Of a stretch of DNA of 61,740 nucleotides, positions 1 to 61,740 are shown one piece after another. Below the pieces are notes generated by a model that was not told where the DNA came from, made no database searches, and was given only the letters and a program-made list of their open reading frames with translations. Each line of letters opens with the position of its first letter. Positions within the stretch are counted from its first letter, which is position 1. This DNA comes from an uncultured Eubacteriales bacterium. GTDB taxonomy: Bacteria > Bacillota > Clostridia > Christensenellales > CAG-1252. A program made the translations under genes and the position numbers. The DNA lies in contig CADBTQ010000071.1 in NCBI GenBank assembly GCA_902797685.1, positions 1 through 61,740 of the forward strand, in the 5' to 3' direction.

Positions 1-85
1 GTCCCCAAGGTCCCCAAGGTTTGACCGGCGCTACCGGTCCCCAAGGTCCCCAAGGTTTGACCGGCGCTACCGGTCCCCAAGGTCC
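1..85 (+). repeat. 36-bp coding tandem repeat (ggtccccaaggtccccaaggtttgaccggcgctacc), about 2.3 copies visible
   Basis: Read directly from the sequence; encodes [12 protein letters not shown]. Confidence 0.9.
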
Positions 86-524
86 CGTTGGTCCTCAAGG
101 CGAGCCCGGCGAAAGTTACGTCGGGGACGCATTGTACGCCGAAAGCGGCGCGATCACCGTAGCGGACGGGGCGCAGATCACTTTGGCGCTTGTCACCGCG
201 ACCGAGGGGACGACCATCACCGTCACGGGCGGCGCCGTCACCCTTCCCGTGGGCACCTATCTCGTGACCTACGGCGGGGCGGGCAACTTGGGAGCGGACG
301 CCACCGAGGGAAGCAACCATCAACTTACCATCGCCTTGTACGCCAACGGCGTGGCGTTGGCAAATCAAACCTTGAACGACAACGCCAACGCGGTGTTGGT
401 GGGCAACGTGAGCAAAACCATCGTATATCAGACGACCGCCGCGACGACCTTGGCACTCTACAACCTGTCCGAGCACAGCGCCGAATTGGAACAAGCGTAT
501 TTGACCGTAATGCGCTTAGTCTAA
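1..524 (+). CDS. Collagen-like (Gly-X-Y) protein with BclA C-terminal-like beta domain, 5'-truncated by the window edge; possible spore surface protein
   Basis: Frame is open from base 3. [12 protein letters not shown] repeats are followed by a beta-rich domain ([12 protein letters not shown]...LALYN...AYLTVMRL) typical of BclA-type C-termini. Confidence 0.75.
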
Positions 525-534
525 AACACCTAAG

Positions 535-571
535 AAAAAAACGAGGGCGTTCTATCCGAACGCCCTTTTTT
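535..571. terminator. Bidirectional intrinsic terminator
   Basis: A-tract, agggcgttc-tatcc-gaacgccct, T-tract, between convergent genes. Confidence 0.8.
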
Positions 572-617
572 GTATGGTGTTGCACTTGATTTGACAAATC
601 ACCGCACGATAGCACGG

Positions 618-1265
618 TTATTTGTCAAACTCTCTGACGAGTTGGCTCCACACCTCTTTGGGATGGACAATCGTGATGACGATCCCCGTCAGGAGTTGGA
701 GACCCGCCACCGACAAAGCGGGGATATACATGACGTGGAACGCCCAACACAACAAGGGCAACACCGCGCCCAGCATACTTTGCGCCCACAAACTCACCAC
801 GAATTGCTTGGAGATATGGGGACGGACGACCGTGACGATCACGGACGCCAACCAAACCAACGCGTACAAAGCGGGCATCCCCCATACGAATATTTCGTTA
901 AAATCGAGCACCCAACCGCACACGCCCAACACCACGAGCATGGCGACCGACTGCGCCCACAATTTGTAATAGACGTTTTCGATGCCCAATATGCTATGGC
1001 GCAAACTGAAATACAGATACCACAGCCCCACCAAAAGGAGCAACCAATAGTGCACTTGTGGGGTGTACACCACGTTGAGCGTGACCAATACGACGCTCAA
1101 GGCGAGCGCCACGAACAAATACACCTTGGTAAACGGGACGATATACGTCCTCGCTTTGACCTTGCGAGGGGGATAAACGGGGGTTTGGGGAGATGCGGGC
1201 GCGCCGCACAGCGGACACACGCCCATCGAGCCTTCGATCTTGGTACCGCATACTTTACAGCGCAT
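618..1265 (-). CDS. Zinc-ribbon plus multi-TM membrane protein (DUF6320-like)
   Basis: N-terminal CxxC...CPLC, then about 6 hydrophobic segments; overlaps the end of the upstream acyltransferase gene. Confidence 0.65.
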   Translation of the reverse strand: MRCKVCGTKIEGSMGVCPLCGAPASPQTPVYPPRKVKARTYIVPFTKVYLFVALALSVVLVTLNVVYTPQVHYWLLLLVGLWYLYFSLRHSILGIENVYYKLWAQSVAMLVVLGVCGWVLDFNEIFVWGMPALYALVWLASVIVTVVRPHISKQFVVSLWAQSMLGAVLPLLCWAFHVMYIPALSVAGLQLLTGIVITIVHPKEVWSQLVREFDK

Positions 1266-2532
1266 GACCCACCTCCCTGTAGTTGGAGTTGACCGTCATA
1301 TCCAGTCCCAACTCCCGCATGATACGATAAAACTCCACGTCGATATCCTTTTGGACGATCTGTCTCGTCCACGTCACCGACAGCGTGTCCCCGTAGGTGA
1401 CCACCCCGATGTTTTGAGGAGTGCGACGGTTGACGTTGACGGCAAAACTCCAGTCCTCGAGGTGTTCCGTCACCTCTTTGGGCAGATCGACCTTGCCCAA
1501 ATTGCTGCAAATAAGGGTTTGTTTGGTCTCTTTCGCCAGCGAACGTCCCAGTTTGCTAAACATCATTTTGAGTCCCAAGGGCAGCCATTTGACGAGGGGA
1601 TTTTTGCTGAGCAGCGAGGTAAAAGACACGGTGGGTTGCAAACTGTCCACGTTGGACTGCGCCGTCAACTGCTGTTTGACTTGCTCCACGTAAGCTTCCA
1701 CCGAAAGGGGGGTATCTTGAGGGACGATCACCTTGAGCATACCCACGAAGTTGAGCATGGTGTTGCCCCCGAACAACTTGCGCAAGTCGATGGGAACGAA
1801 CACGATAGGCGGGTGCTTGGGCGTTACGCGGGCACGGGTACGCACGGCAGAAAGCAGCGCGACAGCCGCCAACAGTTGCCCCAAGGTACAATCCATCCGA
1901 TGAGCGACTTCCAACGCCTTGGCGACCTCGATCTTGCCTTGGGTGCAAGCCAACCCGTCCTTGACGAAATAGCAACCCGTGACCCTTGCGGCGTGCCCAC
2001 CCGCCGTCTTGCGCAAGCCGTCCCAAAAGGGCAACTTGCGATAGTGGGTGTCGTAAGCGTTTTCGGTCTCCCCGTCTTTGACGGGGAAAAGGGCGTCAAG
2101 GTCAAGTCCCTGCCCGTCCAAGGTAAGATATGCGCACAACAGATATCCGCAAAAGATCTTGGCGGCGGCGCCGTCGCCCAATCCGTGGAAAAAGGTAACG
2201 AACACCCCGTTGCCCCAATAACTCACTCGAATGGGATGGTAGCCGTTTTTGGCAAAATCGGTGCGGGCGAGCAACATGCCGTCGTCCTTCCACACCTTGA
2301 CGGGATAGGGGTTTTGGGCGAGATAATGGCGGAAAAAACCGCGCTCCACCGTGACGTTGTAATAGGGAAATCGTTGATACGCCATGGACAGGGCTTGGGT
2401 GAGTTTTTCTTCTTCGATCGCTCGATCCAAGCGAAAAGACAACCGATAGTTGCTTTGGTTGGATAACGTGCCTATGATGGGGTACAACATACCCGAATTG
2501 TCCATGCGGTACCAAGTGTTATTCATCCTCAA
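1255..2532 (-). CDS. Alcohol acetyltransferase / CoA-dependent acyltransferase (condensation-domain) family protein
   Basis: WYRMDNSG N-terminus, HxxxDG catalytic motif (FFHGLGDG), PIDLRK and SNLG motifs. Confidence 0.75.
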   Translation of the reverse strand: MRMNNTWYRMDNSGMLYPIIGTLSNQSNYRLSFRLDRAIEEEKLTQALSMAYQRFPYYNVTVERGFFRHYLAQNPYPVKVWKDDGMLLARTDFAKNGYHPIRVSYWGNGVFVTFFHGLGDGAAAKIFCGYLLCAYLTLDGQGLDLDALFPVKDGETENAYDTHYRKLPFWDGLRKTAGGHAARVTGCYFVKDGLACTQGKIEVAKALEVAHRMDCTLGQLLAAVALLSAVRTRARVTPKHPPIVFVPIDLRKLFGGNTMLNFVGMLKVIVPQDTPLSVEAYVEQVKQQLTAQSNVDSLQPTVSFTSLLSKNPLVKWLPLGLKMMFSKLGRSLAKETKQTLICSNLGKVDLPKEVTEHLEDWSFAVNVNRRTPQNIGVVTYGDTLSVTWTRQIVQKDIDVEFYRIMRELGLDMTVNSNYREVGHAL

Positions 2533-3322
2533 GCTCCAGCATCACCTTGTAGATCTCGTCCTTTTTGACCCCGCGCTCTTTGGCGACTTGTTTGACGGCT
2601 TCCTTTTTGTCCATGCCCATCTCCAAATACTTGATCAGATGCGCTTGGGGGGACAAGGTGGGCGCGTCCTCTTGAGGACGGGGCTCCACGATCAGCACGA
2701 ACTCCCCGTGGGTGTCGAAATCCACCGCGTGAGACGTCCTCGTCACGATGACTTGCTCGTGCAGTTTGGTGAGTTCCTTGACGACGGACAGGCGTCTGTC
2801 CCCCAACAAGTCGTACAACACGAGGAAGGTGTCTTCCACGTCGTGCGAGGCGCAATACAGTACCAAGGGCAAAGGGCTGTTGACGAAGGGGGTCAACTGA
2901 CTCTCCCTATCCTTGCGCTTGGGGGACAAAAAACCGATAAAGACGAAGCCTTTGTCGTAGCCGGCCAATGCGACCGCCGACGCCACGGCGGTGGGTCCGG
3001 GGACGACCGAGATCTCGATACCCGCTTGGCGGGCTTTGTCCACCAAAATGGCGCCGGGATCGGAGATCACGGGCATACCCGCGTCCGAGACGAGGGCGAC
3101 CAACAGCCCTTCCCGCAGTTTGGACACCAAATACTCGCTGCCCTCTTGTTCTTTGTGCTTGTAGTAGCTGACGAGGGGCTTTTTGATCCCCAACGATTGC
3201 AACAAAATACCCGTGCGACGGGTGTCCTCGCACGCCACCAGATCGACCGTGCTCAATACTTCGATAGCACGGCGGGTGATATCTCCCAAATTGCCAATGG
3301 GCGTACCCACCAAATACAGCAT
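2519..3322 (-). CDS. rsmI: 16S rRNA (cytidine1402-2'-O)-methyltransferase
   Basis: LYLVGTPIGNLGDIT, ACEDTR, LVSDAGMPVISDPG and KELTKLHE motifs. Confidence 0.95.
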   Translation of the reverse strand: MLYLVGTPIGNLGDITRRAIEVLSTVDLVACEDTRRTGILLQSLGIKKPLVSYYKHKEQEGSEYLVSKLREGLLVALVSDAGMPVISDPGAILVDKARQAGIEISVVPGPTAVASAVALAGYDKGFVFIGFLSPKRKDRESQLTPFVNSPLPLVLYCASHDVEDTFLVLYDLLGDRRLSVVKELTKLHEQVIVTRTSHAVDFDTHGEFVLIVEPRPQEDAPTLSPQAHLIKYLEMGMDKKEAVKQVAKERGVKKDEIYKVMLELEDE

Positions 3323-3324
3323 AT

Positions 3325-4077
3325 CTACTCCTTATCCGCCCGATACCACAGGCGTTGCAATTCTTCCCGAACGAACGACTTGACGACCATACCCGTTTTG
3401 CCCCCGCGTTTGCCCTCGATCAACACTACGTCCGAAGGGGCGCTCGCTAAGGGCGATACGACGTACAAAGTCTTGGGCTCGATCCCCTTATCGCGCAGTT
3501 GGTCAAGCACTTCCGCCAGTCTTTCGGCGCGGTGTATTACGTACAACCTGCCGCCATAGCGGAGCAAGCGGCTCGCAGAGTCGACCAACTCCGCCAAGGT
3601 AAGCTTGGTCTCGAAGCGGCTCATGGCGATCCCCTCGTCTTGGGGCATCTCCCCTATCCCCACGGGATAGTAGGGGGGATTGGCGACGACCACGTCAAAC
3701 GTGCCGAGGCAAGCGGGCGCTTCTTTGACGTCCCCATTCCACACCCGTATGCGATCGTGCAAGCCGTTGAGAAACACAGTGCGAGCGGCGCGATCGGCAA
3801 CTTGCGGATTGAGTTCCACCTCCACGATCTCTTCGGCGCGCGTTTTGGCTGCCATGATGACCGAGATCACCCCGCTGCCCGCGCACAGCTCGACCACACG
3901 CTCACGGGGGCGCGCTTTGGCAAAGTTGGCAAGCAAAGCCGCGTCCGACGAAAAGCAGTACTCCCCTCGCCGTTGCAACACTTTGAGAGAGTCGAATTGC
4001 AAGTCGTCCGACACTTCCCCCTCTCGGGGCTCGCCGTCCAAAGGACGCAACCATTTTGCCTCGTCTAAGTCCATCAT
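3325..4077 (-). CDS. tRNA1(Val) (adenine37-N6)-methyltransferase family (YabB/TrmN6-like)
   Basis: FSSDAALLA, SAM motif ELCAGSG, NPPY, HRAERL; adjacent to rsmI as in Bacillota. Start moved to ATG 4077 just downstream of a consensus promoter. Confidence 0.88.
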   Translation of the reverse strand: MMDLDEAKWLRPLDGEPREGEVSDDLQFDSLKVLQRRGEYCFSSDAALLANFAKARPRERVVELCAGSGVISVIMAAKTRAEEIVEVELNPQVADRAARTVFLNGLHDRIRVWNGDVKEAPACLGTFDVVVANPPYYPVGIGEMPQDEGIAMSRFETKLTLAELVDSASRLLRYGGRLYVIHRAERLAEVLDQLRDKGIEPKTLYVVSPLASAPSDVVLIEGKRGGKTGMVVKSFVREELQRLWYRADKE

Positions 4078-4083
4078 AGTAAG

Positions 4084-4112
4084 ATTATACCTTTTTGAAA
4101 AATGCTTGTCAA
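4084..4112 (-). promoter_or_regulatory. Sigma-A promoter, probably giving a leaderless mRNA
   Basis: Minus strand TTGACA-17 nt-TATAAT, 6 nt before ATG 4077, no SD sequence. Confidence 0.8.
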
Positions 4113-4205
4113 TGATTGTCGCCCGAAGCCAAAACACTATATATAGTATCTTCAAATGAAACGAGCGGCGTATTTGGTATATGTTGTATTTTACCAAGCG
4201 AAATC

Positions 4206-4235
4206 TTGACAAACGCCGACCATTTTTTTTATAAT
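4206..4235 (+). promoter_or_regulatory. Sigma-A promoter upstream of the long dnaD leader
   Basis: TTGACA (4206)-18 nt-TATAAT (4230). Confidence 0.7.
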
Positions 4236-4324
4236 GCAAAGTATCCGTAATCTCGCTCGAGGAAAAGGTCGGACACCAAAAGAGTCGCCCACTTCACACC
4301 GTTTGGGCGAGAACAAACGAGTAC

Positions 4325-4563
4325 CCGATCGACAAATAAGTTACTATTCGGATCGGTTGCACCCCCCATTTTACGTAGTTTAAGCGCGAAGTGGAGACAC
4401 ACCGACCGATCGACAAATAAGTTACTATTCGGATCGGTTGCACCACCCATTTTACGTAGTTTGGGCGTGAAGTGGAGAACCGCCGACCGAGAGACAAACG
4501 AATTAACGTTCGGATCGGTTGCACCACCCCCCCATTTTACGTAGTTTGGGCGTGAAGTGGAGA
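4325..4563. repeat. Three tandem ~81-bp imperfect repeats
   Basis: Units start at 4325, 4406 and 4487 (ccgatcgacaaataagttactattcggatcggttgcaccacccattttacgtagtttgggcgtgaagtggaga); the third copy is more diverged. Confidence 0.92.
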
Positions 4564-4671
4564 GGAGAGAGGGTGCGTCCAAGGGAGCGAGAGCGCGCCC
4601 AGTGTACTGGCGTACACGGCGCAAACGAGCGACTGCACGTCGCCCTATATCGCTCCAATCCACGCCCAAAC
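4544..4671. repeat. Dispersed long-hairpin repeat family A (ERIC/MITE-like), copy 1
   Basis: Core gagagggtgcg...gtgtact-ggc-gtacac...cgccctatatcgctc; 19-bp inverted arms (17/19 match) at 4544-4562 and 4653-4671. Confidence 0.75.
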
Positions 4672-4682
4672 AAGGAGAAGTT

Positions 4683-6290
4683 ATGCCACTCTGCACCTAC
4701 GCCCCCACCCACCAAGAAGGACTGACCACGGTAGACAACGCGTTTATCCGTCACTTTTTGCCCTATGCCCCCGAGGCGGCCGTCAAGGTCTACCTCTACG
4801 GGCTGTATCTTTGCGCCGACCCGATGTCGAGTGAAAACACCCTGCAAGGGGTGACCGAAGGGCTGGATCTGACGGCGGACGAGGTCAAGCAGGCGTTTGG
4901 CTATTGGCAAGAGCAGGGGATCGTGCGGGTGGTCTCGACCGAGCCGCTCGCCGTGCAATATCTCTCCCCTTCCCGCGCGTTTGCCCCCAACAAATTGCTC
5001 AAAAAGGATCGCTATCAGGACTTTATCGCCCAACTCAACGAGTTGTTTTGCGACAAGGTGCTGTCCAGCAACGAGATCTACCGCTATTTGGACTTTATCG
5101 AGGAGACGCATATCGATCCGCAGGCGCTACTGATGATCACCAAGTACTGCCTCGACTACAAAAAGCTCAACAACCCCACCTCTTACGTGTTGACGGTCGC
5201 CCGCGAATGGGTGGCGGAGGGCTGCACGACGGTGGACGCGACCGAAAAGCACATCGTGGAAGTGGAAGAAGGAGGCGAGAATCTCCGCGCCGTGTTCCGC
5301 GCTTTGCGCAAGAGTTCCGCTCCCGACATCGGGGATCACAACCTCTACATCAAGTGGACCAAGGGTTGGGGCTTTAGCCAAGACGCCATACTGCTTGCCG
5401 CCAAAGGGGTCAAAAGAGGCGGTATGGAGAGGCTTGACGCCACCCTGGACGCTTATTTCCGCGAGGGCGTATTCAGTCCCGCCGAGATCGAGGACTACAC
5501 CCGCCGTCATCAGGAGACGGTGGATCTGGCGTACAAAGTCAACAAAACGCTGGGCTTGTACTACGAATCGGTGGAACAGATCGTGGAGAGTTACACCGCG
5601 CCTTGGCTCAAATTGGGGTACACCCCCGACGCGGTGATACTGATCGCCAAATACTGTATGCTTCGCTCCGTTCGCACCCTTGCCGGCATGGACAACACCC
5701 TCAAAGGGCTGTATCGGGAAGGGATCATCGACGAAGAGGACGTCAAACGCTATTTGGACGCCTTTGCCCGCTCGGATCGAGCGATCGCAGGCATTTTGCA
5801 AGCGGCGGGGATCGGCAGACAAGTCAGCGAAGGAGACAGGGAATTGTACCGCACTTGGAGCGGCACTTGGGGCTTGGACGACAGCGTGATCTTGTACGCC
5901 GCGGGACTGAGCCAAGGTCGTCCCTACGCCTTATCGTCTATGGGCAACAAACTCGCCAAATGGAAGGGTTTGGGAGTGACGACCGTGGAAGGCGCGCGCA
6001 AAGCGGAAGAAAACGGCGCGCCCGCCACCTCTCCCGCAAGGCCCGCTAGGCAAGTACCCGCCCAAGCGGGCGAAGAGTTCCGCAAGGCGGAGATCCGCGG
6101 GGCGCTCGCGCAAGACGCGACCTACCGCAAATTGGACCAAGCGGTGCGTACCCTCAAACTCAAATTGGCGCATTACGAACTGACCGCCGAGCCGGTGCCT
6201 TTGACCGTACAAAAGGATTTGGAACAAGCGGAGCAAGCCGTCAAAGAGCGTATCGTCCAACTGGGCTACGACCCAGCCGAACTGGCTTAA
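4683..6290 (+). CDS. DnaB/DnaD-family replication initiation protein with multiple DnaD domains
   Basis: TTVDNAFIRHFLPYAPEAAVKVYLYGL N-terminus; repeated DnaD-type motifs (YVLTVAREWVAEGCTTV, LAKWKGLGVTTVE); SD aaggag at 4672 before ATG 4683. Confidence 0.85.
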   Translation: MPLCTYAPTHQEGLTTVDNAFIRHFLPYAPEAAVKVYLYGLYLCADPMSSENTLQGVTEGLDLTADEVKQAFGYWQEQGIVRVVSTEPLAVQYLSPSRAFAPNKLLKKDRYQDFIAQLNELFCDKVLSSNEIYRYLDFIEETHIDPQALLMITKYCLDYKKLNNPTSYVLTVAREWVAEGCTTVDATEKHIVEVEEGGENLRAVFRALRKSSAPDIGDHNLYIKWTKGWGFSQDAILLAAKGVKRGGMERLDATLDAYFREGVFSPAEIEDYTRRHQETVDLAYKVNKTLGLYYESVEQIVESYTAPWLKLGYTPDAVILIAKYCMLRSVRTLAGMDNTLKGLYREGIIDEEDVKRYLDAFARSDRAIAGILQAAGIGRQVSEGDRELYRTWSGTWGLDDSVILYAAGLSQGRPYALSSMGNKLAKWKGLGVTTVEGARKAEENGAPATSPARPARQVPAQAGEEFRKAEIRGALAQDATYRKLDQAVRTLKLKLAHYELTAEPVPLTVQKDLEQAEQAVKERIVQLGYDPAELA

Positions 6291-6313
6291 ACCCGCACCT
6301 TTTGCCACGTTGC

Positions 6314-6345
6314 ACGCCTTTATCTTGGGATAGAGGCGTTTTTTT
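6314..6345 (+). terminator. Intrinsic terminator
   Basis: acgcctttatc-ttgg-gatagaggcgt followed by a T-run. Confidence 0.7.
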
Positions 6346-6451
6346 GTAAAAAAATGGGAGCGAAAAACCGATATGCCTGTTGCTTTTTGCAGAGATTGTG
6401 TACTATAATAAGTTTATAATGCAGTATTCTGCGCACGTTTAGGAGGCAATC

Positions 6452-9400
6452 ATGTTGTCATTAGCGTTATCAGCCGTGTACATCTTCGTTCTGTACGCCG
6501 TGGTCGGCGCCCTTTTGGTCATTGGCGCAGCGTCCGTCGTCGGTACGGTCGTGGCGGTCAACAAAGCCAAAAAGCAAAAGCCCCAAGAGGAGCAAGCCAA
6601 GCAAGCTGCCGTCGCGCCCACTCAACCCAAAGCGGTAGAGCCCAAGAAAGAGGAGCAACCCGTCAAGGAAGAGGAGCCCCAAGAGGAGCAAGTCGAAGAA
6701 GCACCCGTCGAGGAAGCACAACCCGAGGTACAAGAACCCGTGGAAGAGCCCTTGCAAGAGGAAATGCAAGAGGAAGAAGGCGAGGAAGCGCCTATCGTTC
6801 CTCTCGGTTTGGCCGAAGAAGAGGAGCCGCAAGAGGAAGAGCCCCAAGACGGAGAGGATTATCATACCTTTATCCGCTACCTCAGGTCGTTTGAGTCGAG
6901 GATCAGACAATCCAACGACAAGACCAAAAACTACTACTCCATCCTCAAAAACACCCTGCTCTCTTACAAACGGGTACATGCTCGTTTGAGTTGGAAGAAA
7001 GAGTCCTTCCGTTTGGGACGCGAGCTCAAAGCGATGATGACCGTGCGCGGCAAGACTTTGTGCTTGTTCGTGGCGCTCGACCCCAACGAGTTTGATCAAA
7101 ACATCTATCATCAACGCGACTTTTCGGACAAAGCCACCTATCAGGAAGTGCCCATGATGCTTAGGGTCAAGTCGGATCTGGGATTGAGACGCGCCATCCG
7201 CATCATCGAGATCTTGATGGAGAGAGCGGGAGCCGTCGTCGATCCCAAAGCGGTCAGCGTGGATTACGTGCCCGCCTTCCCGTACGAAGACGATCCCACC
7301 CTATTGGAGATGGGTCTTATCCGTATCGTCGGCACCCGTCGTAAGGTCGTGATGCAAGAGGGCGAGACGAGAGAAGAAGCCATCGCGCGTATCCAAGAGG
7401 AACTATTGCAAAATGACGTGGAAGAGGACGAAGTGGACGTCGTCAGCGCCGAAGAACAAGCGGAAGAAGACGAGGAAGAGGGAGTGCAAGTCACCCTGTC
7501 TCCCGACGAGTTCCGCGACTTTATCGCGTACAGCCGTTCGTTCGACGCCAAATTGAGGCAAGCGAGCGACCTCACCAGAGATTTTTATAACGAGATCAAA
7601 AACAAACTCCTCTCCTATAAGCGCATCCACGACAGGATGAGTTGGAAGAGAGAGTCCTTCCGTTTGGGACGCGCTCTCAAAGCCGCTTTGACCGTGCGCG
7701 GCAAGACCTTGTGCTTGTTCGTGGCGCTCGATCCCAACGAATACGACCAAAATATCTACCATCAACGCGACTTTTCGGACAAGACGTCGTATAAAGACGT
7801 GCCCATGATGCTTAGGGTCAAGTCCCATTTGGGTCTCAAACGCGCCCTCCGCATCATCGAGATCTTGATGGAGAAGTCGGACGTTCAACTCGACTCCAAA
7901 GCCGAGAGGGTCGATTATCTGCCCGCTTTGCCTTACGAAGACGATCCCACCTTGCTCGAGATGGGTCTCATCAAAAAGGTCATTCGTCGCCGCCGTATCA
8001 CCGTACTCGAGGGCGAGACGTTGGAAGAGGCTGTCGAACGTACCCAACAGGAATTGTTCGCCAAGGACGTTGACGAGGTAGAGGAAGAGGAACTCGCCCA
8101 AGAGGAAGAGCAACCCGCCGAAGAAGAAACTCCCGAAGAGCCTATTCAAGAGGAAGCGGCGGAAGAAATCGCCGAAGAGCCTGTCCAAGAGGACACTCCC
8201 GCCAAAGAAGAAACGATCGAGGAGCCCGTCGAAGAAGAAACGATCGAAGAGCCCCAACAAGAAGTCGAGGAACAACCCGTGGAAGAACAAGCGGAAGAAG
8301 AGAGCGGGGATACGCTCGAGTCCGCTGTCGCTCCCCTCGGTATGACGGAAGAAGAACAACCCCAAGAAGAGGCGCAACCACAAGAAGAGGTTGAAGAACA
8401 GCCCGAAGAGGCGGAGCAATCGCAAGAGGGAACTCCCGCCGAAGAGGAGAAGGTCGAAGAACAACCCGTTGAGGAGACTCAACCCGAGGAAGAACAACCC
8501 GAGGAAGCGGAAGAGCCCAAGCAAGAAGAGGTCGAGGAACAACCCCAAGAAGAGGTTGAAGAAACGCCCGAGGAAACGGTAGAAGAAGCGCCCGTCGAGG
8601 AAGAATCGGTTGAGGAACGACCCCAAGAAGAGCCTATTCAAGAGGAAGAAGAGCAACCCGCCGAAGAGCCTGCCCAAGAAGAAGTCCCTGCCGAAGAGCC
8701 CACCAACGAAGACTTGGCGGACGAGTTGGACGTAGACGTCGAGCCCGTTCATGCGGAACAGGAACAACCCATTGAGGAAGAGCCCCAACAAGAAGAAGTC
8801 GAAGAACAACCCGAGGAAGAACAAGAATTGCCTGCTCAAGAAGAGCCTTCCAACGAGGAATTGCTCGACGAATTGGACGTGGACATCGAGCCCGCTAAGC
8901 CGCAAGAGCCCGCCGAGGAAGAACAAGTTGAGCAACAACCCGAAGAGCCTATTGAAGAGGAAGAGGCGCAACCCGAGGAAGAGAGCGAAGATACGCTCGA
9001 GTCCGCTGTCGCTCCCCTCGGTATGACGGAAGAGGCGCAACCCCAAGAAGAGGCGCAACCCGAAGAAGAACAACCCGAGGAAGAAAAGGTTGAAGAGCAA
9101 CCCGAGGAAGAAAAGGTTGAAGAACAAGCGGTAGAAGAAACGCCCGCCAAAGAGGAAAAGGCCGAAGAGCAACCCCAAGAGGAAGAGCAACCGCAAGAGG
9201 AGATCAAGGAAGAGCCTAAGCAAGAAAAGGCACCCGTGATCGGCGGTCAACCTCTCCCCCAAGGATTGTACGACGAAGTGCCCGAAGAGCGCAAGGAAGA
9301 GCCTCAAGAAGAACAACCCCAAGAGGAGCCCAAACAAGAGGAAGAGTCCCAAAAGGAAGAGTTGTCCGAGGACGAAAAAGCCCTGCAAGCTTTGATGGCG

Positions 9401-9988
9401 GAAGGAGAAGAAGAGGAAGCCGAGGAAGAGCGCAAGCGCAAAGAGGCGGAAGAAAAAGCCCGCCAAGAGGACGAAAACCGCGTACCCTTGGAGCAGATCG
9501 TTGCCGATCCTCGCTTTAACGACTTTACGATGTTGCAAAAGAAGTTGTTTGCCGCCACGTCCAACCAACGCTATCTGTACAGCGAACTCAAAAACACCCT
9601 GTTGTCTTTCAAGAAGGTCAAATGCAAGGAGAGCAACGCGGGCGACAGTTTCCGCCAAGGCGGCAGATTGATCGCGCGTATCACCCTCAACAACGACACG
9701 TTGCGCTTGCACTTGTGTCTCAATCCTTCCCAGTACAACCCCAGACAGTATCACCATTACAGTTTGGAGAAGTACGCCGCTTACAAGGAAGTGCCCTTTA
9801 CCTTGGACGTGACCGACAGCGATCAACTGCAAACGGCGGTGGGTTTGATCAACGACGCCATGAGCAGCAAATACCTGTTGTACGTGGACAACAAGCGCGA
9901 ATACGTCGACTACGCCGCTTTGTACACCTTGGGACAAGACGGCTCCATCCCCGAGCAACCCAAATCCGCCGAGGAAGAAGAGGAATAA
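6452..9988 (+). CDS. N-terminally membrane-anchored, very Glu/Pro/Gln-rich protein with three copies of an uncharacterised ~150-aa domain
   Basis: SD aggagg; hydrophobic N-terminus followed by basic KKQK; three repeats of SF..xR...YxxLKNxLLSYK...ESFR.G...RGKTLxLxxALDP...VP..LxV.S; long acidic low-complexity linkers. Confidence 0.85.
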   Translation: MLSLALSAVYIFVLYAVVGALLVIGAASVVGTVVAVNKAKKQKPQEEQAKQAAVAPTQPKAVEPKKEEQPVKEEEPQEEQVEEAPVEEAQPEVQEPVEEPLQEEMQEEEGEEAPIVPLGLAEEEEPQEEEPQDGEDYHTFIRYLRSFESRIRQSNDKTKNYYSILKNTLLSYKRVHARLSWKKESFRLGRELKAMMTVRGKTLCLFVALDPNEFDQNIYHQRDFSDKATYQEVPMMLRVKSDLGLRRAIRIIEILMERAGAVVDPKAVSVDYVPAFPYEDDPTLLEMGLIRIVGTRRKVVMQEGETREEAIARIQEELLQNDVEEDEVDVVSAEEQAEEDEEEGVQVTLSPDEFRDFIAYSRSFDAKLRQASDLTRDFYNEIKNKLLSYKRIHDRMSWKRESFRLGRALKAALTVRGKTLCLFVALDPNEYDQNIYHQRDFSDKTSYKDVPMMLRVKSHLGLKRALRIIEILMEKSDVQLDSKAERVDYLPALPYEDDPTLLEMGLIKKVIRRRRITVLEGETLEEAVERTQQELFAKDVDEVEEEELAQEEEQPAEEETPEEPIQEEAAEEIAEEPVQEDTPAKEETIEEPVEEETIEEPQQEVEEQPVEEQAEEESGDTLESAVAPLGMTEEEQPQEEAQPQEEVEEQPEEAEQSQEGTPAEEEKVEEQPVEETQPEEEQPEEAEEPKQEEVEEQPQEEVEETPEETVEEAPVEEESVEERPQEEPIQEEEEQPAEEPAQEEVPAEEPTNEDLADELDVDVEPVHAEQEQPIEEEPQQEEVEEQPEEEQELPAQEEPSNEELLDELDVDIEPAKPQEPAEEEQVEQQPEEPIEEEEAQPEEESEDTLESAVAPLGMTEEAQPQEEAQPEEEQPEEEKVEEQPEEEKVEEQAVEETPAKEEKAEEQPQEEEQPQEEIKEEPKQEKAPVIGGQPLPQGLYDEVPEERKEEPQEEQPQEEPKQEEESQKEELSEDEKALQALMAEGEEEEAEEERKRKEAEEKARQEDENRVPLEQIVADPRFNDFTMLQKKLFAATSNQRYLYSELKNTLLSFKKVKCKESNAGDSFRQGGRLIARITLNNDTLRLHLCLNPSQYNPRQYHHYSLEKYAAYKEVPFTLDVTDSDQLQTAVGLINDAMSSKYLLYVDNKREYVDYAALYTLGQDGSIPEQPKSAEEEEE
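8309..8346 (+). repeat. REP-like family B element, in-frame coding copy
   Basis: gatacgctcgagtccgctgtcgctcccctcggtatgac encodes DTLESAVAPLGMT. Confidence 0.8.
8990..9027 (+). repeat. REP-like family B element, in-frame coding copy
   Basis: Identical to 8309-8346. Confidence 0.8.
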
Positions 9989-9991
9989 TCA

Positions 9992-11896
9992 ATGAAACAA
10001 GGATTTATCGAAGTTTGCGCCCACTCCCCTTTGTTGAGAGTGGGCGACACTAAATATAACGCGCAACTGCTCGCCCAAACCATCTGCGAGGAAGCGGACA
10101 AGGGCGTGAGGATCGTCGTCACGCCCGAGTTGGGTTTGACCGGCTACACCGTGGGGGATCTACTCCTGCAATCCACCCTGCTTGCGGGCGCGATGGACGG
10201 GCTCGAGTACGTTGCCGAATCTACCGCCGATTGCGATTGCTTGGCGATAGTGGGTCTTCCCCTTACGGTGGACGGCAAACTCTACAACTCCGCCGCCGTA
10301 CTCCTGCACGGCAAGGTGCTGGGTGTGATCGCCAAAGGCAATATCCCCACGTACAGCGAGTTTTACGAGGGGCGCTATTTTGCCCCCGCGCCCAAAGAGA
10401 CTCGCACCATCCGCATTTTGGGACAAGAAGCGCCCTTTGGCGGGGCGATCGTGTTCCGCTGCGCCGATCTGCCCGATCTTGCTGTAGGCGTGGAGATATG
10501 CGAAGATCTGTGGATCCCCAATGCCCCGCACGCCAAGTTGGCGAAGGGCGGCGCGACCATCTTGTGCAATCTATCCGCCAGCGACCAAGTGGCGGGCAAA
10601 GCCAATTACCGCCGGCTGTTGGTGCAATCGGCGTCGGCAAGGTGTTTGGCGGGCTATATCTACTGCGACGCCCCCACCACCGAATCCACCCAGGACGTGG
10701 TCTTTTCGGCGCACGATATCATCGCCGAATCGGGCTATATCATGGCGGAGAGCAAACCCTTCGGCTTGGGACGCGCCAAGACCGAGATCGACGTCGCAAG
10801 GCTCAACTACGAGCGCAGACGAGTCAGCACGTTCACCACGTCCAACGAGGGGATCACCTACGTGGACTTTGCCTTTGACGGATTGAGCGAGGCGACCTTG
10901 ACGAGAGAGGTATCCCCCTATCCCTTCGTGCCCGACGATCCCGCCGCTCTTAGCGAACGCTGCGAGGAGATACTCGAAATGCAAGCGCACGGCTTGGCGA
11001 GACGGATCGAGCATACGGGGGCAAAATGTATGCTCCTCGGCGTATCGGGAGGGCTTGACAGCACGCTCGCTTTGTTGGTGTGCAAGCAAGCCTGCGAACT
11101 GTTGGGACGTCCTTTAAGCGATATCCATGCGGTCACTCTCCCCTGCTTCGGCACCACCGACCGCACCAAAAACAACGCGTTGGATCTCTGTCGCGCCTTG
11201 GGTGTACCCTGCCGCGAGATCAACATCGGGGAATCGGTCGCCAAACATTTGGCGGACATCGGACACGACCCCGCTGCCCGCGACGTGGCGTACGAAAACG
11301 CCCAAGCCCGCACCCGTACGATGGTGCTGATGGACTTGGCAAACCAAGAGGGCGGTTTTGTGGTCGGCACGGGCGATCTCAGCGAATTGGCGCTTGGTTG
11401 GTGCACCTACAACGGGGATCAAATGAGCATGTACGGGGTCAACGGCTCGGTGCCCAAGACTTTGATCCGCCACCTCATCGCGCACGTGGCAAGTCGGTCG
11501 GAAGAGGCGCTCAAGAGGGTGCTACTTGACGTGATCGACACCCCCATCTCCCCCGAACTGTTGCCCGCAAACGGGGGGCAAATCGTGCAAAAGACCGAGG
11601 AGATCGTGGGCAAGTACGACCTCAACGACTTTATCCTCTACTATATGATGCGTTGGGGATTTAGCCCCACCAAGATCGACAGACTGCTGTCCGTCGCCTA
11701 TCCCTCTATCGATCGAGAGGCGCGGAAAGAGGCGCTCAAGCGCTTCTATACCCGCTTTTTCTCCCAACAATTCAAGCGCAATCCCATGCCCGACGGCGCC
11801 AAAGTGGGTACGGTCGCCTTGTCCCCCCGCGGGGATTGGCGTATGCCCTCGGACGCCACCGCAAGGATCTGGCTGGACGAGATCGAAGAGTTGTAA
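9992..11896 (+). CDS. nadE: Glutamine-dependent NAD+ synthetase
   Basis: Nitrilase domain (PELGLTGY, EFYEGRYF, EICEDLW) plus synthetase domain (GVSGGLDST, ENAQAR, GTGDLSE, SPELLP, SPRGDWRMPSD). Confidence 0.96.
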   Translation: MKQGFIEVCAHSPLLRVGDTKYNAQLLAQTICEEADKGVRIVVTPELGLTGYTVGDLLLQSTLLAGAMDGLEYVAESTADCDCLAIVGLPLTVDGKLYNSAAVLLHGKVLGVIAKGNIPTYSEFYEGRYFAPAPKETRTIRILGQEAPFGGAIVFRCADLPDLAVGVEICEDLWIPNAPHAKLAKGGATILCNLSASDQVAGKANYRRLLVQSASARCLAGYIYCDAPTTESTQDVVFSAHDIIAESGYIMAESKPFGLGRAKTEIDVARLNYERRRVSTFTTSNEGITYVDFAFDGLSEATLTREVSPYPFVPDDPAALSERCEEILEMQAHGLARRIEHTGAKCMLLGVSGGLDSTLALLVCKQACELLGRPLSDIHAVTLPCFGTTDRTKNNALDLCRALGVPCREINIGESVAKHLADIGHDPAARDVAYENAQARTRTMVLMDLANQEGGFVVGTGDLSELALGWCTYNGDQMSMYGVNGSVPKTLIRHLIAHVASRSEEALKRVLLDVIDTPISPELLPANGGQIVQKTEEIVGKYDLNDFILYYMMRWGFSPTKIDRLLSVAYPSIDREARKEALKRFYTRFFSQQFKRNPMPDGAKVGTVALSPRGDWRMPSDATARIWLDEIEEL

Positions 11897-11906
11897 ATCG
11901 TTATAT

Positions 11907-11943
11907 AGCAAAAAGGCCTACGCACGCGCGTAGGCTTTTTGCT
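11907..11943. terminator. Bidirectional intrinsic terminator
   Basis: agcaaaaaggcctacgc-acgc-gcgtaggctttttgct between convergent nadE and folA. Confidence 0.85.
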
Positions 11944-11955
11944 TGTCCATAATGA

Positions 11956-12456
11956 TTATAGCGGCTTGGGATCGTGGTTGATATAGGTGCAGAACTGGAT
12001 GCGATAGCCGTTGTCGTCAATGGGATCGGCTTTTTCCACCAACTCCCAATTGTCCAACTCGTCCAAATTGTCGAAGCGAACGTCCGCTTGCTTGACCGCG
12101 TCCACTTTGGTGATCAGCGCTTCGCTGCAATAGGGCAACATGGTGTGATAGAACATGGCGCCCCCCACCACGAAGGCTTGCTCGAGATTCTCCCCTTTGA
12201 GGACCTCTTTGAGCGCCTCCATACTGTGGACGATCACGCAGTCGTCTCTCTCCACGCCCTCGGGGGCGAGTACGATATTTTTGCGGTTTTTGAGGGGTTT
12301 GCTGCCCGGGAAGGAAAGCAGCGTGTTGTATCCCATCAAGATAGTATGCCCGCTCGTCAAGGCACGGAAGCGCAACAAATCCATAGGCAATTTGAACAAC
12401 AGGTCGTTTTTGGCGCCGATGCCCCAATATCTGTCTACTGCTACGATTACTTTCAT
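11956..12456 (-). CDS. folA: Dihydrofolate reductase
   Basis: IVAVDRYWGIG..NDL, DLLRFRALT, MGYNT..S, PLKNRKNIVL, VVGG; SD aggaga before ATG 12456. Confidence 0.93.
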   Translation of the reverse strand: MKVIVAVDRYWGIGAKNDLLFKLPMDLLRFRALTSGHTILMGYNTLLSFPGSKPLKNRKNIVLAPEGVERDDCVIVHSMEALKEVLKGENLEQAFVVGGAMFYHTMLPYCSEALITKVDAVKQADVRFDNLDELDNWELVEKADPIDDNGYRIQFCTYINHDPKPL

Positions 12457-12564
12457 GTCGTTTCTCCTAAGTGTGTTTCTCTCGCAACAGTACCTCGTTC
12501 TTTCCAAGATACCGTTTGGAACAGTATATCATAAGAATTGCCTAATTGCAAGACTAATTTTTAA

Positions 12565-13983
12565 TTATAGTCGCACAATGCTCCCCTTGATACGGGATAA
12601 AGAGGTCTCTTTGCCCAACAAAACCGCCATTTCGCTCGCACCGCCCGGGGTGACCGCACGACCGGCGATGGCGATACGCACGCACCACAACACTGCGCCC
12701 TTTTTGACGCCTAAGGTGGGAGCGAGTTCGCTCAAAGCACCCAAGATGGAATCGTTGTCCCAAGGGGTGTTTTCCAACACGGGCAACGCCGCCGTCAAGA
12801 TCGTCTTTGCCAAGTCTTTATCCGTTTTGTTCTTTTGGTGAACGAACAACTCGAGATCGTAGCCGTCCCACTCTTCCACAAAGTCGATCATCTCGGGAAT
12901 GTCGCCCAAGGTCTCCAGACGGGGTTGCAACAATTTGAAGATCAATTCCTCGTCGTACTTGCCGTAAGCTTTGCTCTTAGCAAAGAAGGGGCGAGCCGCC
13001 TCGGCAAACGCCTCGGGACTTAACGCCGTAATATACTCTTTGTTGAGCCAGCGCATCTTGACGGGATCGAAAATGGAGGGGCTTTGGCTCAGTCCGTCGA
13101 TGGAAAACTGCTCGATGAGATCGCTCATAGACAACTTTTCTTGGTTGCCTTTGGGACTCCAACCCAACAAAGCGATGTAGTTGACGATCGCCTCGGGCAG
13201 ATAGCCTTTGGAGACGAAGTCCTCGAAGTTGGCGTCCCCGTAACGCTTGCTGAGTTTGTGCTCGTGGTCGCGCATGATGGGCGCCAAGTGAATGTATTGG
13301 GGACGTTGCCACCCGAAAAAGTCGTACAACAGGTTGTATTGGGGGGTGGAAGACAAGTATTCGTTACCACGCAAAATATGGGTGATATTCATGCTGTGGT
13401 CGTCGATGACGTTGGCGAAGTTGTAGGTGGGCATACCGTCCGACTTGAGCATGATCATGTCGTCCATGTCCTTGTACGCCACCGCGATATGACCGTACAC
13501 CATGTCGTCGTATTCGGACACGCCGTCCGTCTCGGGCACGCGCATACGAATGACGTAGGGGTCGCCGTTATCCAAGTGGGCTTGCACTTCTTCTCTGCTT
13601 AGGTGCGCGCACTTTTTGTCGTACTTACCCACGCCGCCGTCTTTGACGTGACGATCTTGGCAGAAGCAGTAGTAGGCGTGACCCTTTTCCACCAATTCCA
13701 ACGCGTATTTTTTGTACAACGCCTTGCGTTGGCTTTGCACGTAGATCATCCCTTCCTTTTCCTTGCCGGGACCCTCGTCGTAGTCGATGCCCGCCATTTT
13801 GAGGGTGCGGAAAATAGCGTCGGTCGCCCCTTCCACGTAGCGGCCTTGGTCGGTGTCCTCGATACGAAGGATAAAGGTGCCGCCATGTTGTTTGGCGAAC
13901 AAATACGCGTACAACCCGGTACGCAGATTGCCCACGTGCATAAACCCGGTGGGACTGGGTGCAAATCTCGTTCTGACTTCCAT
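12565..13983 (-). CDS. gltX: Glutamate--tRNA ligase
   Basis: RTRFAPSPTGFMHVGN (HIGH), LRIEDTD, KLSKR (KMSKS). Confidence 0.97.
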   Translation of the reverse strand: MEVRTRFAPSPTGFMHVGNLRTGLYAYLFAKQHGGTFILRIEDTDQGRYVEGATDAIFRTLKMAGIDYDEGPGKEKEGMIYVQSQRKALYKKYALELVEKGHAYYCFCQDRHVKDGGVGKYDKKCAHLSREEVQAHLDNGDPYVIRMRVPETDGVSEYDDMVYGHIAVAYKDMDDMIMLKSDGMPTYNFANVIDDHSMNITHILRGNEYLSSTPQYNLLYDFFGWQRPQYIHLAPIMRDHEHKLSKRYGDANFEDFVSKGYLPEAIVNYIALLGWSPKGNQEKLSMSDLIEQFSIDGLSQSPSIFDPVKMRWLNKEYITALSPEAFAEAARPFFAKSKAYGKYDEELIFKLLQPRLETLGDIPEMIDFVEEWDGYDLELFVHQKNKTDKDLAKTILTAALPVLENTPWDNDSILGALSELAPTLGVKKGAVLWCVRIAIAGRAVTPGGASEMAVLLGKETSLSRIKGSIVRL

Positions 13984-13986
13984 ACT

Positions 13987-15810
13987 CTACTCCTTGTTGC
14001 GGAAGATCTGTTTCATCCGCATACTGTTGTTCATGATGATCTTGCGCATACGCAGGTTTTTGGGGGTGACTTCCAGTATCTCGTCCTCGCTCAAAAACTC
14101 GAGCATCTCCTCCAAACTGAATCGTCTGGGCGGGGTGAGGCGCAAGGCTTCGTCCGACGCCGCCGAACGCATATTGGTGACGTGCTTTTTCTTGCACACG
14201 TTGACCACGATATCCTCGTTGCGGGTGGTGTAACCCACGATCATGCCCTCGTACACGGGGACGTTGGGCTCCACGAACAGAGGGCCTCTCTCTTGGGCGT
14301 TAAACAAGCCGTAAGTGCTGGCTTCGCCCGTCTCGTAGGCGATCAAACTGCCCACGTTGCGGCGAACGATCTCGCCCTTGTACGCTTCGTATCCGCCGAA
14401 GAGGGTGTTCATCACGCCCTCGCCGCGGGTATCGGTCAAAAACTCGTTTTTGTAACCGATCAAGCCCCGTTCGGGCACGCGGAACTCGATGCGCACGCGG
14501 CTGCCCACGGGATTCATGGTGACCAACTCGCCTTTGCGCGCGCCGATCTTTTCCATGACCGCGCCCACCGACTCGGAAGGCACGTCCACGATCAACTGTT
14601 CGATGGGCTCCAACTTCTTGCCCGTCTCGCTGGTCTTGTACAGCACCTTGGGCATGGAGACCGCAAATTCGTACCCCTCGCGGCGCATGGTCTCGATGAG
14701 TACCGACAAGTGCATTTCGCCGCGGCCCTTGACGATAAACTCCTCGGTGGAGCGACCGTCCTCGACCTTGAGGGACACGTCTTTGAGCAGTTCGCGATAC
14801 AATCTGTCGCGAAGGTGGCGGCTGGTGACGAACTTGCCGTCTTGTCCCGCAAAGGGGCTGTCGTTGACGAGAAAGCGCATCTCCAGAGTGGGATCGCCGA
14901 TCTTGACGAAAGGCACGGCTTCCACTTGATCCAAAGCGCACACCGTGTTGCCGATGTTGATCCCCTCGATACCCGAAAAACAGACGATATCGCCCACTTT
15001 GGCGCTCTCGACGGGTACGCGTTTGAGTCCGTCGATCTGCATCAGGGTGACCAATTTGCTGCGGTAGGGCACGATATTGCCGTGATAATCGCACACCATC
15101 ACATCTTGACCGGTGTGGACTTCCCCGCGCTCGACTCTGCCGATACCGATACGACCCACGTACTCATTGTAGTCGATGGAACTGACCAACACTTGGGTCT
15201 TGCCCGTTTCGTCCCCTTGGGGCGGGTCGATATAATTGACGATGGTCTCAAACAAAGCGGTGAGGTCGGGACCTTGCTCCACGGTCAGACCGCTCGTACC
15301 CATACGACCGCTGCAATAGACGATAGGCGAGTTGAATTGATCCTCGGTGGCGTCAAGATCGAGCAACAGTCCCAATACTTCGTCCACCACGCGCTGGGGC
15401 TCGGCGTCCGCTCTGTCCACTTTGTTGACGCAGATGATGATCTTGTGGTTGAGTTCCAACGCCTTTTGGAGCACGAAGCGGGTCTGCGGCATGGGACCTT
15501 CCACCGCGTCCACCAACAAGAGCACGCCGTCCACCATCTTGAGCACCCGCTCCACTTCCCCGCCGAAATCGGCGTGTCCGGGGGTGTCGATGATGTTGAT
15601 CTTGATGTCGTGGTAGTAGGCGGCGGTGTTCTTCGCCAAAATGGTGATACCCCGCTCCCTTTCCAGATCGTTGCTGTCCATGACGCGGTCGGCAACTTGT
15701 TGGTTGGCGCGGAAGATACCCCCTTGTTTGAGCATTTCGTCCACCAAAGTGGTCTTGCCGTGGTCGACGTGAGCGATGATGGCGACGTTACGTAAATCGT
15801 TTCTGATCAT
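13987..15810 (-). CDS. typA: Translational GTPase TypA/BipA
   Basis: [61 protein letters not shown]. Confidence 0.97.
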
Positions 15811-16015
15811 AGTTTCTCCTAATAGTAATACAAATCCTTTTTTACCATAATAATTATGCTATCACTCCTCTCAAAAATCAACTAAATTGAGGAGGAAAAT
15901 CGCCAAGAACAAGCACTTTTTGCGTGAAGAAGGCACAAAAAAGCCTCGTTTGCGTCCGCTTGGCTCCGATCTTTGCGGCAAGCGCACTCAAGTATATCCG
16001 TCTGACGTCATCTTA

Positions 16016-16054
16016 ACAAAAGTTCCCCGCGTTGAACATTCAACACGGGGAACT
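16016..16054 (-). terminator. Stem-loop, probable terminator of the phosphoesterase gene
   Basis: agttccccgcgttgaa-ca-ttcaacacggggaact with a short T-tail on the minus strand. Confidence 0.55.
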
Positions 16055-16099
16055 AACCGTTGCGCCAAAGGGAAGGCGCAGCGAAACCGATCGTGGCGC

Positions 16100-17782
16100 T
16101 TACTCCACGTCGTCCTCTTCCTTGCTCTCCTCTTTGGTCAACTCTTGGTTGTCGAACTTTTGAGGTTTGGCGCGGAGAGCGTTGATATCCACGATGGGTT
16201 TGCGGTTTTTGCCGGGGATAAACAGGATCATATCCAGCACGCCGATCACCACGATCACGCCCGCCAACACGATCAACAGTATCGCCCACCAAGCGAGACC
16301 GCCTTGCGCCGCTTCGATATCCACGATCCTCACGCCGTCGGGGGTGTACACCATGGTCAAAGGCTCGGCAAGACGGGTACCCGCTTCGCCCGAAGCCTTG
16401 GAAGAATACAAGGCGACGTAGGTGTCTTTGACCGCATAACGCTTGTTGCCCGAGGTGTAGAACTCGTCTTTGTCGTTGAGGTCGGCAAGACGGTAACCCG
16501 CGTAATAGGTAATGCCGTCCGCACCGCCCAACGCAAAGCGCACCACTTCCACGTCTTTGAGGTCGTCGGCGTGATAGGTATTGCCCAACACCTTAAAGGA
16601 GATGGCTTGATCCACCTTGGTCTCCGCCTTGGTGATGGCGATGTCGTCCACCACGTAGCTGACCCCGTCGACCACGGTGTAGGTGGTCAAAGACAACCTG
16701 CCTCTAGTGACTTTGAGATAGCCGTACACGGGACACTCGGCACGAGTGGCGACCCCGCCTTTTGAGGCGTACTCGGGTTTGAGTTCCAACTTGCCGTCCG
16801 CGAAGTAGTCGGACAAGATCTCTTGATTGGCAAAGTCCTTGCTGCGATCCTTGAGCGACACTTCGTCCGAATAGATGTAGTTGTAGAACTTGTCGCCCAT
16901 GGTGCCCATATTGACAAAGAGCACCCCCTCGGGGTCGATGGCGGCGCCGGTCGCGTCGTACGAGGGCGCGGTCGTTTGATAGGTATGCCCGATCACCTCG
17001 TCTTCTTCGTCCAACACTTCGGTCACACCGCTGACGTACTTGCTGACCGAATAGGTGTGGTCGTGTCCTTGCAGCACCAAGTCCACCCCGTACTCCACCA
17101 AGATAGGCGTGAGTTGGGCGCGAATGGCGATGACGTCGGTATCGAAAGCGTGGCTGCCCGCGGTAAAGGGACCTTTGTGCAAGCACACCACGACGAACTC
17201 GACGCTCTCGTCCGCACGGGCTGCCGCGAGATCCTCTTCGAGCCAGTCGATCTGCTCGTCGGACAAGGCGTTGTCCTCGACCAGATCGTTGGTGTTGAGG
17301 TAAACTATGTGCATATTTTGGTAGGTGTAACTGCCGTAATAGCCGGTAGGCTCGTCCACGTCTTTGTCCGAAATGGTCACGATGGAGGAGATACAGAATG
17401 CATTGTCCTCGTGATTGCCCGCCACCGTCTCAAACGAGTGCTGGGCGTACACTTTGTCGTGTCCGTCGAGCAACCAACCCCATTGGTTGATATTTTCGCC
17501 CTTGTCCACGTTGTCGCCCATGCTAATGACGGTTTGGGGCTTGCCCTTGGACAAAGCTTCCAACATATTGGGCAAAGACAGTTGATAATTGCGCTCTACG
17601 CTGCCTTGGATGTCGGCGATGGCGAGATACTCCACCCCGCCCTCGTCGGGCAACGCCTCGAAGGAATACACCTCGGTCCAACCCGTGCGGTTGGAGCCCA
17701 ACCGATAGTAATAGGTCTTGCCGGGGGTAAGTCCTTGGAGCACGTAGTCGCAGCGGTTGTAGTCGCGGTAGGCATAGGTCAT
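16100..17782 (-). CDS. Purple acid phosphatase-like metallophosphoesterase with C-terminal TM anchor; C-terminal part of a gene split by an in-frame TAA
   Basis: LTPGKTYYYRLG (FN3), ADIQ, GDNV, GNHE, HKG, LQGHDH; C-terminal TM helix; in frame with the upstream ORF and has no SD. Confidence 0.8.
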   Translation of the reverse strand: MTYAYRDYNRCDYVLQGLTPGKTYYYRLGSNRTGWTEVYSFEALPDEGGVEYLAIADIQGSVERNYQLSLPNMLEALSKGKPQTVISMGDNVDKGENINQWGWLLDGHDKVYAQHSFETVAGNHEDNAFCISSIVTISDKDVDEPTGYYGSYTYQNMHIVYLNTNDLVEDNALSDEQIDWLEEDLAAARADESVEFVVVCLHKGPFTAGSHAFDTDVIAIRAQLTPILVEYGVDLVLQGHDHTYSVSKYVSGVTEVLDEEDEVIGHTYQTTAPSYDATGAAIDPEGVLFVNMGTMGDKFYNYIYSDEVSLKDRSKDFANQEILSDYFADGKLELKPEYASKGGVATRAECPVYGYLKVTRGRLSLTTYTVVDGVSYVVDDIAITKAETKVDQAISFKVLGNTYHADDLKDVEVVRFALGGADGITYYAGYRLADLNDKDEFYTSGNKRYAVKDTYVALYSSKASGEAGTRLAEPLTMVYTPDGVRIVDIEAAQGGLAWWAILLIVLAGVIVVIGVLDMILFIPGKNRKPIVDINALRAKPQKFDNQELTKEESKEEDDVE

Positions 17783-17788
17783 GTTGAG

Positions 17789-20700
17789 TTAAGTCATACC
17801 CAAGTCCATGGTGGGATACTCGATACGGATATTGTCGCCCGCCACCGCGATTTGGGTGTACAGTCTATCCGCCGCGTCCCCCCATTGGATAAAGGTCTCG
17901 TGTTTTTGGTTGCTGAGATCGTCTTCGTCCACGTCGGTCACGTCCACGTCAAAGTGGGTCCACCATCTCAACGCCTTTTGGGTGGTATCCAATTTGCCGT
18001 CCGAGCCCACCACGTTGGTCATGGTGATCATGGAAGGCACCATGCCGTTGGCTTTGGTGGGAACGACGGTCAACGCGTCGCTGCCGTCCGATAAGCGATA
18101 GTAGGTGTGCACCACTCCGTCCACCGTGAAGTTCGTTGCGTCCAAAGGAGCGGGCGTCACGTTGAAGAACCCGCGTTTGAAGGCGACGCTGTCCTCGGTA
18201 GACAGCACCACGAAGGGGAATAGACTGCCCGCTTGAAGCTTGGCTTGATCCCAACCGATGCCGTCGGGGCTGTCGTCGCGGATCATGGACTCCAACACGT
18301 AGCGACCGTAATTGCCCAAGTTTTTGCAAAAAGCGGTGGTGACGTATTTGTCAAGCAATTCGGCTTTGATCATCAAAGTGATCGTGGGATAGCGGTCGAT
18401 CTTGTCGAGGTAATCGGACGCGATACCCAAGTATTTGGAGATATCTCTCCCCACGAGACCGTTGATCACGTCCAACATGATACCCGAGGTCTTGACCCCG
18501 CCGTTGTCGTCGATCAGACCGATCCCCCTGAGAATGCGGGGCAAGGAGCGGATCAAGTTGCGCAAACTGCTGATATCCGCGTATTTCTTGATGATATTGC
18601 CCACGTCGATCATGCCGTTTGCAAACTTGAGTTCGAGCAAACTCGCGCCGTTTTCGCTCAAATCAAAGCCCTTGCCGTTCGCCACGTCCGCTTTGGTGAC
18701 GGGGGCGGCGTCTTCGTCCACTCTGACGTACTCCACGTCTCCCCAATAGATGGGGGCGTTGAGCAACACTTCCAACTGAGGCATCACGCCGCGATAGATC
18801 AAGTCCTCGATCATGCGCACGAAGTCCCCGTTGTCAAGCGCGTTGAGCATGGGCAGCAAATTGTCGGCGATATAGTCCCCGTGAGCGCCCACCAAGTGCG
18901 CGCCATAGACCTGCCACAAAAGATCGCCCAAGGTCAGTCCGCCTTGGGATTTGCCGTAAGAGAAGTCGAACTTGAGGATATAATCCACGAAGTCCTCGGC
19001 AAAGTCGATCAAGCCGTAGCCCGCTTGGGGCGCGTCCGCCATCGTGAACTCGGTGCCGTCCGCATTGGGGATAAAGGGCACGAAATCCATGTCGGCGAGT
19101 TGGTCGATCAAATCGTTGAGGAGTTGGTACACGCCGTCCATGCTGCCGCCGGCAAGACCCGCGGTCATGGAGCGGATACGATCGTACAGCCCGTCGTTGA
19201 CGTAGCCTTTGATCATATTGCCGAGCATATTGCGGAGCCCTTTGCCCAAAGCGACGTCGATGCCGACGTAAGAGTCGCCGTCCATCTCGTATTCGGTACT
19301 CATCGCCACGCTGCCGTCCGCTTGCACTCTCGGCAACTTATAGCGGAACACGTCCACCCCGTCCAACTTATCGTTGAAGTCGGTAAAGTTGACGTGGGAA
19401 GCCACGTCTTCCGAATAGGCGCCGTCGGTGTACCAAGTTTGCTTGATCGCCAAGTCGCGCCAACCCGAACCCATACTCGCCATGGAGCCGGTCTCGAAGT
19501 CGTACAGGATGTTGCCCGATTGCGAAACAAAGTTTTCGATATCCATGGCGTGTTGGTGACCCGTAAAGGTATAACGGATACCGTGGTCCGCCAAGTTGGA
19601 AGCGACCTGTTCCCAGTTGTCGTAAGTAAACAAACTGATGACCTCGTCTTCGGTGTCAAAGTGAGGCAGAATGTTGATATGTCCCAAGCACACCACCAAA
19701 TTGCCTTGCTCGGCGTCTCGGTGGGTGGCGAGCGAGTCGAACGCCCACTTGAGCATATTGTTGAGAATGATACCGCCCGTGGTCTCGTCCCATCCGTCCG
19801 AGGACAGCATCGCCATATTGGTCTCGTCCTCTTTGAGCGCTTTGAATCGACGGCTGTCTCCGTCAAAACCCACGACGGTCACGCCGTTGAGCCTGGCGAT
19901 ATAACTGCACGCGCCGTGACGGCTGTATTGGGCGGTAATGCGGAAGTCTTTGTCGCTTGCGTTGTAATCTTCCACCGCCTGTGCCATGTCGGCGCCGCCT
20001 TGTTCGAGAGTCCAAGCGTTGAGACCGCCGCCCGAGAGGACTTTGTACTCGCGATCATAGACGTATCTATGCTCGGGGTCGAGTTCCTCCCCCACCAACA
20101 CCAAGGGCTCGTCCAATAATACGGGAGTCTCGGACAAAACCGTGTCGTCGTCGTACCAGAAGGGGGACTCGTAGAAAAACTCCAACTCGCAGCCGTCCGC
20201 CATACCGCAGGTAGGGAGATGTTTGCCCTCTTTGCGCAAAGGACAGTTGCAATAGCCGAAGTCGGAGAAGAGGGTGACGAACTCCAAGTTGGTGGTGGTA
20301 CGCACCCCCGTCTTTTTGAGGGAAGCGAGATACGCTTGCTTTTGTTCGGCACTCATCCCCCAAAACTCGGCGTACTCGTCGGCGTTATCGGGGTTGGGCA
20401 TAAAGGAGCCCGCTTTTTGGTTGTAGATGTCGTGGTTGCCGGGGATGGCGAAGAATTGGAATCCCTCGTAACCCTCGATCGCACGGATCTTGGCGGTGTA
20501 CTCTTTGAGTACCGAAGCCACCCACATGGTGTTGGCTAACTCGCCGTTGCTGGTGAGATCGCCCGTCAAAAAGACGTACATGGGGGCGTCGCCCGCTATC
20601 GCTTGGGCGTAGATGTCGTCAAGGGCGGTGCGGGTCAACTCTTGGGTCTCCCCCAACATTTTGCCGCTGGCGATACTGCCCGAAGCGTAACTTTGGGAAT

Positions 20701-20881
20701 AGGGATTGCACCACTCCTCGATCATGACGTGGATATCGGACATCTGCGCCAGTCTGACGGTGCGGCTGTGTTCCACTTCCGCCTTGCCCTCGTCGGCAAA
20801 CGCCAAGCTCACGCCCAGCATCGACCCGACCACGGCGACAACCAAAACCACGATCACAATACTCCAAATGCTCTTTTTCAT
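17789..20881 (-). CDS. Secreted calcineurin-like metallophosphoesterase; N-terminal part of the split gene
   Basis: Signal peptide, SDIH, TGDLT, PGNHD, GH, FTGHQH motifs; ends in the middle of an FN3-like domain. Confidence 0.8.
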   Translation of the reverse strand: MKKSIWSIVIVVLVVAVVGSMLGVSLAFADEGKAEVEHSRTVRLAQMSDIHVMIEEWCNPYSQSYASGSIASGKMLGETQELTRTALDDIYAQAIAGDAPMYVFLTGDLTSNGELANTMWVASVLKEYTAKIRAIEGYEGFQFFAIPGNHDIYNQKAGSFMPNPDNADEYAEFWGMSAEQKQAYLASLKKTGVRTTTNLEFVTLFSDFGYCNCPLRKEGKHLPTCGMADGCELEFFYESPFWYDDDTVLSETPVLLDEPLVLVGEELDPEHRYVYDREYKVLSGGGLNAWTLEQGGADMAQAVEDYNASDKDFRITAQYSRHGACSYIARLNGVTVVGFDGDSRRFKALKEDETNMAMLSSDGWDETTGGIILNNMLKWAFDSLATHRDAEQGNLVVCLGHINILPHFDTEDEVISLFTYDNWEQVASNLADHGIRYTFTGHQHAMDIENFVSQSGNILYDFETGSMASMGSGWRDLAIKQTWYTDGAYSEDVASHVNFTDFNDKLDGVDVFRYKLPRVQADGSVAMSTEYEMDGDSYVGIDVALGKGLRNMLGNMIKGYVNDGLYDRIRSMTAGLAGGSMDGVYQLLNDLIDQLADMDFVPFIPNADGTEFTMADAPQAGYGLIDFAEDFVDYILKFDFSYGKSQGGLTLGDLLWQVYGAHLVGAHGDYIADNLLPMLNALDNGDFVRMIEDLIYRGVMPQLEVLLNAPIYWGDVEYVRVDEDAAPVTKADVANGKGFDLSENGASLLELKFANGMIDVGNIIKKYADISSLRNLIRSLPRILRGIGLIDDNGGVKTSGIMLDVINGLVGRDISKYLGIASDYLDKIDRYPTITLMIKAELLDKYVTTAFCKNLGNYGRYVLESMIRDDSPDGIGWDQAKLQAGSLFPFVVLSTEDSVAFKRGFFNVTPAPLDATNFTVDGVVHTYYRLSDGSDALTVVPTKANGMVPSMITMTNVVGSDGKLDTTQKALRWWTHFDVDVTDVDEDDLSNQKHETFIQWGDAADRLYTQIAVAGDNIRIEYPTMDLGMT

Positions 20882-20924
20882 AATGCGTCTCCTTGAGGGG
20901 CAACCCCTCGCGTGTGTGAGCGTG

Positions 20925-22466
20925 TTATCTTACCAACAAACTCTTGCCGGTCATCTCTTGGGGTTGCTCGAGCCCCATAATGTCAAACAAAGTAGGCACG
21001 ATATCCGCCAGGATACCGTCGTTGAGGCGAGCGCCGACCAAACTATCGTCCACCGCCACGAAAGGCACGCGGTTGGTGGTATGCGCCGTAAAGGGGGAGC
21101 CGTCCTCGGCAATCATGTACTCGGCGTTGCCGTGATCGGCGGTGATCAGGGCGGTACCGCCCAAACTTCGGATGGTCTCGGTGACCTGCTTGACGCACTC
21201 GTCCACCGCTTTGACCGCTTCGACCGCCGCGGGGATGATGCCCGTGTGTCCCACCATGTCGCAGTTGGCGAAGTTGAGGACCATCAAGTCGTACTTGCCG
21301 CTCTTGATGAGTTCGCAAGCCTTGTCCGCCACTTCGTGCGCGCTCATGTCGGGTTTGAGGTCGAAGGTCTTGACGTCGGGAGAGGGAATCAACACCCTGT
21401 CCTCGTTGGGATTGGCTTTTTCCACCCCGCCGTTAAAGAAGAAGGTGACGTGCGCGTACTTTTGGGTCTCGGCGATACGCAGTTGGGTATAGCCGCACTT
21501 GGACACGTACTCGCCGAAGGTGTTGGCGTACTCTTGGGGTTTGAAAGCGATATCCACCCCGGTAAAGGACTCGTCGTATTGCTTAAAGCAGACGTAGTAG
21601 GGGTGCAGATACTCGGGACGGGGGAAGGAATCGAACTCGGGATAGATAAAGGCACGGGTGATCTGGCGAGCGCGGTCGGGACGGAAGTTGAAAAAGATGA
21701 TCGCGTCCTCTTTGCCGATGGAGCCCACCGCTTTGCCGTCTTTGACAATGACCGAAGGCAACACGAATTCGTCGGTGACCCCGCGAGCGTAGCTGTCGCG
21801 AATGGCGTCCAACGCCGACTCAAAGGGCAAGCCCTCCCCCAAAGTCAGGGCGCGATACGCTTTTTCGTTGCGATCCCAAGCGAAATCGCGGTCCATGGCG
21901 TAGAATCTACCGCACACGGTAGCGATACGACCCACGCCGATCTCCTTGATCTTGTCCTCGAGCATGGCGATATAGTGTTCGCCCGAAGTGGGAGATACGT
22001 CGCGACCGTCCATAAAGCAATGGACCGCCACGTCCTCGAGCCCACGGCGTTTTGCCATCTCCAACAGCGCAAACAAGTGGGTGATGTGGCTGTGCACGCC
22101 GCCGTCCGAGAGTAGTCCCATCAAGTGGAGACGTTTGCCGTTTTGCTTGGCGTAGTCCATTGCGCCGACCAACGCTTCGTTTTGGAAGAAGTCGCCGTCT
22201 TGGATGCTCTTGGTGATACGGGTGAGGTCTTGGTAGATGATGCGACCCGCGCCCATATTGAGGTGACCCACCTCGCTGTTGCCCATTTGTCCGTCGGGCA
22301 GACCCACATCCATACCGCTGGCACCCAAGGTGCTGTGGGGATAGCGAGCCATAAGCGAATCGAGGTAGGGAGTACCCGCCATGGCGATGGCGTTGCCGTA
22401 AGTCTCCTTGCGCAAACCAAAGCCGTCCATGATGATAATGCTGTAAAACTTGTCGGATTTTCTCAT
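20925..22466 (-). CDS. gpmI: 2,3-bisphosphoglycerate-independent phosphoglycerate mutase
   Basis: IMDGFG, GQMGNSEVGH, SDGGVHSH, NFRPDRAR, NCDMVGHTG, TADHGNAE; start is 22466 or 22481. Confidence 0.96.
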   Translation of the reverse strand: MRKSDKFYSIIIMDGFGLRKETYGNAIAMAGTPYLDSLMARYPHSTLGASGMDVGLPDGQMGNSEVGHLNMGAGRIIYQDLTRITKSIQDGDFFQNEALVGAMDYAKQNGKRLHLMGLLSDGGVHSHITHLFALLEMAKRRGLEDVAVHCFMDGRDVSPTSGEHYIAMLEDKIKEIGVGRIATVCGRFYAMDRDFAWDRNEKAYRALTLGEGLPFESALDAIRDSYARGVTDEFVLPSVIVKDGKAVGSIGKEDAIIFFNFRPDRARQITRAFIYPEFDSFPRPEYLHPYYVCFKQYDESFTGVDIAFKPQEYANTFGEYVSKCGYTQLRIAETQKYAHVTFFFNGGVEKANPNEDRVLIPSPDVKTFDLKPDMSAHEVADKACELIKSGKYDLMVLNFANCDMVGHTGIIPAAVEAVKAVDECVKQVTETIRSLGGTALITADHGNAEYMIAEDGSPFTAHTTNRVPFVAVDDSLVGARLNDGILADIVPTLFDIMGLEQPQEMTGKSLLVR

Positions 22467-22531
22467 ATCTTCAAAATGCACAAAAGGATGAGCGAATCGT
22501 CCTTTTTGGGTGTGTCTATATAGGGAGTCGA

Positions 22532-23290
22532 TTATTTGTCAAAGCCAACGACTTTGGCAAAGTCTTCCGCTTTGAGGCTGGCGCCGCCGATCAAACCGCC
22601 GTCGATCTCGGGCATAGCCATCAATTCTTTGGCGTTTTTGGCGTTCATGCTGCCGCCGTATTGGATGCGCACGCGATTTTCGGCGCACTTGGGGCAATAC
22701 AACTCCGCCATGCAGTCACGGATGATCTTGATGGTGTCGTTGGCGTCTTGCGCGGTCGCGGTCTTGCCGGTACCGATCGCCCACACGGGTTCGTAAGCGA
22801 TGACGATGTTGTCCAATTCGTCGTTGTCGATGCCCTCGAAAGCGGCTTTGGTTTGACGAGTGACCACTTCGGCGGTGACGCCCGCTTCGCGCTCGGCAAG
22901 GGTCTCGCCCACGCAGAGGATCACTTTGAGTCCGCGGGAGAGCGCGGCTTTGACGCGGGCGTTGACGGTTTGGTCGGTCTCACCGAAGTAGGTGCGGCGC
23001 TCGCTGTGCCCGACGATGACGTATTCCACGCCCAACTCTTTGAGCATGTCGGCGCTGATCTCACCGGTGAAAGCGCCCTTTTCCGCCCAGTGCACGTTTT
23101 CGGCGCCCACGTGGATGTTGCTGCCTTTGGTGGCTTCCACAGCGGCTGCCAAGTCGGTGTAGGGGGTGCAAATGACCACGTCACAGTTGGCGTCTTTGAC
23201 CAAAGGGATGAGGTCGGCGACCAACGCCTTGGTTTGGGCGATGGTGTTGTTCATTTTCCAGTTACCTGCAATGATAGGTTTTCTTGCCAT
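22532..23290 (-). CDS. tpiA: Triosephosphate isomerase
   Basis: IAGNWKMN, GAFTGEIS, GHSERR, AYEPVWAIGTG, YGGS, GGASL; SD aggag before ATG 23290. Confidence 0.97.
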   Translation of the reverse strand: MARKPIIAGNWKMNNTIAQTKALVADLIPLVKDANCDVVICTPYTDLAAAVEATKGSNIHVGAENVHWAEKGAFTGEISADMLKELGVEYVIVGHSERRTYFGETDQTVNARVKAALSRGLKVILCVGETLAEREAGVTAEVVTRQTKAAFEGIDNDELDNIVIAYEPVWAIGTGKTATAQDANDTIKIIRDCMAELYCPKCAENRVRIQYGGSMNAKNAKELMAMPEIDGGLIGGASLKAEDFAKVVGFDK

Positions 23291-23388
23291 AATATTTCTC
23301 CTTATGAGTTTGTTTCGATTTGTGTCCCACTCTCCGCCTACGAAGGTTTTTTGCTTCTCCACCTACGTTTGCCCCGCTTGGACCGGGA

Positions 23389-23564
23389 GTTGAGAGGAGA
23401 GAGCGGGTGTCCTAACGAGTGAGCGATGCCCAACGTACTCCTTGTACATGACATGGTATTGCCCAAGGGCACGCTAGATACGCTCGACTACGCTCGGTAT
23501 GACTGCGTGCGCGTTCCGATAGCGCAAGCGAACGACTGCACGTCGCCGTATTTTTTTGCTCAAC
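23389..23564. repeat. Family A hairpin repeat interrupted by an insertion carrying a family B REP-like element (23477-23503)
   Basis: Left half gagaggagagagcggg...gtactccttgtac and right half gcgcaagcgaacgactgcacgtcgcc match copy 1; the middle contains gatacgctcgactacgctcggtatgac. Confidence 0.65.
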
Positions 23565-23586
23565 ACGCTTTTCTCTCTCACCGCAC

Positions 23587-23714
23587 CAACGATAAGTAAT
23601 TGAGATGAGAGAGGGTGCGTGCCAAGGAGCGAGCCGAGCGCCTAGTGTACTCCTTGTACACGACGCGAGCGAGCGACCGAACGTCGCCCTATCTCGCTCA
23701 ATTACTTATCGTTG
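23587..23714. repeat. Family A hairpin repeat with perfect 18-bp inverted arms overlapping the pgk stop
   Basis: caacgataagtaattgag (23587-23604) and ctcaattacttatcgttg (23697-23714); core matches 4560-4655. Confidence 0.8.
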
Positions 23715-25015
23715 AGGCAGGCGATTCCGGGAAGGATTTTGCCCTCAAACAACTCCAACGACGCACCGCCACCTGTAGAGATGTGGGTCATCTTGTCGGC
23801 AAAACCGAGTTGCGCCACAGCGGCTGCGGAGTCACCGCCACCGATGATGGTGATCGCGCCCTCCGCCTCTGCCATGGCTTTGGCGATGGCTTTGGTGCCG
23901 GCGGCGAGGATGGGATTCTCAAACACGCCCATGGGTCCGTTCCACACCACGCTCTTGGCTTTTTTGATTTCGGAAGCAAACAATTCGCGGCTCTTTTCGC
24001 CGATATCCAAGCCCTCTTTGTCCTCGGGGATCTGATCGGCGGGCACCGTCTCGATGGCGATCTCGGCGTCGATGGGGTCGGGGAAACTGTCGGCGACCAC
24101 GGTGTCGATGGGCAGGAGCAATTTTTTGCCCAAGCGCTCGGCTTTCGCCATCATCTCGCGGCAATAGTCGAGTTTTTCATCGTCGACCAAGCTCTTGCCG
24201 ATGCCGTAGCCTTTGGCTTTGAGGAAGGTAAACGCCATGCCGCCGCCGATGATAAGGCTGTCGCATTTTTCGAGCAAGTTGCTGATGACGTTGAGTTTGT
24301 CAGCCACTTTGGCGCCGCCCAAGACCGCCACGAAGGGACGGACGGGATTTTCCAAAGTAGCCGCCATCACGTTGAGTTCCTTTTCGATCAGGAAGCCGCA
24401 GACCGCGGTCTTGACGAAACCGTATTCCACGATAGCGGCGGTGGTGGCGTGAGAGCGGTGAGCGGTACCGAAAGCGTCGTTGACGTACACGTCGCAGAAG
24501 GACGCCAATTTGCGGCACAATTCCTCGTCGCGTTTTTCTTCGCCCGCTTCAAAACGGGTGTTTTGGAGCAACAGCACGTCCCCGTCCTTGAGGGCAGCCA
24601 CTTTGGCTTGCGCGTCGGGACCTACCACGTCCTCGGCAAACGCCACGGGGCGACCCAACTTCTCCGCCAAACGAAGGGCGACGGGACGAAGGGAGAACTT
24701 TTCTTTATCTTTGAGAGCCTTTTTGAGGAACTCGGCTTTGGCTGCCGCTTGTTCTTCGACAGGCAGCGCTTCGACCGCTTTCTTTTCCTTTTTGTTGAGG
24801 CCGAAACCGGGGGTCAACACGTTGTGCGGCTTGCCCATGTGGGAGCACAGGATGACCTTGGCGCCTTGGTCGATGAGATATTGAATGGTCGGCAACGCGC
24901 CGTTGATACGGTTTTCATCGGTGATCACACCGTCTTTCATGGGCACGTTGAAGTCCACGCGCACCAAGCAACGTTTGCCTTTGACGTCTACGTCTCTAAC
25001 TGTCTTTTTGTTCAT
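23702..25015 (-). CDS. pgk: Phosphoglycerate kinase with an N-domain insertion
   Basis: [48 protein letters not shown]. Confidence 0.97.
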
Positions 25016-25130
25016 ACAATAAAACTCTCCTTATTGTTTGGATTTCGTCTAACAGTATACCACACTCCCCCGCCTTTTGTAAAGGGTCTTTTGCAAACTT
25101 CACCTATGGTGAAAGAGAGTTTGAGTTATC

Positions 25131-25166
25131 AAAAAAACGCGGCCGAGCGATTTTGCTCGGTCGCGT
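25131..25166 (-). terminator. Intrinsic terminator
   Basis: acgcggccgagc-gatttt-gctcggtcgcgt with a T-tract on the minus strand, downstream of the hydrolase. Confidence 0.75.
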
Positions 25167-25182
25167 CTTGTCATTCGGCGAC

Positions 25183-26070
25183 TCAGATCCTGTCGAACAG
25201 CCAACGGAAGGCGTCTTTTGCCTCGTGGGAGACGGCGAAGGACAGAGGATAACAATGCCACAACTCCTCCCCCACCAAGACGTCGGCTCTGCCGCCTTTG
25301 GCTTGGATGGCTTTGACGAGCCTTTCCCCGTCCGAACGCCACACCTCTTCCCCGCCGACCACGACGAAGGTGGGCGGCATGTCGGACAACCTACCCCACA
25401 GAGGGGACACGCGACTGCTTTGCGGGGGCAATTCCCCTGCGTAACGCCACAAGGGAGAGTCCGCCATCCCATCCTTGATATCCTTGCCGCCCAAGGCTTT
25501 TTGCCCGCCGATGGGATCGAGGTAATAGTTGTCGTAATAACTCTCTCCTGAACAGGTAGCGTCGGTGAGGGGACTGATGAGCAAAAGCGTGGCGGGGGTC
25601 ACCGACCCTTCGTCGCGCAACTGCATACTGAGCACGGTCGCCAAGTTGCCGCCCGCGTCGTCCCCCAACAGCACCGTATGCGGCGAAGCTAACGCACGCC
25701 ACACCGCTTTGACCTCGTCGATCGCCACGGGATACACGTTGGGATACACGGCGTAGTCGGGGGCGTACACCGTACGATGGGTACATAGCGCGATATACTC
25801 CGCCACCTTGCGATAAGCGTCGGTGAGGGGGCAGGTGTACATACCGCCGTGCAGATAAAATAGATCCCCCCGATCTTCCGAAGGAGTCCACCTCTCCACG
25901 GGCACGCCCGCTACCGTCAGGCGAGTGTACTCCACGCCTTTGGCGGGCACATAACGGGAAGACGCCCCACCCATAGAGGTGAGGGTATCCAACCATTGCT
26001 GCCAGCCGTCCGCCCCGTGAAAAGCGGTGCGAGCGAGTTTTCGTTTGACGAGATAAGTGCCGAATCGCAT
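25183..26070 (-). CDS. Alpha/beta hydrolase (HSL / Abhydrolase_3 family) with GDDAGG in place of GDSAGG
   Basis: YLHGG, PDY, YP..IDE, LGDDAGGNLA, ISPLTD, SPLWG, LWH; ATG overlaps the upstream stop (TAATG). Confidence 0.85.
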   Translation of the reverse strand: MRFGTYLVKRKLARTAFHGADGWQQWLDTLTSMGGASSRYVPAKGVEYTRLTVAGVPVERWTPSEDRGDLFYLHGGMYTCPLTDAYRKVAEYIALCTHRTVYAPDYAVYPNVYPVAIDEVKAVWRALASPHTVLLGDDAGGNLATVLSMQLRDEGSVTPATLLLISPLTDATCSGESYYDNYYLDPIGGQKALGGKDIKDGMADSPLWRYAGELPPQSSRVSPLWGRLSDMPPTFVVVGGEEVWRSDGERLVKAIQAKGGRADVLVGEELWHCYPLSFAVSHEAKDAFRWLFDRI

Positions 26071-26393
26071 TAGTCGAGGCGGAAGGTGGGAATGTACATC
26101 TCCACGACCAAACCCTTTTGGGCGACCACGCGGTGGTTGGCGATCTCCTCGTTCCAATATCCCTTTTCCACGTCGTGCCAACTCTTGCCGCGCAAGATCT
26201 TGAACTCAAACGCCTCGCCCACGGCAAGGTATTTGATGGCTTTGTAGCCCTTGTCGGTCAAGGTCATTTTCCAAGCGTCTTCGGGTTGCCAACTGCCCGA
26301 AGTGTGGGTCACACCACACAGATACAGTCCGTCAGGGGTGGGCCAATCGGTTTTTGCATAAAAAGTTACTCTACATTTTTTGACGTCAGACAT
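26070..26393 (-). CDS. Small CBM20-like (starch-binding-type) domain protein
   Basis: LYLCG..H.SGSWQP...FEFK..RG.SW..VEKG...EIANH pattern; SD aaaggag. Confidence 0.6.
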   Translation of the reverse strand: MSDVKKCRVTFYAKTDWPTPDGLYLCGVTHTSGSWQPEDAWKMTLTDKGYKAIKYLAVGEAFEFKILRGKSWHDVEKGYWNEEIANHRVVAQKGLVVEMYIPTFRLD

Positions 26394-26437
26394 CTTAATC
26401 ACTCCTTTTTCTTCTCGTTTTTATCCAGTACTGCCTT

Positions 26438-26504
26438 ATTGTAGCACGCAAAGCGCGGGATAGTCAAATCTATCTTGACAATACCCCTCGTTTATCGATA
26501 TAAT
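26438..26504. promoter_or_regulatory. Back-to-back sigma-A promoters
   Basis: Plus strand: TTGACA (26475)-18-TATAAT (26499). Minus strand: TTGACT (26467)-18-TACAAT with an extended TG. Confidence 0.7.
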
Positions 26505-26569
26505 TTAATGGGCAGGAGCGGGTGACAGCGCCCGCTCGTCCCACGGGCGAATGCCCGCAAGGAGAGTAT

Positions 26570-27046
26570 ATGAACTTGTTACTGGCAGTCGACAATAGCC
26601 TATACGTCCCGGCGTGGGTGGCGTTTTTTGTCGTGATGACCATCATCGGGTTTTGTATCATGCGGCTGGACAAAAAGCGGTTTGATCTGCAAAAAGCCCG
26701 CAGCGACCAAATGATGGCTCCGCGCAAAAAGGCGGGCGACCCCGACGAGGAAGTCCCCGAGGACGGCAAAAAGAAAAAGAAGGGCAAAAAACGCGCCAAA
26801 GAGGAAGTCCCCGAGGATTACGAGTACCAAGATCGCGTCCCCAACGGGGCGTTGATCGCCGTCGCCATCCTGTTGGGCGGCGTGGGAGAATTGCTCGCCA
26901 TGTTGATATACCGCCACAAGTGGTACAAATGGGCGTTCCGCACTTTTATCCCTATCCTCGCCGTGTTCAACCTCGCCGTGTTCGGCTTGCTCCTGTACGT
27001 CATACTGGAGATGGGCGCGGGCAACGCGTTGACGAATATTGTGTAG
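26570..27046 (+). CDS. DUF1294-like membrane protein with a charged insertion
   Basis: MRLDKKR...RVPNGALIAVAILLGGVG...YRHK matches the DUF1294 pattern; SD aaggag. Confidence 0.65.
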   Translation: MNLLLAVDNSLYVPAWVAFFVVMTIIGFCIMRLDKKRFDLQKARSDQMMAPRKKAGDPDEEVPEDGKKKKKGKKRAKEEVPEDYEYQDRVPNGALIAVAILLGGVGELLAMLIYRHKWYKWAFRTFIPILAVFNLAVFGLLLYVILEMGAGNALTNIV

Positions 27047-27047
27047 T

Positions 27048-27878
27048 ATGAACAAACCGATTGTCGCATTTTTGTACGATTTTGACAAGACCTTGTGTAC
27101 CCGCGATATGCAGGAGTACACGTTTATCCCTTCCATCGGTATGGAGCCCAACGACTTTTGGGCGCTTGCCAACGGATTGGCGCGGGAGCAACACATGGAC
27201 GGCGTGTTGGCTTATATGTACTGTATGCTCACCCGCACCACCTTGCGGCGCAACAATTTGGTCGACTGCGGCAAGGCGGTGGAATACCACCCCGGCGTGG
27301 AAGAATGGTTTGAGCGCGTCAACGCTTACGGAGAGGAAGCGGGGGTCAAGGTGGAGCACTACGTGCTGTCTTCGGGACTTAAAGAGATCATCGAGGGGAC
27401 GTCCATTGCCGATCGCTTTACCAAGGTGTTTGCGAGCGAGTTTTTATACGACGACAACGGTATGGCGGTCTGGCCCAAACTCGCGGTCAACTACACCAAC
27501 AAGACCCAATTCGTCTACCGTATCAACAAGGGCGTATTGGATATCAGCAACGACCGCGACCTCAACCGTTCGGCGCCCGACACGGGCAGACGGGTCAAGT
27601 TTAGCAACATGATCTACATCGGCGACGGATTGACCGACGTGCCGTGTATGAAACTGGTACGCGCCCAAGGGGGTCACGCGGTGGCGGTACACCAAGGGGC
27701 GAGGGCGCTGGCGAGCGACTTGATCAAACACTCGAGGGTGGACTTCTTTTTTGAGGCGGACTACCGCAAGGACAGCCCCTTGGATCAAGCCATCCACACT
27801 TTGCTCAGCAAATTGGCGCTCGACAACCGCGTGGCGGAACTGACTCACGCGCAGTTGGAAGAAGCGGAACAGGAGTAG
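27048..27878 (+). CDS. HAD-superfamily hydrolase
   Basis: YDFDKTL motif I, LSSGL motif II, NYTNKTQ, YIGDGLTDVPC motif IV. Confidence 0.9.
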   Translation: MNKPIVAFLYDFDKTLCTRDMQEYTFIPSIGMEPNDFWALANGLAREQHMDGVLAYMYCMLTRTTLRRNNLVDCGKAVEYHPGVEEWFERVNAYGEEAGVKVEHYVLSSGLKEIIEGTSIADRFTKVFASEFLYDDNGMAVWPKLAVNYTNKTQFVYRINKGVLDISNDRDLNRSAPDTGRRVKFSNMIYIGDGLTDVPCMKLVRAQGGHAVAVHQGARALASDLIKHSRVDFFFEADYRKDSPLDQAIHTLLSKLALDNRVAELTHAQLEEAEQE

Positions 27879-28139
27879 CGCGAACGCGTGTTCGCGCAGT
27901 GATATACGGCATTGCCGTGTGATATTCTGCCCAAGGGCAGAGTGATATTTATTCGCTACGCTCATAAGTGATATGTTGCCCGCATCCTTCGATGCGGGCA
28001 ACGTTTTGGAAGCCGAATAGATCCACCTGCGGTGGGTGAAATCCATGCAGGACATGGGTGAAATCGGCGATTCCTCCGGAGAAATCCGCACGCTGTGCGG
28101 GTGAAATCCTCCTTCGCCTTGCTCGGGTTGCGGTGATTT
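27878..28139 (+). repeat. Array of distinct short hairpins separated by a constant linker GTGATAT/GTGAAAT
   Basis: GTGATAT at 27899, 27919, 27942, 27968; GTGAAAT at 28036, 28058, 28101; GAGAAAT at 28079. Most intervening segments are different palindromes. Confidence 0.85.
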
Positions 28140-28170
28140 ATTTTTTATATTTGCTAACATATGCGAAATG

Positions 28171-28452
28171 ATATCAATTCCTATCCACAACATCCCGCAG
28201 GAATATATCGCATTCGGCTTGCCGAATATATCGCAACACAGCCCCCTTGTTCGGTGCAAGGGGGCTGTGTTATATCGCAAATCCCCTAAGGGATTTATAT
28301 CGCCGCGGCGGTATCTCGGGAAACCGCCGCTATCACGTCTTGCCGTGCATATCACCGCCCACTCGCGGAGCGAATATCACTCCGGTATCAGCCGGAATAT
28401 CACTTTTGCCTTGGCAAAAATATCACTTGCTCGCACGGCGAGCAAATATCAC
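28171..28452 (-). repeat. Oppositely oriented hairpin array with linker GTGATAT/GCGATAT on the minus strand
   Basis: ATATCGC at 28205, 28228, 28272, 28297; ATATCAC at 28349, 28374, 28397, 28420, 28446; the last linker contains the FNT stop codon. Confidence 0.85.
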
Positions 28453-29108
28453 TCTACCTTGGGCGGCTCTCGTCTAAGCAGGCGGTTAAACGTGGGGACG
28501 AGCAAACCGCCTACTATATTGCCTACGGTGACCAAAAAGATGAATAATACGCCTTTGCCGCTCCATACGCCGCAAGCGGACAGATAAAACATATCCGCCA
28601 CGCTGTGTTCGAAACCGCACAACACGAATACGCTGACCCCAAACAGTAGCGCAAGCGCCTTTTTCCATTCCTTGTCGAACGAGCGGTACCCTTCCACCGC
28701 CACATAGATGAGGATATTGCACAATATGCCAAGCAACACGATCTGCCACCACGGGGCGTCGATACGAGCGGTCAGTCCTTCCCCGTAAGCAGAGAGAAGG
28801 GAGCCGAATTTGTCGATATAGCGCACGATGCTGCCCACGGTCACAGCCCCGGCGAAATTGCCCGCGTAGATCACGACGAGGCGGGCGAGATAGACGGGCT
28901 TGTTGTCCCACACGTAGCAGATCTTGCCCGTAAACAAGTTGAGCCCCGCCACCAAAACCAAAAACAGTCCGACGCAAAAGAACAGACTACCCGCGATCTT
29001 GTTTTGGCTGGCGATATTGGCGATACCGCCCAACGCGATGGCGCCGCCCGCCAACACCGCTTTGTAAAACAGCGTGATCCACTCCATCCATCTATCCTTT
29101 CGTTCCAT
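28449..29108 (-). CDS. Formate/nitrite transporter (FNT) family protein
   Basis: AVLAG..IALG, LNLFTG, GNFAG, GILCN.L, FVLCGFEHSVADMF, GNIVGG. Confidence 0.9.
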   Translation of the reverse strand: MERKDRWMEWITLFYKAVLAGGAIALGGIANIASQNKIAGSLFFCVGLFLVLVAGLNLFTGKICYVWDNKPVYLARLVVIYAGNFAGAVTVGSIVRYIDKFGSLLSAYGEGLTARIDAPWWQIVLLGILCNILIYVAVEGYRSFDKEWKKALALLFGVSVFVLCGFEHSVADMFYLSACGVWSGKGVLFIFLVTVGNIVGGLLVPTFNRLLRREPPKVE

Positions 29109-29253
29109 CTTGCGTACTCCTTTTCCCTATGGTAACACACCCATACGAAAAACGCAACCCCGCAAGAGGGGGGCTGCGTTATATCGCCGATCCATTTTGG
29201 GATTTGCGCTACGGCGTTTTTGAGAGAAGCCGTAAAGGTCGCGTTTGAGTCGT

Positions 29254-30138
29254 TCACGTCTTACCGAAGATATCGTCCAATATATCGGGTATGGTGGCGA
29301 CGGTGGGCTTCCAAACTCCCCTAATGCTGTAAAAGTTGCCTTTAAACACAAACTCCGCGCGGTAACTGTCGTCGGTCAAGACGTAGTAGACGGTCAAGTC
29401 CCGCCAAAAGAGACTCTTCTCGTCCGTGATGGCGGGTTGCGCGCCCAGTTGAACGACCATCGTGGCGGTATGGAGAGGATCGGTCGCGATGGTCGCCGAC
29501 CAATACAAGCCGCACGCCTCTTCCCCGTCGAACATGGCGTAGGTATGCTCCTTTTGACGCTCGGCGGGCACCAACACTTCGGCGCCGTACCCATCGTTAA
29601 ACGCCTCGACCGACTCAACGGCGTGCATGGGATAGACGCTTGATTTGTCGTTGGATTGCGACAGAACGTAAAACTCTTGGGACGAATACGAATACGCTTG
29701 CGCATAGCCCGTATACAATTCGCCGTCCTCGGCAGAGTAGCGATTGGAGGGAATGGTCGAAGGGGAAACGTCAACGCTATCCCCCGAGGTGGCGGGTTGG
29801 CTATCCTTGGGCTCGCTCGACTCGGGTGCGGACGCGCTCGTTTGGTCACTATCCATATATTGAGATCCGCCCGCATTGAGCTCGATCCCCTTGTCCGCCG
29901 ACTTGTTGGCGTTAGCCTGCGTCAAACTAAGCGCCAAAGGGATGGAGACCATGGCGACGATCGCAAACGACACGCCTATCGCAAAGTACCGCCAAAAGTG
30001 GCGGCGCGCCTTGCCTTGGGGGATAGGCGAAGTCACCACGTCACCTTGGGGCAGGCGGCGGGATAGGTCCTTGTCCTTTGCCTCGCGGGGGATATCCGCA
30101 TATTCGTTTAACAATCGTTTGAGTTTTTTGTCGTTCAT
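29254..30138 (-). CDS. Putative anti-sigma factor (short cytoplasmic N-terminus, one TM, Ser/Asp-rich linker, extracellular domain)
   Basis: Immediately downstream of the ECF sigma gene; topology read from hydrophobicity. Confidence 0.6.
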   Translation of the reverse strand: MNDKKLKRLLNEYADIPREAKDKDLSRRLPQGDVVTSPIPQGKARRHFWRYFAIGVSFAIVAMVSIPLALSLTQANANKSADKGIELNAGGSQYMDSDQTSASAPESSEPKDSQPATSGDSVDVSPSTIPSNRYSAEDGELYTGYAQAYSYSSQEFYVLSQSNDKSSVYPMHAVESVEAFNDGYGAEVLVPAERQKEHTYAMFDGEEACGLYWSATIATDPLHTATMVVQLGAQPAITDEKSLFWRDLTVYYVLTDDSYRAEFVFKGNFYSIRGVWKPTVATIPDILDDIFGKT

Positions 30139-30150
30139 ACTCTACCCTTC

Positions 30151-30186
30151 ATCTATACAATGCATTAGTCGTTCCTACTGTCCCAA
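30151..30186 (-). promoter_or_regulatory. Putative ECF-sigma promoter, copy 1 (for the anti-sigma gene)
   Basis: TTGGGACA-N14-TGCATTGTATAGAT, same boxes and spacing as 32494-32529. Confidence 0.65.
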
Positions 30187-30737
30187 CCGTCCTCGGTAAG
30201 CGTCTGTTTGAGCTTGTCCGTCATGCTCTTGCGCAGTCGCGCCGCCGCCGATTTGGACAGTCCCAACTGCTTGGCGATCTCTCGCACGCTCGCTTCGGCG
30301 TAGCACACCAAAGCGAACACCTGCCGCTCTTTGGGGGTCATACGCTCCCGCGCTTTGGCAAAACTCTCTTTGAGGTCTTGCTGCCGCAAGGTCAGCTCGG
30401 GGGTGCGTTCGCTCTCAAAATGCTCGATGACCTCGTCGGTCAAAGGAACGTTGCGGGAAGAGGCGGCGCGCAAGCGCATGCGACACATATTGTCGACCGT
30501 CTTGCAAAGATAGCCGTAGCCGTTGTAGGGGCGGCACTTGGCGGCGACTTGCTCTATGCGCAACCAAAACTCCTGCACTACGTCGTCCGCCTCGGGGGTC
30601 TCCCCCAAATAGCGCACGGCGGCAAACCGCACGTACCCTGCCATAAGGGCGTACAAATCCTCGATGGGGGCTCTGCCCTCACCTCGATTGATCCGCTCGA
30701 TACAGCGATTGATTGCGGTTAGTTTTGATCGATCCAT
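30165..30737 (-). CDS. ECF-type RNA polymerase sigma-70 factor
   Basis: Region 2 (EADDVVQEFWLRI...GYLCKTVDN) and region 4 HTH (MTPKERQVF...SVREIAKQLGLSKS); SD ggagg. Confidence 0.88.
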   Translation of the reverse strand: MDRSKLTAINRCIERINRGEGRAPIEDLYALMAGYVRFAAVRYLGETPEADDVVQEFWLRIEQVAAKCRPYNGYGYLCKTVDNMCRMRLRAASSRNVPLTDEVIEHFESERTPELTLRQQDLKESFAKARERMTPKERQVFALVCYAEASVREIAKQLGLSKSAAARLRKSMTDKLKQTLTEDGWDSRND

Positions 30738-30802
30738 AGGTCCTCCGACCCTATTATATCACATCCGTATCTATTGCGCCACCCTTTGGCGGTAAGCCCT
30801 CG

Positions 30803-32470
30803 TCATCCCCCGACATCGGTCGGCAAGGGGATAGTGTTTTGGGGGACAAATGCAAACGACCGAATGGAAGCGTACGTAACGAAATTGAATAGTTCCAATC
30901 GACTTAACGCCTCGACCGCTTTGGTTTGCGTACACTCGGGCAACACGAAACACACTTCTATATACCCTATGGGGTCGTAGTTTTCGTAAGTCACCGATTC
31001 GTAGTCGATACCCCAGTCGAACGACTTCCCGTTGTAAATCGCATTAGCCGCCTCGCCGAACACGACTGCTTTGACGTGATCGAAGCTATAATGGATCTCC
31101 TCGTTTGGCGAATAAACCATCCCCGCTTTGTTATAATAATAGTGCGTGAGCGAACCGTCCCACGCCTTGCCGATCTCTTCCGAGATGGCGGGCACGGAAC
31201 TTGTCGAGTAAACGAACCAATCGGTGCAATCTTCGACGGCGGCTTTGGGCGCTTCGACCAAAACCAACCAAGCCGCCATATCACAAGTCAGCCCTGCGCT
31301 CGTCAACTTAACGTTGACCGTCAGCACGCCGTTTTGATAGCCGACGCGACCTACCGCATAGCGATTACCACCGCTTCCGGCGACGACGTACCGCAAAAAG
31401 AGCGTCCTGTCGGCAAAGAACTCCTCGTCGTAGATATCCAACGCTTCTTCCCACTCTTGCCGAGCAGAAGACAGAGTATAAGGCGAACCCTCGTAATCAT
31501 GCTTGAGGTTTTGATCGACTCGAGCCAAAAGGTCGTCTACTTGCTCCCTGTTTTGCAATCGATAGAGCGCGTGAGCGGACGACGAATCGTTCCCCTTGCA
31601 ATACGGAACGCCCTCAAACGGTTGACCGTCTACATAACGCGCGCTGACGACCGTGCTATAACAGGTAAAACCATCCGCTTCGGGGCCGGTGTTCACCCAA
31701 GTGGCGGTTGTCTCCGAAAACGCTATCGCGTCAAACCGAGTGTATGTTTCAAGAGCGGAAGTGGGCAATTCGACCACCGCGATATATGCCCCCGCCGCGG
31801 GACAAGATACTATCGAAGTACTCTTTTGAATCCCCACGATTAGGGTATTGCCATTGTACCGCACGCTGCGGACAGAATAGGAATCGCTCACGTTAGGGGT
31901 CACAAAATAGGTAAGCAACAAAGTGTGTTCGGCAAAAAACTCCTCGTCGTACTCATTTTTTACCCCACTTATTTGGGTATAATCCATCGGAACGCGATCG
32001 CCGTTTACGCCATCACAAAACTCCACGAGTGAAGCTCTATCCGAAAAGCGATAGATAGGATAGTGTCTGGTTCGGGTGTTTCCCAGCAAATCTTGATTGA
32101 GCGCGGGATAGGGGAAGGGATCTTTACTCCAGTATCCTGCCCGGTATAACGTGCCGACGTAGGGGAAACTGTGCTCGGGGGTATCGCCGTAGGCGACGCC
32201 CGTCCTCGACCTCTTTTGGGCAGAAAAGGCGGAGTCGTCGACAAAGTCCTCCTTATCTTCAGACACGGGATCGACGACGCTCGTCTCGTCAGAGGGCGAC
32301 CCCACATTAGCAGCGGGATCCGCATCTTCTCCGTTTTGAGAGATATCTTGAGCATAAGACCCTTGGTCGGCGTTGAGATAAGACGATGGGGGGACGGTCT
32401 TACATCCCGTCAAACAAAGAATGACGACAAACGCCGCCAACGTCAACGTAATGAATATTTTTCTTTTCAT
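30803..32470 (-). CDS. Lipoprotein with two internal repeats (PrcB C-terminal-like)
   Basis: Lipobox LTGC; repeated YDEEFFA..TL...V..V.Y....L.V....C..A.....VE.P. Confidence 0.7.
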   Translation of the reverse strand: MKRKIFITLTLAAFVVILCLTGCKTVPPSSYLNADQGSYAQDISQNGEDADPAANVGSPSDETSVVDPVSEDKEDFVDDSAFSAQKRSRTGVAYGDTPEHSFPYVGTLYRAGYWSKDPFPYPALNQDLLGNTRTRHYPIYRFSDRASLVEFCDGVNGDRVPMDYTQISGVKNEYDEEFFAEHTLLLTYFVTPNVSDSYSVRSVRYNGNTLIVGIQKSTSIVSCPAAGAYIAVVELPTSALETYTRFDAIAFSETTATWVNTGPEADGFTCYSTVVSARYVDGQPFEGVPYCKGNDSSSAHALYRLQNREQVDDLLARVDQNLKHDYEGSPYTLSSARQEWEEALDIYDEEFFADRTLFLRYVVAGSGGNRYAVGRVGYQNGVLTVNVKLTSAGLTCDMAAWLVLVEAPKAAVEDCTDWFVYSTSSVPAISEEIGKAWDGSLTHYYYNKAGMVYSPNEEIHYSFDHVKAVVFGEAANAIYNGKSFDWGIDYESVTYENYDPIGYIEVCFVLPECTQTKAVEALSRLELFNFVTYASIRSFAFVPQNTIPLPTDVGG

Positions 32471-32493
32471 TTTTAGTCCCTCCGGGTATTGCT

Positions 32494-32529
32494 ATCTATA
32501 CAATGCAATGCCCTGTCGTTTTGTCCCAA
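32494..32529 (-). promoter_or_regulatory. Putative ECF-sigma promoter, copy 2 (for the lipoprotein gene)
   Basis: TTGGGACA-N14-TGCATTGTATAGAT, lying just after a terminator and 24 nt before ATG 32470. Confidence 0.65.
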
Positions 32530-32560
32530 AATAAAACGGCAGTCTATTTTCAGACTGCCG
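32528..32560 (-). terminator. Intrinsic terminator
   Basis: cggcagtct-loop-agactgccg with a T-tract on the minus strand. Confidence 0.7.
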
Positions 32561-32571
32561 CGATGAGCTTT

Positions 32572-35010
32572 TTATTTGCGTTTGCCCTTGACGACCTTGT
32601 ACAACAACAAAGTCACAACGGCGGCGACGACCGCCACCCCCGCCAATACGAGGGCGATGATCTGTCCGTTGGTCAACTTGCTTTGGGAGAGATAGACGGT
32701 CTTGACCCAACCTTCCTGCCCGTCCACGTACACCTTGGTCCACTCGGCGTGCGAGTCGAAGGGCTCGTGCAACTCCAATCTCGTGCCATCCACAAGCGAG
32801 GCAAGTAAGTCGCTATCGACGGACGCTGCCGAGTAAAAAGCAATGGTGTCCCCCAAACGCCCCGCTTTGGCTTTGACGTAGTAGCGGGTGACCAAGTTGG
32901 GGTCCTCGTACACGGTGTAGTCGGCGATACGCACGTAGGCGCTGCCATCCTCATAGTCCACTTCGTACCATGCCCATACGGGGTCTGTCTCCACCGCCAC
33001 GATCCGCTTGGCGTGCAATACCGCTTGCCCTTTGGGCAAAGAGGCAATGGAGCGGGCTTGATTGGAGGGGAACTCGTACAAACCCGTTTGATCCAATATG
33101 CCGTTGTATTTGACGGTCAAGTCCACCATCTTGTCCTCGACCAAGGCGGCTTTGTCGTAGGGGATATAAACGTAGGGATAGCGCTCCTCTTCCCCTTTGA
33201 CCGTACACTCGGCGTACCAAAAACGGTCTTCGCCCTCGCCTACCGTGGCGACCAACATCGCATAGGGATGGGTCACGCACACGATGGACTCGTAGTTGTC
33301 GGGACTGGTGTAGCCCCACACCTCGTTGACGTTGAGTTTGATCGCTCTGACCCCCACGTTGCTCTCTGCAACGGGCGGCTGATAGCTACTCTCCTCGGTG
33401 GGGACGTCCAAGTCTACTTTGAGCAAAGCGTGATCTTTGAGCGCGTACACCGTGCCGTCGGGAGCGATCTCGATCGCATGGTATCCCGCAAGCGGGGTCG
33501 CGGAAGGCTCCCCGAAACCGTCGGCGGTACGGGTATAGCGCAGCACTTGACTGTCGGTCAAGGCGTACACGTTGCCGTAGAGGTCGGTCGTCCAATCGAT
33601 CAAGCCGATCCCCGCCAAAGAGAGGTTGACCCCTTCCACAAGAAGCCCGTCTTTGTAACAAGTGAGAGCGGCGTCCTTGCCGAGAACGTAGACCACCCCC
33701 ACGTGTTTGCCTACCTTGACTTGATAGGCGCCTTTGACGGACACCCATTCGGTGGGTTCCTGCCCCAACGAGTACAAATTGCCCTCTACGACGGCGTATC
33801 CACCCGTAGCGTCGGCAGCCAAAGAGAGGGCATTGCCGACCGCCAAGTCGAGGGTGCGGCGGCGAGCGGTGCCCGTCTTGGATAGGTCGTAAATATCCAC
33901 CAACTGCCCGCGAGCGATGTATACCATGGAGCCGTAGGTCGCGACCTTGTCGGCGGTAACGTCTATCGTCGAATACGCCCCGCCCTCGGGATCGTAGATC
34001 GCCACGCGACCGTTGCCGCGGTCGTTGACGACCACCGATCGGTCTACCGACAGCGCGGTGGGCGAATGCAATCTACCATTAGACTCCCCCCAAGTACCCC
34101 ACATACCGATGAGGTTACCCTCGAGGTCGTAAGCTTTGACGGCGGATTGCCCGTTGTCCGCGACGTACAGACGGGTATCGGTGGCAGCAAGGGCTGAGGC
34201 GGCGTACAGGACGGCGTCCTCGTAGTCGTCTTCGCCCGCTTTTTGCAGCAAACGGTTATCCCCTTTCCATACCGCGCCCGAGCGGAGATAAAAGGAAGTG
34301 GGCGCATAGTCGTCGAAGGCGGCGACGGTGCCCACCGCACTCGGCGCGGTGTCCACGACGGGGTTGAGTACGAAGCGCGTACCCAAAGTGGTGTTGAAGA
34401 AGTAGCAGGTGTTGTCCAGCGCCTTCATCAAGTTGTAGGAGTGGGTGCTGGGGTCGAAATTGTGACGTTTGTGCTGTACGTCGTAAGGCACGGTCTCCCC
34501 CAATGCGTCCGCCAGATCGACCCACAACAAAGTGGCGCCGTACCCCATATACAACACGTCGGTGTCGCTATCCACCGCAAATGCGGTGAGGGGGGTGACT
34601 TGCAACGTCTCGCTAAGGGTGGTGACAAGGGCGGTCTTAGCCCAAGTCCCCTCGGTCAGATCGTACGCATAAAGAGCGTCCGCGCCCAAATCGACGAGGA
34701 GGGTGTCCCGCCCCAGCGCCAACCTGACGGCGGCGGGATCGGGCGAAAGCCCGTCGGGCAGTGCGACGCGCACGCACTCGTCGGACAAAACGACGATGGA
34801 AAGGGTCTCGTCCTTGACTTCCACCGCGGCAAGTCGCTCGCCGCAAGCGGATAGGGATAAGATCCGTCCCAATTCGACGTAGTCTTGGGTAACGTAAGTC
34901 GCTTGGGGCGCAGACTCTTCTTCGTCCGCATAGGCAAAACAAAGAGTGGTGGCGAAGCAAACCGTCACCACCAAGAGAGTCAATATCAGCACCCAAAGCG
35001 CTTTTTTCAT
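32572..35010 (-). CDS. Secreted, C-terminally anchored protein with NHL-type beta-propeller and SH3b-like domains
   Basis: Signal peptide; LYVADNG..VKAYD..G, G.L.SP, NDRGNGRV (NHL); WYEVDY...AYV and WTKVYVDGQEGWV (SH3b); C-terminal TM with basic tail. Confidence 0.7.
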   Translation of the reverse strand: MKKALWVLILTLLVVTVCFATTLCFAYADEEESAPQATYVTQDYVELGRILSLSACGERLAAVEVKDETLSIVVLSDECVRVALPDGLSPDPAAVRLALGRDTLLVDLGADALYAYDLTEGTWAKTALVTTLSETLQVTPLTAFAVDSDTDVLYMGYGATLLWVDLADALGETVPYDVQHKRHNFDPSTHSYNLMKALDNTCYFFNTTLGTRFVLNPVVDTAPSAVGTVAAFDDYAPTSFYLRSGAVWKGDNRLLQKAGEDDYEDAVLYAASALAATDTRLYVADNGQSAVKAYDLEGNLIGMWGTWGESNGRLHSPTALSVDRSVVVNDRGNGRVAIYDPEGGAYSTIDVTADKVATYGSMVYIARGQLVDIYDLSKTGTARRRTLDLAVGNALSLAADATGGYAVVEGNLYSLGQEPTEWVSVKGAYQVKVGKHVGVVYVLGKDAALTCYKDGLLVEGVNLSLAGIGLIDWTTDLYGNVYALTDSQVLRYTRTADGFGEPSATPLAGYHAIEIAPDGTVYALKDHALLKVDLDVPTEESSYQPPVAESNVGVRAIKLNVNEVWGYTSPDNYESIVCVTHPYAMLVATVGEGEDRFWYAECTVKGEEERYPYVYIPYDKAALVEDKMVDLTVKYNGILDQTGLYEFPSNQARSIASLPKGQAVLHAKRIVAVETDPVWAWYEVDYEDGSAYVRIADYTVYEDPNLVTRYYVKAKAGRLGDTIAFYSAASVDSDLLASLVDGTRLELHEPFDSHAEWTKVYVDGQEGWVKTVYLSQSKLTNGQIIALVLAGVAVVAAVVTLLLYKVVKGKRK

Positions 35011-35012
35011 AT

Positions 35013-35222
35013 TTATTTTGCCGCCGCCTCGTTGAGCTTGGCGATCAACTCGCCGGGCTCCAAGCCGTGCACCATCGCGGCGTCTTCCACCGACTCGTTG
35101 AGGGCGCAGGGACAGCTTAGGCAGTGCATGCCGATAGAGGACAACACTTCGGCGATCGCGTCGGCGTTGTAGTCCCCTTGCATGAGTTCGTACAACATGG
35201 TTTTACCTGTGATCGGTTTCAT
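35013..35222 (-). CDS. DUF1858 (hybrid-cluster-associated redox disulfide) protein
   Basis: GMHCLSCP...ES.EDAAMVHG motif. Confidence 0.85.
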   Translation of the reverse strand: MKPITGKTMLYELMQGDYNADAIAEVLSSIGMHCLSCPCALNESVEDAAMVHGLEPGELIAKLNEAAAK

Positions 35223-35242
35223 AATATCTCCTTTTTATCGCT

Positions 35243-35650
35243 AAGGCGAACGATTTGTGGGGGTAATACGCGGTTATTGGGCACGCTAGATACACTCGAC
35301 TACGTTCGGTATGACTTCGCCGGCGTGCCGATGACAAGCGAGCCCACCAACGTCTATTGCCAAGCCGCAGCTTCAGAATCCCTTCGCCATCATAGATGGC
35401 CCTCTTCCCTTTAACAAGGGACGCTTTTCGGGGTCCCCGTAACAACGCTTTTTAGACCTACCGCGCTTGACGCCGTGATGCGGCAAATCAAGCGGGAGAG
35501 GGTGCGTGCTAAAGAACGAGTCGAGCGCCTAATGTACTACCGTACATGACGCGAGCGATCTTTTTAATATCTATTGCCAAGCCGCACGGCTTCCTTGTCA
35601 ATCGGGGTTCCCCGCAAATCGCAGAGCCAAAGGCGAACGATTTGTGGGGG
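35243..35650. repeat. Mosaic intergenic repeat cluster
   Basis: 21-bp direct repeats aaggcgaacgatttgtggggg at 35243 and 35630; family B copy at 35289-35315; truncated family A at about 35494-35559; tctattgccaagccgca occurs twice. Confidence 0.7.
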
Positions 35651-35655
35651 CGTTG

Positions 35656-36951
35656 TCACGGTGTCAAGCGGTCGGGACCACGGAACAAGAACTCCACTTC
35701 CTTGATCGTCAAGTGCAACAGGATCATGGTCATACGGTCGAGACCGATGCCGAAGCCGCCGTGAGGGGGACAACCGTACTTGAAGAACTCGAGGTAGAAC
35801 TTGACGTCCTCGCCCAAGCCCTTTTCATCCGCTTGCTTTTTGAGGATGTCGTAGCGGTGTTCACGCTGAGCGCCCGTAGTGATCTCGCAACCGCGCCAAA
35901 TGAGGTCGTAACCTTGGGGCACGCCCTCGGCGTTGCGCATGTGATAGAAAGCGCGTTTTTCGGCGCCGAAGTCGGTGACGAACAAAAACTCGTGACCGAA
36001 CTTGTCCAAAGAGAATTGCTTACAAAGGCGTTCGCCCTCGGTGCAAAGATCTCCCTTTTCGTAGAGGGCGGGATCGAGCCCGTAGTTGTCGATCAATTCG
36101 CGATACAGATCCGCCAATTTGATCCTCGGGAAGGGCAAGGTGGGTACGACCACTTCTTCCCCAAACAACTCCTTGATCTTGTCGCCGTATTGCTCTTTGA
36201 CAAAGGGCAAAGCGTAGGCGATCATCTCCTCTTCCATGTGCATGACGTCTTCGTAAGAGTCCACGTAACTGAACTCCAAGTCGAAGCCGGTGAACTCGGT
36301 GGCGTGCTTGTTGGTGTTGCTCTTTTCGGCACGGAACACGGGTCCCACCTCGAAGATGCGTTCAAACCCCGCCGCCATCGCCATTTGTTTGTAGAATTGG
36401 GGGGATTGGGCGAGGTACGCCTTGCGGTCGAAGTAGGTCAACTCAAACACGTCCGCGCCCGATTCGCTGGCGGCGCCGATGAGTTTGGGGGTGTGGATCT
36501 CCACGAAGTTGCGCTCGAGCAAAAACTCGCGGAACTTGGCGGCGATAAGCGTCTGCACCTTAAAGATGAGGGTGTTGCGCTCCGAACGCAGATCCAACCA
36601 GCGGTAGTCCAACCTGAGGTCGATGGCGCTGCGCTCTTCGATGGGCAGAGGATCGGCGATGGACTCCACCTTGATCGAGGTGGGCAACATCTCGATACCG
36701 CCCAATTTGACGAAGCTGTTTTCCACCACGGGACCTTCCACCGTCACGACCGATTGAATGGTCAGAGTGTCGATGATAGCGGCGAGCTCGGGATACTTTT
36801 CCTTCTCCACGGTCAGTTGCAGTTTGCCGGTGATGTCTTTGACGACCAAAAAGGCCATGGTGCGCTTGTTACGAATGTTTTCGATAAAGCCTTGCACTTT
36901 GTTGATTTCGCCGACTTTGAGTTCGGCAATACGTGATCTTTGCATAAGCAT
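35656..36951 (-). CDS. aspS: Aspartate--tRNA ligase, short non-discriminating/archaeal-like type
   Basis: RLDYRWLDLR, YLAQSPQFYKQ, FRAEKS, EITTGAQREH, PPHGGFGIGLDR; about 430 aa with no GAD insert. Confidence 0.9.
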   Translation of the reverse strand: MLMQRSRIAELKVGEINKVQGFIENIRNKRTMAFLVVKDITGKLQLTVEKEKYPELAAIIDTLTIQSVVTVEGPVVENSFVKLGGIEMLPTSIKVESIADPLPIEERSAIDLRLDYRWLDLRSERNTLIFKVQTLIAAKFREFLLERNFVEIHTPKLIGAASESGADVFELTYFDRKAYLAQSPQFYKQMAMAAGFERIFEVGPVFRAEKSNTNKHATEFTGFDLEFSYVDSYEDVMHMEEEMIAYALPFVKEQYGDKIKELFGEEVVVPTLPFPRIKLADLYRELIDNYGLDPALYEKGDLCTEGERLCKQFSLDKFGHEFLFVTDFGAEKRAFYHMRNAEGVPQGYDLIWRGCEITTGAQREHRYDILKKQADEKGLGEDVKFYLEFFKYGCPPHGGFGIGLDRMTMILLHLTIKEVEFLFRGPDRLTP

Positions 36952-37049
36952 ATTACTCCTTTTGAGTCTATTACGAATATATTATACACCCTTTCGGGGG
37001 CGTTTTGCAATACTTTGCGCCCCGCAAAATGGGGGCATTGCGCCAAGGG

Positions 37050-37853
37050 TCAAACCAAATCCTCGGGCTCGTGCGTTTGGGAGCGGCGTTTCCACTCCCT
37101 ATTCCAGTTGATCAGCCCGTACACGTTGATAAAGACGTACACCGCGGATTGGGCGATCAGGGGCAACGACTCCAAATAATCGCTGTTGCCCGCCTCGAGG
37201 GACTCGACGATGGTCACCACCCAAATGGTGATGAAGATGGCGTTGTTGACAAGCCACAACACCCATTGCAATTTGACCCTTTTGCTCGCCAAAACGAAGG
37301 CGCACACGCTGACGACCGCGGTACCCGCGCTCAAAAAAGGCAGGCGGCTGCCCACGTGGCGCAGCACGAAACCGTAGGTCAAAAACGCCGCCACGCCGAA
37401 GATGGCGATGGGGATAAGGGTGATGGGCTCCAACGCCTTCATTTCGTAAGTGGAGCGCTTGATGTCGTCGGCGCGAAGCCATTTGACGATGGTAACGACC
37501 GCCAGCACCATCAAAAACAAAGTGGTCGCGATCTCCCCGTAGAGGTGATTGTTGTAAGAAGCGTTGAGATAGCAAAGGCTGTAGCCAAAGGTAAAAACGA
37601 AATATAATTTGCTCGTTTTGACGTTAAAAAAACCGCCGGTGACGTTGAGCGCCGCCCCCAGTATGACGAACCAAGGAGACTTTGCCCAAATGCCCAAGCC
37701 GACGATCCCGCCCAAAATGGCAGACAACAAAAGGACGTCCCAAATACGCCAGCCATGCGACAAAGACGCGCCCTTCGGCGCGGTCTTTCGGCGATGATTA
37801 TTGCGTGCTGTCGATCTCTCTTGCGTATTCATTCGGGACAAGTATACCACCAA
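37050..37853 (-). CDS. PnuC-like nicotinamide riboside/vitamin transporter
   Basis: About 7 TM segments; LYGE, PFLSA.TA.S..A..L..KR..QW..WL.NN and NVYGL.NW motifs; start uncertain. Confidence 0.75.
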   Translation of the reverse strand: MVVYLSRMNTQERSTARNNHRRKTAPKGASLSHGWRIWDVLLLSAILGGIVGLGIWAKSPWFVILGAALNVTGGFFNVKTSKLYFVFTFGYSLCYLNASYNNHLYGEIATTLFLMVLAVVTIVKWLRADDIKRSTYEMKALEPITLIPIAIFGVAAFLTYGFVLRHVGSRLPFLSAGTAVVSVCAFVLASKRVKLQWVLWLVNNAIFITIWVVTIVESLEAGNSDYLESLPLIAQSAVYVFINVYGLINWNREWKRRSQTHEPEDLV

Positions 37854-37894
37854 CTTTGCCTATAGGCAAACGAATAGAGGTATTTTTGTCCTAT

Positions 37895-38854
37895 CTACCC
37901 CACGACTTCGGTCAAAACCCTAAGCGCGTTAGACCACATCATCTTGTCCACCACCCGTGCGGGCAAGTAGCGGGACAGATATTCGGCAAGGTAGGGGGTG
38001 GTCTCGCACCCGGTCAGCGGGGGCAAGGGGCGTATGCCGTCGTAGTCGGTACCCAACGCCAGCACGTCTTCGCCCGCCACGTCGAGGATATGCTTGACGT
38101 GATTGAGGCTGTACTCGAGCAAGTCCCCCTCTCCCCGTCGCAAAAAGTCGGGGCAAAGGTTGAGCCCGGTGACGCCGCCGCGATCCGCCAACGCTTTGAG
38201 CATGGGGTCGGTCAGATTGCGGGCGACTTCGCACACCGAGCGGGCGTTGCTGTGACTGGCGACAAAGGGGGCGTCGCTATGGCGCACCACATCCCAAAAG
38301 CCGCCGTCCGACAGATGCGACACGTCCACCACCATCCCCAAGCGATTCATCTCCTTGACCGTCTCTATCCCCAACGGGGTCAATCCCCTCTCGTCGGTGT
38401 GGGTCAAGCTCGCCAATCGGTCGGCGTGGTAGGATCGGTAATCCAAATTGGGGTATCCCAATTCGTTGGCAAAGTTCCAAGTCAAAGTCATCATGCGTAC
38501 CCCGTGATCGTAGAGAGAACGCAATTTGTCCAAGTCTCCCTCCATAGTGCCGCCCTCTTCGATGGTGAGCAGCAAAGCGACCTTGCCCGCCTTGACCGTT
38601 TGCTCGATCTCCTCTACGGTCGTCACTTTGGCGACCAGATCCGAGTTTTGGCAAACGGACTCGTCCAAAGAATGGGCGTAGGACAGGAAGTTTGCGTACA
38701 AATTGCCCCGATCGTAGGGTTGAAAGACCGCCACGCACTGCAAGCCGTAGCCTGCGTCTTTGAGCTTTTGCCAACTGATCTGCCCCGCCCCGTTTCTCCA
38801 CTCTTTGGGATCAAGGGCGGTAATGGTATCGCAATGTAGATCGGCTATTTTCAT
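37895..38854 (-). CDS. Membrane dipeptidase (peptidase M19)
   Basis: DLHCD, TIEEG, LTWN, DVSHLS, ASHSN, RNLTD, LGTDYDG. Confidence 0.92.
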   Translation of the reverse strand: MKIADLHCDTITALDPKEWRNGAGQISWQKLKDAGYGLQCVAVFQPYDRGNLYANFLSYAHSLDESVCQNSDLVAKVTTVEEIEQTVKAGKVALLLTIEEGGTMEGDLDKLRSLYDHGVRMMTLTWNFANELGYPNLDYRSYHADRLASLTHTDERGLTPLGIETVKEMNRLGMVVDVSHLSDGGFWDVVRHSDAPFVASHSNARSVCEVARNLTDPMLKALADRGGVTGLNLCPDFLRRGEGDLLEYSLNHVKHILDVAGEDVLALGTDYDGIRPLPPLTGCETTPYLAEYLSRYLPARVVDKMMWSNALRVLTEVVG

Positions 38855-38892
38855 CTTACTCCACGTTATGATCAGCCCCTTCGGGCGGTGAC

Positions 38893-38918
38893 AAAAATCG
38901 ACCGCCTCGGCGGTCGAT
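38893..38918 (-). terminator. Intrinsic terminator
   Basis: atcgaccgcc-tc-ggcggtcgat with a T-tract on the minus strand. Confidence 0.7.
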
Positions 38919-38925
38919 CGTAAGT

Positions 38926-41202
38926 TTATTCCTCGGTGCCCTCGGGGGTTTGTCCCTCGCCCTCGTCGGGTTGCGGATCGGTATTGTTTCCCTCGTCAGA
39001 TTGGGGATCCTCTGTATTGTTTCCCTCGTCGGGGGTGACTTCCTCTTCGGGAGAGGCGCCGCCCACTTGTACCGTCACGGAAGCGCCTTCCTCGTAATAG
39101 CCCTTAGTGAGGGGGCTGACCTTGACCGAGTCGCCTTCCAACCCCGCAAAGAGGTAGGTGGTCTCGGGGTCGGTCGCCTTGACGGACAAGGTAGCGACTT
39201 CCTCGGTGCCGAGGTAAAGGGTCAACGAATAGTAGTAGGCAAGTCCGCCCTCGTTGGCGATCGTCACGTTGATCCCGTCCGCTTGGCGGGTCGCCACGGC
39301 GGAGATGGAAGTCGAAGTCGTATAGACGTAAGACTTGAGCGCCTTTTCGCTATCGGTGAAGTTGCCGCCCGACTTGGTGGCGTAGACGGACACGTTGTAG
39401 GTGCCCACCGCCTTGATCAGATCGACGATATCCAATTCCACCGCCTCATCCTTGGCGTCCACTCGGCGCTCCGTGCCGTTGACCGAGACGACGAACATGC
39501 CCGCGTGTTCCACGGGAGCGATCTTGACCAACACGTGCTCCTTGCCCTCCGCGTCCACGCTCGCTTCGATGCCGAACACGGGGGTAGCCAGTTGCACGAA
39601 GTAGGACACGCCGACCGAGGTCGAAGCGCCCGCGACGTACACTTTGGCGTTGTCGGAGTAGGGTTTGACGGTCACGGTATAGTCGCCGGGATCCAATTCG
39701 GGCAAGGTGTATTGGGTGTTGTCCCCTTTGCCTTTGGCGACCGTAAACGCCTCGGCGATGCCCGACACTTCCACGTTGTAGCCGTCGGCATGATTGACGT
39801 GCGAAATGACCAACACTTGTTGATTGTTGTAATTGGCGACGAAGACTTGGGGCGCTTCGAGATATTGCACGAAGTAGCAGTTGGCGACTTGGGCGTATGC
39901 GCCCACCGTGCTTTCGGGATAGATATACAATTCGCCCGCGCCGGCGACTTCGCCCGCTTTACCGTGCACGACCACTTCCTTGCCGCCCTCGATCTTGACG
40001 ACTTCGCCCAACACGTTGGCGGTGGCGTTGCCGCTTAAGGAGACGACGCTGTCGATCTTGCCGTCTACGGTCAAATCTCCGTCTACCGCCACGGCACCCG
40101 CTTTGAATTTGCCTTTGATCTCGGCGGTAGCCAGCGTCGCCGTACCCGTCACGTTGAAGTCGCTGTATAAGGTGCGGTTGCCGCTAAGGGTCAGATCTCC
40201 TTCCACGATGACCTTGCCGCCGTTTTGCGGTTTGCTCCAAATGGTCTTTTTGTAGCCCACGAAGCCGTCGCCCGCCATCGTCAGATTGCCCTTGACTTCC
40301 AACGTGTGGTCGTTGAGATCGAGGTTGACCCCGCCCAAAGAGAGATCGCCGTCCCAAATGACGTCGTTTTTGAAGATATACTCGGTTTTTTTGCCCTTGG
40401 CGACCGCCTTGGCAAGTCCGTCCGCCGAATGGATAAACGCCACGTTGCGAGTGGTGACGAAGTGCCCCGTCGCCAGGCCTGCGCCCAAAAGCACGATCAA
40501 AGACAGCACCACGACCAATACCACGTGCTTTTTGAACCAAGCGCGGGTCTTAGCGGCGCGTAGTGCCTTCTTGCGCGCTTTTTCGGCGGCGGCTTCCGCC
40601 TCTTGTTCGGCTTTTTGCTCGTCGGTCAGTTTCGGTTGTTCGCCCTCGGCTTGGGGCTCCTCTCCCGTCATGCCGAGGGAAGCGTCAGCGGACTCGAGCG
40701 TATCTTCTTCCTTGGTCATACCGAGGGAAGCGTCAGCGGACTCGAGTGTATTTGGGCTCTCCTCCTCTTGCGCTTGTTCTTCCTCGAGTTGCTCTTCCTC
40801 TTGCTCGGGGGCGGGCTCTTGCTCGCCGTCCGACCAATATACGGGTTGCGCCTCCTGCTCGACCAGCTCAGCGGGAGTTTGCTCACCGTTCTGCGCGGGA
40901 GTAGGCTCGATCGTAGCCTCTTCCTCTTGCTCGACGCCGCGCTCCTCTTCGTCGGGGGCAATCTCCTCTACCCCGGAGCCGTCCGCTTGTTCGCTCTCTT
41001 GAGGGGCTTGCTCTACCGTCGTATCGGCGGCGAGTTGCTCGCGCTCTCCTTGCGCGCCGAAAAGGGGCTCGCCCTCGTAACGGGGAGTTCCGTTCTCTTG
41101 CTCTTGCCACAGTTCCTCTTGCTCGGCTACGTTCTCCTCGCGGACAAAACCTTGGGGATCGTAGTTTTGCGGTCTATTTTTATGCTTATGTTTTTTACTC
41201 AT
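38926..41202 (-). CDS. Single-pass membrane protein: acidic disordered N-terminus, TM, beta-rich/FN3-like extracellular part, acidic tail
   Basis: About 200 Glu/Gln-rich residues, basic patch, TM helix, then beta-rich segments (LEAP, LATP...YTVTV); DEGNNT tail repeats; SD ggagg. Confidence 0.8.
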   Translation of the reverse strand: MSKKHKHKNRPQNYDPQGFVREENVAEQEELWQEQENGTPRYEGEPLFGAQGEREQLAADTTVEQAPQESEQADGSGVEEIAPDEEERGVEQEEEATIEPTPAQNGEQTPAELVEQEAQPVYWSDGEQEPAPEQEEEQLEEEQAQEEESPNTLESADASLGMTKEEDTLESADASLGMTGEEPQAEGEQPKLTDEQKAEQEAEAAAEKARKKALRAAKTRAWFKKHVVLVVVLSLIVLLGAGLATGHFVTTRNVAFIHSADGLAKAVAKGKKTEYIFKNDVIWDGDLSLGGVNLDLNDHTLEVKGNLTMAGDGFVGYKKTIWSKPQNGGKVIVEGDLTLSGNRTLYSDFNVTGTATLATAEIKGKFKAGAVAVDGDLTVDGKIDSVVSLSGNATANVLGEVVKIEGGKEVVVHGKAGEVAGAGELYIYPESTVGAYAQVANCYFVQYLEAPQVFVANYNNQQVLVISHVNHADGYNVEVSGIAEAFTVAKGKGDNTQYTLPELDPGDYTVTVKPYSDNAKVYVAGASTSVGVSYFVQLATPVFGIEASVDAEGKEHVLVKIAPVEHAGMFVVSVNGTERRVDAKDEAVELDIVDLIKAVGTYNVSVYATKSGGNFTDSEKALKSYVYTTSTSISAVATRQADGINVTIANEGGLAYYYSLTLYLGTEEVATLSVKATDPETTYLFAGLEGDSVKVSPLTKGYYEEGASVTVQVGGASPEEEVTPDEGNNTEDPQSDEGNNTDPQPDEGEGQTPEGTEE
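40667..40752 (-). repeat. Two tandem in-frame family B REP-like copies (40667-40704 and 40715-40752)
   Basis: Encode NTLESADASLGMT and DTLESADASLGMT; near-identical to 8309-8346. Confidence 0.8.
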
Positions 41203-41314
41203 AACGCCTCCACCCCATAAGGGGTCATGTTCATCCTATTTATTATACAAACTATTTTCGTCCCGTGTCAAGAGGGCTACCCTTTTTCGACGATCAAAAA
41301 AGGGGCAAAGCCCC

Positions 41315-42241
41315 TTACAGCGTCATGATGATCGCCTTGATCTCTTCGGTCGTCTTGGCGGCGCCCACTTTGAGCCGATATTCCTTGGCGCCCGCTCTCC
41401 CCGATACGGCGGAGATCAAGTGCGGTTTGAGCAAATTGCACACCACGTGATCCGAGTAAGTCTTGCTCAACATATCCATTTGGAATAAAAAATCCTTTTT
41501 GAGATCCACTTCCACGTCCGCGCCCCGCACCTCGGCGAAGATAGAGGTGTGCCCGATGGCGCCGCGGGCGATCATCACCCCGTCGCAGGCTGTGACTTCC
41601 TTGATACGGCGGTAGTCGTCGGCGGACTTGACGTCTCCGTTGGCGACAAGCGGGATATTCACCGCGCGTTTGACCTCGGCGATGGCGTCCCAATCGGCGC
41701 TCCCTTGGTAAAACTGAGTGCGCGTCCTGCCGTGTACGGTCACCATATCCGCGCCCGCTCTCTCCATGGCGAGGGCAAACTCGGGGGCGGTCAAACGATC
41801 CCACCCCAAACGGATCTTGACGGTCACGGGACGAGAGCCCGCGCCCTCTTTGACGGCGCGCACGATATCGGCGGCGCGGGAAGGGTCTTTCATCAAAGCG
41901 CTCCCCTCTCCTCGGCTGACCACTTTTTGCACGGGACAACCCATATTGATATCTATGATATCAAACTTGTCGATGACTTCCGCTCTGACCCCCTTGGCAA
42001 AGTCCTCGGGATCGTGCCCGAACAACTGCACCGCGCAAGGGGTCTCGCAAGGGGCTACGGTCGTCAATATCTCGGTCTGTTTGTTGCGATAATTGAGTCC
42101 GCACACCGAGATCATCTCGGTATAAGTCAACCCCGCGCCGTACGAGCGAGCAAGGGAGCGAAAGCCCAAATCGCTGACCCCCGCCATGGGACCCAGCACC
42201 GCGTCGTGAGATAGGGTGATGTTGCCGATCGTCAACGCCAT
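41315..42241 (-). CDS. dusB: tRNA-dihydrouridine synthase
   Basis: PMAGVSD, YTEMIS, VQLFG, DINMGCP, GSALMK, VTVKIRLG, VHGRT, NGDV, MIARG. Confidence 0.9.
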   Translation of the reverse strand: MALTIGNITLSHDAVLGPMAGVSDLGFRSLARSYGAGLTYTEMISVCGLNYRNKQTEILTTVAPCETPCAVQLFGHDPEDFAKGVRAEVIDKFDIIDINMGCPVQKVVSRGEGSALMKDPSRAADIVRAVKEGAGSRPVTVKIRLGWDRLTAPEFALAMERAGADMVTVHGRTRTQFYQGSADWDAIAEVKRAVNIPLVANGDVKSADDYRRIKEVTACDGVMIARGAIGHTSIFAEVRGADVEVDLKKDFLFQMDMLSKTYSDHVVCNLLKPHLISAVSGRAGAKEYRLKVGAAKTTEEIKAIIMTL

Positions 42242-42242
42242 A

Positions 42243-43625
42243 CTATTCGTGTTTGATCTCGTTCCAGATAGCGTCCAACTCGTCCAAAGTCATGTCCGTC
42301 ATCTGTTTGCCCATCGATAAGACTTTGGCTTCCACTTTGGCAAAGCGGTCGGCAAATTTGCGGGTGGCGGCAAGGAGCGCCAACTCGGGCTCCACCCCCA
42401 ACATACGCAACACGTTGACCGCCGCAAACAGCAGATCGCCCCCCTCCTCCGCTTGTTCTTCGGGAGAGGACGCGGCTTTGAGTTCCGCCAATTCCTCGTT
42501 GACTTTGTCGTACGCTCCTTGGGGATCCGCCCAATCGAAATTGGCTTTGCGCGCGATCTTTTGTATCTTTTTGGCGCGCATCAAAGCGGGCATGGGCGAC
42601 ACCATTTGCATACGTTGGGTGTAGGTCTGTTGGTGTTTTTCCACCGCTTTGGCGGCTTCCCACGCCGCCAACGCCGCTTCGGGGTCGTCCGCTTTGACGT
42701 TGCCGAACACGTGGGGATGGCGGAAGAGCATTTTGCCCGTCACGCCGCTCAACATATCGTATGTACTGAACTCGCCCGCGTCCTCGGACAAGCTGGCGTG
42801 GAACACCGCCTGCAACAGCACGTCCCCGCTCTCCTCGAGCATCTTGTCTACGTCGTCCAAATCGATGGCTTCCACCAATTCGTACGCCTCTTCGATACAG
42901 CAATCGCGAATGGTCTTGTGGGTCTGCACTCTATCCCACGAGCAACCGTCGGGCGCGCGCAAACGAAAGACGATCTTCATCAGATCCTCAAATCCCCACC
43001 GCCGTTTGTCCCGATAGTCCAATCTCGGCAGTACGTAGGCGCAGTCGGCGCCGTAGCCTTTTTGCCTGTCGAGGTCTTCCACCTTGACGGATCTGGCTTT
43101 GCCGCCCGCGACCAAATAGCCGTCCACGTCCCCGACCACGTCCAACAATTTGAGTTTGACCTCGCCCGCCACGCACACGTCGTCCAATTCGGTCACCACG
43201 ACGGTGGCGTCCGAGGGATACCACACCCGCTCGGCAGCCAAATCGTGGGCGGACACGGTGAGCAGCCGCTCGGCAAGAGTCCCCGAGCAGGCGGCGGCGC
43301 TGACGGCAGCCGCCACCCCGGGGATCACGGTATATTCGTCAAGTAGCGACAACACGGGGTCTTCCACCCCCGCGCCGTCCACGCAATAGACGCAATCGCC
43401 CGCCTCGTTCAAGCGGTCGGCGATGGCGGCGTGCAGGGAGTCGAAATCCTGCGCTTGGTCGTACAGATCGTCGCAAGAGGTGGCGTCTACGCCAAGCGAC
43501 GACAACGCCTTATACGCCTCGGTGCGGCGGGTGCGCACGAATACTTTGCTTGCCTTTTGGATTGCTTCCTTACCCCGCAAGGTCAGATCTTGCGGGCCTA
43601 CTCCCATACCTACGATCGTGATCAT
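42243..43625 (-). CDS. mazG: YabN-type tetrapyrrole-methylase/MazG nucleoside triphosphate pyrophosphohydrolase
   Basis: N-terminal ITIVGMG methylase-like domain; LRAPDGCSWDRVQTH, EEAYE, EESGDVLLQ, RHPHVFG, GDLLFA. Confidence 0.9.
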   Translation of the reverse strand: MITIVGMGVGPQDLTLRGKEAIQKASKVFVRTRRTEAYKALSSLGVDATSCDDLYDQAQDFDSLHAAIADRLNEAGDCVYCVDGAGVEDPVLSLLDEYTVIPGVAAAVSAAACSGTLAERLLTVSAHDLAAERVWYPSDATVVVTELDDVCVAGEVKLKLLDVVGDVDGYLVAGGKARSVKVEDLDRQKGYGADCAYVLPRLDYRDKRRWGFEDLMKIVFRLRAPDGCSWDRVQTHKTIRDCCIEEAYELVEAIDLDDVDKMLEESGDVLLQAVFHASLSEDAGEFSTYDMLSGVTGKMLFRHPHVFGNVKADDPEAALAAWEAAKAVEKHQQTYTQRMQMVSPMPALMRAKKIQKIARKANFDWADPQGAYDKVNEELAELKAASSPEEQAEEGGDLLFAAVNVLRMLGVEPELALLAATRKFADRFAKVEAKVLSMGKQMTDMTLDELDAIWNEIKHE

Positions 43626-43627
43626 AC

Positions 43628-45121
43628 TTACTCCTTAGCCACCAAGCTTAAGGCGCGTCGCCTTTTGCTTGTGGCAAATAATATTGTAGCATAAACCGCC
43701 CCTCCTAGCAAGCAGCACAACGCCACCGAAGGGATATTATTGTCAAAAAAGTAACTGATGGGAGCGATCACAGCCGCCATAGCGGCGGTAGCGCCCACCA
43801 CCGTCCACAATCGGCGTGGCGAAGCGAAACGCCCCACCAAACGGTAGTACGAAGTGGCGTTGAGTGCGAAAGCGAGCACCACGCCTATCAAATTGGCGAT
43901 GGTGGCGCCCACGATGCCCACTCTCAAAAGCACCAAACTCAACGCGACTTTCACCCCCGCCGCTACGAGCAAATGCTTGACGACCGTCTCCGAACGGTCG
44001 AGGGCGTTGAGCATGGCGCCGTAGAGTTGTTGAAGACAAGTCAGCGGAATGGACGCGCACCCTACCGTCAACAGCAAAACGGCAAGCGACCGCTCGGCGG
44101 AAGACAGCGCGGGATAAAGCACGGGAACGAGCCTTGGCGCGACCAAAGCCAACCCCACGGCGGCGGGAAGAGAAATGGCGAGCACGGTGCGCAACGTGTC
44201 CAGACTGCTGCCCTTGATGGCGGTCATATCCCGTTGCGATTTGGCTTTGGAGAGGGCGGGCACCACCATAGTGGCAAAGGAAAAGGTCAACACCACGGGC
44301 GCGGTGAGCAAGGTGCCTACGGCACCCGACCACACCCCGTACAATCCCACCGACTCTCCTTTGTCCCACCCGTACAACACGAGGAGATTGACCAATAGCA
44401 TGCTGTCGGCAAATTGGGTCAAGGGAGCGATCATATTGGAAGCGGTGATGGGCACGGACGCTTTCCACACGGGCAAAAAGCCCACTTTGACCTCGGGATG
44501 GGACAAGCGGTAACCAAACGCGAAATAGGAGACGACCAACCAAGCCAAACTCGCCCCCTCGGCGACCGTTACGCCCAGTAGCGCGCCCACCGTTTGCCAC
44601 ACCAAGCCCTTAGCCGACAAGAGATAAGCGAACAGCAAGCCGCTCAGTTTGACCACCTGCTCCACCAAGGACACGGTCGCCAACGTACCCGCGTGAAGGC
44701 TTGCGGCAAACCACCCCCGAAAGGCGGCGGCGATCGCGACCAAGGGAACGGCGGGAGCCAACGCCAAATACCCCCACCACATAGCGGGAAAGCCCTGCAA
44801 ACGAGCCAAAGGATAGGCAAGCGCCGCCAACAGTACCCCGCCCGATACGCCGGTAAGGGCGAGCACTTTGAGTCCCGAGCGAAACACCGCGTACCCAAAA
44901 CGACCGTCCTTGGCGATCTGGCGACTGAGAAGAAAGGGCATCGCCGAAGACGTCAGCGCCAAAACGAGGGCGTACACCGGGAAAACCAGTTGGTACCCGC
45001 CCATCCCCTTGGCGCCCAACAGATTGGTCAGGGGCAGACGATAAAAAGCGCCGATCGCTTTGGCAAGCACACCGGCGAATAGCAATATCCAGCCCGCTTT
45101 GAGGGATTTAGCCGCGGTCAA
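43628..45121 (-). CDS. YabM/SpoVB-like MOP-superfamily flippase (polysaccharide biosynthesis protein)
   Basis: KAIGAFYRLPL.NLLG..GMG.YQ..FP.Y, FRG.F, EQVVK; about 14 TM; probable TTG start at 45121 with SD ggag; lies between spoVT and yabN. Confidence 0.85.
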   Translation of the reverse strand: MTAAKSLKAGWILLFAGVLAKAIGAFYRLPLTNLLGAKGMGGYQLVFPVYALVLALTSSAMPFLLSRQIAKDGRFGYAVFRSGLKVLALTGVSGGVLLAALAYPLARLQGFPAMWWGYLALAPAVPLVAIAAAFRGWFAASLHAGTLATVSLVEQVVKLSGLLFAYLLSAKGLVWQTVGALLGVTVAEGASLAWLVVSYFAFGYRLSHPEVKVGFLPVWKASVPITASNMIAPLTQFADSMLLVNLLVLYGWDKGESVGLYGVWSGAVGTLLTAPVVLTFSFATMVVPALSKAKSQRDMTAIKGSSLDTLRTVLAISLPAAVGLALVAPRLVPVLYPALSSAERSLAVLLLTVGCASIPLTCLQQLYGAMLNALDRSETVVKHLLVAAGVKVALSLVLLRVGIVGATIANLIGVVLAFALNATSYYRLVGRFASPRRLWTVVGATAAMAAVIAPISYFFDNNIPSVALCCLLGGAVYATILFATSKRRRALSLVAKE

Positions 45122-45596
45122 GTTGGCTCTCCAACAAACTGCGCACCAAACGCACCTTGCCAAGGTCCGAAGGGGTGTAATCGCCTTTGCACAACGCCAC
45201 CCCGCCCATCAGATCGCCACCCACCAAGATGGGCTCAACGTAGGCGGAGCCGAAAGGCAATTCGGGGCAAGACACCACCCCTTTGCGCCTCTCTTTGAGG
45301 GCTTGTTCGATAGCGGGCGGTAGAGCCAATTCCCCCTTACCCGTCCAGGCTAAGGCGCGGTTGCGATCGGCGACCAGCACCTCTCCGTCCGTCTCGCCGG
45401 CAAGCACCGAGGCAAAGCGCGCCGCTTCCTCTTCCAAGTCGGACAGCGCCGAATACTTTTTGAGCACAAGCCCCTCGTCTTGGGCGAATATCTCCAACTC
45501 TTCCCCCTCTTTGATGCGCATAGAGCGGCGGATCTCTTTGGGGATCACCACCCTGCCCAGTTCGTCAATACGTCGTATCATACCCGTAGCTTTCAT
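45108..45596 (-). CDS. spoVT: Stage V sporulation protein T (AbrB-type regulator with GAF domain)
   Basis: MKATGMIRRIDELGRVVIPKEIRR..RIKEG..LEIF; C-terminal PIL..GD..GGV. Confidence 0.9.
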   Translation of the reverse strand: MKATGMIRRIDELGRVVIPKEIRRSMRIKEGEELEIFAQDEGLVLKKYSALSDLEEEAARFASVLAGETDGEVLVADRNRALAWTGKGELALPPAIEQALKERRKGVVSCPELPFGSAYVEPILVGGDLMGGVALCKGDYTPSDLGKVRLVRSLLESQLDRG

Positions 45597-45601
45597 ACCC
45601 G

Positions 45602-45630
45602 TAGTATGGCAAGAGGTAGGCAAGTTATGT
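45602..45630 (-). promoter_or_regulatory. Sigma-G-like forespore promoter for spoVT
   Basis: ACATA-17 nt-CATACTA ending 5 nt before the ATG; spoVT is sigma-G-controlled in B. subtilis. Confidence 0.6.
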
Positions 45631-45713
45631 AAACGAATGGCAACGGATCGCTCGTACCCGCGGGGCGTACAGCGGAGAGAAACGTCCCGCGGAAAAGGCG
45701 CAACCGCACACAA

Positions 45714-45743
45714 AATAAAGCCACCACCTATAGGTGATGGCTT
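45714..45743 (-). terminator. Probable terminator
   Basis: aagccaccacc-tata-ggtgatggctt with a T-rich tail on the minus strand. Confidence 0.5.
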
Positions 45744-45923
45744 ATCAAAAGTGCGAGTTTTTTCGGTACAGTTTTTTGCGTTCCACTATACTATGTCCAA
45801 ACGCGGAAGAAAAACCGATGGACGTACAACGTAGTGAATCGTCCATCGGAAGAGAAATAGCCGCGCATAAAACATTGCCGTCACCCAAATGGGTGGCGGC
45901 AAGTCATAAGCGCGTGCTATTTC

Positions 45924-46505
45924 TCAGGCCCACGGGTTTTGCGACTTAGGTTCTCTGATGCCCACCATCACGAATTGATCCCACAAGCACCATGTGCCGT
46001 CCGATTTTTGACGCAAAGAGATCTGACGGGGGCTGTCCGCGCCGCCCGAGCGCAAATTAAGACGAGCGTAACCTTGGTTGTCGTAGGAGTGCGCGTCCGC
46101 TTTGACGGTCAAGGTAAGGGGTTGATTGGGGGTGTAGTCGTTGGCGGGAGTAGCGCCCTCAAAGTAGGAAAACGGAATGTACTTGCCGTTGTCCATAAAG
46201 CGGTCGCGAATAAAACTCTTGTCCATGTTGCTCATAGGACGAGGTCCTCTCAAAAAGTCGAGCATCTCCAACGCGGCGTCCTTGTTGGAAGGATAGGCGG
46301 CAAGCGCCAACACGGTCAATGCGGCGGCTTTGAAGGGGGTATCCAATCTCGCTTCGGGCAGAGAGGTAAACTCCGCCAACGAGGAAGGAATGGACGAAAA
46401 AGTGAACACCGCGGTGTTGGGATCGGCTTTGGGTTGAGGAGCGGGCTGGGAATTGTTGTTGCCGTTATTGTTGTTATTGTTGGATTTGAAAAACGATAAA
46501 CACAT
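45924..46505 (-). CDS. Conserved hypothetical protein (DUF6935-like) with an Asn-rich N-terminus
   Basis: SYFEGATPANDYTP, GGADSPR, WCLWDQ and C-terminal NPWA; SD aaggag. Family name recalled from memory. Confidence 0.65.
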   Translation of the reverse strand: MCLSFFKSNNNNNNGNNNSQPAPQPKADPNTAVFTFSSIPSSLAEFTSLPEARLDTPFKAAALTVLALAAYPSNKDAALEMLDFLRGPRPMSNMDKSFIRDRFMDNGKYIPFSYFEGATPANDYTPNQPLTLTVKADAHSYDNQGYARLNLRSGGADSPRQISLRQKSDGTWCLWDQFVMVGIREPKSQNPWA

Positions 46506-46641
46506 AAGATTTCTCCTTATCGCCCATGCGCGCGGGCTTTTTTACAGTATAACATTAATATAATATCCTTTTCAATATATCTTATCCAAAAATCCGTCCG
46601 ACACGTAAGGTTTGTCCTTTTGGCTAACGGCGGGTAGCCAT

Positions 46642-46671
46642 TTGACTTAGTGGGCTTCGGCGCGATATACT
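46642..46671 (+). promoter_or_regulatory. Sigma-A promoter, probably leaderless
   Basis: TTGACT-18-TATACT, 6 nt before ATG 46678, no SD. Confidence 0.65.
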
Positions 46672-46677
46672 TATCTC

Positions 46678-47172
46678 ATGCGATCGATCACCCCGCTATC
46701 CCCCATCGTCGACCGAGACTGCACCGTGCTGATCTTGGGCTCCCACCCCTCTGTCATTTCCAAAGAGGTGGGCTTTTACTACGGCAATCCGCACAATCGG
46801 TTTTGGAAAGTGATGGGCTCGCTTTTGGACGTGGGGGATATGACCGATCTATCCCCCGAAGACAAGACGCGCCTCTTGCTTTGCCGCCACGTAGCGTTAT
46901 ACGACGTAGTGGAGGGGTGCGACTTAGTAGGCTCGCAAGACGCGAGCATCAAAAACGTTGCCCCCGCGGATATACGGGGGCTACTCGCCGCGTCCCGGAT
47001 CGAGCGCATTTTCCTCAACGGCGCCACCGCTTACAAGCTGTTTGCCCGCCACTTCCCCGATCTCGTCTCCATCGCCACGCCCCTTCCTTCTACCTCGCCC
47101 GCCAACGCCAAAATGCGGTTGGACGATCTTCTCAGCGAGTGGGAGGTAGTGCGGCAATCGCTCGAAAAATAG
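46678..47172 (+). CDS. DNA-deoxyinosine glycosylase (UDG superfamily)
   Basis: LILGSHPSVIS...FYYGNPHNRFW, ALYDV, SQDASI, NG, LPSTSPANA. Confidence 0.88.
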   Translation: MRSITPLSPIVDRDCTVLILGSHPSVISKEVGFYYGNPHNRFWKVMGSLLDVGDMTDLSPEDKTRLLLCRHVALYDVVEGCDLVGSQDASIKNVAPADIRGLLAASRIERIFLNGATAYKLFARHFPDLVSIATPLPSTSPANAKMRLDDLLSEWEVVRQSLEK

Positions 47173-47197
47173 CGCAAAACTTGTAAATCTCCATACG

Positions 47198-47234
47198 AAA
47201 AGAGGTGCAAAACTTGTATTTGCACCTCTTTTTT
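47198..47234. terminator. Bidirectional intrinsic terminator
   Basis: aaaagaggtgcaaa-loop-tttgcacctctttt between convergent genes. Confidence 0.85.
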
Positions 47235-47253
47235 ACTCTTTTTTACGTTGATC

Positions 47254-50200
47254 TTACTTGATAAACGCAGTCTGCTTGATCTTGATCAAGCCTTTTTCGA
47301 TCAAAGCCTCGTCCGTTTCGTACTCGAAGGAGTAGGTCTCGTTGTGTTCGAGCCCCTTGACGGCTTGCGCCTTTTCCATGGCTTCGTCCAAAAGTTGCAG
47401 GGCGTACTTGAGGGCGCGATCGCTCTTGATCTTGACCTTGGTGGGCACTTTGGCGTACTTGGAATGCTCGCTCTCGTCCTTGGCGTGGTATTTCGCCGCG
47501 ACCTCGTTGGGATCCAAGGCGAAGTAAGCGAACACCGTTTTGTTGCGGATACGCACGCGCATCACGGGCGCGCGACCACGATTGAAGGTCTCGTAGCCCC
47601 AAGCTTGCCTGTCGCCGATCTTCTTGTAGGACAAAGCGGCGTTTTTGAGGGCGGTATAGCGCGCGAGGACCACGGGGTCGGCTTGGATCAATCTCGCTTG
47701 CATACTGCGGTCTTTGAACTCGCGCATGCCCGTTTCGGGATTGATAAACACGTTGTTTTCCCCTTCGTCCTCTTCTTCCTCTTCCGCTTCGTCCGCCACA
47801 AGGGCTGCCGCTACGGGCGCTTCCGTGGGTTCTTCGGCGGGAGTCTCTTCGGGGACTTCTTCCTGAGCGCTCTCTTCTTGAGACGCTTCCTCTTGGGGTT
47901 GTCCCTCCAAAGGCTCTTCCTCTTGGGCAGGTTCTTCCTGCATTTCTTCGACGGGGACTTCCTCTTTGGCTTCCTCTTGCGCGTCGTCTTTGGCGGTCTC
48001 CTCTTTGGGATCGCCGTCTTCGTCGTTATCTTTCTTTTTCTTGCGAGCAAGAGCGAGGATCAAACACACGATGATGACGACCAAAACGATGATGATGGCG
48101 ATCAGGATCCAGAACCAAATGGGCATCGCTTCCTTTTGATCCGAAGTCGCCACGCCGTAGATGGAGAAGTGATTGGTCTTAAACACCATGTATCCGTCCG
48201 CGTCCAACGTGCCGTTCAACACTTCCACTTTGCCTTGGTCGTTGATGTACACGGGATGCAGATCCAATCCTCTCGCCACCTCGGGTACGAAGATTTTGAT
48301 CTCGTATTGATCGTTGGGATTGATGGTATCGCTCGTGGTGATCTGATACACCGCCACCAAGTGGGCGTTGCCCTCGTTGAGAGCGCTGAAGTCCAACGTC
48401 TTGGGGAGTTGGAAGATGTGCTCCACCTTGAAGTGATTGGCGTTGAGACCGCCGGGACGGGAGACGACGACCACCAGTTGACCCTCTTCGTCCTCGTATT
48501 CCACGATATCCTTGCCGCGTTTGATAGTCAACAAAGCGGGCGCTTTGGTCCACACGGGAGGATTGTAGTGGGCGGGATCGTCGGACGCCAACACGGGGCG
48601 CACTTTGTACTCGCCGACAAGAGTGGGCTCGAGCACTTTGCGGTCGTGAGCGTCGAAATACTCTACGCCGACCATTCTCACGCCCTCGGGCAGATCGTCA
48701 ATGGTAAACTCAAAGGTCTCGCCCGACTCCTCTTCCACGACGACGTGAGAGTAATGCCACGAAGCGCCAGACAAGTCGTAATCGCCCTTGCGGATAGACC
48801 AAGCGAGGTTGCGGTCGATGTGGTTGCCGTAAATATAGTTCTCCATGCCGGAGATAGCAAAGGAAGCGGTATAGTTGCCGACGTCGTCCGCGCTGACCGT
48901 GCCGGAGTAGGTCAAAAAGTCTTCCCACTTGTCGTCGCCGATCAGTTGAGGCAGGTTGACAATCTCCACTTGGTGCGCCAAGCCGTCGTACACAAAGCTC
49001 GAACGATCGATCACGTAGTTCCAGTTGGCGCGCCCCATATCCAAGTTCAAGGGACGGATGCGCACTTCCACCGAAAGGGATGCGGTATCGCTCAAGTCGC
49101 CCGCCACGGCGGTCACGACCACGAGATAGGTACCGTTGTCGGTCACGTTGCGCACGGTGAGGGTGGCTCCGTTGGTATTGATCTGCCTGCCGTCTTTGCT
49201 CCACTCGTAGGTGTAGGTCACTTCTCTATCCAAGTTGATGGAAGGAGTGATGGTGATCGTACGCGCCACGCCGTCGAAAGCGTCCACGCTGATATTGCCA
49301 CTGGACGACAAAGTCAGGATCAACACGTCGGGCGGAATGATCTTTTCCTCGATGGTCAAGGTACGGGTCTCGTCAAAGGACGCGATCTCGTAGTTGGCGG
49401 TGTCCTCTTGGGTCAGCTCGGCGCTGATGAGATAGACGCCCACTTCGGTGGGCAACTCGCTCGCTTCTTGCCCGTTGTACAACACCTTTGCGGTCACGCC
49501 CACGGGGAGTCCCAACAACTCGAAGGGATTATAAGCGTCCTCTTCGATGATGGTGACGTCGTTTTGATTCCAATGCGCGCCGCTTAAGTCGTATTGGGCT
49601 TTGGCGATGGACCACTCGAGGTCGTCCACGTCCCAACCTTCGAAAATATAGTTATCGGACGTACCCAAACTTACTTTGGCGACGTATACGCCCGCGTCGG
49701 TGGCTTTGAGGTCGCCCGAGTAGGTCAAAGGCAGGGTATCGTCACCGATCAAGGTGACGGAGTCCAAAAACTCCAATCCCACGCTCTTTTCGGTGCCGTC
49801 GTAGACCAAGAACCCCACCATCTCCCAATCAACGGCGGACACATCCACTTTAAGGGGCTCGATCTTCCACTCGATGTCGCCCAAGAGCGCGAGGTCGCTC
49901 AAATCGTAGTTGTCGGATGCGCTCGCCTCAAAGGAAGCGGTGTAAGAGCCTACCGCGGTGGCTTTGTTGCCGAGATAAGAAACGGTCACTTCGTCGGCGC
50001 CGATCAGTACGGGCAAAGCGTTGAGTTCCACTTTCTGTTCCTGTCCGTTGTAGGTATAGGGCACGGTGTAGTTCCAGGCGACGGTGGATATGTCGGGTTT
50101 GAAGGGATTGAGCACGAAGTTCAACGGCTTTTTGATTTCGGAGATCACCGATTCGCCCTTGTTGGCCCTGACGACCAAAGTATAGTTTTGGCTCGCCACG

Positions 50201-53200
50201 TCCACCCAGGTAAAAGCGACTTCGTCTTTGACCTTGTCTTCGCCGTCGTACCAAGCCATGGTATAGGTCAACCACTCGGCGGGGTCGGCGACGGAAACAT
50301 TGTAAGAGTGTTGTTGTTGATCGTAAGTAGCGCTGTACACGCCCTCGACCAGTTCAAATCCCTCGATCACTTCGTTGAGGTCGATCTCCACGGCTTTCAA
50401 CACGACGGTGGCGGCGCCGATAGAGGGATTGTTGTGGTTGCGGTCCGCACCGGTGATGGCGGCGGTCACCTGATAGGTGCCGGCGAGATAGGAATGATCG
50501 CCTTGATACGTGATCGTCGCGCTGAGCCCCGTGGGCAAACCGCTTATCGCCAAGCCGTATTCCTGACCCGCTTTGACGGTGAGGACACCGTTTTCAAAGG
50601 TGTAGCCGTCCGCCGTATCCTCGGTCACGACCCAAGAGAGATCGGCGGGGATGTCGGCTTTGAGGATTTCCCAATACAAGTCCATGTCGGACAAACAGCT
50701 CGCGTCGTAGTTGGAACTGGCGGGAGCGCTTGCTTGGGCGCGATACTCGCCCGCGTCGGTCGCCTTGTTGCCCGTATACTCGACGGGGATAAACGAGGGC
50801 ACGCCATAAAGCCACATTACCCATTCGTTGCCGTTGTAGGTGACGTCCCACAAGTAGTCCCGCTCGTAGTTCCATTCGAGGTCGAACTCGTCGAGCACGA
50901 AGGGGTTGATCTTCCACTCGAGGTCGCCCACCGTCCAACCGTCGAACACGTAGTTGGGGTTGGCTTGCAGTGTGGCTTTGGCGGTATAGGTACCCGCATC
51001 TTTGGCGCGAGTCACGCCCGCATATTGCACGTTGAGCGTGTCAAGCCCGAACAGCTCGACTTCGTCGATAAAATCGAGGGACACGCCCTGCTCGTTGCCG
51101 TTATAGGTGAAGGGTTCGTCGGGGTCGTAGGTCCACTCGATATCGCTCACGTCCACGTGGGCGGGCAATATCTTCCACTCCAAGTCGCCCAACGTGTAGT
51201 TGATGATCTCGTAATCTTCGGCATGCTCCTCGTCCACCGAGGGGACGGCGGAAGCGACGTAAACACCCGCGTCGGTCGCTTTGTTGCCGACGTATTCAAA
51301 GATGATGAAGTCGTAGTCGGGGACGATCACCTTGACTTGCTTTTCGGTCGCGTCGTAGCTGAAGGGATTTTCGTAATCCCAACGAGCGTCTTTGCAGTCC
51401 ACGTAGATCTTGTGCAGGCTGACTTCCACCTCTTCGGTTTGACGAGCCACTTGATAGGTGGGATCGTAGGGATCCGAAGCAAGCGCAATAGCGTAGTAGC
51501 GACCGCTTTGGTCACGGTGACTGATGGTCAGAGTGGCTTGGGTCTCCCCCTCGAGCAGCACGAAATCGCCCTCCTCGCTACCCTCGGCGAGGAAATACCA
51601 CTCGTACGTCCAATCGGCGTAGGACGCGTAATCGTCCACGACGGTAAACACGATCTCTTCCCCGTCGAACGCTTTGTCCAATTCGCCCTCGGTCTCCAAG
51701 GTCACTTCGTACTCGATCTCTTTGACGGCGTACAACTTGACGTCGTGATCGGGCACTTCGTCCACGCGGTTGCCCTCTTCGTCCACCCAGTACAGCACGT
51801 CGTAGCCGTCCACGTCCTCGGGACGGGCGAATTTGGCGACGTCCACACCCTTGGCGAGCAAGCCTTCCACTTGCAATTCGTCTTGCACGTAGTAGCTCAC
51901 TTTGACCAAGTCGGGCACGGTGAGATGGAGATCCCAAGCGAAGTCGAATCCGTCTTCCTCAAAGAAGGTGGCGATCCAAGGACCTTTGGACTTGGAGATG
52001 CGGGTAAAGATCTTTTCGTAATCGAAATAATAGCTGTCCGCCCAAGCAAACTCGCCTTCCCCTTGGTAGAGGTCGAGCAAAGTCAGGTTGCGATAAGCAT
52101 CGGGCACGTGATTATAGGCACGATTGACGTAGCCTACCAGTTTGGTATAGTAGTCGGCATAGCGAGCCAACTTGTCAAAATAAACGTCGAGGTCGCGGTC
52201 GGCGTAACGCTCGAAGTCGAGATAATGATAGAGGAGGTCGACGTCCATGTGGGCGAAATCGATGCGATTGAGCAACGAGTCCACTTTGGCTTTGGCTTTG
52301 TTGTAGAGGGAGTAGTTGGTGGGATCCACCTTGAGATAACGGACGATGAAGTCTTGCACGTCGTCGGTGGTGTAATTGTTGGCAAGATCCAGCAAGCGGC
52401 CTACCACCTTTTCCACGTTTTCCTTGGTAAAACGAGCGATGTCGATATAGTCGCAAAGGTGAGATACCATCGCTTCGGCGTTGCCGAGGTTGGCGAAGAT
52501 GGCATTGAAGTCCAATTCCTTAGCGGTGTCGATCCAATCTTGCAAAGTCATTTCGTTGACCAAGTCGACCCAATCTTGGGGGGACTCGCTTTGCACGTCC
52601 ATGTACTTGTCGCGGATACGTTGGGGAACTCTGTCCGAGTTGAGCACCTTGGCGATGGCTTTGGCGGTCAACTTGGGCATGACGGCGTCCACGTACAAAG
52701 AGTGCTCGTCGTACGACATGGTGACGTGTTCGTCAAACAGACGAGCGGCTTGACGGATGCGGCCTTCGTGACCGATCACTTGCAATACTACCGTAAACTC
52801 GCGGGTACCGAAGTCGGTCACCACGGCGACGTCGTAGGACAGTTTGAGTTCGTCCATGTTGGCGATCTCGGCGGGACGAGGCAGCGACTTGATCAAGGAC
52901 ACGATCGCGTCCTTTTTGAAGGAACCGGTCTGATATACGGCTTTGCCGTTGATCTTGAGGGCGACGATGGCGTTGAGCATATCCTCGATGGTGATCTCGA
53001 CCTCTCCGCCCGCTTTTTCCACCTGCTCCACCAAGTTGGTGACCTTGGTCTCCATCTTGGCCGCCAACTCTTCGCCGCGTTCGGGCTCGTCGGCGTAGAC
53101 CTCTTTGATCAGTTCGGTCGCCACGTCGTTGAGCTTGGCGGAGATCTCTTCGTAAGTGTACTCGGTCTTTTCGGCGATCTTTTGCTTGATAAAAGCGTCG

Positions 53201-53652
53201 TAACTACCCGACAGTACGCTGTCGATCTTGTCCTTGGCTTCCTCGCCGGTAAAATAGTGCTCGAAGAAATCCTGCACCTTACCCATGTCGATGTTGTCGA
53301 GATCGATATGGCTCAAATCCACGTCGTCGGGGATCTCGCCCGCGCCTGCGGTGGTGTGGAAATCCATGATCATCCCCTCAAAGTCCAATGCGTCGATGAG
53401 CGCTTGCGCGTCCGCCTTGAGGTCGGACAGATCCGAGGGACGAATGGACGACAACTCTTTGAGATCGGTGTTGATCGTAAAGGTCGCCACGTCGTTGGAC
53501 AAAGTCAGCAGATACCAACCGTGATCACGGTAGAGATCGTACTGCGTTTCGTCGGCAGAAGCAAACAATCCCATAGACACTCCGCACGCCATAACGGCGA
53601 CCAAAAGTGCCACGACAAGGACCAATGCCACTGATTTGATTGTGTGTTTCAT
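47254..53652 (-). CDS. Very large cell-surface protein (2132 aa): signal peptide, helical N-domain, Ig/MBG-like repeats, TM, acidic linker, cytoplasmic domain shared with 6452..9988
   Basis: Repeated W.Y..P.TYNG.EQ...Y.GNKATDAG.Y.A....NY....LEWKI units; TM IWFWILIAIIIV...RKKK; SD ggagg. Confidence 0.85.
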   Translation of the reverse strand: MKHTIKSVALVLVVALLVAVMACGVSMGLFASADETQYDLYRDHGWYLLTLSNDVATFTINTDLKELSSIRPSDLSDLKADAQALIDALDFEGMIMDFHTTAGAGEIPDDVDLSHIDLDNIDMGKVQDFFEHYFTGEEAKDKIDSVLSGSYDAFIKQKIAEKTEYTYEEISAKLNDVATELIKEVYADEPERGEELAAKMETKVTNLVEQVEKAGGEVEITIEDMLNAIVALKINGKAVYQTGSFKKDAIVSLIKSLPRPAEIANMDELKLSYDVAVVTDFGTREFTVVLQVIGHEGRIRQAARLFDEHVTMSYDEHSLYVDAVMPKLTAKAIAKVLNSDRVPQRIRDKYMDVQSESPQDWVDLVNEMTLQDWIDTAKELDFNAIFANLGNAEAMVSHLCDYIDIARFTKENVEKVVGRLLDLANNYTTDDVQDFIVRYLKVDPTNYSLYNKAKAKVDSLLNRIDFAHMDVDLLYHYLDFERYADRDLDVYFDKLARYADYYTKLVGYVNRAYNHVPDAYRNLTLLDLYQGEGEFAWADSYYFDYEKIFTRISKSKGPWIATFFEEDGFDFAWDLHLTVPDLVKVSYYVQDELQVEGLLAKGVDVAKFARPEDVDGYDVLYWVDEEGNRVDEVPDHDVKLYAVKEIEYEVTLETEGELDKAFDGEEIVFTVVDDYASYADWTYEWYFLAEGSEEGDFVLLEGETQATLTISHRDQSGRYYAIALASDPYDPTYQVARQTEEVEVSLHKIYVDCKDARWDYENPFSYDATEKQVKVIVPDYDFIIFEYVGNKATDAGVYVASAVPSVDEEHAEDYEIINYTLGDLEWKILPAHVDVSDIEWTYDPDEPFTYNGNEQGVSLDFIDEVELFGLDTLNVQYAGVTRAKDAGTYTAKATLQANPNYVFDGWTVGDLEWKINPFVLDEFDLEWNYERDYLWDVTYNGNEWVMWLYGVPSFIPVEYTGNKATDAGEYRAQASAPASSNYDASCLSDMDLYWEILKADIPADLSWVVTEDTADGYTFENGVLTVKAGQEYGLAISGLPTGLSATITYQGDHSYLAGTYQVTAAITGADRNHNNPSIGAATVVLKAVEIDLNEVIEGFELVEGVYSATYDQQQHSYNVSVADPAEWLTYTMAWYDGEDKVKDEVAFTWVDVASQNYTLVVRANKGESVISEIKKPLNFVLNPFKPDISTVAWNYTVPYTYNGQEQKVELNALPVLIGADEVTVSYLGNKATAVGSYTASFEASASDNYDLSDLALLGDIEWKIEPLKVDVSAVDWEMVGFLVYDGTEKSVGLEFLDSVTLIGDDTLPLTYSGDLKATDAGVYVAKVSLGTSDNYIFEGWDVDDLEWSIAKAQYDLSGAHWNQNDVTIIEEDAYNPFELLGLPVGVTAKVLYNGQEASELPTEVGVYLISAELTQEDTANYEIASFDETRTLTIEEKIIPPDVLILTLSSSGNISVDAFDGVARTITITPSINLDREVTYTYEWSKDGRQINTNGATLTVRNVTDNGTYLVVVTAVAGDLSDTASLSVEVRIRPLNLDMGRANWNYVIDRSSFVYDGLAHQVEIVNLPQLIGDDKWEDFLTYSGTVSADDVGNYTASFAISGMENYIYGNHIDRNLAWSIRKGDYDLSGASWHYSHVVVEEESGETFEFTIDDLPEGVRMVGVEYFDAHDRKVLEPTLVGEYKVRPVLASDDPAHYNPPVWTKAPALLTIKRGKDIVEYEDEEGQLVVVVSRPGGLNANHFKVEHIFQLPKTLDFSALNEGNAHLVAVYQITTSDTINPNDQYEIKIFVPEVARGLDLHPVYINDQGKVEVLNGTLDADGYMVFKTNHFSIYGVATSDQKEAMPIWFWILIAIIIVLVVIIVCLILALARKKKKDNDEDGDPKEETAKDDAQEEAKEEVPVEEMQEEPAQEEEPLEGQPQEEASQEESAQEEVPEETPAEEPTEAPVAAALVADEAEEEEEDEGENNVFINPETGMREFKDRSMQARLIQADPVVLARYTALKNAALSYKKIGDRQAWGYETFNRGRAPVMRVRIRNKTVFAYFALDPNEVAAKYHAKDESEHSKYAKVPTKVKIKSDRALKYALQLLDEAMEKAQAVKGLEHNETYSFEYETDEALIEKGLIKIKQTAFIK

Positions 53653-53690
53653 ACGTCATTCCTCCATAAATCCTGCGTATACGTATTGTG

Positions 53691-53752
53691 TATAGTGCAT
53701 GCACTATATCATAATACTAAACTATTATAGCAAATTAGACTGCCAAATGCAA
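53691..53752 (-). promoter_or_regulatory. Sigma-A promoter with a downstream perfect 18-bp palindrome (operator candidate)
   Basis: TTGCAT-17-TATAAT with an extended TG; TATAGTGCATGCACTATA at 53691-53708. Confidence 0.6.
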
Positions 53753-53806
53753 TAAAAAAGTCCTCCGAAAGGAGAACTAATTGCCAAAAATATGAATTCT
53801 TAACGA

Positions 53807-56800
53807 TTACGCCTTGTTTTTGCGACGTTTTTGGCGCAAGATCGCCCAAACGACGACCCCTACCACGGCAAGCGAGATCACTACCACGGCGGCGATACCC
53901 AGCCCCAAGATCAACTTGAACTTTTTGCCGTAACGCCCTTCCTCGAGGGGCGGCTCCACCACGGGAGTGGACGTATAACGAGCGGTGTACACCGCGTCTC
54001 CCGTCACGGGGACGACCTCTTTGTCCCACCCCGCGAACGTGTACGAATAACGTTGATCACTGGCACGCTCGGGCGGGATAGGCGGGGTGATCGTCTCCCC
54101 GTAAGTGGCGGTCTGTACGTCCAATTCCACGCCGTCCGATAGGAAAGTGACGGTGTATCGCTCCACCTGCCCTTCCGCCCACACGGTCACGTTGCCACGG
54201 GGCATGACGAAACGGCTCCCGATCTCCTCTTCGCTGCCGTCCACGCTCATTTTGAGGGCGGTCAATCTGATCCCGTCGGGGACGGACACGGTCACGATGA
54301 CGGTGTCCTCGGGATAGGCAAGGGTGGGGTTGACTTCCAAAGTCATACCAAGCGGCGGCTTGATGACCGACACGGCGTATTGCATCACGTAGCGATAGGT
54401 CGCGCCCGCCGCGGCGCTGAACGCGATACCCTCTTGGGTACGAGTATAGGCGACCTCTCTCTCCTCGTCCCCGTCCACCAACAACAACTTGGCTCCCTCG
54501 GGCAAATCGGTAAAGACTTCCACGTCCAAATTGCCCTGCCAATCGGTCACGTCCAGGCGATATTCGGCGCAATACTTGTCGCGGGAGAGCGAATACCACT
54601 CGATAGAGCGGTCTTGCCCGGCAAAGTCCGAGAGCAGGTAGTCGGGGATATCCACCGTCACGCCCGAGAGCATGACGGACAAGTTTTTGTCCTCGTCCCG
54701 AGCCAAGTTTGCCACCTCGCCCAAAGACGCTTCCACGCGCGAATTATCCGTGCAATCTACGACCAAACTCTCGTCTTGGGTGCGGATATCCACCTTGCCG
54801 TCCTCTTCGGATACGACGGTATGAGGCAAAAACTGCGCAAGGTAGACGACGTTGCCGACCATAATATCCCCCTCGGCAAAATAGCGGCCGCTATCCGACA
54901 TCCACCCCGCAAACGTGTAGTAGACGTTGCCGTCCCTTTTCTTTGCGGGCGAGAGAGGCGGGACGATCGCATCTCCGTAGGGCACGATCTCGGACGTTTC
55001 GCCCAAGGGCGTGCGCCATATGGCGGTGTACAGCCTCGTTATCGCGTCAAAATGGGGATAGACGACGACGTCTTGGTCAACGGCGCTTAGGTCAAAGGGC
55101 TGTCCGTCTCCGTCGATCCAGTAATCGAATTGATAGTATGCGCCCACGTCGGGAGCACGCGTGGGCGCGTCTCCCCCGTATTCGACGAACGAGCCTCTGT
55201 CGGCGGTGACGACGTAGTCTTCCCTTCCTTCCACTCGGAAGTTGACGGTGATGCTCTCCGCTACGACCTGCTTGTCCACGGTCGTAGTCAGGGGCAACGT
55301 CAGATCCTCTTTCACCGTGCGACGGACGAGAGTTTTGTCCTTGTAGGCATTGACCAACGCTTGCTCCTCTTCGCCCAACGTCTTGCGCGTCGGCTCGCTT
55401 GCCTCGGCGACCGGGGTGGGTTTGCCCGCCACGGGCACCGCTTGGGGCGCCTCGCCCGGATCGGGGACTTCCAGAGGCGGCGTGGGCTGCGCTACGGGCG
55501 CGGGCATGGTCGGCTCCGCCACGACTTGAGGCGGGACGGGCTCGATCACCTCGCGCGGATAACCGCCCGCAAGAGGGGTAGCGTTGTTAAGATCTTTGAC
55601 GATCTCCCCGCCCAAAATCTGTTTGGCGGTCTGCTTGTTGAGTTTCCAGTCGTCAAGATAACTCACCTGCCCCGCGTAATTCTTTTGGGGGTTGTCGTTG
55701 AGCGCGTTGCCGATGACCGCCAATTCGGCGAGCAAGATCATATACTTGCGTTCCTTGTCCATTTGACGGATATACAACGCCACTTTTTTGTTGCCGTACA
55801 AGTTTTCCAACGCCCCCAGTAGGGTCTGCCAGTTGGAGATCAACGCCTGATAGTTGGCGGAATAATAGCCGTATTTTTGTTGGTCGTTGTCGTAACCGAA
55901 ATAGGTGGAAAACCACTCCCTCAACTTGATGGTGGCGCCCCTTGCCGCCAAGATCACGTTTTTGTCCACCCCGACCGCGTTGGAAGTCAACACTTCGGAC
56001 TCCCGCAACACTTCGGTCACCGCCGAGCCCATCACCGCGTCGTAGACCGAGCGCTCCAAGTCGGTATAGTGGGTCTTGATGCACTCTACCAGCGCCACTT
56101 GTCTGTCTGCGATCGCCTTGTTGGCGAGATATTGCCTATACGCTTCCGCCTTGGCGGGGTACGCTTCCGCTTCCGCCAAATAGGCTTGGTATGCCGCCAA
56201 GTCCTCGCCGTAGCGGGTCAAAGCGGCTTGATAATCCGTATACGCCCGGTAGTCGGCAAGATAGGTTTGATAATCGGCGAGATACGCTTGGTATCTGCCG
56301 TCGGCGGCCGACCAAGCTCTATACGCCATGTCGTACGCCTTGTAACGGTCGTACGCCTCTTTGGCTGTGAGGTAAGCTTGGTACTGCCGATAGGCCTCCC
56401 ACGCGATCTCGTACTCCCTATCCCAATCCACCTGCTGTTTGTTGTAGGTCAAAGCCGCTTGATACGCGCTGTTGGCATAAGACGTCAATACGTCCTTGCC
56501 GACAGTGAGGTTTGCTTGGTATTGCACCGTCAAAGCGTCCTCTTCCGAAGCGGAGAGGGTGCAAACGTACGAGTTGCCCTCTTTGACAAACGGGGTCTCA
56601 ACACCACTGAGCCTGACGAGAGCGGGCGTCCAAGTCAAATTGTCCTTGACGACGGGTCTCGCTTCCACCCGAAACAGTCCCTCGCCTTCCGCGTGCACAG
56701 TGATGGCGGAGGCGGGGATCCTCGGATCGTAGCGCACCCCTTTGCCCGCAAGATAGGGCAACTCCGTCTCCCCTACCTCTACTCCCGCCGCTTCGAGCAA

Positions 56801-56926
56801 ATACTCGGCGGACAGCCAAACGGTGCCGTCCGAGGGCTCGGCAAAAGCGCTCGCTCCGACAACAGTCGAAACGAGGGTCACGAGAAGTATGAGGGTGAGA
56901 ATGAGGATCCGACCGTACTTTTTCAT
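53807..56926 (-). CDS. Cell-surface protein with Ala/Tyr-rich helix, Pro-rich segment, InlB-B-like repeats and C-terminal TM
   Basis: Signal peptide; YQAYLADYQTYLADY-type heptads; PxxP tract; three YTFAGW/YQFDYW-type repeats; TM followed by RQKRRK. Confidence 0.8.
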   Translation of the reverse strand: MKKYGRILILTLILLVTLVSTVVGASAFAEPSDGTVWLSAEYLLEAAGVEVGETELPYLAGKGVRYDPRIPASAITVHAEGEGLFRVEARPVVKDNLTWTPALVRLSGVETPFVKEGNSYVCTLSASEEDALTVQYQANLTVGKDVLTSYANSAYQAALTYNKQQVDWDREYEIAWEAYRQYQAYLTAKEAYDRYKAYDMAYRAWSAADGRYQAYLADYQTYLADYRAYTDYQAALTRYGEDLAAYQAYLAEAEAYPAKAEAYRQYLANKAIADRQVALVECIKTHYTDLERSVYDAVMGSAVTEVLRESEVLTSNAVGVDKNVILAARGATIKLREWFSTYFGYDNDQQKYGYYSANYQALISNWQTLLGALENLYGNKKVALYIRQMDKERKYMILLAELAVIGNALNDNPQKNYAGQVSYLDDWKLNKQTAKQILGGEIVKDLNNATPLAGGYPREVIEPVPPQVVAEPTMPAPVAQPTPPLEVPDPGEAPQAVPVAGKPTPVAEASEPTRKTLGEEEQALVNAYKDKTLVRRTVKEDLTLPLTTTVDKQVVAESITVNFRVEGREDYVVTADRGSFVEYGGDAPTRAPDVGAYYQFDYWIDGDGQPFDLSAVDQDVVVYPHFDAITRLYTAIWRTPLGETSEIVPYGDAIVPPLSPAKKRDGNVYYTFAGWMSDSGRYFAEGDIMVGNVVYLAQFLPHTVVSEEDGKVDIRTQDESLVVDCTDNSRVEASLGEVANLARDEDKNLSVMLSGVTVDIPDYLLSDFAGQDRSIEWYSLSRDKYCAEYRLDVTDWQGNLDVEVFTDLPEGAKLLLVDGDEEREVAYTRTQEGIAFSAAAGATYRYVMQYAVSVIKPPLGMTLEVNPTLAYPEDTVIVTVSVPDGIRLTALKMSVDGSEEEIGSRFVMPRGNVTVWAEGQVERYTVTFLSDGVELDVQTATYGETITPPIPPERASDQRYSYTFAGWDKEVVPVTGDAVYTARYTSTPVVEPPLEEGRYGKKFKLILGLGIAAVVVISLAVVGVVVWAILRQKRRKNKA

Positions 56927-59694
56927 GCTTGTCCGTGTAGGCGCGCGATGGTCTTGTCGTCGATGTCGTACGTCTCAAAGGGCTTGGTATTGGGTTTACC
57001 GGTCGCGGGCGAGAAGGTATCGATGATATAGGTGGGATTTTTGTAAAAATCCAACGGATAGTTTTCGGTCACCACGTCGTACATGAAGGAGCCCAACGCC
57101 TTGCGGAAGTAGGTTTCGCCTCTCTCCATCTCAAATTGATACACGCGCATGGCTTTGGGATCGCCGAACACCCCGAACCCGTCGTGCGGATCGTAAGGCA
57201 ATTCGGGATTGACCTTCATGTTGTAGTCTTCCCAAAGACCGAACATCAGGAAGGAGAAGTTGATGTATTTTTCGCCCGACACGTCGGTGTACCAAAGCAC
57301 CGAGTTCGCCTCGTCGCGCGCCACCTCTCTCACCGCTTCGCTGACGTAGTCGCCCACGATATTGAGGATGGCGGTGATACTGGGATCGGCGGGCGGGAAA
57401 ATATTGATCTCCAATTCCTCTATCCGCTTCCAGTTATAAATATAATTCTCCCCCTCGAGGAACAGTCTGCCGAAGTAGATGTCGTCCAGCTCCTCTTGCG
57501 GCCAGTCGATCATCCCCGCCGTGGACAACAGAGCGGGAGCGATGGTGTTGGAGAAGATACAGTTTTTGATGGTCACTTCGCTATATCTGCCGTTGGGAAA
57601 GAGTTCGCCGTTTTCGTCTCTGACTCTCTCCTTGGATTGCAATAGCACGCTGGGGGCGGCGCAGTTGCGAAGGATACAGCCCTCCAAACGCAGGTTGCAC
57701 GATTCGACGTTGATATGAGCGTAAGCGTATTGGAACAAACAATAGCGGAACACGATGAGTATGTTGGGATTGTTGTAGTCGGGCGCAAGCCGTATGGGGA
57801 TACCGCCGCGGTTTTTGAGGTCCTGAAACGCTTCGGTACTGTCCGACGAGATGGGATGATACGCTTGTATCACCCAATTTTGGATCACCACGTCCACGCG
57901 TCCGTCTCTTTTGTACTCGGGCAAGGTGAGCAAATAATCGCGGAAACGCCAAGTGTCGAACATACGGTCGTCGTAATACTCGGTATGGATCTGCCCGTCG
58001 TAAGTGTATCCGTTGCCGTAAATGGAGCGATAAAACTCCAGATAGTCCACGTTTTTGGGCATGTACAGGTTGGAGTGCATGACCAAAGCCGCGGTGGACT
58101 CGTATTGTTCCACGTCCTCTCTGTATTCGTTTTGCACGTATCTGGCGTCCTCGTACAGAGCCAACAATTCCTTGGAGGGTTCGGGGTCTACGTCGGGATC
58201 GTACTCGACGTTTCTGCCCAATCCCACGTTGATACCGTTGACAAGACGGAAAGTGTAACTATCCTCGACGACGCCCACCGCGTTTTTGGCGCGGGCGGTG
58301 ATGGTGACTTCGTGCCCGATACCCTCCCTGTGGAAAGTGATCAGTCCGTTGACGTCCACTTGCGCATAAGCGGGATCGGAAGTCGCAAAAGTAAAGTTAC
58401 CCTTGAGAGGATGCGCCAACACCTCTTCGGGATAAGCGCCCGCGATCGTCAGTTGCAAAGTGTCGGTGACCTTTTTGTCCAAACAAGTGTAGATGCCGAA
58501 TACCCGCTCGCGAGCAAGCCCTCGTTTGTCATCGGCGTTGTCCAAAAAGAGATTGAAGTGTCCGATCGTCTCGCCGCCCACTTCCAAAGGTACTTGCAGC
58601 TCGCTGTACCCCTCGGCGCGGAAAGCAAAGGTCACGTTGCCTAATTCGAGCGCGTGTACCACGCCTTTGTCGTCGATGGTCGCGACCTCGGTATTCAACG
58701 AGACCCAGTCTCCCTCGACCGCGTTGCCCGCTTGGTCAAGAGCGACAAGTTGCAGATCGCCGCTCCCCTTGGGCATGATATACTCTTGCAGGTATCGGGC
58801 GTTTTGCAGCACCAGATCGCTGTCGTTGAGGCGTTTGACTTCCACCGTCTTGACGCTGCCTCTACCGCTTAGGGTAAGCACGCTTCCCGAAGGAACGGCG
58901 GAAGGATCCACCTCCTTGTCGCCCAAGTACACTTTGGTCTCGGGGTCGAGGTCGCCCGCCGTCAACAGGTCGAACGAGGCGGCGGTGGTGTAGTACACCG
59001 AGTCGTTACTCAAAGACGTTTCGCTCACGATCAAGGGGATCTGACCCGTGACCGAACCGCGGTCGGACGTTTCGATACGGCAGTTGAGGTAGGTCGCGCC
59101 CACTTTGACGGCGTGCACTACCCCGTTGGGGTCCACGGTGGCGACGTTGTCGTCGGTGACCCACCAAGAGAGTTTGGCGTCCCGCTTGCTGGCGGCGGGG
59201 ACGACGTTGCCTTTGACGGGGAAATATTCGCCCGCTTTGAGACCGACGGACGAAAGAGTGCCCCCGGCGTAATCGCTGAACTCGATACGATTGGGACGAT
59301 TGCCCGTCACGAAGAAGGTACACGAGGCAAACACCGCTTGATTGGAGCGGGAAGTCGCGCGGATCTCCACCGCTTTGTCGTATCCGTTCCAGTCAAAAGT
59401 CACCTCGGCATAGTTGCCGCGGCGCTTGACGGTGGCGACTTTGGCGTCCGAAGTCGTCCAATCCAAGTCTTTGGACGAGGCGTTGTCGGGGAAATAGGTC
59501 GCATACAACAAATACACGTTGTCCTCGTCCAAATTGACGGGAACGTACGTGACCACGTTGCCCTCCATATCGGTCAGTTTGAGGGAAGCCAATTCGATCT
59601 TGATCTCCGCCGAAATGATGGTGGAAGACACGTTGATGGTAAGCACCACCAAAAGAGGGACCAATAACAATATCGCTATCAAAACCTTTTTCAT
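56923..59694 (-). CDS. Exported protein with Big_2 Ig-like domains and a C-terminal beta-helix-like region
   Basis: WTTSDAKVATV, WVTDDNVATVDPNGVVHAV, SLNTEVATIDDKGVV, TSDPAYAQVD; later YCLF/GCIL/NCIF strands. Confidence 0.75.
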   Translation of the reverse strand: MKKVLIAILLLVPLLVVLTINVSSTIISAEIKIELASLKLTDMEGNVVTYVPVNLDEDNVYLLYATYFPDNASSKDLDWTTSDAKVATVKRRGNYAEVTFDWNGYDKAVEIRATSRSNQAVFASCTFFVTGNRPNRIEFSDYAGGTLSSVGLKAGEYFPVKGNVVPAASKRDAKLSWWVTDDNVATVDPNGVVHAVKVGATYLNCRIETSDRGSVTGQIPLIVSETSLSNDSVYYTTAASFDLLTAGDLDPETKVYLGDKEVDPSAVPSGSVLTLSGRGSVKTVEVKRLNDSDLVLQNARYLQEYIMPKGSGDLQLVALDQAGNAVEGDWVSLNTEVATIDDKGVVHALELGNVTFAFRAEGYSELQVPLEVGGETIGHFNLFLDNADDKRGLARERVFGIYTCLDKKVTDTLQLTIAGAYPEEVLAHPLKGNFTFATSDPAYAQVDVNGLITFHREGIGHEVTITARAKNAVGVVEDSYTFRLVNGINVGLGRNVEYDPDVDPEPSKELLALYEDARYVQNEYREDVEQYESTAALVMHSNLYMPKNVDYLEFYRSIYGNGYTYDGQIHTEYYDDRMFDTWRFRDYLLTLPEYKRDGRVDVVIQNWVIQAYHPISSDSTEAFQDLKNRGGIPIRLAPDYNNPNILIVFRYCLFQYAYAHINVESCNLRLEGCILRNCAAPSVLLQSKERVRDENGELFPNGRYSEVTIKNCIFSNTIAPALLSTAGMIDWPQEELDDIYFGRLFLEGENYIYNWKRIEELEINIFPPADPSITAILNIVGDYVSEAVREVARDEANSVLWYTDVSGEKYINFSFLMFGLWEDYNMKVNPELPYDPHDGFGVFGDPKAMRVYQFEMERGETYFRKALGSFMYDVVTENYPLDFYKNPTYIIDTFSPATGKPNTKPFETYDIDDKTIARLHGQA

Positions 59695-59698
59695 ACGC

Positions 59699-61354
59699 TT
59701 ACCTCTGCTCGATACTGTCGTAACTCTTGCTCAACCCCACCGACAGCCAAGCAAGCGCCGCCGCGGCAAACACCGCGGCTGCCAGCGCTTCCATACCCAA
59801 GGTAAAAGGAGCGCCGATGGTGGGCATCGCCGAGCCGACAAGACCCGCCAAACCCATCAGAGCGGAAAGGATCAGACCCACGCCCAAGGTGGTGATGGTC
59901 GCCAAGCTGCCGCCCGCGTTTTCGCCGTCTCCGCCCACGGGGAACTGGGGATGCGTCATATCCAATTTGATGGCAAACGCCGTCAGCGCCAAGGCGAACA
60001 ACAAGCCGATGCCCATGATGGCAAAGCCGTAACCCACGGGGAGTTGCTTGGTCGCCATGACGACCGTCATACACACTACGATGGAACCCGCCGCCACCAA
60101 CAAGTACAGACCCATCTTGACGAGGATCTGCCATTTGACGGGCGCGGGGGATATTTTGGTGAGATAAAACGCTTCCCCTTCGCGGCTGACGCAAGAACCC
60201 GCAAAGGACACGGTGATGGTGACGAAGATAAACAGCACCAACATCGTCAAAGCGGGTACGGTCACCTGATCGAGGGCTTTGCTGCCCACGTCGATCGCCA
60301 AACGATTGCAATAATACACCATTACGGGCGCGGCGCACGCCATCGCCAAATATTGGAAAGAGTGATTGTTGCTGCGGAAGATCTCCAAAAACTCGCGGTG
60401 GAAAATGCTGGCGATGGTCCCGCGGCGCTTGTTGCGGGTATGGTGGACGAAAGACGCCGATTCCGCCTCGATGTTGCGGAGTACCGTCACAAGATACCAC
60501 TTGTGGGTAACGAACAGCGACGCCGCGATAAGCAACAAAGTCTCCCCGATCGACACGGGGACAGACAGCGCCAAAGACGAGGGTTTGATCGTCATTTTGG
60601 CAAGCACGTTTTGGGGTGCGAACGTCATCAACATATCCACGGGCAAGCTCAACGGGTAGGCATAGTGCAGGCGATCGAGGTTTTGCAACCCGCTCTCGCT
60701 CATCAAACGCATACTTTCCCCCTTGAGGAAATTGACGACCATCTCAAACAGCGAAACGTACGCCGCGAAGAAAGCGCCAAGCAGCACCACGCTCACCACC
60801 AAATTGAAGAGATGGAAGTGTTTGACTCGCGCTCCCACTTCCATGGCGGGGATCGCCAACAAGTTGGCGACGGTCATGGGGATGATCATAGATATCGCCA
60901 AATAGACGGGCATCAACAGATAAAACCGCCAGCCCGCGTTGATGGCGATACCGAACATGATGGTGACGGGCAACAAAAGCGCCAAAGTCGCTATACTCAA
61001 CCCCACCGCCAGAGTCACCACTTTGGCAATATACATACTGCGCCCCGTGACCGGGAATCTCAGCAGCAGTTCGTTGTCTCCGCTGTGGTACAAACTCTTG
61101 ACCGTGGACGAGATGGCCAATACCAACATCGCCACCTCGAAAACGAGGTGATAGGTCAACATGAACTGGTAGTCCATGTGATAAACGTGAAACATGGCGA
61201 TCAACGAATTGACGCCGAACAACAACAACGCGTATATCCCTCCGAATAACAAAAAGGACAGCGTGTACTTGATGATCGCTTTTTTGCGTGGGGCACCCCG
61301 CATGCCGTAGCGTGCCTTCAGCTCGAGCTTGATGAGTGCGGCGGTATTGCTCAT
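59699..61354 (-). CDS. Putative ABC-2-type exporter permease
   Basis: About 12-14 TM segments; LY.SGDNELLLRFPV...IAK, REF..IFR, VSREGEAFYL.K.SP motifs; SD ggagg. Confidence 0.8.
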   Translation of the reverse strand: MSNTAALIKLELKARYGMRGAPRKKAIIKYTLSFLLFGGIYALLLFGVNSLIAMFHVYHMDYQFMLTYHLVFEVAMLVLAISSTVKSLYHSGDNELLLRFPVTGRSMYIAKVVTLAVGLSIATLALLLPVTIMFGIAINAGWRFYLLMPVYLAISMIIPMTVANLLAIPAMEVGARVKHFHLFNLVVSVVLLGAFFAAYVSLFEMVVNFLKGESMRLMSESGLQNLDRLHYAYPLSLPVDMLMTFAPQNVLAKMTIKPSSLALSVPVSIGETLLLIAASLFVTHKWYLVTVLRNIEAESASFVHHTRNKRRGTIASIFHREFLEIFRSNNHSFQYLAMACAAPVMVYYCNRLAIDVGSKALDQVTVPALTMLVLFIFVTITVSFAGSCVSREGEAFYLTKISPAPVKWQILVKMGLYLLVAAGSIVVCMTVVMATKQLPVGYGFAIMGIGLLFALALTAFAIKLDMTHPQFPVGGDGENAGGSLATITTLGVGLILSALMGLAGLVGSAMPTIGAPFTLGMEALAAAVFAAAALAWLSVGLSKSYDSIEQR

Positions 61355-61356
61355 AC

Positions 61357-61740
61357 TTACGCCTCCGGGGTCGGCTCCACGGCGGAAGACGACTCGTCTT
61401 CGTCCATGATCGAGCGGAACTTCCGCTCCAAGTCTTCCCTCGCGCCCTCTTGTTTGAGATCCACGATCTCGCGCAAAGTGCCGTCTTTGATGATGGCGAC
61501 GCGGTCGCAAAGACGAGCGACCAAGTCGATGTTGTGCGAGGAGAAAAACACCGTGTTGCCCTTGTCGCAATGGGCGCGCATACGGTCGATGATCTCAAAG
61601 ATGGATTGGGGATCCAAGCCCACCATCGGTTCGTCCAGCACCCACAATTTGGGCTCGTGGATCAACGCCGCGATGATACAGATCTTTTGTTTCATGCCGT
61701 GGCTGTAACCCATGATCTGACGATCCAACGCCTTTTCCAA
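61357..61740 (-). CDS. ABC transporter ATP-binding protein (5'-truncated by the window edge)
   Basis: YSHGMKQK signature, VLDEPMVGLDP Walker B/D-loop, FFSSH. Confidence 0.92.
   Translation of the reverse strand: MEKALDRQIMGYSHGMKQKICIIAALIHEPKLWVLDEPMVGLDPQSIFEIIDRMRAHCDKGNTVFFSSHNIDLVARLCDRVAIIKDGTLREIVDLKQEGAREDLERKFRSIMDEDESSSAVEPTPEA

Follow-up and report, generated by a model that had tools for sequence, protein, structure and literature searches.

A divergent DUF5655 branch as a C-terminal module of surface, membrane-anchored and soluble proteins in Christensenellales, possibly a nucleic-acid-binding anchor

Among the nearest described relatives of the domain analyzed here is DUF5655 (PF18899), found at the C-terminus of PDC-S18, a candidate defence protein of PADLOC, and of some GmrSD type IV restriction enzymes. 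The similarity is at profile level over about 105–125 residues and follows the same order of secondary-structure elements. Both domains have the helix with the L-K-N-x-L region, the “GR” and the basic second hairpin turns and a hydrophobic strand ending in L-x-P, and both are usually C-terminal in multidomain proteins. The present domain differs from DUF5655 by an extra C-terminal extension of ~35 residues (V-D-Y...P-Y-E-x-D-E-x-L-I-E-x-G-L-I-K), by tandem arrays behind polyacidic linkers and transmembrane (TM) helices, and by the absence of a GmrSD fusion in the proteins examined. A literature search on DUF5655 returned one paper, a genome note, and a search on PDC-S18 returned none. The best PDB neighbors of the domain, MmcQ/YjbR (PF04237) and the C-terminal domain of phage T4 MotA, are α/β sandwiches with β-hairpin “wings”. 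YjbR and MotCF are described as double-wing DNA binders (PMC7641849), and the DNA-binding mode that we propose below is borrowed from them; the present domain, in contrast, matches their structures with Z below 8, has no PF04237 sequence match, and its DNA binding is only proposed here. The DUF1801/YdhG-like family (PF08818), which includes the Listeria YdhG-like “frataxin” (9t2w) and B. subtilis YdhG (2oc6), has a similar fold and consists of small stand-alone proteins, unlike the multidomain carriers of the present domain. A tethering logic like the one proposed here is seen in RocS of Streptococcus pneumoniae, a membrane-bound DNA binder reported to link the nucleoid to the membrane (10.1101/359943, PMC13042908). 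The parallel is one of analogy, without homology: RocS has a C-terminal membrane-targeting sequence, whereas the present proteins have a TM helix together with added huge ectodomains, polyacidic linkers and tandem domains.

The window analyzed is a stretch of 61,740 nucleotides from an uncultured Eubacteriales bacterium of the order Christensenellales, and it contains two carrier genes. The first (6452..9988, forward strand) is an open reading frame for a 1178-aa protein with an N-terminal membrane anchor, three polyacidic linkers and three domain copies. Its N-terminus is hydrophobic over ~35 residues, the best 19-residue hydropathy window being aa 6–24 (6467..6523), with no charge upstream and the sequence NKAKKQK downstream; by the positive-inside rule the protein would be oriented N-out/C-in. 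Acidic linker 1 (6572..6856, about aa 41–135; 36% Asp+Glu, 29% Pro+Gln) leads to copy 1 (6857..7333, A-type, pI 9.6, profile match E 1.6e-75), which is followed by copy 2 (7505..7987, A-type, E 6.6e-75, 67–70% identical to copy 1). Acidic linker 3 (7991..9499, aa 514–1016, 43% Asp+Glu) contains short tandem DNA repeats of 15–27 bp and precedes copy 3 (9512..9946, E 4.2e-55), a divergent B-type with about 30% identity to copy 1. Orthologues of 925–1171 aa, 49–55% identical in BLASTP, occur in the genus and the family; most genus orthologues show two matches, so the additional A-type copy looks like a recent internal duplication. The second gene (47254..53652, reverse strand) encodes a 2132-aa surface protein with a signal-like N-terminal segment (aa 7–25, by hydropathy), a ~1800-aa ectodomain, a TM helix, an acidic linker and one C-terminal copy. 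The TM helix (48052..48108, aa 1849–1867, hydropathy 3.9) is followed by LARKKKK, with five Lys/Arg in the next 15 residues, and by a linker of about aa 1868–1975 (47728..48051), part of an acidic tract of aa 1858–1996 that would lie on the cytoplasmic side. Copy 4 (47272..47712, reverse strand, E 9.6e-61) ends the protein.

The first-pass annotation had aligned these four copies by eye as one homologous domain, and this is borne out by the profile matches and by BLASTP: the 2132-aa tail matches copy 1 with E 6e-24 (37% over 148 aa) and copies 2 and 3 with E 6e-23 and 4e-9, while copy 3 matches copies 2 and 1 with E 3e-16 and 3e-15. The carrier count that it had proposed gives seven copies in five proteins in the 1.78-Mb genome, the three further carriers lying on other contigs. 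The domain has about 150–160 residues, occurs in 1–7 copies per protein, and reaches beyond the motif first quoted by one extra strand at each of its N- and C-terminal ends. In the family alignment G53(R54) and R63-G64-K65 are nearly invariant, the strictly conserved residues include Y26, K30, N31, S35, G53, G64 and P98, and the invariant columns hold no conserved Cys/His/Asp clusters.

None of the Pfam or NCBIfam models matches the copies in the window. PF18899, whose Pfam gathering threshold is 24 bits, gives no match at E ≤ 1 to either window protein, and none at E ≤ 10 either to the seven isolated copies or to the whole genome searched in six frames. Pfam scans of the window proteins and the isolated copies find neither PF04237 nor PF08818, and PF04237 is absent also from the scan of the paralogous carriers; DUF3788 is a weak neighbor, seen on isolated copy 1 only (E 0.22). 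The PADLOC PDC-S18 models match the 1178-aa protein (E 1.1e-9, three stretches), the 2132-aa tail (E 1.7e-7), the own-genome paralogue C26 (E 1.6e-9) and a further own-genome copy (E 1.6e-3), the matches covering the C-terminal ~125 model positions; the own-genome copy C83 has no match at E ≤ 1. Copy 3 is the best match in the window to this region, with aa 1030–1136 aligned to positions 193–300 of 302. In two full-length PDC-S18 proteins (L009 and L011) Pfam DUF5655 coincides with the region matched by the present copies, and an HMM of the seven own-genome copies scores 30.2 bits on the DUF5655 domain of L011. Comparison of the family alignment (A3) with three DUF5655 domains by hhalign gives a probability of 69.6% and E 4.2e-5 over 104 columns, and a metagenomic homologue passes Pfam DUF5655 inside the present domain, its copies together scoring 62.8 bits. 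The PDC-S18 matches, the hhalign result and the fold likeness of the AlphaFold model together identify the domain as a divergent DUF5655 branch, outside all current family models. The three aligned DUF5655 domains share an invariant G-x-x-G-N-G loop just ahead of the final core strand, a criterion drawn from these three members rather than from a curated definition, whereas the present family has K-Y-x-x-V-P. In two further proteins (L012 and L013) DUF1801 and DUF5655 models match the same stretch, so these two families are related. The initial suggestion of a “DUF5655/YdhG-like” domain was thus right at the superfamily level, as judged from PDC-S18, hhalign, the HMM and the fold comparisons.

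The domain is an independently folding, conserved module. Copy 1 is modeled by AF2 with a pLDDT of 96.8 and a pTM of 0.90, and in this model the nearly invariant G53(R54) and R63-G64-K65 lie at the turns between strands 48–52 and 55–63 and between strands 55–63 and 66–71. VIA-align finds YjbR (2fki, Z 7.7, rmsd 3.3 over 101 residues), the YdhG-like 9t2w (Z 7.6), DR2400 (Z 6.9), 2a1v (Z 6.9), the MotA C-terminal domain with dsDNA (5jlt, Z 6.6), 2kfp (Z 5.8) and CyaY proteins (Z 5.7–5.8), all Z values being below 8, a range that can reflect a mere common arrangement. Foldseek against the PDB yields nothing at E ≤ 0.001, the best E being 0.05 and that of B. subtilis YdhG (2oc6) 0.12. In BFVD the top match has E 1.6e-4, and a Siphoviridae “DUF5655 domain-containing protein”, itself a predicted structure, has E 2.8e-3, probability 1.00 and TM 0.53 over 112 columns; the named neighbors in the ESM Atlas are DUF3788 and DUF5655. 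The fold does not fix the function, because iron chaperones (frataxin, the YdhG-like 9t2w) belong to this fold group as well. In the AF2 model of copy 1, linker and copy 2 (pTM 0.51) both copies are well folded, like beads on a string of disordered linker, which implies no fixed homotypic packing.

The domain was predicted from the outset to be basic and to follow the TM helix on its C-terminal side, and both predictions hold in the wider family. Own-genome copies have a pI of 8.5–9.6, and 353 of 386 copies have a pI above 8 (median 9.41, net charge +8), whereas whole carriers are acidic overall (median pI 4.93). The linkers are probably disordered and in the window proteins contain 34–43% Asp+Glu. 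A TM helix precedes the domain in 104 of 170 homologues, and the domain is N-terminal to a TM helix in one of the 170. From this topology we infer that the domain sits in the cytoplasm, and the lack of a TM helix or signal peptide in 63 of the 70 carriers called in related genomes fits this location.

The family comprises 3,521 clusters at 50% identity. Among the genomes sampled the domain is seen only in the order of the window, where it was found in 28 of 41 genomes, with no copy seen in 13. This agrees with the “lineage-specific” half of the earlier description as a system for surface proteins; the other half is too narrow. Besides giant surface proteins with Flg_new, MBG_2 and β-helix repeats, the domain is joined to soluble acidic-repeat proteins, coiled coils, EAL, a McrC-N-like domain and a paralogue of the uL15 C-terminal domain. 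The uL15 globular domain (PF00828) stands at the end of 23 of 44 scanned homologues, a set chosen for long C-terminal tails, and a local HMM detects a uL15-like tail, in each case at the very C-terminal end, in 48 of 170 homologues. In the genome of the window PF00828 occurs in rplO and in two carriers, C26 and C83, whose tails pass the model with 34.3 and 45.8 bits (cut-off 21.5) and are 35–36% identical to the genome’s own uL15 over an alignment confined to uL15 residues 71–148. Compared with uL15, the tails thus comprise the globular domain only, without the N-terminal extension, fused behind the DUF5655-like domain; Pfam scans find no PF00828 match in either window protein. The N-terminal domain of McrC corresponds to DUF2357 (PMC11090510). 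This domain is matched partially (model positions about 88–204) in 10 of the same 44 long-tailed homologues, with no PD-(D/E)xK nuclease family at E ≤ 1e-4 in the Pfam scan of this set, and the window proteins have neither in the Pfam scan. A DUF2357-like coiled-coil protein is encoded by nearly every genome of the family (23 of 24), which is hardly the picture of a restriction system. A bona fide DUF5655 ends a GmrSD type IV restriction enzyme (L008).

We tentatively regard the domain as a cytoplasmic nucleic-acid-binding anchor module of the DUF5655/DUF1801/YjbR fold group, the best reading of these comparisons. It would bind polyanionic nucleic acid, most likely DNA, with rRNA as a possible ligand where a uL15 C-terminal-domain paralogue follows. 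Contact would be made through the two conserved Gly-plus-basic β-hairpin tips, GR and RGK, as in the “double wing” of the MotA C-terminal domain and YjbR. Surface proteins, bare membrane anchors, acidic scaffold proteins and the EAL enzyme may in this way be tethered to the nucleoid or to RNA, with the acidic linkers spacing the domains or competing within the molecule, and with avidity gained from tandem copies. The intracellular partner and the hub role of the three-copy protein that were first suggested are conjectural. On the one side we counted the homology to DUF5655, the fold neighbors, DUF5655 on the GmrSD enzyme, the uL15 tails, the DUF2357 fusions, the high pI and the hairpin-tip residues, and on the other the middling fold scores, the iron chaperones of the fold group, the lack of a Pfam DUF5655 match in the genome, the replaced G-x-x-G-N-G loop, the DUF2357 carriers without a PD-(D/E)xK match and the unmatched C83. 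A localization or protein-binding module would agree just as well with the EAL fusion and with the nearness of spoIVA.

Such a module could dock its carriers on a cytoplasmic assembly made at sporulation; the SpoIVA basement layer of the spore coat is one candidate, and acidic carriers would then be functional analogues of acidic coat morphogenetic proteins. We consider this unlikely, though several observations speak for it: a SpoIVA homologue lies on the strand of the carrier within flanks of ≤ 6 kb at 22 of 80 related loci, spoIVA adjoins the three-copy carrier in genus g3 (L108–L110) and is two genes off in another family (L111), with the order carrier–spoIVA in one group and spoIVA–carrier in the other, of the 28 sampled genomes with the domain only one does not encode SpoIVA, and the fusion partners are effectors of unrelated kinds (EAL, coiled coils, surface proteins), as expected of a targeting module. 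However, SpoIVA is common throughout the order (38 of 41 genomes) and is encoded by 12 of the 13 genomes without a seen domain copy; in the genome of the window spoIVA is on a different contig, where the surrounding 3.7 kb contain no carrier, and the three-copy gene is flanked in the window’s own genus by a DnaB_2-family gene and nadE. The spoIVA-...-carrier-rnj order may also be mere inherited synteny among related genomes, and the homology of the domain points to DNA-associated relatives.

A tether to ribosomes or rRNA, in which the domain and the uL15 paralogue bring ribosomes or their precursors to the membrane under large secreted proteins, appears decidedly unlikely. The ancestral ligand of the uL15 globular domain is 23S rRNA, the domain is basic, and the uL15 tail follows it in those 48 homologues and in two of the five own-genome carriers, the only proteins besides rplO with PF00828; yet the tail is absent from both window proteins, it is without the uL15 N-terminal extension that threads into rRNA, and many carriers are soluble. 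The high pI, the position almost always on the Lys/Arg-rich C-terminal side of the TM helix and the presence on the giant surface proteins would also suit a folded positive plug without a specific partner, which fixes topology and holds large ectodomains, perhaps on anionic lipid head groups. This is improbable in the face of the acidic linkers, which keep the domain 96 to about 500 residues from the membrane in the 1178-aa protein, of the 63 carriers without a TM helix, and of the strict conservation, which suggests a specific ligand. Very improbable is a role in small-ligand or metal handling as in the frataxin/YdhG-like iron chaperones, to which the structural neighbors 9t2w and CyaY point: frataxins carry an acidic ridge whereas the domain is basic, its invariant columns are free of Cys/His/Asp clusters, and its sequence relates it to the DUF5655 of nuclease-type proteins.

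As for the nucleic-acid-binding reading, its broadest form would be a dedicated trans-membrane coupling system evolved in this order of gut Clostridia and likened to eukaryotic membrane–nucleoskeleton or ER ribosome-receptor tethers, in which the basic “double-wing” domain, often with a co-opted uL15 globular domain, ties giant surface adhesins, membrane anchors and acidic scaffolds to the nucleoid or to ribosomes and so links the surface, mechanically or in space, with the genetic or translational machinery; we hold this to be quite doubtful. DUF5655 and its relatives are widespread, and the present branch offers thousands of natural fusions in which the domain acts as a portable tail, probably cytoplasmic, of TM-anchored surface proteins and of uL15-paralogue, EAL and McrC-N-like proteins. 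If the domain does bind DNA or rRNA, it would represent a new coupling of envelope proteins to the nucleoid or the ribosome in Gram-positive gut bacteria and a rare reuse of a ribosomal-protein domain outside the ribosome, and DUF5655 in defence nucleases would be a likely nucleic-acid recognition module. If it does not, a clean definition of the domain would still improve the annotation of large “hypothetical” proteins in Christensenellales-type MAGs.

The C-terminal tail of the 2132-aa surface protein (47254–53652, minus strand) matches the 1178-aa protein (6452–9988, plus strand) in three separate places in BLASTP, with E-values of 6e-24 for copy 1 (37% identity over 148 aa), 6e-23 for copy 2 and 4e-9 for copy 3. 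Inside the 1178-aa protein, copy 3 matches copy 2 with an E-value of 3e-16 and copy 1 with 3e-15. A profile of the copies places them at 6857–7333, 7505–7987 and 9512–9946 on the plus strand and at 47272–47712 on the minus strand. The by-eye alignment of four copies in the first-pass annotation is therefore genuine, with similarity far above what chance would give. The assembly to which the window belongs (1.78 Mb, 95 contigs, 98% complete) contains, by six-frame search, three extra copies on other contigs, for a total of seven copies in five proteins. The additional A-type copy that gives the 1178-aa protein a third domain looks like a recent internal duplication, since copies 1 and 2 (window 6857–7987) are 67–70% identical and most genus orthologues show just two profile matches per frame.

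The 1178-aa protein starts with a hydrophobic stretch of ~35 residues, uncharged upstream and followed by NKAKKQK, and the remainder consists of polyacidic linkers alternating with basic domain copies (pI 8.8–9.6). The linkers contain 34–43% Asp+Glu, are rich in Pro/Gln and show short tandem repeats at the DNA level. The 2132-aa protein has a signal-like N-terminus, an ectodomain of ~1800 aa with weak Ig/MBG-type matches, and a TM helix at aa 1849–1867 followed by RKKKK, an acidic linker and the single terminal copy. Directly upstream on the same strand lies the gene for a 1039-aa surface-type protein (53807–56926, minus strand). Its N-terminus is signal-like and its C-terminal TM helix is followed only by a short basic tail (RQKRRKNKA), with no copy of the domain.

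From the positive-inside rule we infer that the copies would be cytoplasmic, as the first-pass annotation proposed. Two counts support this placement. A TM helix precedes the first copy in 104 of 170 homologues (the best 150 of 3,521 clusters plus 20 short proteins) and follows the last copy in only one of the 170, and most carriers called in related genomes (63 of 70) have neither a TM helix nor a signal peptide. An AlphaFold2 model of copy 1, linker and copy 2 has two confident domains joined by a disordered linker (pTM 0.51), beads on a string with no fixed dimer or other fixed homotypic packing. Comparing domain with linker identity by global alignment is uninformative: the low-complexity linkers are matched by their composition, and copy number varies.

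HMMER, run in full against 1.84 billion representatives, detects the domain in 3,521 clusters at E ≤ 1e-3, of which 3,188 remain at E ≤ 1e-10 and 1,632 at E ≤ 1e-30. Among the 170 homologues, 150 carry two to seven copies and 20 carry one. Stand-alone forms are rare, as just 20 proteins of 80–289 aa with the domain were found. In the window's family the domain is present in all 24 other species-representative genomes, with 1–7 matches each and at least two matches in one open frame in 18 of them. For the other families of the order the count is 3 of 16, and the class sample adds one further family of the order with the domain. No match is seen in 145 genomes from other orders of the class (E ≤ 1e-8), nor among another 200 from the phylum (E ≤ 1e-6). 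Scanning named GTDB genomes by pattern gave 434 confirmed stretches, and the 80 that were kept are all from MAGs titled uncultured Clostridia, Christensenellaceae, Christensenella sp., Candidatus Gallimonas or Candidatus Coproplasma, with isolate or contig labels of chicken, rabbit ("Lapin"), water buffalo rumen and water deer cecum. Because of these absences outside the order and the titles of the 80 MAGs, the description "lineage-specific" given at first reading is fair at the level of the order, though the family is large.

Pfam and NCBIfam models have no significant match to the domain in either whole window protein, and the seven isolated own-genome copies, scanned at E ≤ 10, likewise give no significant match. 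PF18899 (DUF5655) is not found in a six-frame search of the own genome at E ≤ 10, a PDB sequence search gave no significant match, and copy 1 has no tblastn match in 50,697 phage records. The AlphaFold2 model of the domain, from a 25-sequence alignment, has a pLDDT of 96.8 and a pTM of 0.90, and its elements run in the order strand, two helices, four strands, short helix, strand, long helix and C-terminal extension. Foldseek against the PDB finds nothing at E ≤ 0.001, and its top matches above that threshold are YjbR (2fki), a YdhG-like protein (9t2w), DUF1801 (2oc6) and MotA-CTD. An exhaustive VIA-align search puts the same set on top with middling scores (2fki Z 7.7, 9t2w Z 7.6, DR2400 Z 6.9, MotA-CTD with dsDNA (5jlt) Z 6.6, CyaY Z 5.8 and COG5646 (2i8d) Z 5.0). 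Among predicted viral structures the top match has an E-value of 1.6e-4 and a "DUF5655 domain-containing protein" 2.8e-3, and the named neighbours in the ESM Atlas are DUF3788 and DUF5655.

Six PF18899 matches from the window's class served as DUF5655 references. In sequence stretches L008–L013, L008 encodes GmrSD_N, GmrSD_C and DUF5655; L009 and L011 are full-length PDC-S18 proteins, a PADLOC candidate defence type, with DUF5655 at the C-terminus; and L012 and L013 are matched by overlapping DUF1801 and DUF5655 models. The DUF5655 domain of L011 scores 30.2 bits against an HMM built from the seven own copies, and the family alignment, compared by hhalign with three DUF5655 domains, yields an E-value of 4.2e-5 and a probability of 69.6% over 104 columns. 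PDC-S18 models match copies from the window and its genome with E-values of 1.1e-9, 1.7e-7, 1.6e-9 and 1.6e-3 through the C-terminal ~125 model positions, leaving one own-genome copy unmatched; against metagenomic homologues the best E-value is 3.5e-25. One homologue, P0002, passes Pfam DUF5655 outright. On this sequence evidence we regard the superfamily as settled and place the domain in the DUF5655/DUF1801 fold group, as a divergent branch that no current model covers, so that the DUF5655/YdhG-like guess in the first-pass annotation was correct at superfamily level, in line with the fold neighbours. DUF5655 is the closest known family. The domain differs from it in having K-Y-x-x-V-P where the three aligned DUF5655 domains have a G-x-x-G-N-G loop, and in adding a C-terminal V-D-Y...P-Y-E...L-I-E-x-G-L-I-K extension.

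The domain is shown to be a basic module that folds independently and is portable; it follows acidic spacers and, in proteins with a TM helix, lies C-terminal to that helix. The median pI of 386 near-full-length copies is 9.41 (above 8 in 353), compared to 4.93 for whole carriers, and the 60 residues preceding a copy contain a median of 27% Asp+Glu. The 1178-aa type, conserved through the family, has a bare membrane anchor, acidic linkers and 2–4 copies. Another type has a large ectodomain (Flg_new, MBG_2 or beta-helix repeats), a TM helix, an acidic linker and 1–3 copies, and either type can end in a uL15 globular C-terminal domain (PF00828). Two types are soluble: one begins with a coiled coil, continues with long acidic D-Y-D-x-L-A-x-K-V-A-E repeats and ends in a single copy, and the other has 2–6 copies around a partial match to DUF2357, the McrC N-terminal domain according to the accessible text of PMC11090510. 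The last type, in one genus, combines an acidic disordered region, two copies and an EAL domain.

Of 44 homologues selected because their C-terminal tails are long, 23 have the PF00828 tail; a local HMM detects it in 48 of the 170, each time at the extreme C-terminus. Two of the five own-genome carriers have it, one on contig C26 (L006:1045-2166, minus strand; E = 3e-8; no TM helix before the domain) and one on contig C83 (L007:55-2322, plus strand; E = 8.5e-12). These tails are 35–36% identical to residues 71–148 of uL15, the product of the genome's own rplO (L114:1279-1725), and PF00828 occurs nowhere else in that genome. The partial DUF2357 match is seen in 10 of the 44, and Pfam detects no nuclease domain in these carriers. 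We rejected a reading of them as restriction nucleases, given this lack of a nuclease domain and a near-universal DUF2357-like coiled-coil protein of ~800–900 aa (L140:1-2367 in the own genome, contig C8; L142:3529-6567 in the related genome G010, contig C19). That protein, a partial DUF2357 match followed by a long charged coiled coil, occurs in nearly all genomes of the family (23 of 24) and in none of 16 other families of the order; in genus g3 a paralogue is flanked by two domain copies.

In the EAL carrier (L141:6666-9479, minus strand; G010 contig C27) the acidic disordered region and the two copies accompany an EAL match (PF00563, E = 2.6e-19), which fuses the module to a c-di-GMP phosphodiesterase-type domain. 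The EAL match itself comes from L141, and nine other g3 genomes have frames of the same size. The soluble acidic-repeat carriers (L026:4060-6480, L040:451-3171, L062:3370-6486 and similar) consist of a coiled coil, tens of ~17-residue repeats and one terminal copy, and belong to no Pfam or NCBIfam family. In many loci they lie upstream of a ~630-aa gene that is RNase J by Pfam in L111 and, from size and position alone, probably an RNase J homologue elsewhere. The 618-aa carrier on contig C59 has an additional ~125-residue C-terminal region after the domain (L005:1990-2406), which by eye we took to be two YegP/DUF1508-type repeats; we dropped this reading, as Pfam gives no match at E ≤ 0.01 and none of the 170 proteins has a homologous region.

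The three-copy gene is flanked by a DnaB_2-family gene (4557–6290, plus strand; PF07261, E = 3e-24; "replication initiation and membrane attachment"), with a terminator-like hairpin between the two (6314–6339), and by the glutamine-dependent NAD synthetase gene nadE (9992–11896, plus strand). Within the genus, G001 and G008 retain both flanks and G005 retains the nadE side alone; other genera do not share this order. In the related genome G014 (contig C20), two genes downstream of the three-copy carrier, we observed an unusual fusion of nitroreductase, TIR_2 and BspA-type leucine-rich repeats (L107:10869-12530).

We infer the function of the domain from its relatives, fold and fusions. It is possible, at somewhat under an even chance, that the module binds nucleic acid and would thereby tether the carrier protein to the nucleoid or RNA; avidity would rise with copies in tandem, and the polyacidic linkers would serve as spacers or internal competitors. 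Pointing to nucleic-acid binding are the homology to DUF5655 domains at the ends of a GmrSD restriction enzyme and a candidate defence protein, the fusions to a uL15 rRNA-protein domain and a McrC-N-like domain, the high positive charge, and the near-invariant Gly-plus-basic residues G53-R54 and R63-G64-K65, which form the tips of two consecutive beta-hairpins in the AlphaFold2 model. The fold also resembles YjbR and MotA-CTD, the closest mechanistic models, which the accessible text of PMC7641849 describes as double-wing DNA binders. In the accessible literature, a membrane–DNA tether such as RocS is the closest functional analogy. Less probable than nucleic-acid binding, in our view, are a ribosome tether (suggested by the uL15 paralogue), a passive, positively charged plug, and a function connected with iron or another ligand.

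Conserved proximity to spoIVA suggests a rival reading, which we consider less probable than nucleic-acid binding: a sporulation-linked localisation role. The gene lies within the flanks at 22 of 80 loci (L023–L102); it adjoins the carrier in g3 and is two genes off in another family, and the gene order differs between the two (L108:9378-10955, L109:9565-11043, L110:8937-10490, L111:1771-3261). However, the link is absent from the window's own genus and the proximity may be inherited synteny. A phyletic link is rejected because SpoIVA is present in 38 of 41 genomes regardless of the domain, and so also in genomes that lack it. We likewise discarded a connection to sporulation through a spoIIIAA-like gene beside the C59 carrier, a neighbour not conserved in relatives. 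The conserved neighbour of C59-type carriers is a ~325-aa gene (48–68% identity among L120–L123, with a partial copy in the own genome, L125), which by eye resembles Sua5/TsaC; the genes after it, in the window's genome only, resemble a spoIIIA operon by eye.

In a literature search that left subscription journals mostly outside, no description of this DUF5655 branch or its fusions was found, DUF5655 was mentioned in a genome note only, PDC-S18 was not found, and only unrelated work joined YdhG-like proteins with DNA binding. The finding is a solid new domain subfamily with unusual fusions, in which it forms the tails behind TM helices on giant surface proteins and is joined to a reused ribosomal-protein domain.

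Follow-up and report, generated by a model that had tools for sequence, protein, structure and literature searches.

In the 61,740-nucleotide stretch of DNA analysed here (the window), positions 27878-28452 separate two convergent genes, for a HAD-family hydrolase and a formate/nitrite transporter (FNT), and carry 17-18 heptamer linkers with short hairpins between them. The features of the locus are listed below.

27039-27878, + strand: gene for a HAD-family hydrolase (open reading frame; Pfam PF12710, E 2.4e-12), with the left arm as its 3' flank
27879-27896, + strand: hairpin with a 7-bp stem, directly 3' of the HAD stop codon, absent from other copies and outside the conserved alignment block
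27899-27974, + strand: left arm, outer module, with four GTGATAT linkers, hairpins at 27906-27918 and 27926-27941 and a degenerate unit at 27949-27967
27975-28035, + strand: 12-bp hairpin (27975-28002), conserved spacer and hairpin (28023-28035)
28036-28107, + strand: left arm, inner module, with three GTGAAAT linkers and one GAGAAAT, hairpins at 28043-28057 and 28086-28100 and one degenerate unit
28108-28204, no strand assigned: centre, which includes an AT-rich stretch and a conserved tail containing CTCGGGTTGCGG (28122-28133)
28205-28303, - strand: right arm, inner module, with four GCGATAT linkers and hairpins at 28212-28227, 28235-28271 (15-bp stem) and 28279-28296
28304-28348, - strand: long but imperfect hairpin at about 28304-28331 and a degenerate unit whose linker is shortened to ATCAC, as judged from sequence and fold
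28349-28452, - strand: right arm, outer module, with five GTGATAT linkers, hairpins at 28381-28396, 28404-28419 and 28427-28445 and one degenerate unit
28449-29108, - strand: gene for the FNT (Form_Nir_trans, Pfam PF01226, E 3.8e-34), with the right arm as its 3' flank

Hairpins and linkers of the locus

The word GYGAWAT occurs 17 times within 27899-28452, and 49 times in the whole 61.7-kb window as against a mean of 31.9 after shuffling. Eight of the linkers lie on the + strand (GTGATAT at 27899, 27919, 27942 and 27968; GTGAAAT at 28036, 28058 and 28101; GCGAAAT at 28163), together with the extra variant GAGAAAT at 28079, while nine lie on the - strand (GCGATAT at 28205, 28228, 28272 and 28297; GTGATAT at 28349, 28374, 28397, 28420 and 28446).

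When hairpins were counted with a stem of at least 5 and a loop of 3-8, we found 13 perfect, non-overlapping ones spanning 240 of the 574 nt of the spacer, compared with a mean of 3.34 (sd 1.62, maximum 8) in 300 dinucleotide shuffles; all 11 palindromes listed in the original prediction are among them. Both arms also fold into unusually stable RNA structures, at -117 kcal/mol for the + arm (27879-28135, z -6.47) and -119.5 kcal/mol for the - arm (28190-28452, z -6.41), and in neither case was any of 200 shuffles as stable. The array itself is confirmed.

As had been predicted, the arrays start at the stop codons: a hairpin lies directly 3' of the HAD stop (27876-27878), the FNT stop codon TGA (28449-28451, - strand) falls inside the final linker of the right array, and each arm is in the sense orientation relative to its adjoining gene. 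The description of the units needed some revision. The constant 7-mer does recur, but it is better parsed, in line with the Rfam consensus, as two stem nucleotides, an unpaired GAW and two nucleotides of the next stem. Similarly, the hairpins are all different within the window copy, but the same hairpins occupy the same positions in other copies in the genome.

A dispersed mosaic repeat of the Gut-1 type

A match to an already described Rfam family, named in the original prediction as grounds for its refutation, was indeed found, and the family is the Gut-1 RNA motif (RF01706). A cmscan search gave five matches in the locus, at 44.1 bits (28369-28454, E 2.4e-7, in the right outer module), 39.1 bits (27868-27953, left outer module), 34.8 bits (27971-28069, left inner module), 20.8 and 20.8 bits, none of which reaches the Rfam gathering cut-off of 50 bits. 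In the source genome, there are 87 matches at E<=1, and six of them exceed the cut-off with scores of 52.1-60.4 bits, indicating that the genome has true Gut-1 members and that those of the window are divergent ones. The window alignments span model positions 1-77 fully and have GAU or GAA linkers; the model itself consists of hairpins closed by A-U/U.G pairs and joined by GAA. The spacer is one gene-less copy of a hairpin-rich repeat catalogued as Gut-1, and this type of array is not new.

The pages of Weinberg et al. (2010; PMC2864571) that tabulate the motif list Gut-1 as a human-gut ncRNA, give no function for it and rate it 'Y' for RNA, classing it as non-cis-regulatory and probably an ncRNA. 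The supplements of that paper may already mention the head-to-head layout or the gene context. A literature search on four linker words returned nothing relevant.

The source genome (98% complete, 1.78 Mb; denoted G000, with C-numbers for its contigs) contains at least six dispersed copies of a mosaic repeat of 600-750 bp, the window locus being one of them, and the six long copies share a common module order but have different flanks. Each module consists of 3-5 short, near-perfect Watson-Crick stem-loops with A-U and U.G (or A.C) closure and an unpaired GAW between them. The modules fall into linker classes (GCGATAT, GTGATAT, ATGATAT and GTGAAAT) and are joined into two opposed arms. Strict linker-hairpin-linker units number 184 in the genome versus 13-26 in five third-order Markov genomes, and arrays with at least three linkers number 78.

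The modules of the window recur individually in this genome. The left outer module has homologues in C52, C6, C7, C9 and C79, the left inner module has eight homologous copies, and the three hairpins of the right inner module are found in identical order in C7, C6, C9, C41, C52 and C55. The centre (28108-28204) is shorter by roughly 130-160 nt than in the C7, C6, C9 and C41 copies, the missing part including an A-run/hairpin/T-run. It holds no terminator-like hairpin; unlike some other copies, the window copy has neither a terminator-like element nor an IVP gene (see below) at its centre.

In a nine-row alignment of the left arm with its paralogues, 10 of 39 base pairs were altered on both sides, and in the 12-bp hairpin at 27975-28002 (helix 3) compensatory changes affected 6 of 12 pairs. 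Overall, 95.3% of the cells were paired, against 88.0% in shuffles (0/500 reached the observed value) and 34-44% in slid controls. The expectation that structure and linker are conserved while the stems vary was therefore borne out, and the hairpins are position-specific across the repeat copies, their pairing preserved by compensatory changes.

Copy number varies widely among relatives, with 0 to 59 Gut-1 matches in each of 24 genomes of the family. One relative (G006) has 15 near-identical copies of a module of roughly 140 nt, as seen at the three loci examined. Loci of HAD orthologues (12 from named genomes and another 7 from the same genus; 53-68% protein identity) are non-syntenic, and most have a plain terminator, while two have small, unrelated arrays. 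No target-site duplication was found at the arrays, which counts against spread of the repeat.

In three DNA sequencing runs, the Logan contigs break inside the array, where the summed depth exceeds the flanking depth several-fold. A joint from 28361 to 28448 in run X4 (one contig, 23 nt on one side) and a loose end at 28448 in run X2 that carries a different hairpin are too weak to be used as hints of strain differences. A single metagenome contig, 99% identical, reaches 78 nt into the array and shows no difference from it up to that point. Gut-1 repeats break short-read assemblies of gut metagenome-assembled genomes, so that contig ends at such places should be read with care.

Genomic placement and the link with IVP genes

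According to our own, rather crude gene calls, 69 of the 78 arrays could be classified, and 54 of these 69 have a co-oriented upstream gene, in 44 cases no more than 150 nt away. The arrays begin 14-50 nt 3' of stop codons (median about 25 nt), in the sense orientation, and three overlap the stop codon. Where both flanks were called, 21 array-bearing intergenic regions were convergent, 13 tandem and 3 divergent, a clear convergent excess over the genome as a whole (193 of 1289 intergenic regions; p 5e-9). Neighbouring arrays are mostly head-to-head (21 +- pairs, against 5 ++, 4 -- and 1 tail-to-tail, -+).

An A-run/hairpin/T-run occupies the centre of 7 of 20 composites. The other 13 lack a terminator-like centre, which weakens the reading that we prefer (below). 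A strict terminator scan of the composite centres found none, because the A-runs pair with the T-runs. Within both arms of the window locus we did find a terminator-like hairpin followed by a U-rich tail, and a promoter scan of 27700-28650 gave only one promoter-like site, outside the array. In RNA run X2, assembled as Logan contigs that cannot show transcript ends, both genes were covered and the array had almost no depth.

Linkage to tRNA genes was seen for 8 of 16 loci in other families, compared with 1 of 78 arrays in the source genome. In those other families, the sense array lies after a strong terminator downstream of the tRNA genes and hence is not an obvious 3' UTR, another point against the preferred reading. 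Stem mismatches (12 G.U and 11 A.C among 870 stem positions, 97% of which are Watson-Crick) show no strand bias, a pattern as compatible with selection acting on DNA, or on the two strands alike, as with selection on RNA.

In many gut Clostridia, Gut-1 adjoins a gene for a small four-helix-bundle protein (IVP), an unexpected link.

The source genome has three genes for this Avd-like protein (23S_rRNA_IVP, PF05635; at C27:31705, C7:36072 and C88:11025), all of them next to or inside arrays. The window has none and hence does not itself belong among the IVP-carrying elements; we infer that its copy is an ORF-less derivative of such an element. In a class-wide sample, IVP genes were present in 26 of 29 Gut-1-positive and 25 of 120 Gut-1-negative genomes (odds ratio 33, p 6e-12, in a set where related genomes are not independent); counted by family, the figures were 15/15 and 11/47. 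The three Gut-1-positive genomes without IVP are G076, G100 and G176.

Among the Gut-1 matches listed, read by eye, 11 of the 58 IVP matches in genomes having both lay 45-358 nt from a Gut-1 match, and two of these 11 came from genomes (G188 and G136) in which Gut-1 matched only once. When 30 IVP loci of the family were fetched, 10 had arrays within about 300 nt and 20 had no array. IVP clades track the linker class across host families, and the order tRNA-terminator-Gut-1>-<Gut-1-IVP was seen in C27 of the source genome, in G182 and twice in G124.

However, most arrays have no IVP gene nearby, which speaks against the link, and at 10 IVP loci from Gut-1-negative genomes we saw no comparable arrays, meaning that the link is not general to PF05635. 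The co-location could also arise from a shared preference for 'safe' intergenic sites. A crystal entry of the IVP family (2RLD) has five chains, and the IVP protein is a candidate partner for multivalent binding of RNA or single-stranded DNA at the linkers.

Interpretation and comparison with known systems

In our preferred reading, the spacer is a semi-selfish element in an ORF-less version and forms a putative structured 3' UTR. Put more fully, this copy of a dispersed, modular Gut-1-type repeat probably has sense arms that act as structured 3' UTRs and a linker that is recognised by a trans factor (IVP). Such an element would place copies of its blocks, each block being a module, an arm or a whole composite of 600-750 bp, in new intergenic positions 3' of genes, with the blocks being reshuffled at the linkers. 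The sense arm would be transcribed as the 3' UTR of its gene, as the arrays begin so close to the stop codons that there is no room for a terminator. The stacked hairpins should then form a 3'-end structure serving as an exonuclease barrier and/or a weak terminator (a hairpin, then GUGAUAUUUUU). The linker is conserved across many families of Clostridia, which we attribute to recognition in trans, the likeliest factor being the IVP protein of the complete copies. Against spread of the repeat stands the fact that no mobilising enzyme was found for it.

Several features would also suit an RNA that purely serves the host, each arm being a selected structured 3' UTR or terminator with neither selfish spread nor a link to IVP: the sense orientation and the start 14-50 nt after stop codons, the compensatory changes in the stems, the terminator-like hairpin with U-rich tail in both arms and the lack of any transposase-type gene among those found. 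We nonetheless judge this unlikely, because two-armed composites also occur in tandem (6 regions) and divergent contexts, with one arm facing a 5' end, near-identical copies sit at unrelated sites, species differ in their counts (0 to 59), the tie to IVP genes is strong both in co-occurrence and in adjacency, and the stems have no G.U excess. The absent RAYT, an asymmetric linker conserved in place of the palindrome, the fixed orientation of the arms towards the incoming gene and the 'Y' rating for RNA in the published table (PMC2864571) likewise make it decidedly unlikely that these are DNA-level palindromes of the REP/BIME kind, that is, hairpins or cruciforms bound by a gyrase-, nucleoid- or replication-related host factor, with RNA as a by-product. 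That reading does have in its favour stems that are 97% Watson-Crick, G.T and A.C mismatches being equally common in them, the preference for convergent gene ends, the mosaic, head-to-head build and the arrays that follow terminators in other families.

An array pair placed after a terminator would need its own promoter, which, along with the published listing as a probable ncRNA without a cis-regulatory role (PMC2864571), would favour free-standing small RNAs with their own promoter and terminator, the arrays being tandem sRNA genes. This appears very unlikely given that arrays abut stop codons in the source genome, that the only promoter-like site in 27700-28650 lies outside the array and that 78 arrays in mosaic forms are present in 1.78 Mb. 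Finally, the original prediction had suggested a cassette array built unit by unit by an HUH/RAYT-, integron- or RT-type enzyme. The short constant linker between structured units and the block boundaries at linkers recall such a process, but the source genome, 98% complete, gave no match for Y1_Tnp (PF01797), RVT_1 or TnpB, its only two Phage_integrase matches (C73 and C16:22622, none on the window's contig) sit either on separate contigs or some 20 kb away from arrays, and neither of its two GIY-YIG matches is beside an array. Furthermore, each unit belongs to a particular position within a repeat and is not a unique insertion, and the polarity typical of stepwise addition was not seen, so that we regard this proposal as largely refuted and scarcely credible. 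Y1_Tnp does occur in 6 of 28 genomes of the family, its presence being unrelated to Gut-1 copy number.

Beyond the preferred reading of an ORF-less, semi-selfish repeat copy, a bolder and rather doubtful proposal is that Gut-1 arrays and IVP constitute one genetic system. Complete copies would encode IVP, which would attach to the 4-5 GAWAU linkers within a module, with the hairpins looped out, and be matched, clade by clade, to the linker class; hundreds of ORF-less arrays, that of the window included, would be the cis sites of an unrecognised RNA- or ssDNA-protein system. If true, this would make arrays and IVP together a small mobile element of a new type, or else a regulon-like 3'-UTR network read by IVP.

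Both Gut-1 and the IVP/S23p protein family are orphans, the motif since 2010 and the proteins for longer. Gut-1 emerges here as a high-copy mosaic repeat that flanks about 3% of the genes of the source genome on their 3' side and accompanies IVP genes in at least 15 families of Clostridia. Both orphans thereby gain a concrete and cheap test, namely, whether IVP binds the arrays and whether the arrays set mRNA 3' ends.

As for known systems, the image of an 'inside-out CRISPR' proved misleading, because the variable parts are position-specific pieces of a dispersed repeat and not unique acquisitions. Constant and variable segments do alternate, as in CRISPR and integron arrays, but here the palindromes are common to several loci, and there is neither leader polarity nor an adjacent integrase. 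A CRISPR array was rejected on repeat layout alone (the constant part is 7 nt long, not a 23-50 nt repeat, and the 'spacers' are palindromes recurring elsewhere), and an integron cassette array on the lack of an adjacent IntI-type tyrosine recombinase.

REP/BIME elements keep their palindrome sequence, have a GTAG head and depend on RAYT. The arrays resemble them in being extragenic, at 3' ends or between convergent genes, mosaic and variable in copy number, with co-transcribed hairpins; in contrast, it is the linker that stays constant in the arrays, with palindromes that vary, and the search for a Y1 transposase gave none. REP/BIME with RAYT was discarded on these grounds (0 Y1_Tnp in the source genome; stems that differ by position, the conserved part being the GAWAT linker). 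CsrB/RsmZ and the (G/U)AG repeats bound by TRAP are multivalent protein-binding RNAs. They share with the arrays a short single-stranded motif, regularly spaced between or on hairpins, and would offer a possible analogy if IVP binds the linkers, a putative interaction; the arrays are unlike them in motif, in protein family and in genomic placement.

Intervening sequences of 23S rRNA with an S23p/IVP ORF, such as the Coxiella IVS, are described in the relevant part of one report (PMC4990558) as selfish elements excised by RNase III. As here, a small four-helix-bundle ORF lies in structure-forming flanks, and ORF-less relatives exist. The present element, however, lies outside rRNA, its flanks are local hairpin arrays and not one long stem, and most of its copies are ORF-less and follow protein-coding or tRNA genes.

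The closest relative remains Gut-1 itself, with its tandem hairpins, A-U/U.G closure, 3-nt purine-rich linker (consensus GUGAAAU) and occurrence in gut Clostridia. The window copies differ from it in favouring GAU over GAA and in scoring 20.8-44.1 bits, below the cut-off, and the arrays described here have 4-9 hairpins instead of 3 and form the opposed arms of a dispersed mosaic of 600-750 bp.

Hairpin arrays between the HAD and FNT genes

The locus fills the 575 bp between two convergent genes:

27039-27878, + strand, HAD gene (PF12710)
28449-29108, - strand, formate/nitrite-transporter (FNT) gene (PF01226)

This spacer holds eight GYGAWAT heptamers and one GAGAAAT on the + strand, and nine GYGATAT heptamers on the - strand; the first hairpin directly abuts the HAD stop, and the final heptamer contains the FNT stop codon. 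Among these linkers we counted 13 perfect hairpins, spanning 240 of 574 nt, versus a mean of 3.3 ± 1.6 (maximum 8) in 300 dinucleotide shuffles, and each arm folded ~30 kcal/mol better than its own shuffles (z = -6.47 and -6.41). Linker counts, hairpin excess and fold z-scores therefore confirm the heptamer-linked arrays seen in the original prediction. A 303-aa open frame (27444-28355, - strand) crosses the entire array and continues antisense into the HAD gene; it was rejected by a codon-usage caller and is most likely spurious.

The feature is real, and its motif is already in Rfam. The array is not of a new kind: the Gut-1 model (RF01706, a tandem-hairpin RNA motif) gave five matches in the locus (44.1, 39.1, 34.8, 20.8 and 20.8 bits), all below the gathering score of 50 bits. 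In the Gut-1 consensus the heptamer falls into three parts: a GU that ends one stem, an unpaired GAA, and an AU with which the following stem begins. In this locus the unpaired triplet is mostly GAU, versus GAA in the consensus. Across the window's own genome (98% complete; 1.78 Mb in 95 contigs), Gut-1 matches at E ≤ 1 number 87, six of them exceeding the cutoff. According to Weinberg et al. 2010 (PMC2864571), Gut-1 is a probable non-coding RNA known from human-gut metagenomes only.

A dispersed composite repeat and its distribution

The genome scan for linker-plus-palindrome units bore out their recurrence: a strict census of linker-hairpin-linker units found 184, versus 13-26 in simulated genomes, the main linkers being GCGATAT (57), GTGATAT (52), ATGATAT (25) and GTGAAAT (11). 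When the larger loci were compared side by side, the window locus proved to be a copy of a two-armed, 600-750 bp composite that is present six times or more.

Further arrays in the window's own genome, by contig (C)
C7:86440-87230, composite copy
C41:8010-8700, composite copy
C6:1-700, composite copy, contig end inside array
C9:1-710, composite copy, contig end inside array
C52:1-770, composite copy, contig end inside array
C21:1-200, contig end inside array
C87:4086-4189, contig end inside array
C88:24348-24435, contig end inside array
C79:16400-16560, array with degenerate linkers (ATGATG / CATCAT, CATCAC)
C41:8620-8700, likewise
C78:10310-10420, likewise

The modules of all these copies follow one order: a GTGATAT block, a GCGATAT block, the centre, then an inverted GTGAAAT block and an inverted GTGATAT block. 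Hairpins described as all different are so within one copy, but between copies they recur at matching positions, in different flanks. In an alignment of the left arms of the window copy and eight paralogues, 95.3% of cells were paired (88.0% in shuffles, 34-44% in slid controls) and both sides had changed in 10 of 39 pairs, so the stems are maintained. Shorter forms also occur (single arms, single modules, and forms with other linkers, among them ATGATG and GTTAAAT); the degenerate-linker arrays are missed by the heptamer pattern used for counting. Several contigs start or stop within arrays, so the assembly is interrupted by these repeats and the copies counted are a minimum. In three DNA runs, too, Logan contigs break off within the window's array and accumulate over it, the behaviour a repeat should show. 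The window locus is an ORF-less copy of a modular palindromic repeat of Gut-1 type that is dispersed through the genome; from its centre some 130-160 nt are deleted.

The HAD gene has relatives in uncultured Clostridia (e.g., Candidatus Stercoripulliclostridium, Clostridium sp. CAG:914), and the window occurs in sequencing runs that carry bovine, sheep and rumen metagenome labels. Among 24 other genomes of the family, 17 had Gut-1 matches (counts over all 24 ran from 0 to 59), whereas 16 genomes representing the order's other families had none. A class-wide sample of 150 more genomes yielded 29 positives at E ≤ 1e-5, spread over 15 families. Many matches in the class sample are paired, + then -, ~100 nt apart, as in the window's genome. 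For the top-scoring pairs in other families, 8 of 16 loci (L081, L082, L085, L088, L090, L092, L093, L095) come directly after a tRNA gene with its terminator; in the window's genome a tRNA gene is near 1 of 78 arrays. The relative G006 has a ~140-nt module in 15 near-identical copies over three loci examined, which points to recent spread. At its loci L077, L078 and L080, Gut-1 modules are embedded among copies of an unrelated ~40-nt repeat (starting GTCATCCTGAGCG, finishing AGGATCTCATC); such genomes carry several interspersed repeat families.

Association with IVP genes

The first clue was a small ORF for a four-helix-bundle, Avd-like protein of the 23S_rRNA_IVP family (PF05635; IVP) within one composite, met among exceptions to the placement rule described below. 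All three IVP genes of the genome adjoin or lie within arrays:

C88:10500-11450, array, IVP, terminator, inverted arrays
C7:35890-36500, IVP between two arms
C27:31165-32037, tRNA-Ser, terminator, Gut-1 pair, IVP

The association extends to other Clostridia families. The C27-type order (tRNA, terminator, Gut-1 pair facing inward, IVP) recurs in G124 (twice) and G182, and in G152 and G003 direct copies of an array flank the IVP gene. Within the family, arrays lay within ~300 nt at 10 of 30 IVP loci fetched, Gut-1 and IVP counts correlated (Spearman 0.63, n = 25), and all eight genomes with at least nine Gut-1 matches had IVP. Across the class sample IVP occurred in 26/29 Gut-1-positive versus 25/120 Gut-1-negative genomes (odds ratio 33), or 15/15 versus 11/47 families. 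In genomes with both, 11 of 58 IVP matches have a listed Gut-1 match at a distance of 45-358 nt (tables read by eye); in two genomes (G188, G136) that Gut-1 match is the only one. Arrays of this kind were absent from ten IVP loci in genomes negative for Gut-1, and three Gut-1-positive genomes were without IVP; both count against the generality of the link.

A tree covered just those 15 IVP proteins that have an inspected array beside them. Proteins beside GAAAT-type arrays clustered (support 90/82), as did both GTGATAT neighbours (88/91) and two ATGATAT neighbours (97/94); these groups cross host families, with small numbers and labels common to relatives. At G152 L100, an ORF downstream of the IVP gene and second array has a minimal-nucleotidyltransferase-like N-terminus (a single case, by eye); minimal nucleotidyltransferases are the kind paired with HEPN toxins. 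At L107 (G063) and L111 (G135), from a Gut-1-negative family, three small AT-rich tandem hairpins, homologous between both genomes, adjoin IVP genes and could be analogous to the arrays without being related to them.

Placement and proposed mode of action

By our own crude gene calls, the genome has 78 arrays of at least three linkers (319 linkers), 69 of them classifiable once 5 overlapping a called gene and 4 with an upstream contig end were set aside. The upstream gene was co-oriented for 54 of the 69, and within 150 nt for 44 of these; arrays usually start 14-50 nt past the stop, and three overlap it. Neighbouring arrays are head-to-head in 21 pairs, tandem in 9 and tail-to-tail in 1. Of the intergenic regions concerned, 21 lie between convergent, 13 between tandem and 3 between divergent genes, against a convergent share of 15% among intergenic regions overall. 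Composites with both arms sit between tandem genes in six cases, so the composite moves as one piece, too. In 7 of 20 composite centres there is an A-run/hairpin/T-run resembling a bidirectional terminator. The centre of the window copy has none; its sole terminator-like sites are hairpins of the array with GUGAUAUUU after them.

Stop and array lie too close together for a terminator in between, so the sense arm would have to be transcribed, at least in part. We favour a repeat that would spread in blocks to 3' intergenic sites, be transcribed as 3' UTR and shape mRNA 3' ends, its conserved linker being recognized by a trans factor, with IVP as the best candidate. A less likely rival is that the arms are a purely host-serving UTR; placement past stop codons suits both readings, and movement of the composite as a unit speaks for spread. 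The arrays might instead be a DNA-level, REP-like element: stems are 97% Watson-Crick, and mismatches gave no strand signal, G.U (12) and A.C (11) being equal over 870 stem positions. Pointing the other way are the asymmetry of the linker and the orientation of the arms towards the incoming gene. The short distance from the stop also speaks against a third rival, a free sRNA, which the listing of Gut-1 as a probable non-coding RNA would suit.

The originally proposed cassette array, built by a structure-recognising enzyme, is nearly excluded. Y1_Tnp, RVT_1 and the TnpB zinc-ribbon domain had no match in the 98% complete genome, its two integrase and two GIY-YIG matches lie away from the arrays, and Y1_Tnp and Gut-1 counts over 28 family genomes showed no correspondence.

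We found no prior description of the mosaic, head-to-head, high-copy organization or its IVP association in the literature read for this analysis. The IVP protein itself matches PDB 2RLD, a five-chain entry (E = 8e-23). According to published work, PF05635 is similar to the DGR accessory protein Avd (PMC10053308), IVP genes are also found within cas loci and the family has a GxxRxxxSxxxNxxE motif (PMC3936711), and a Coxiella IVS with such an ORF is described as a selfish element that RNase III excises (PMC4990558).
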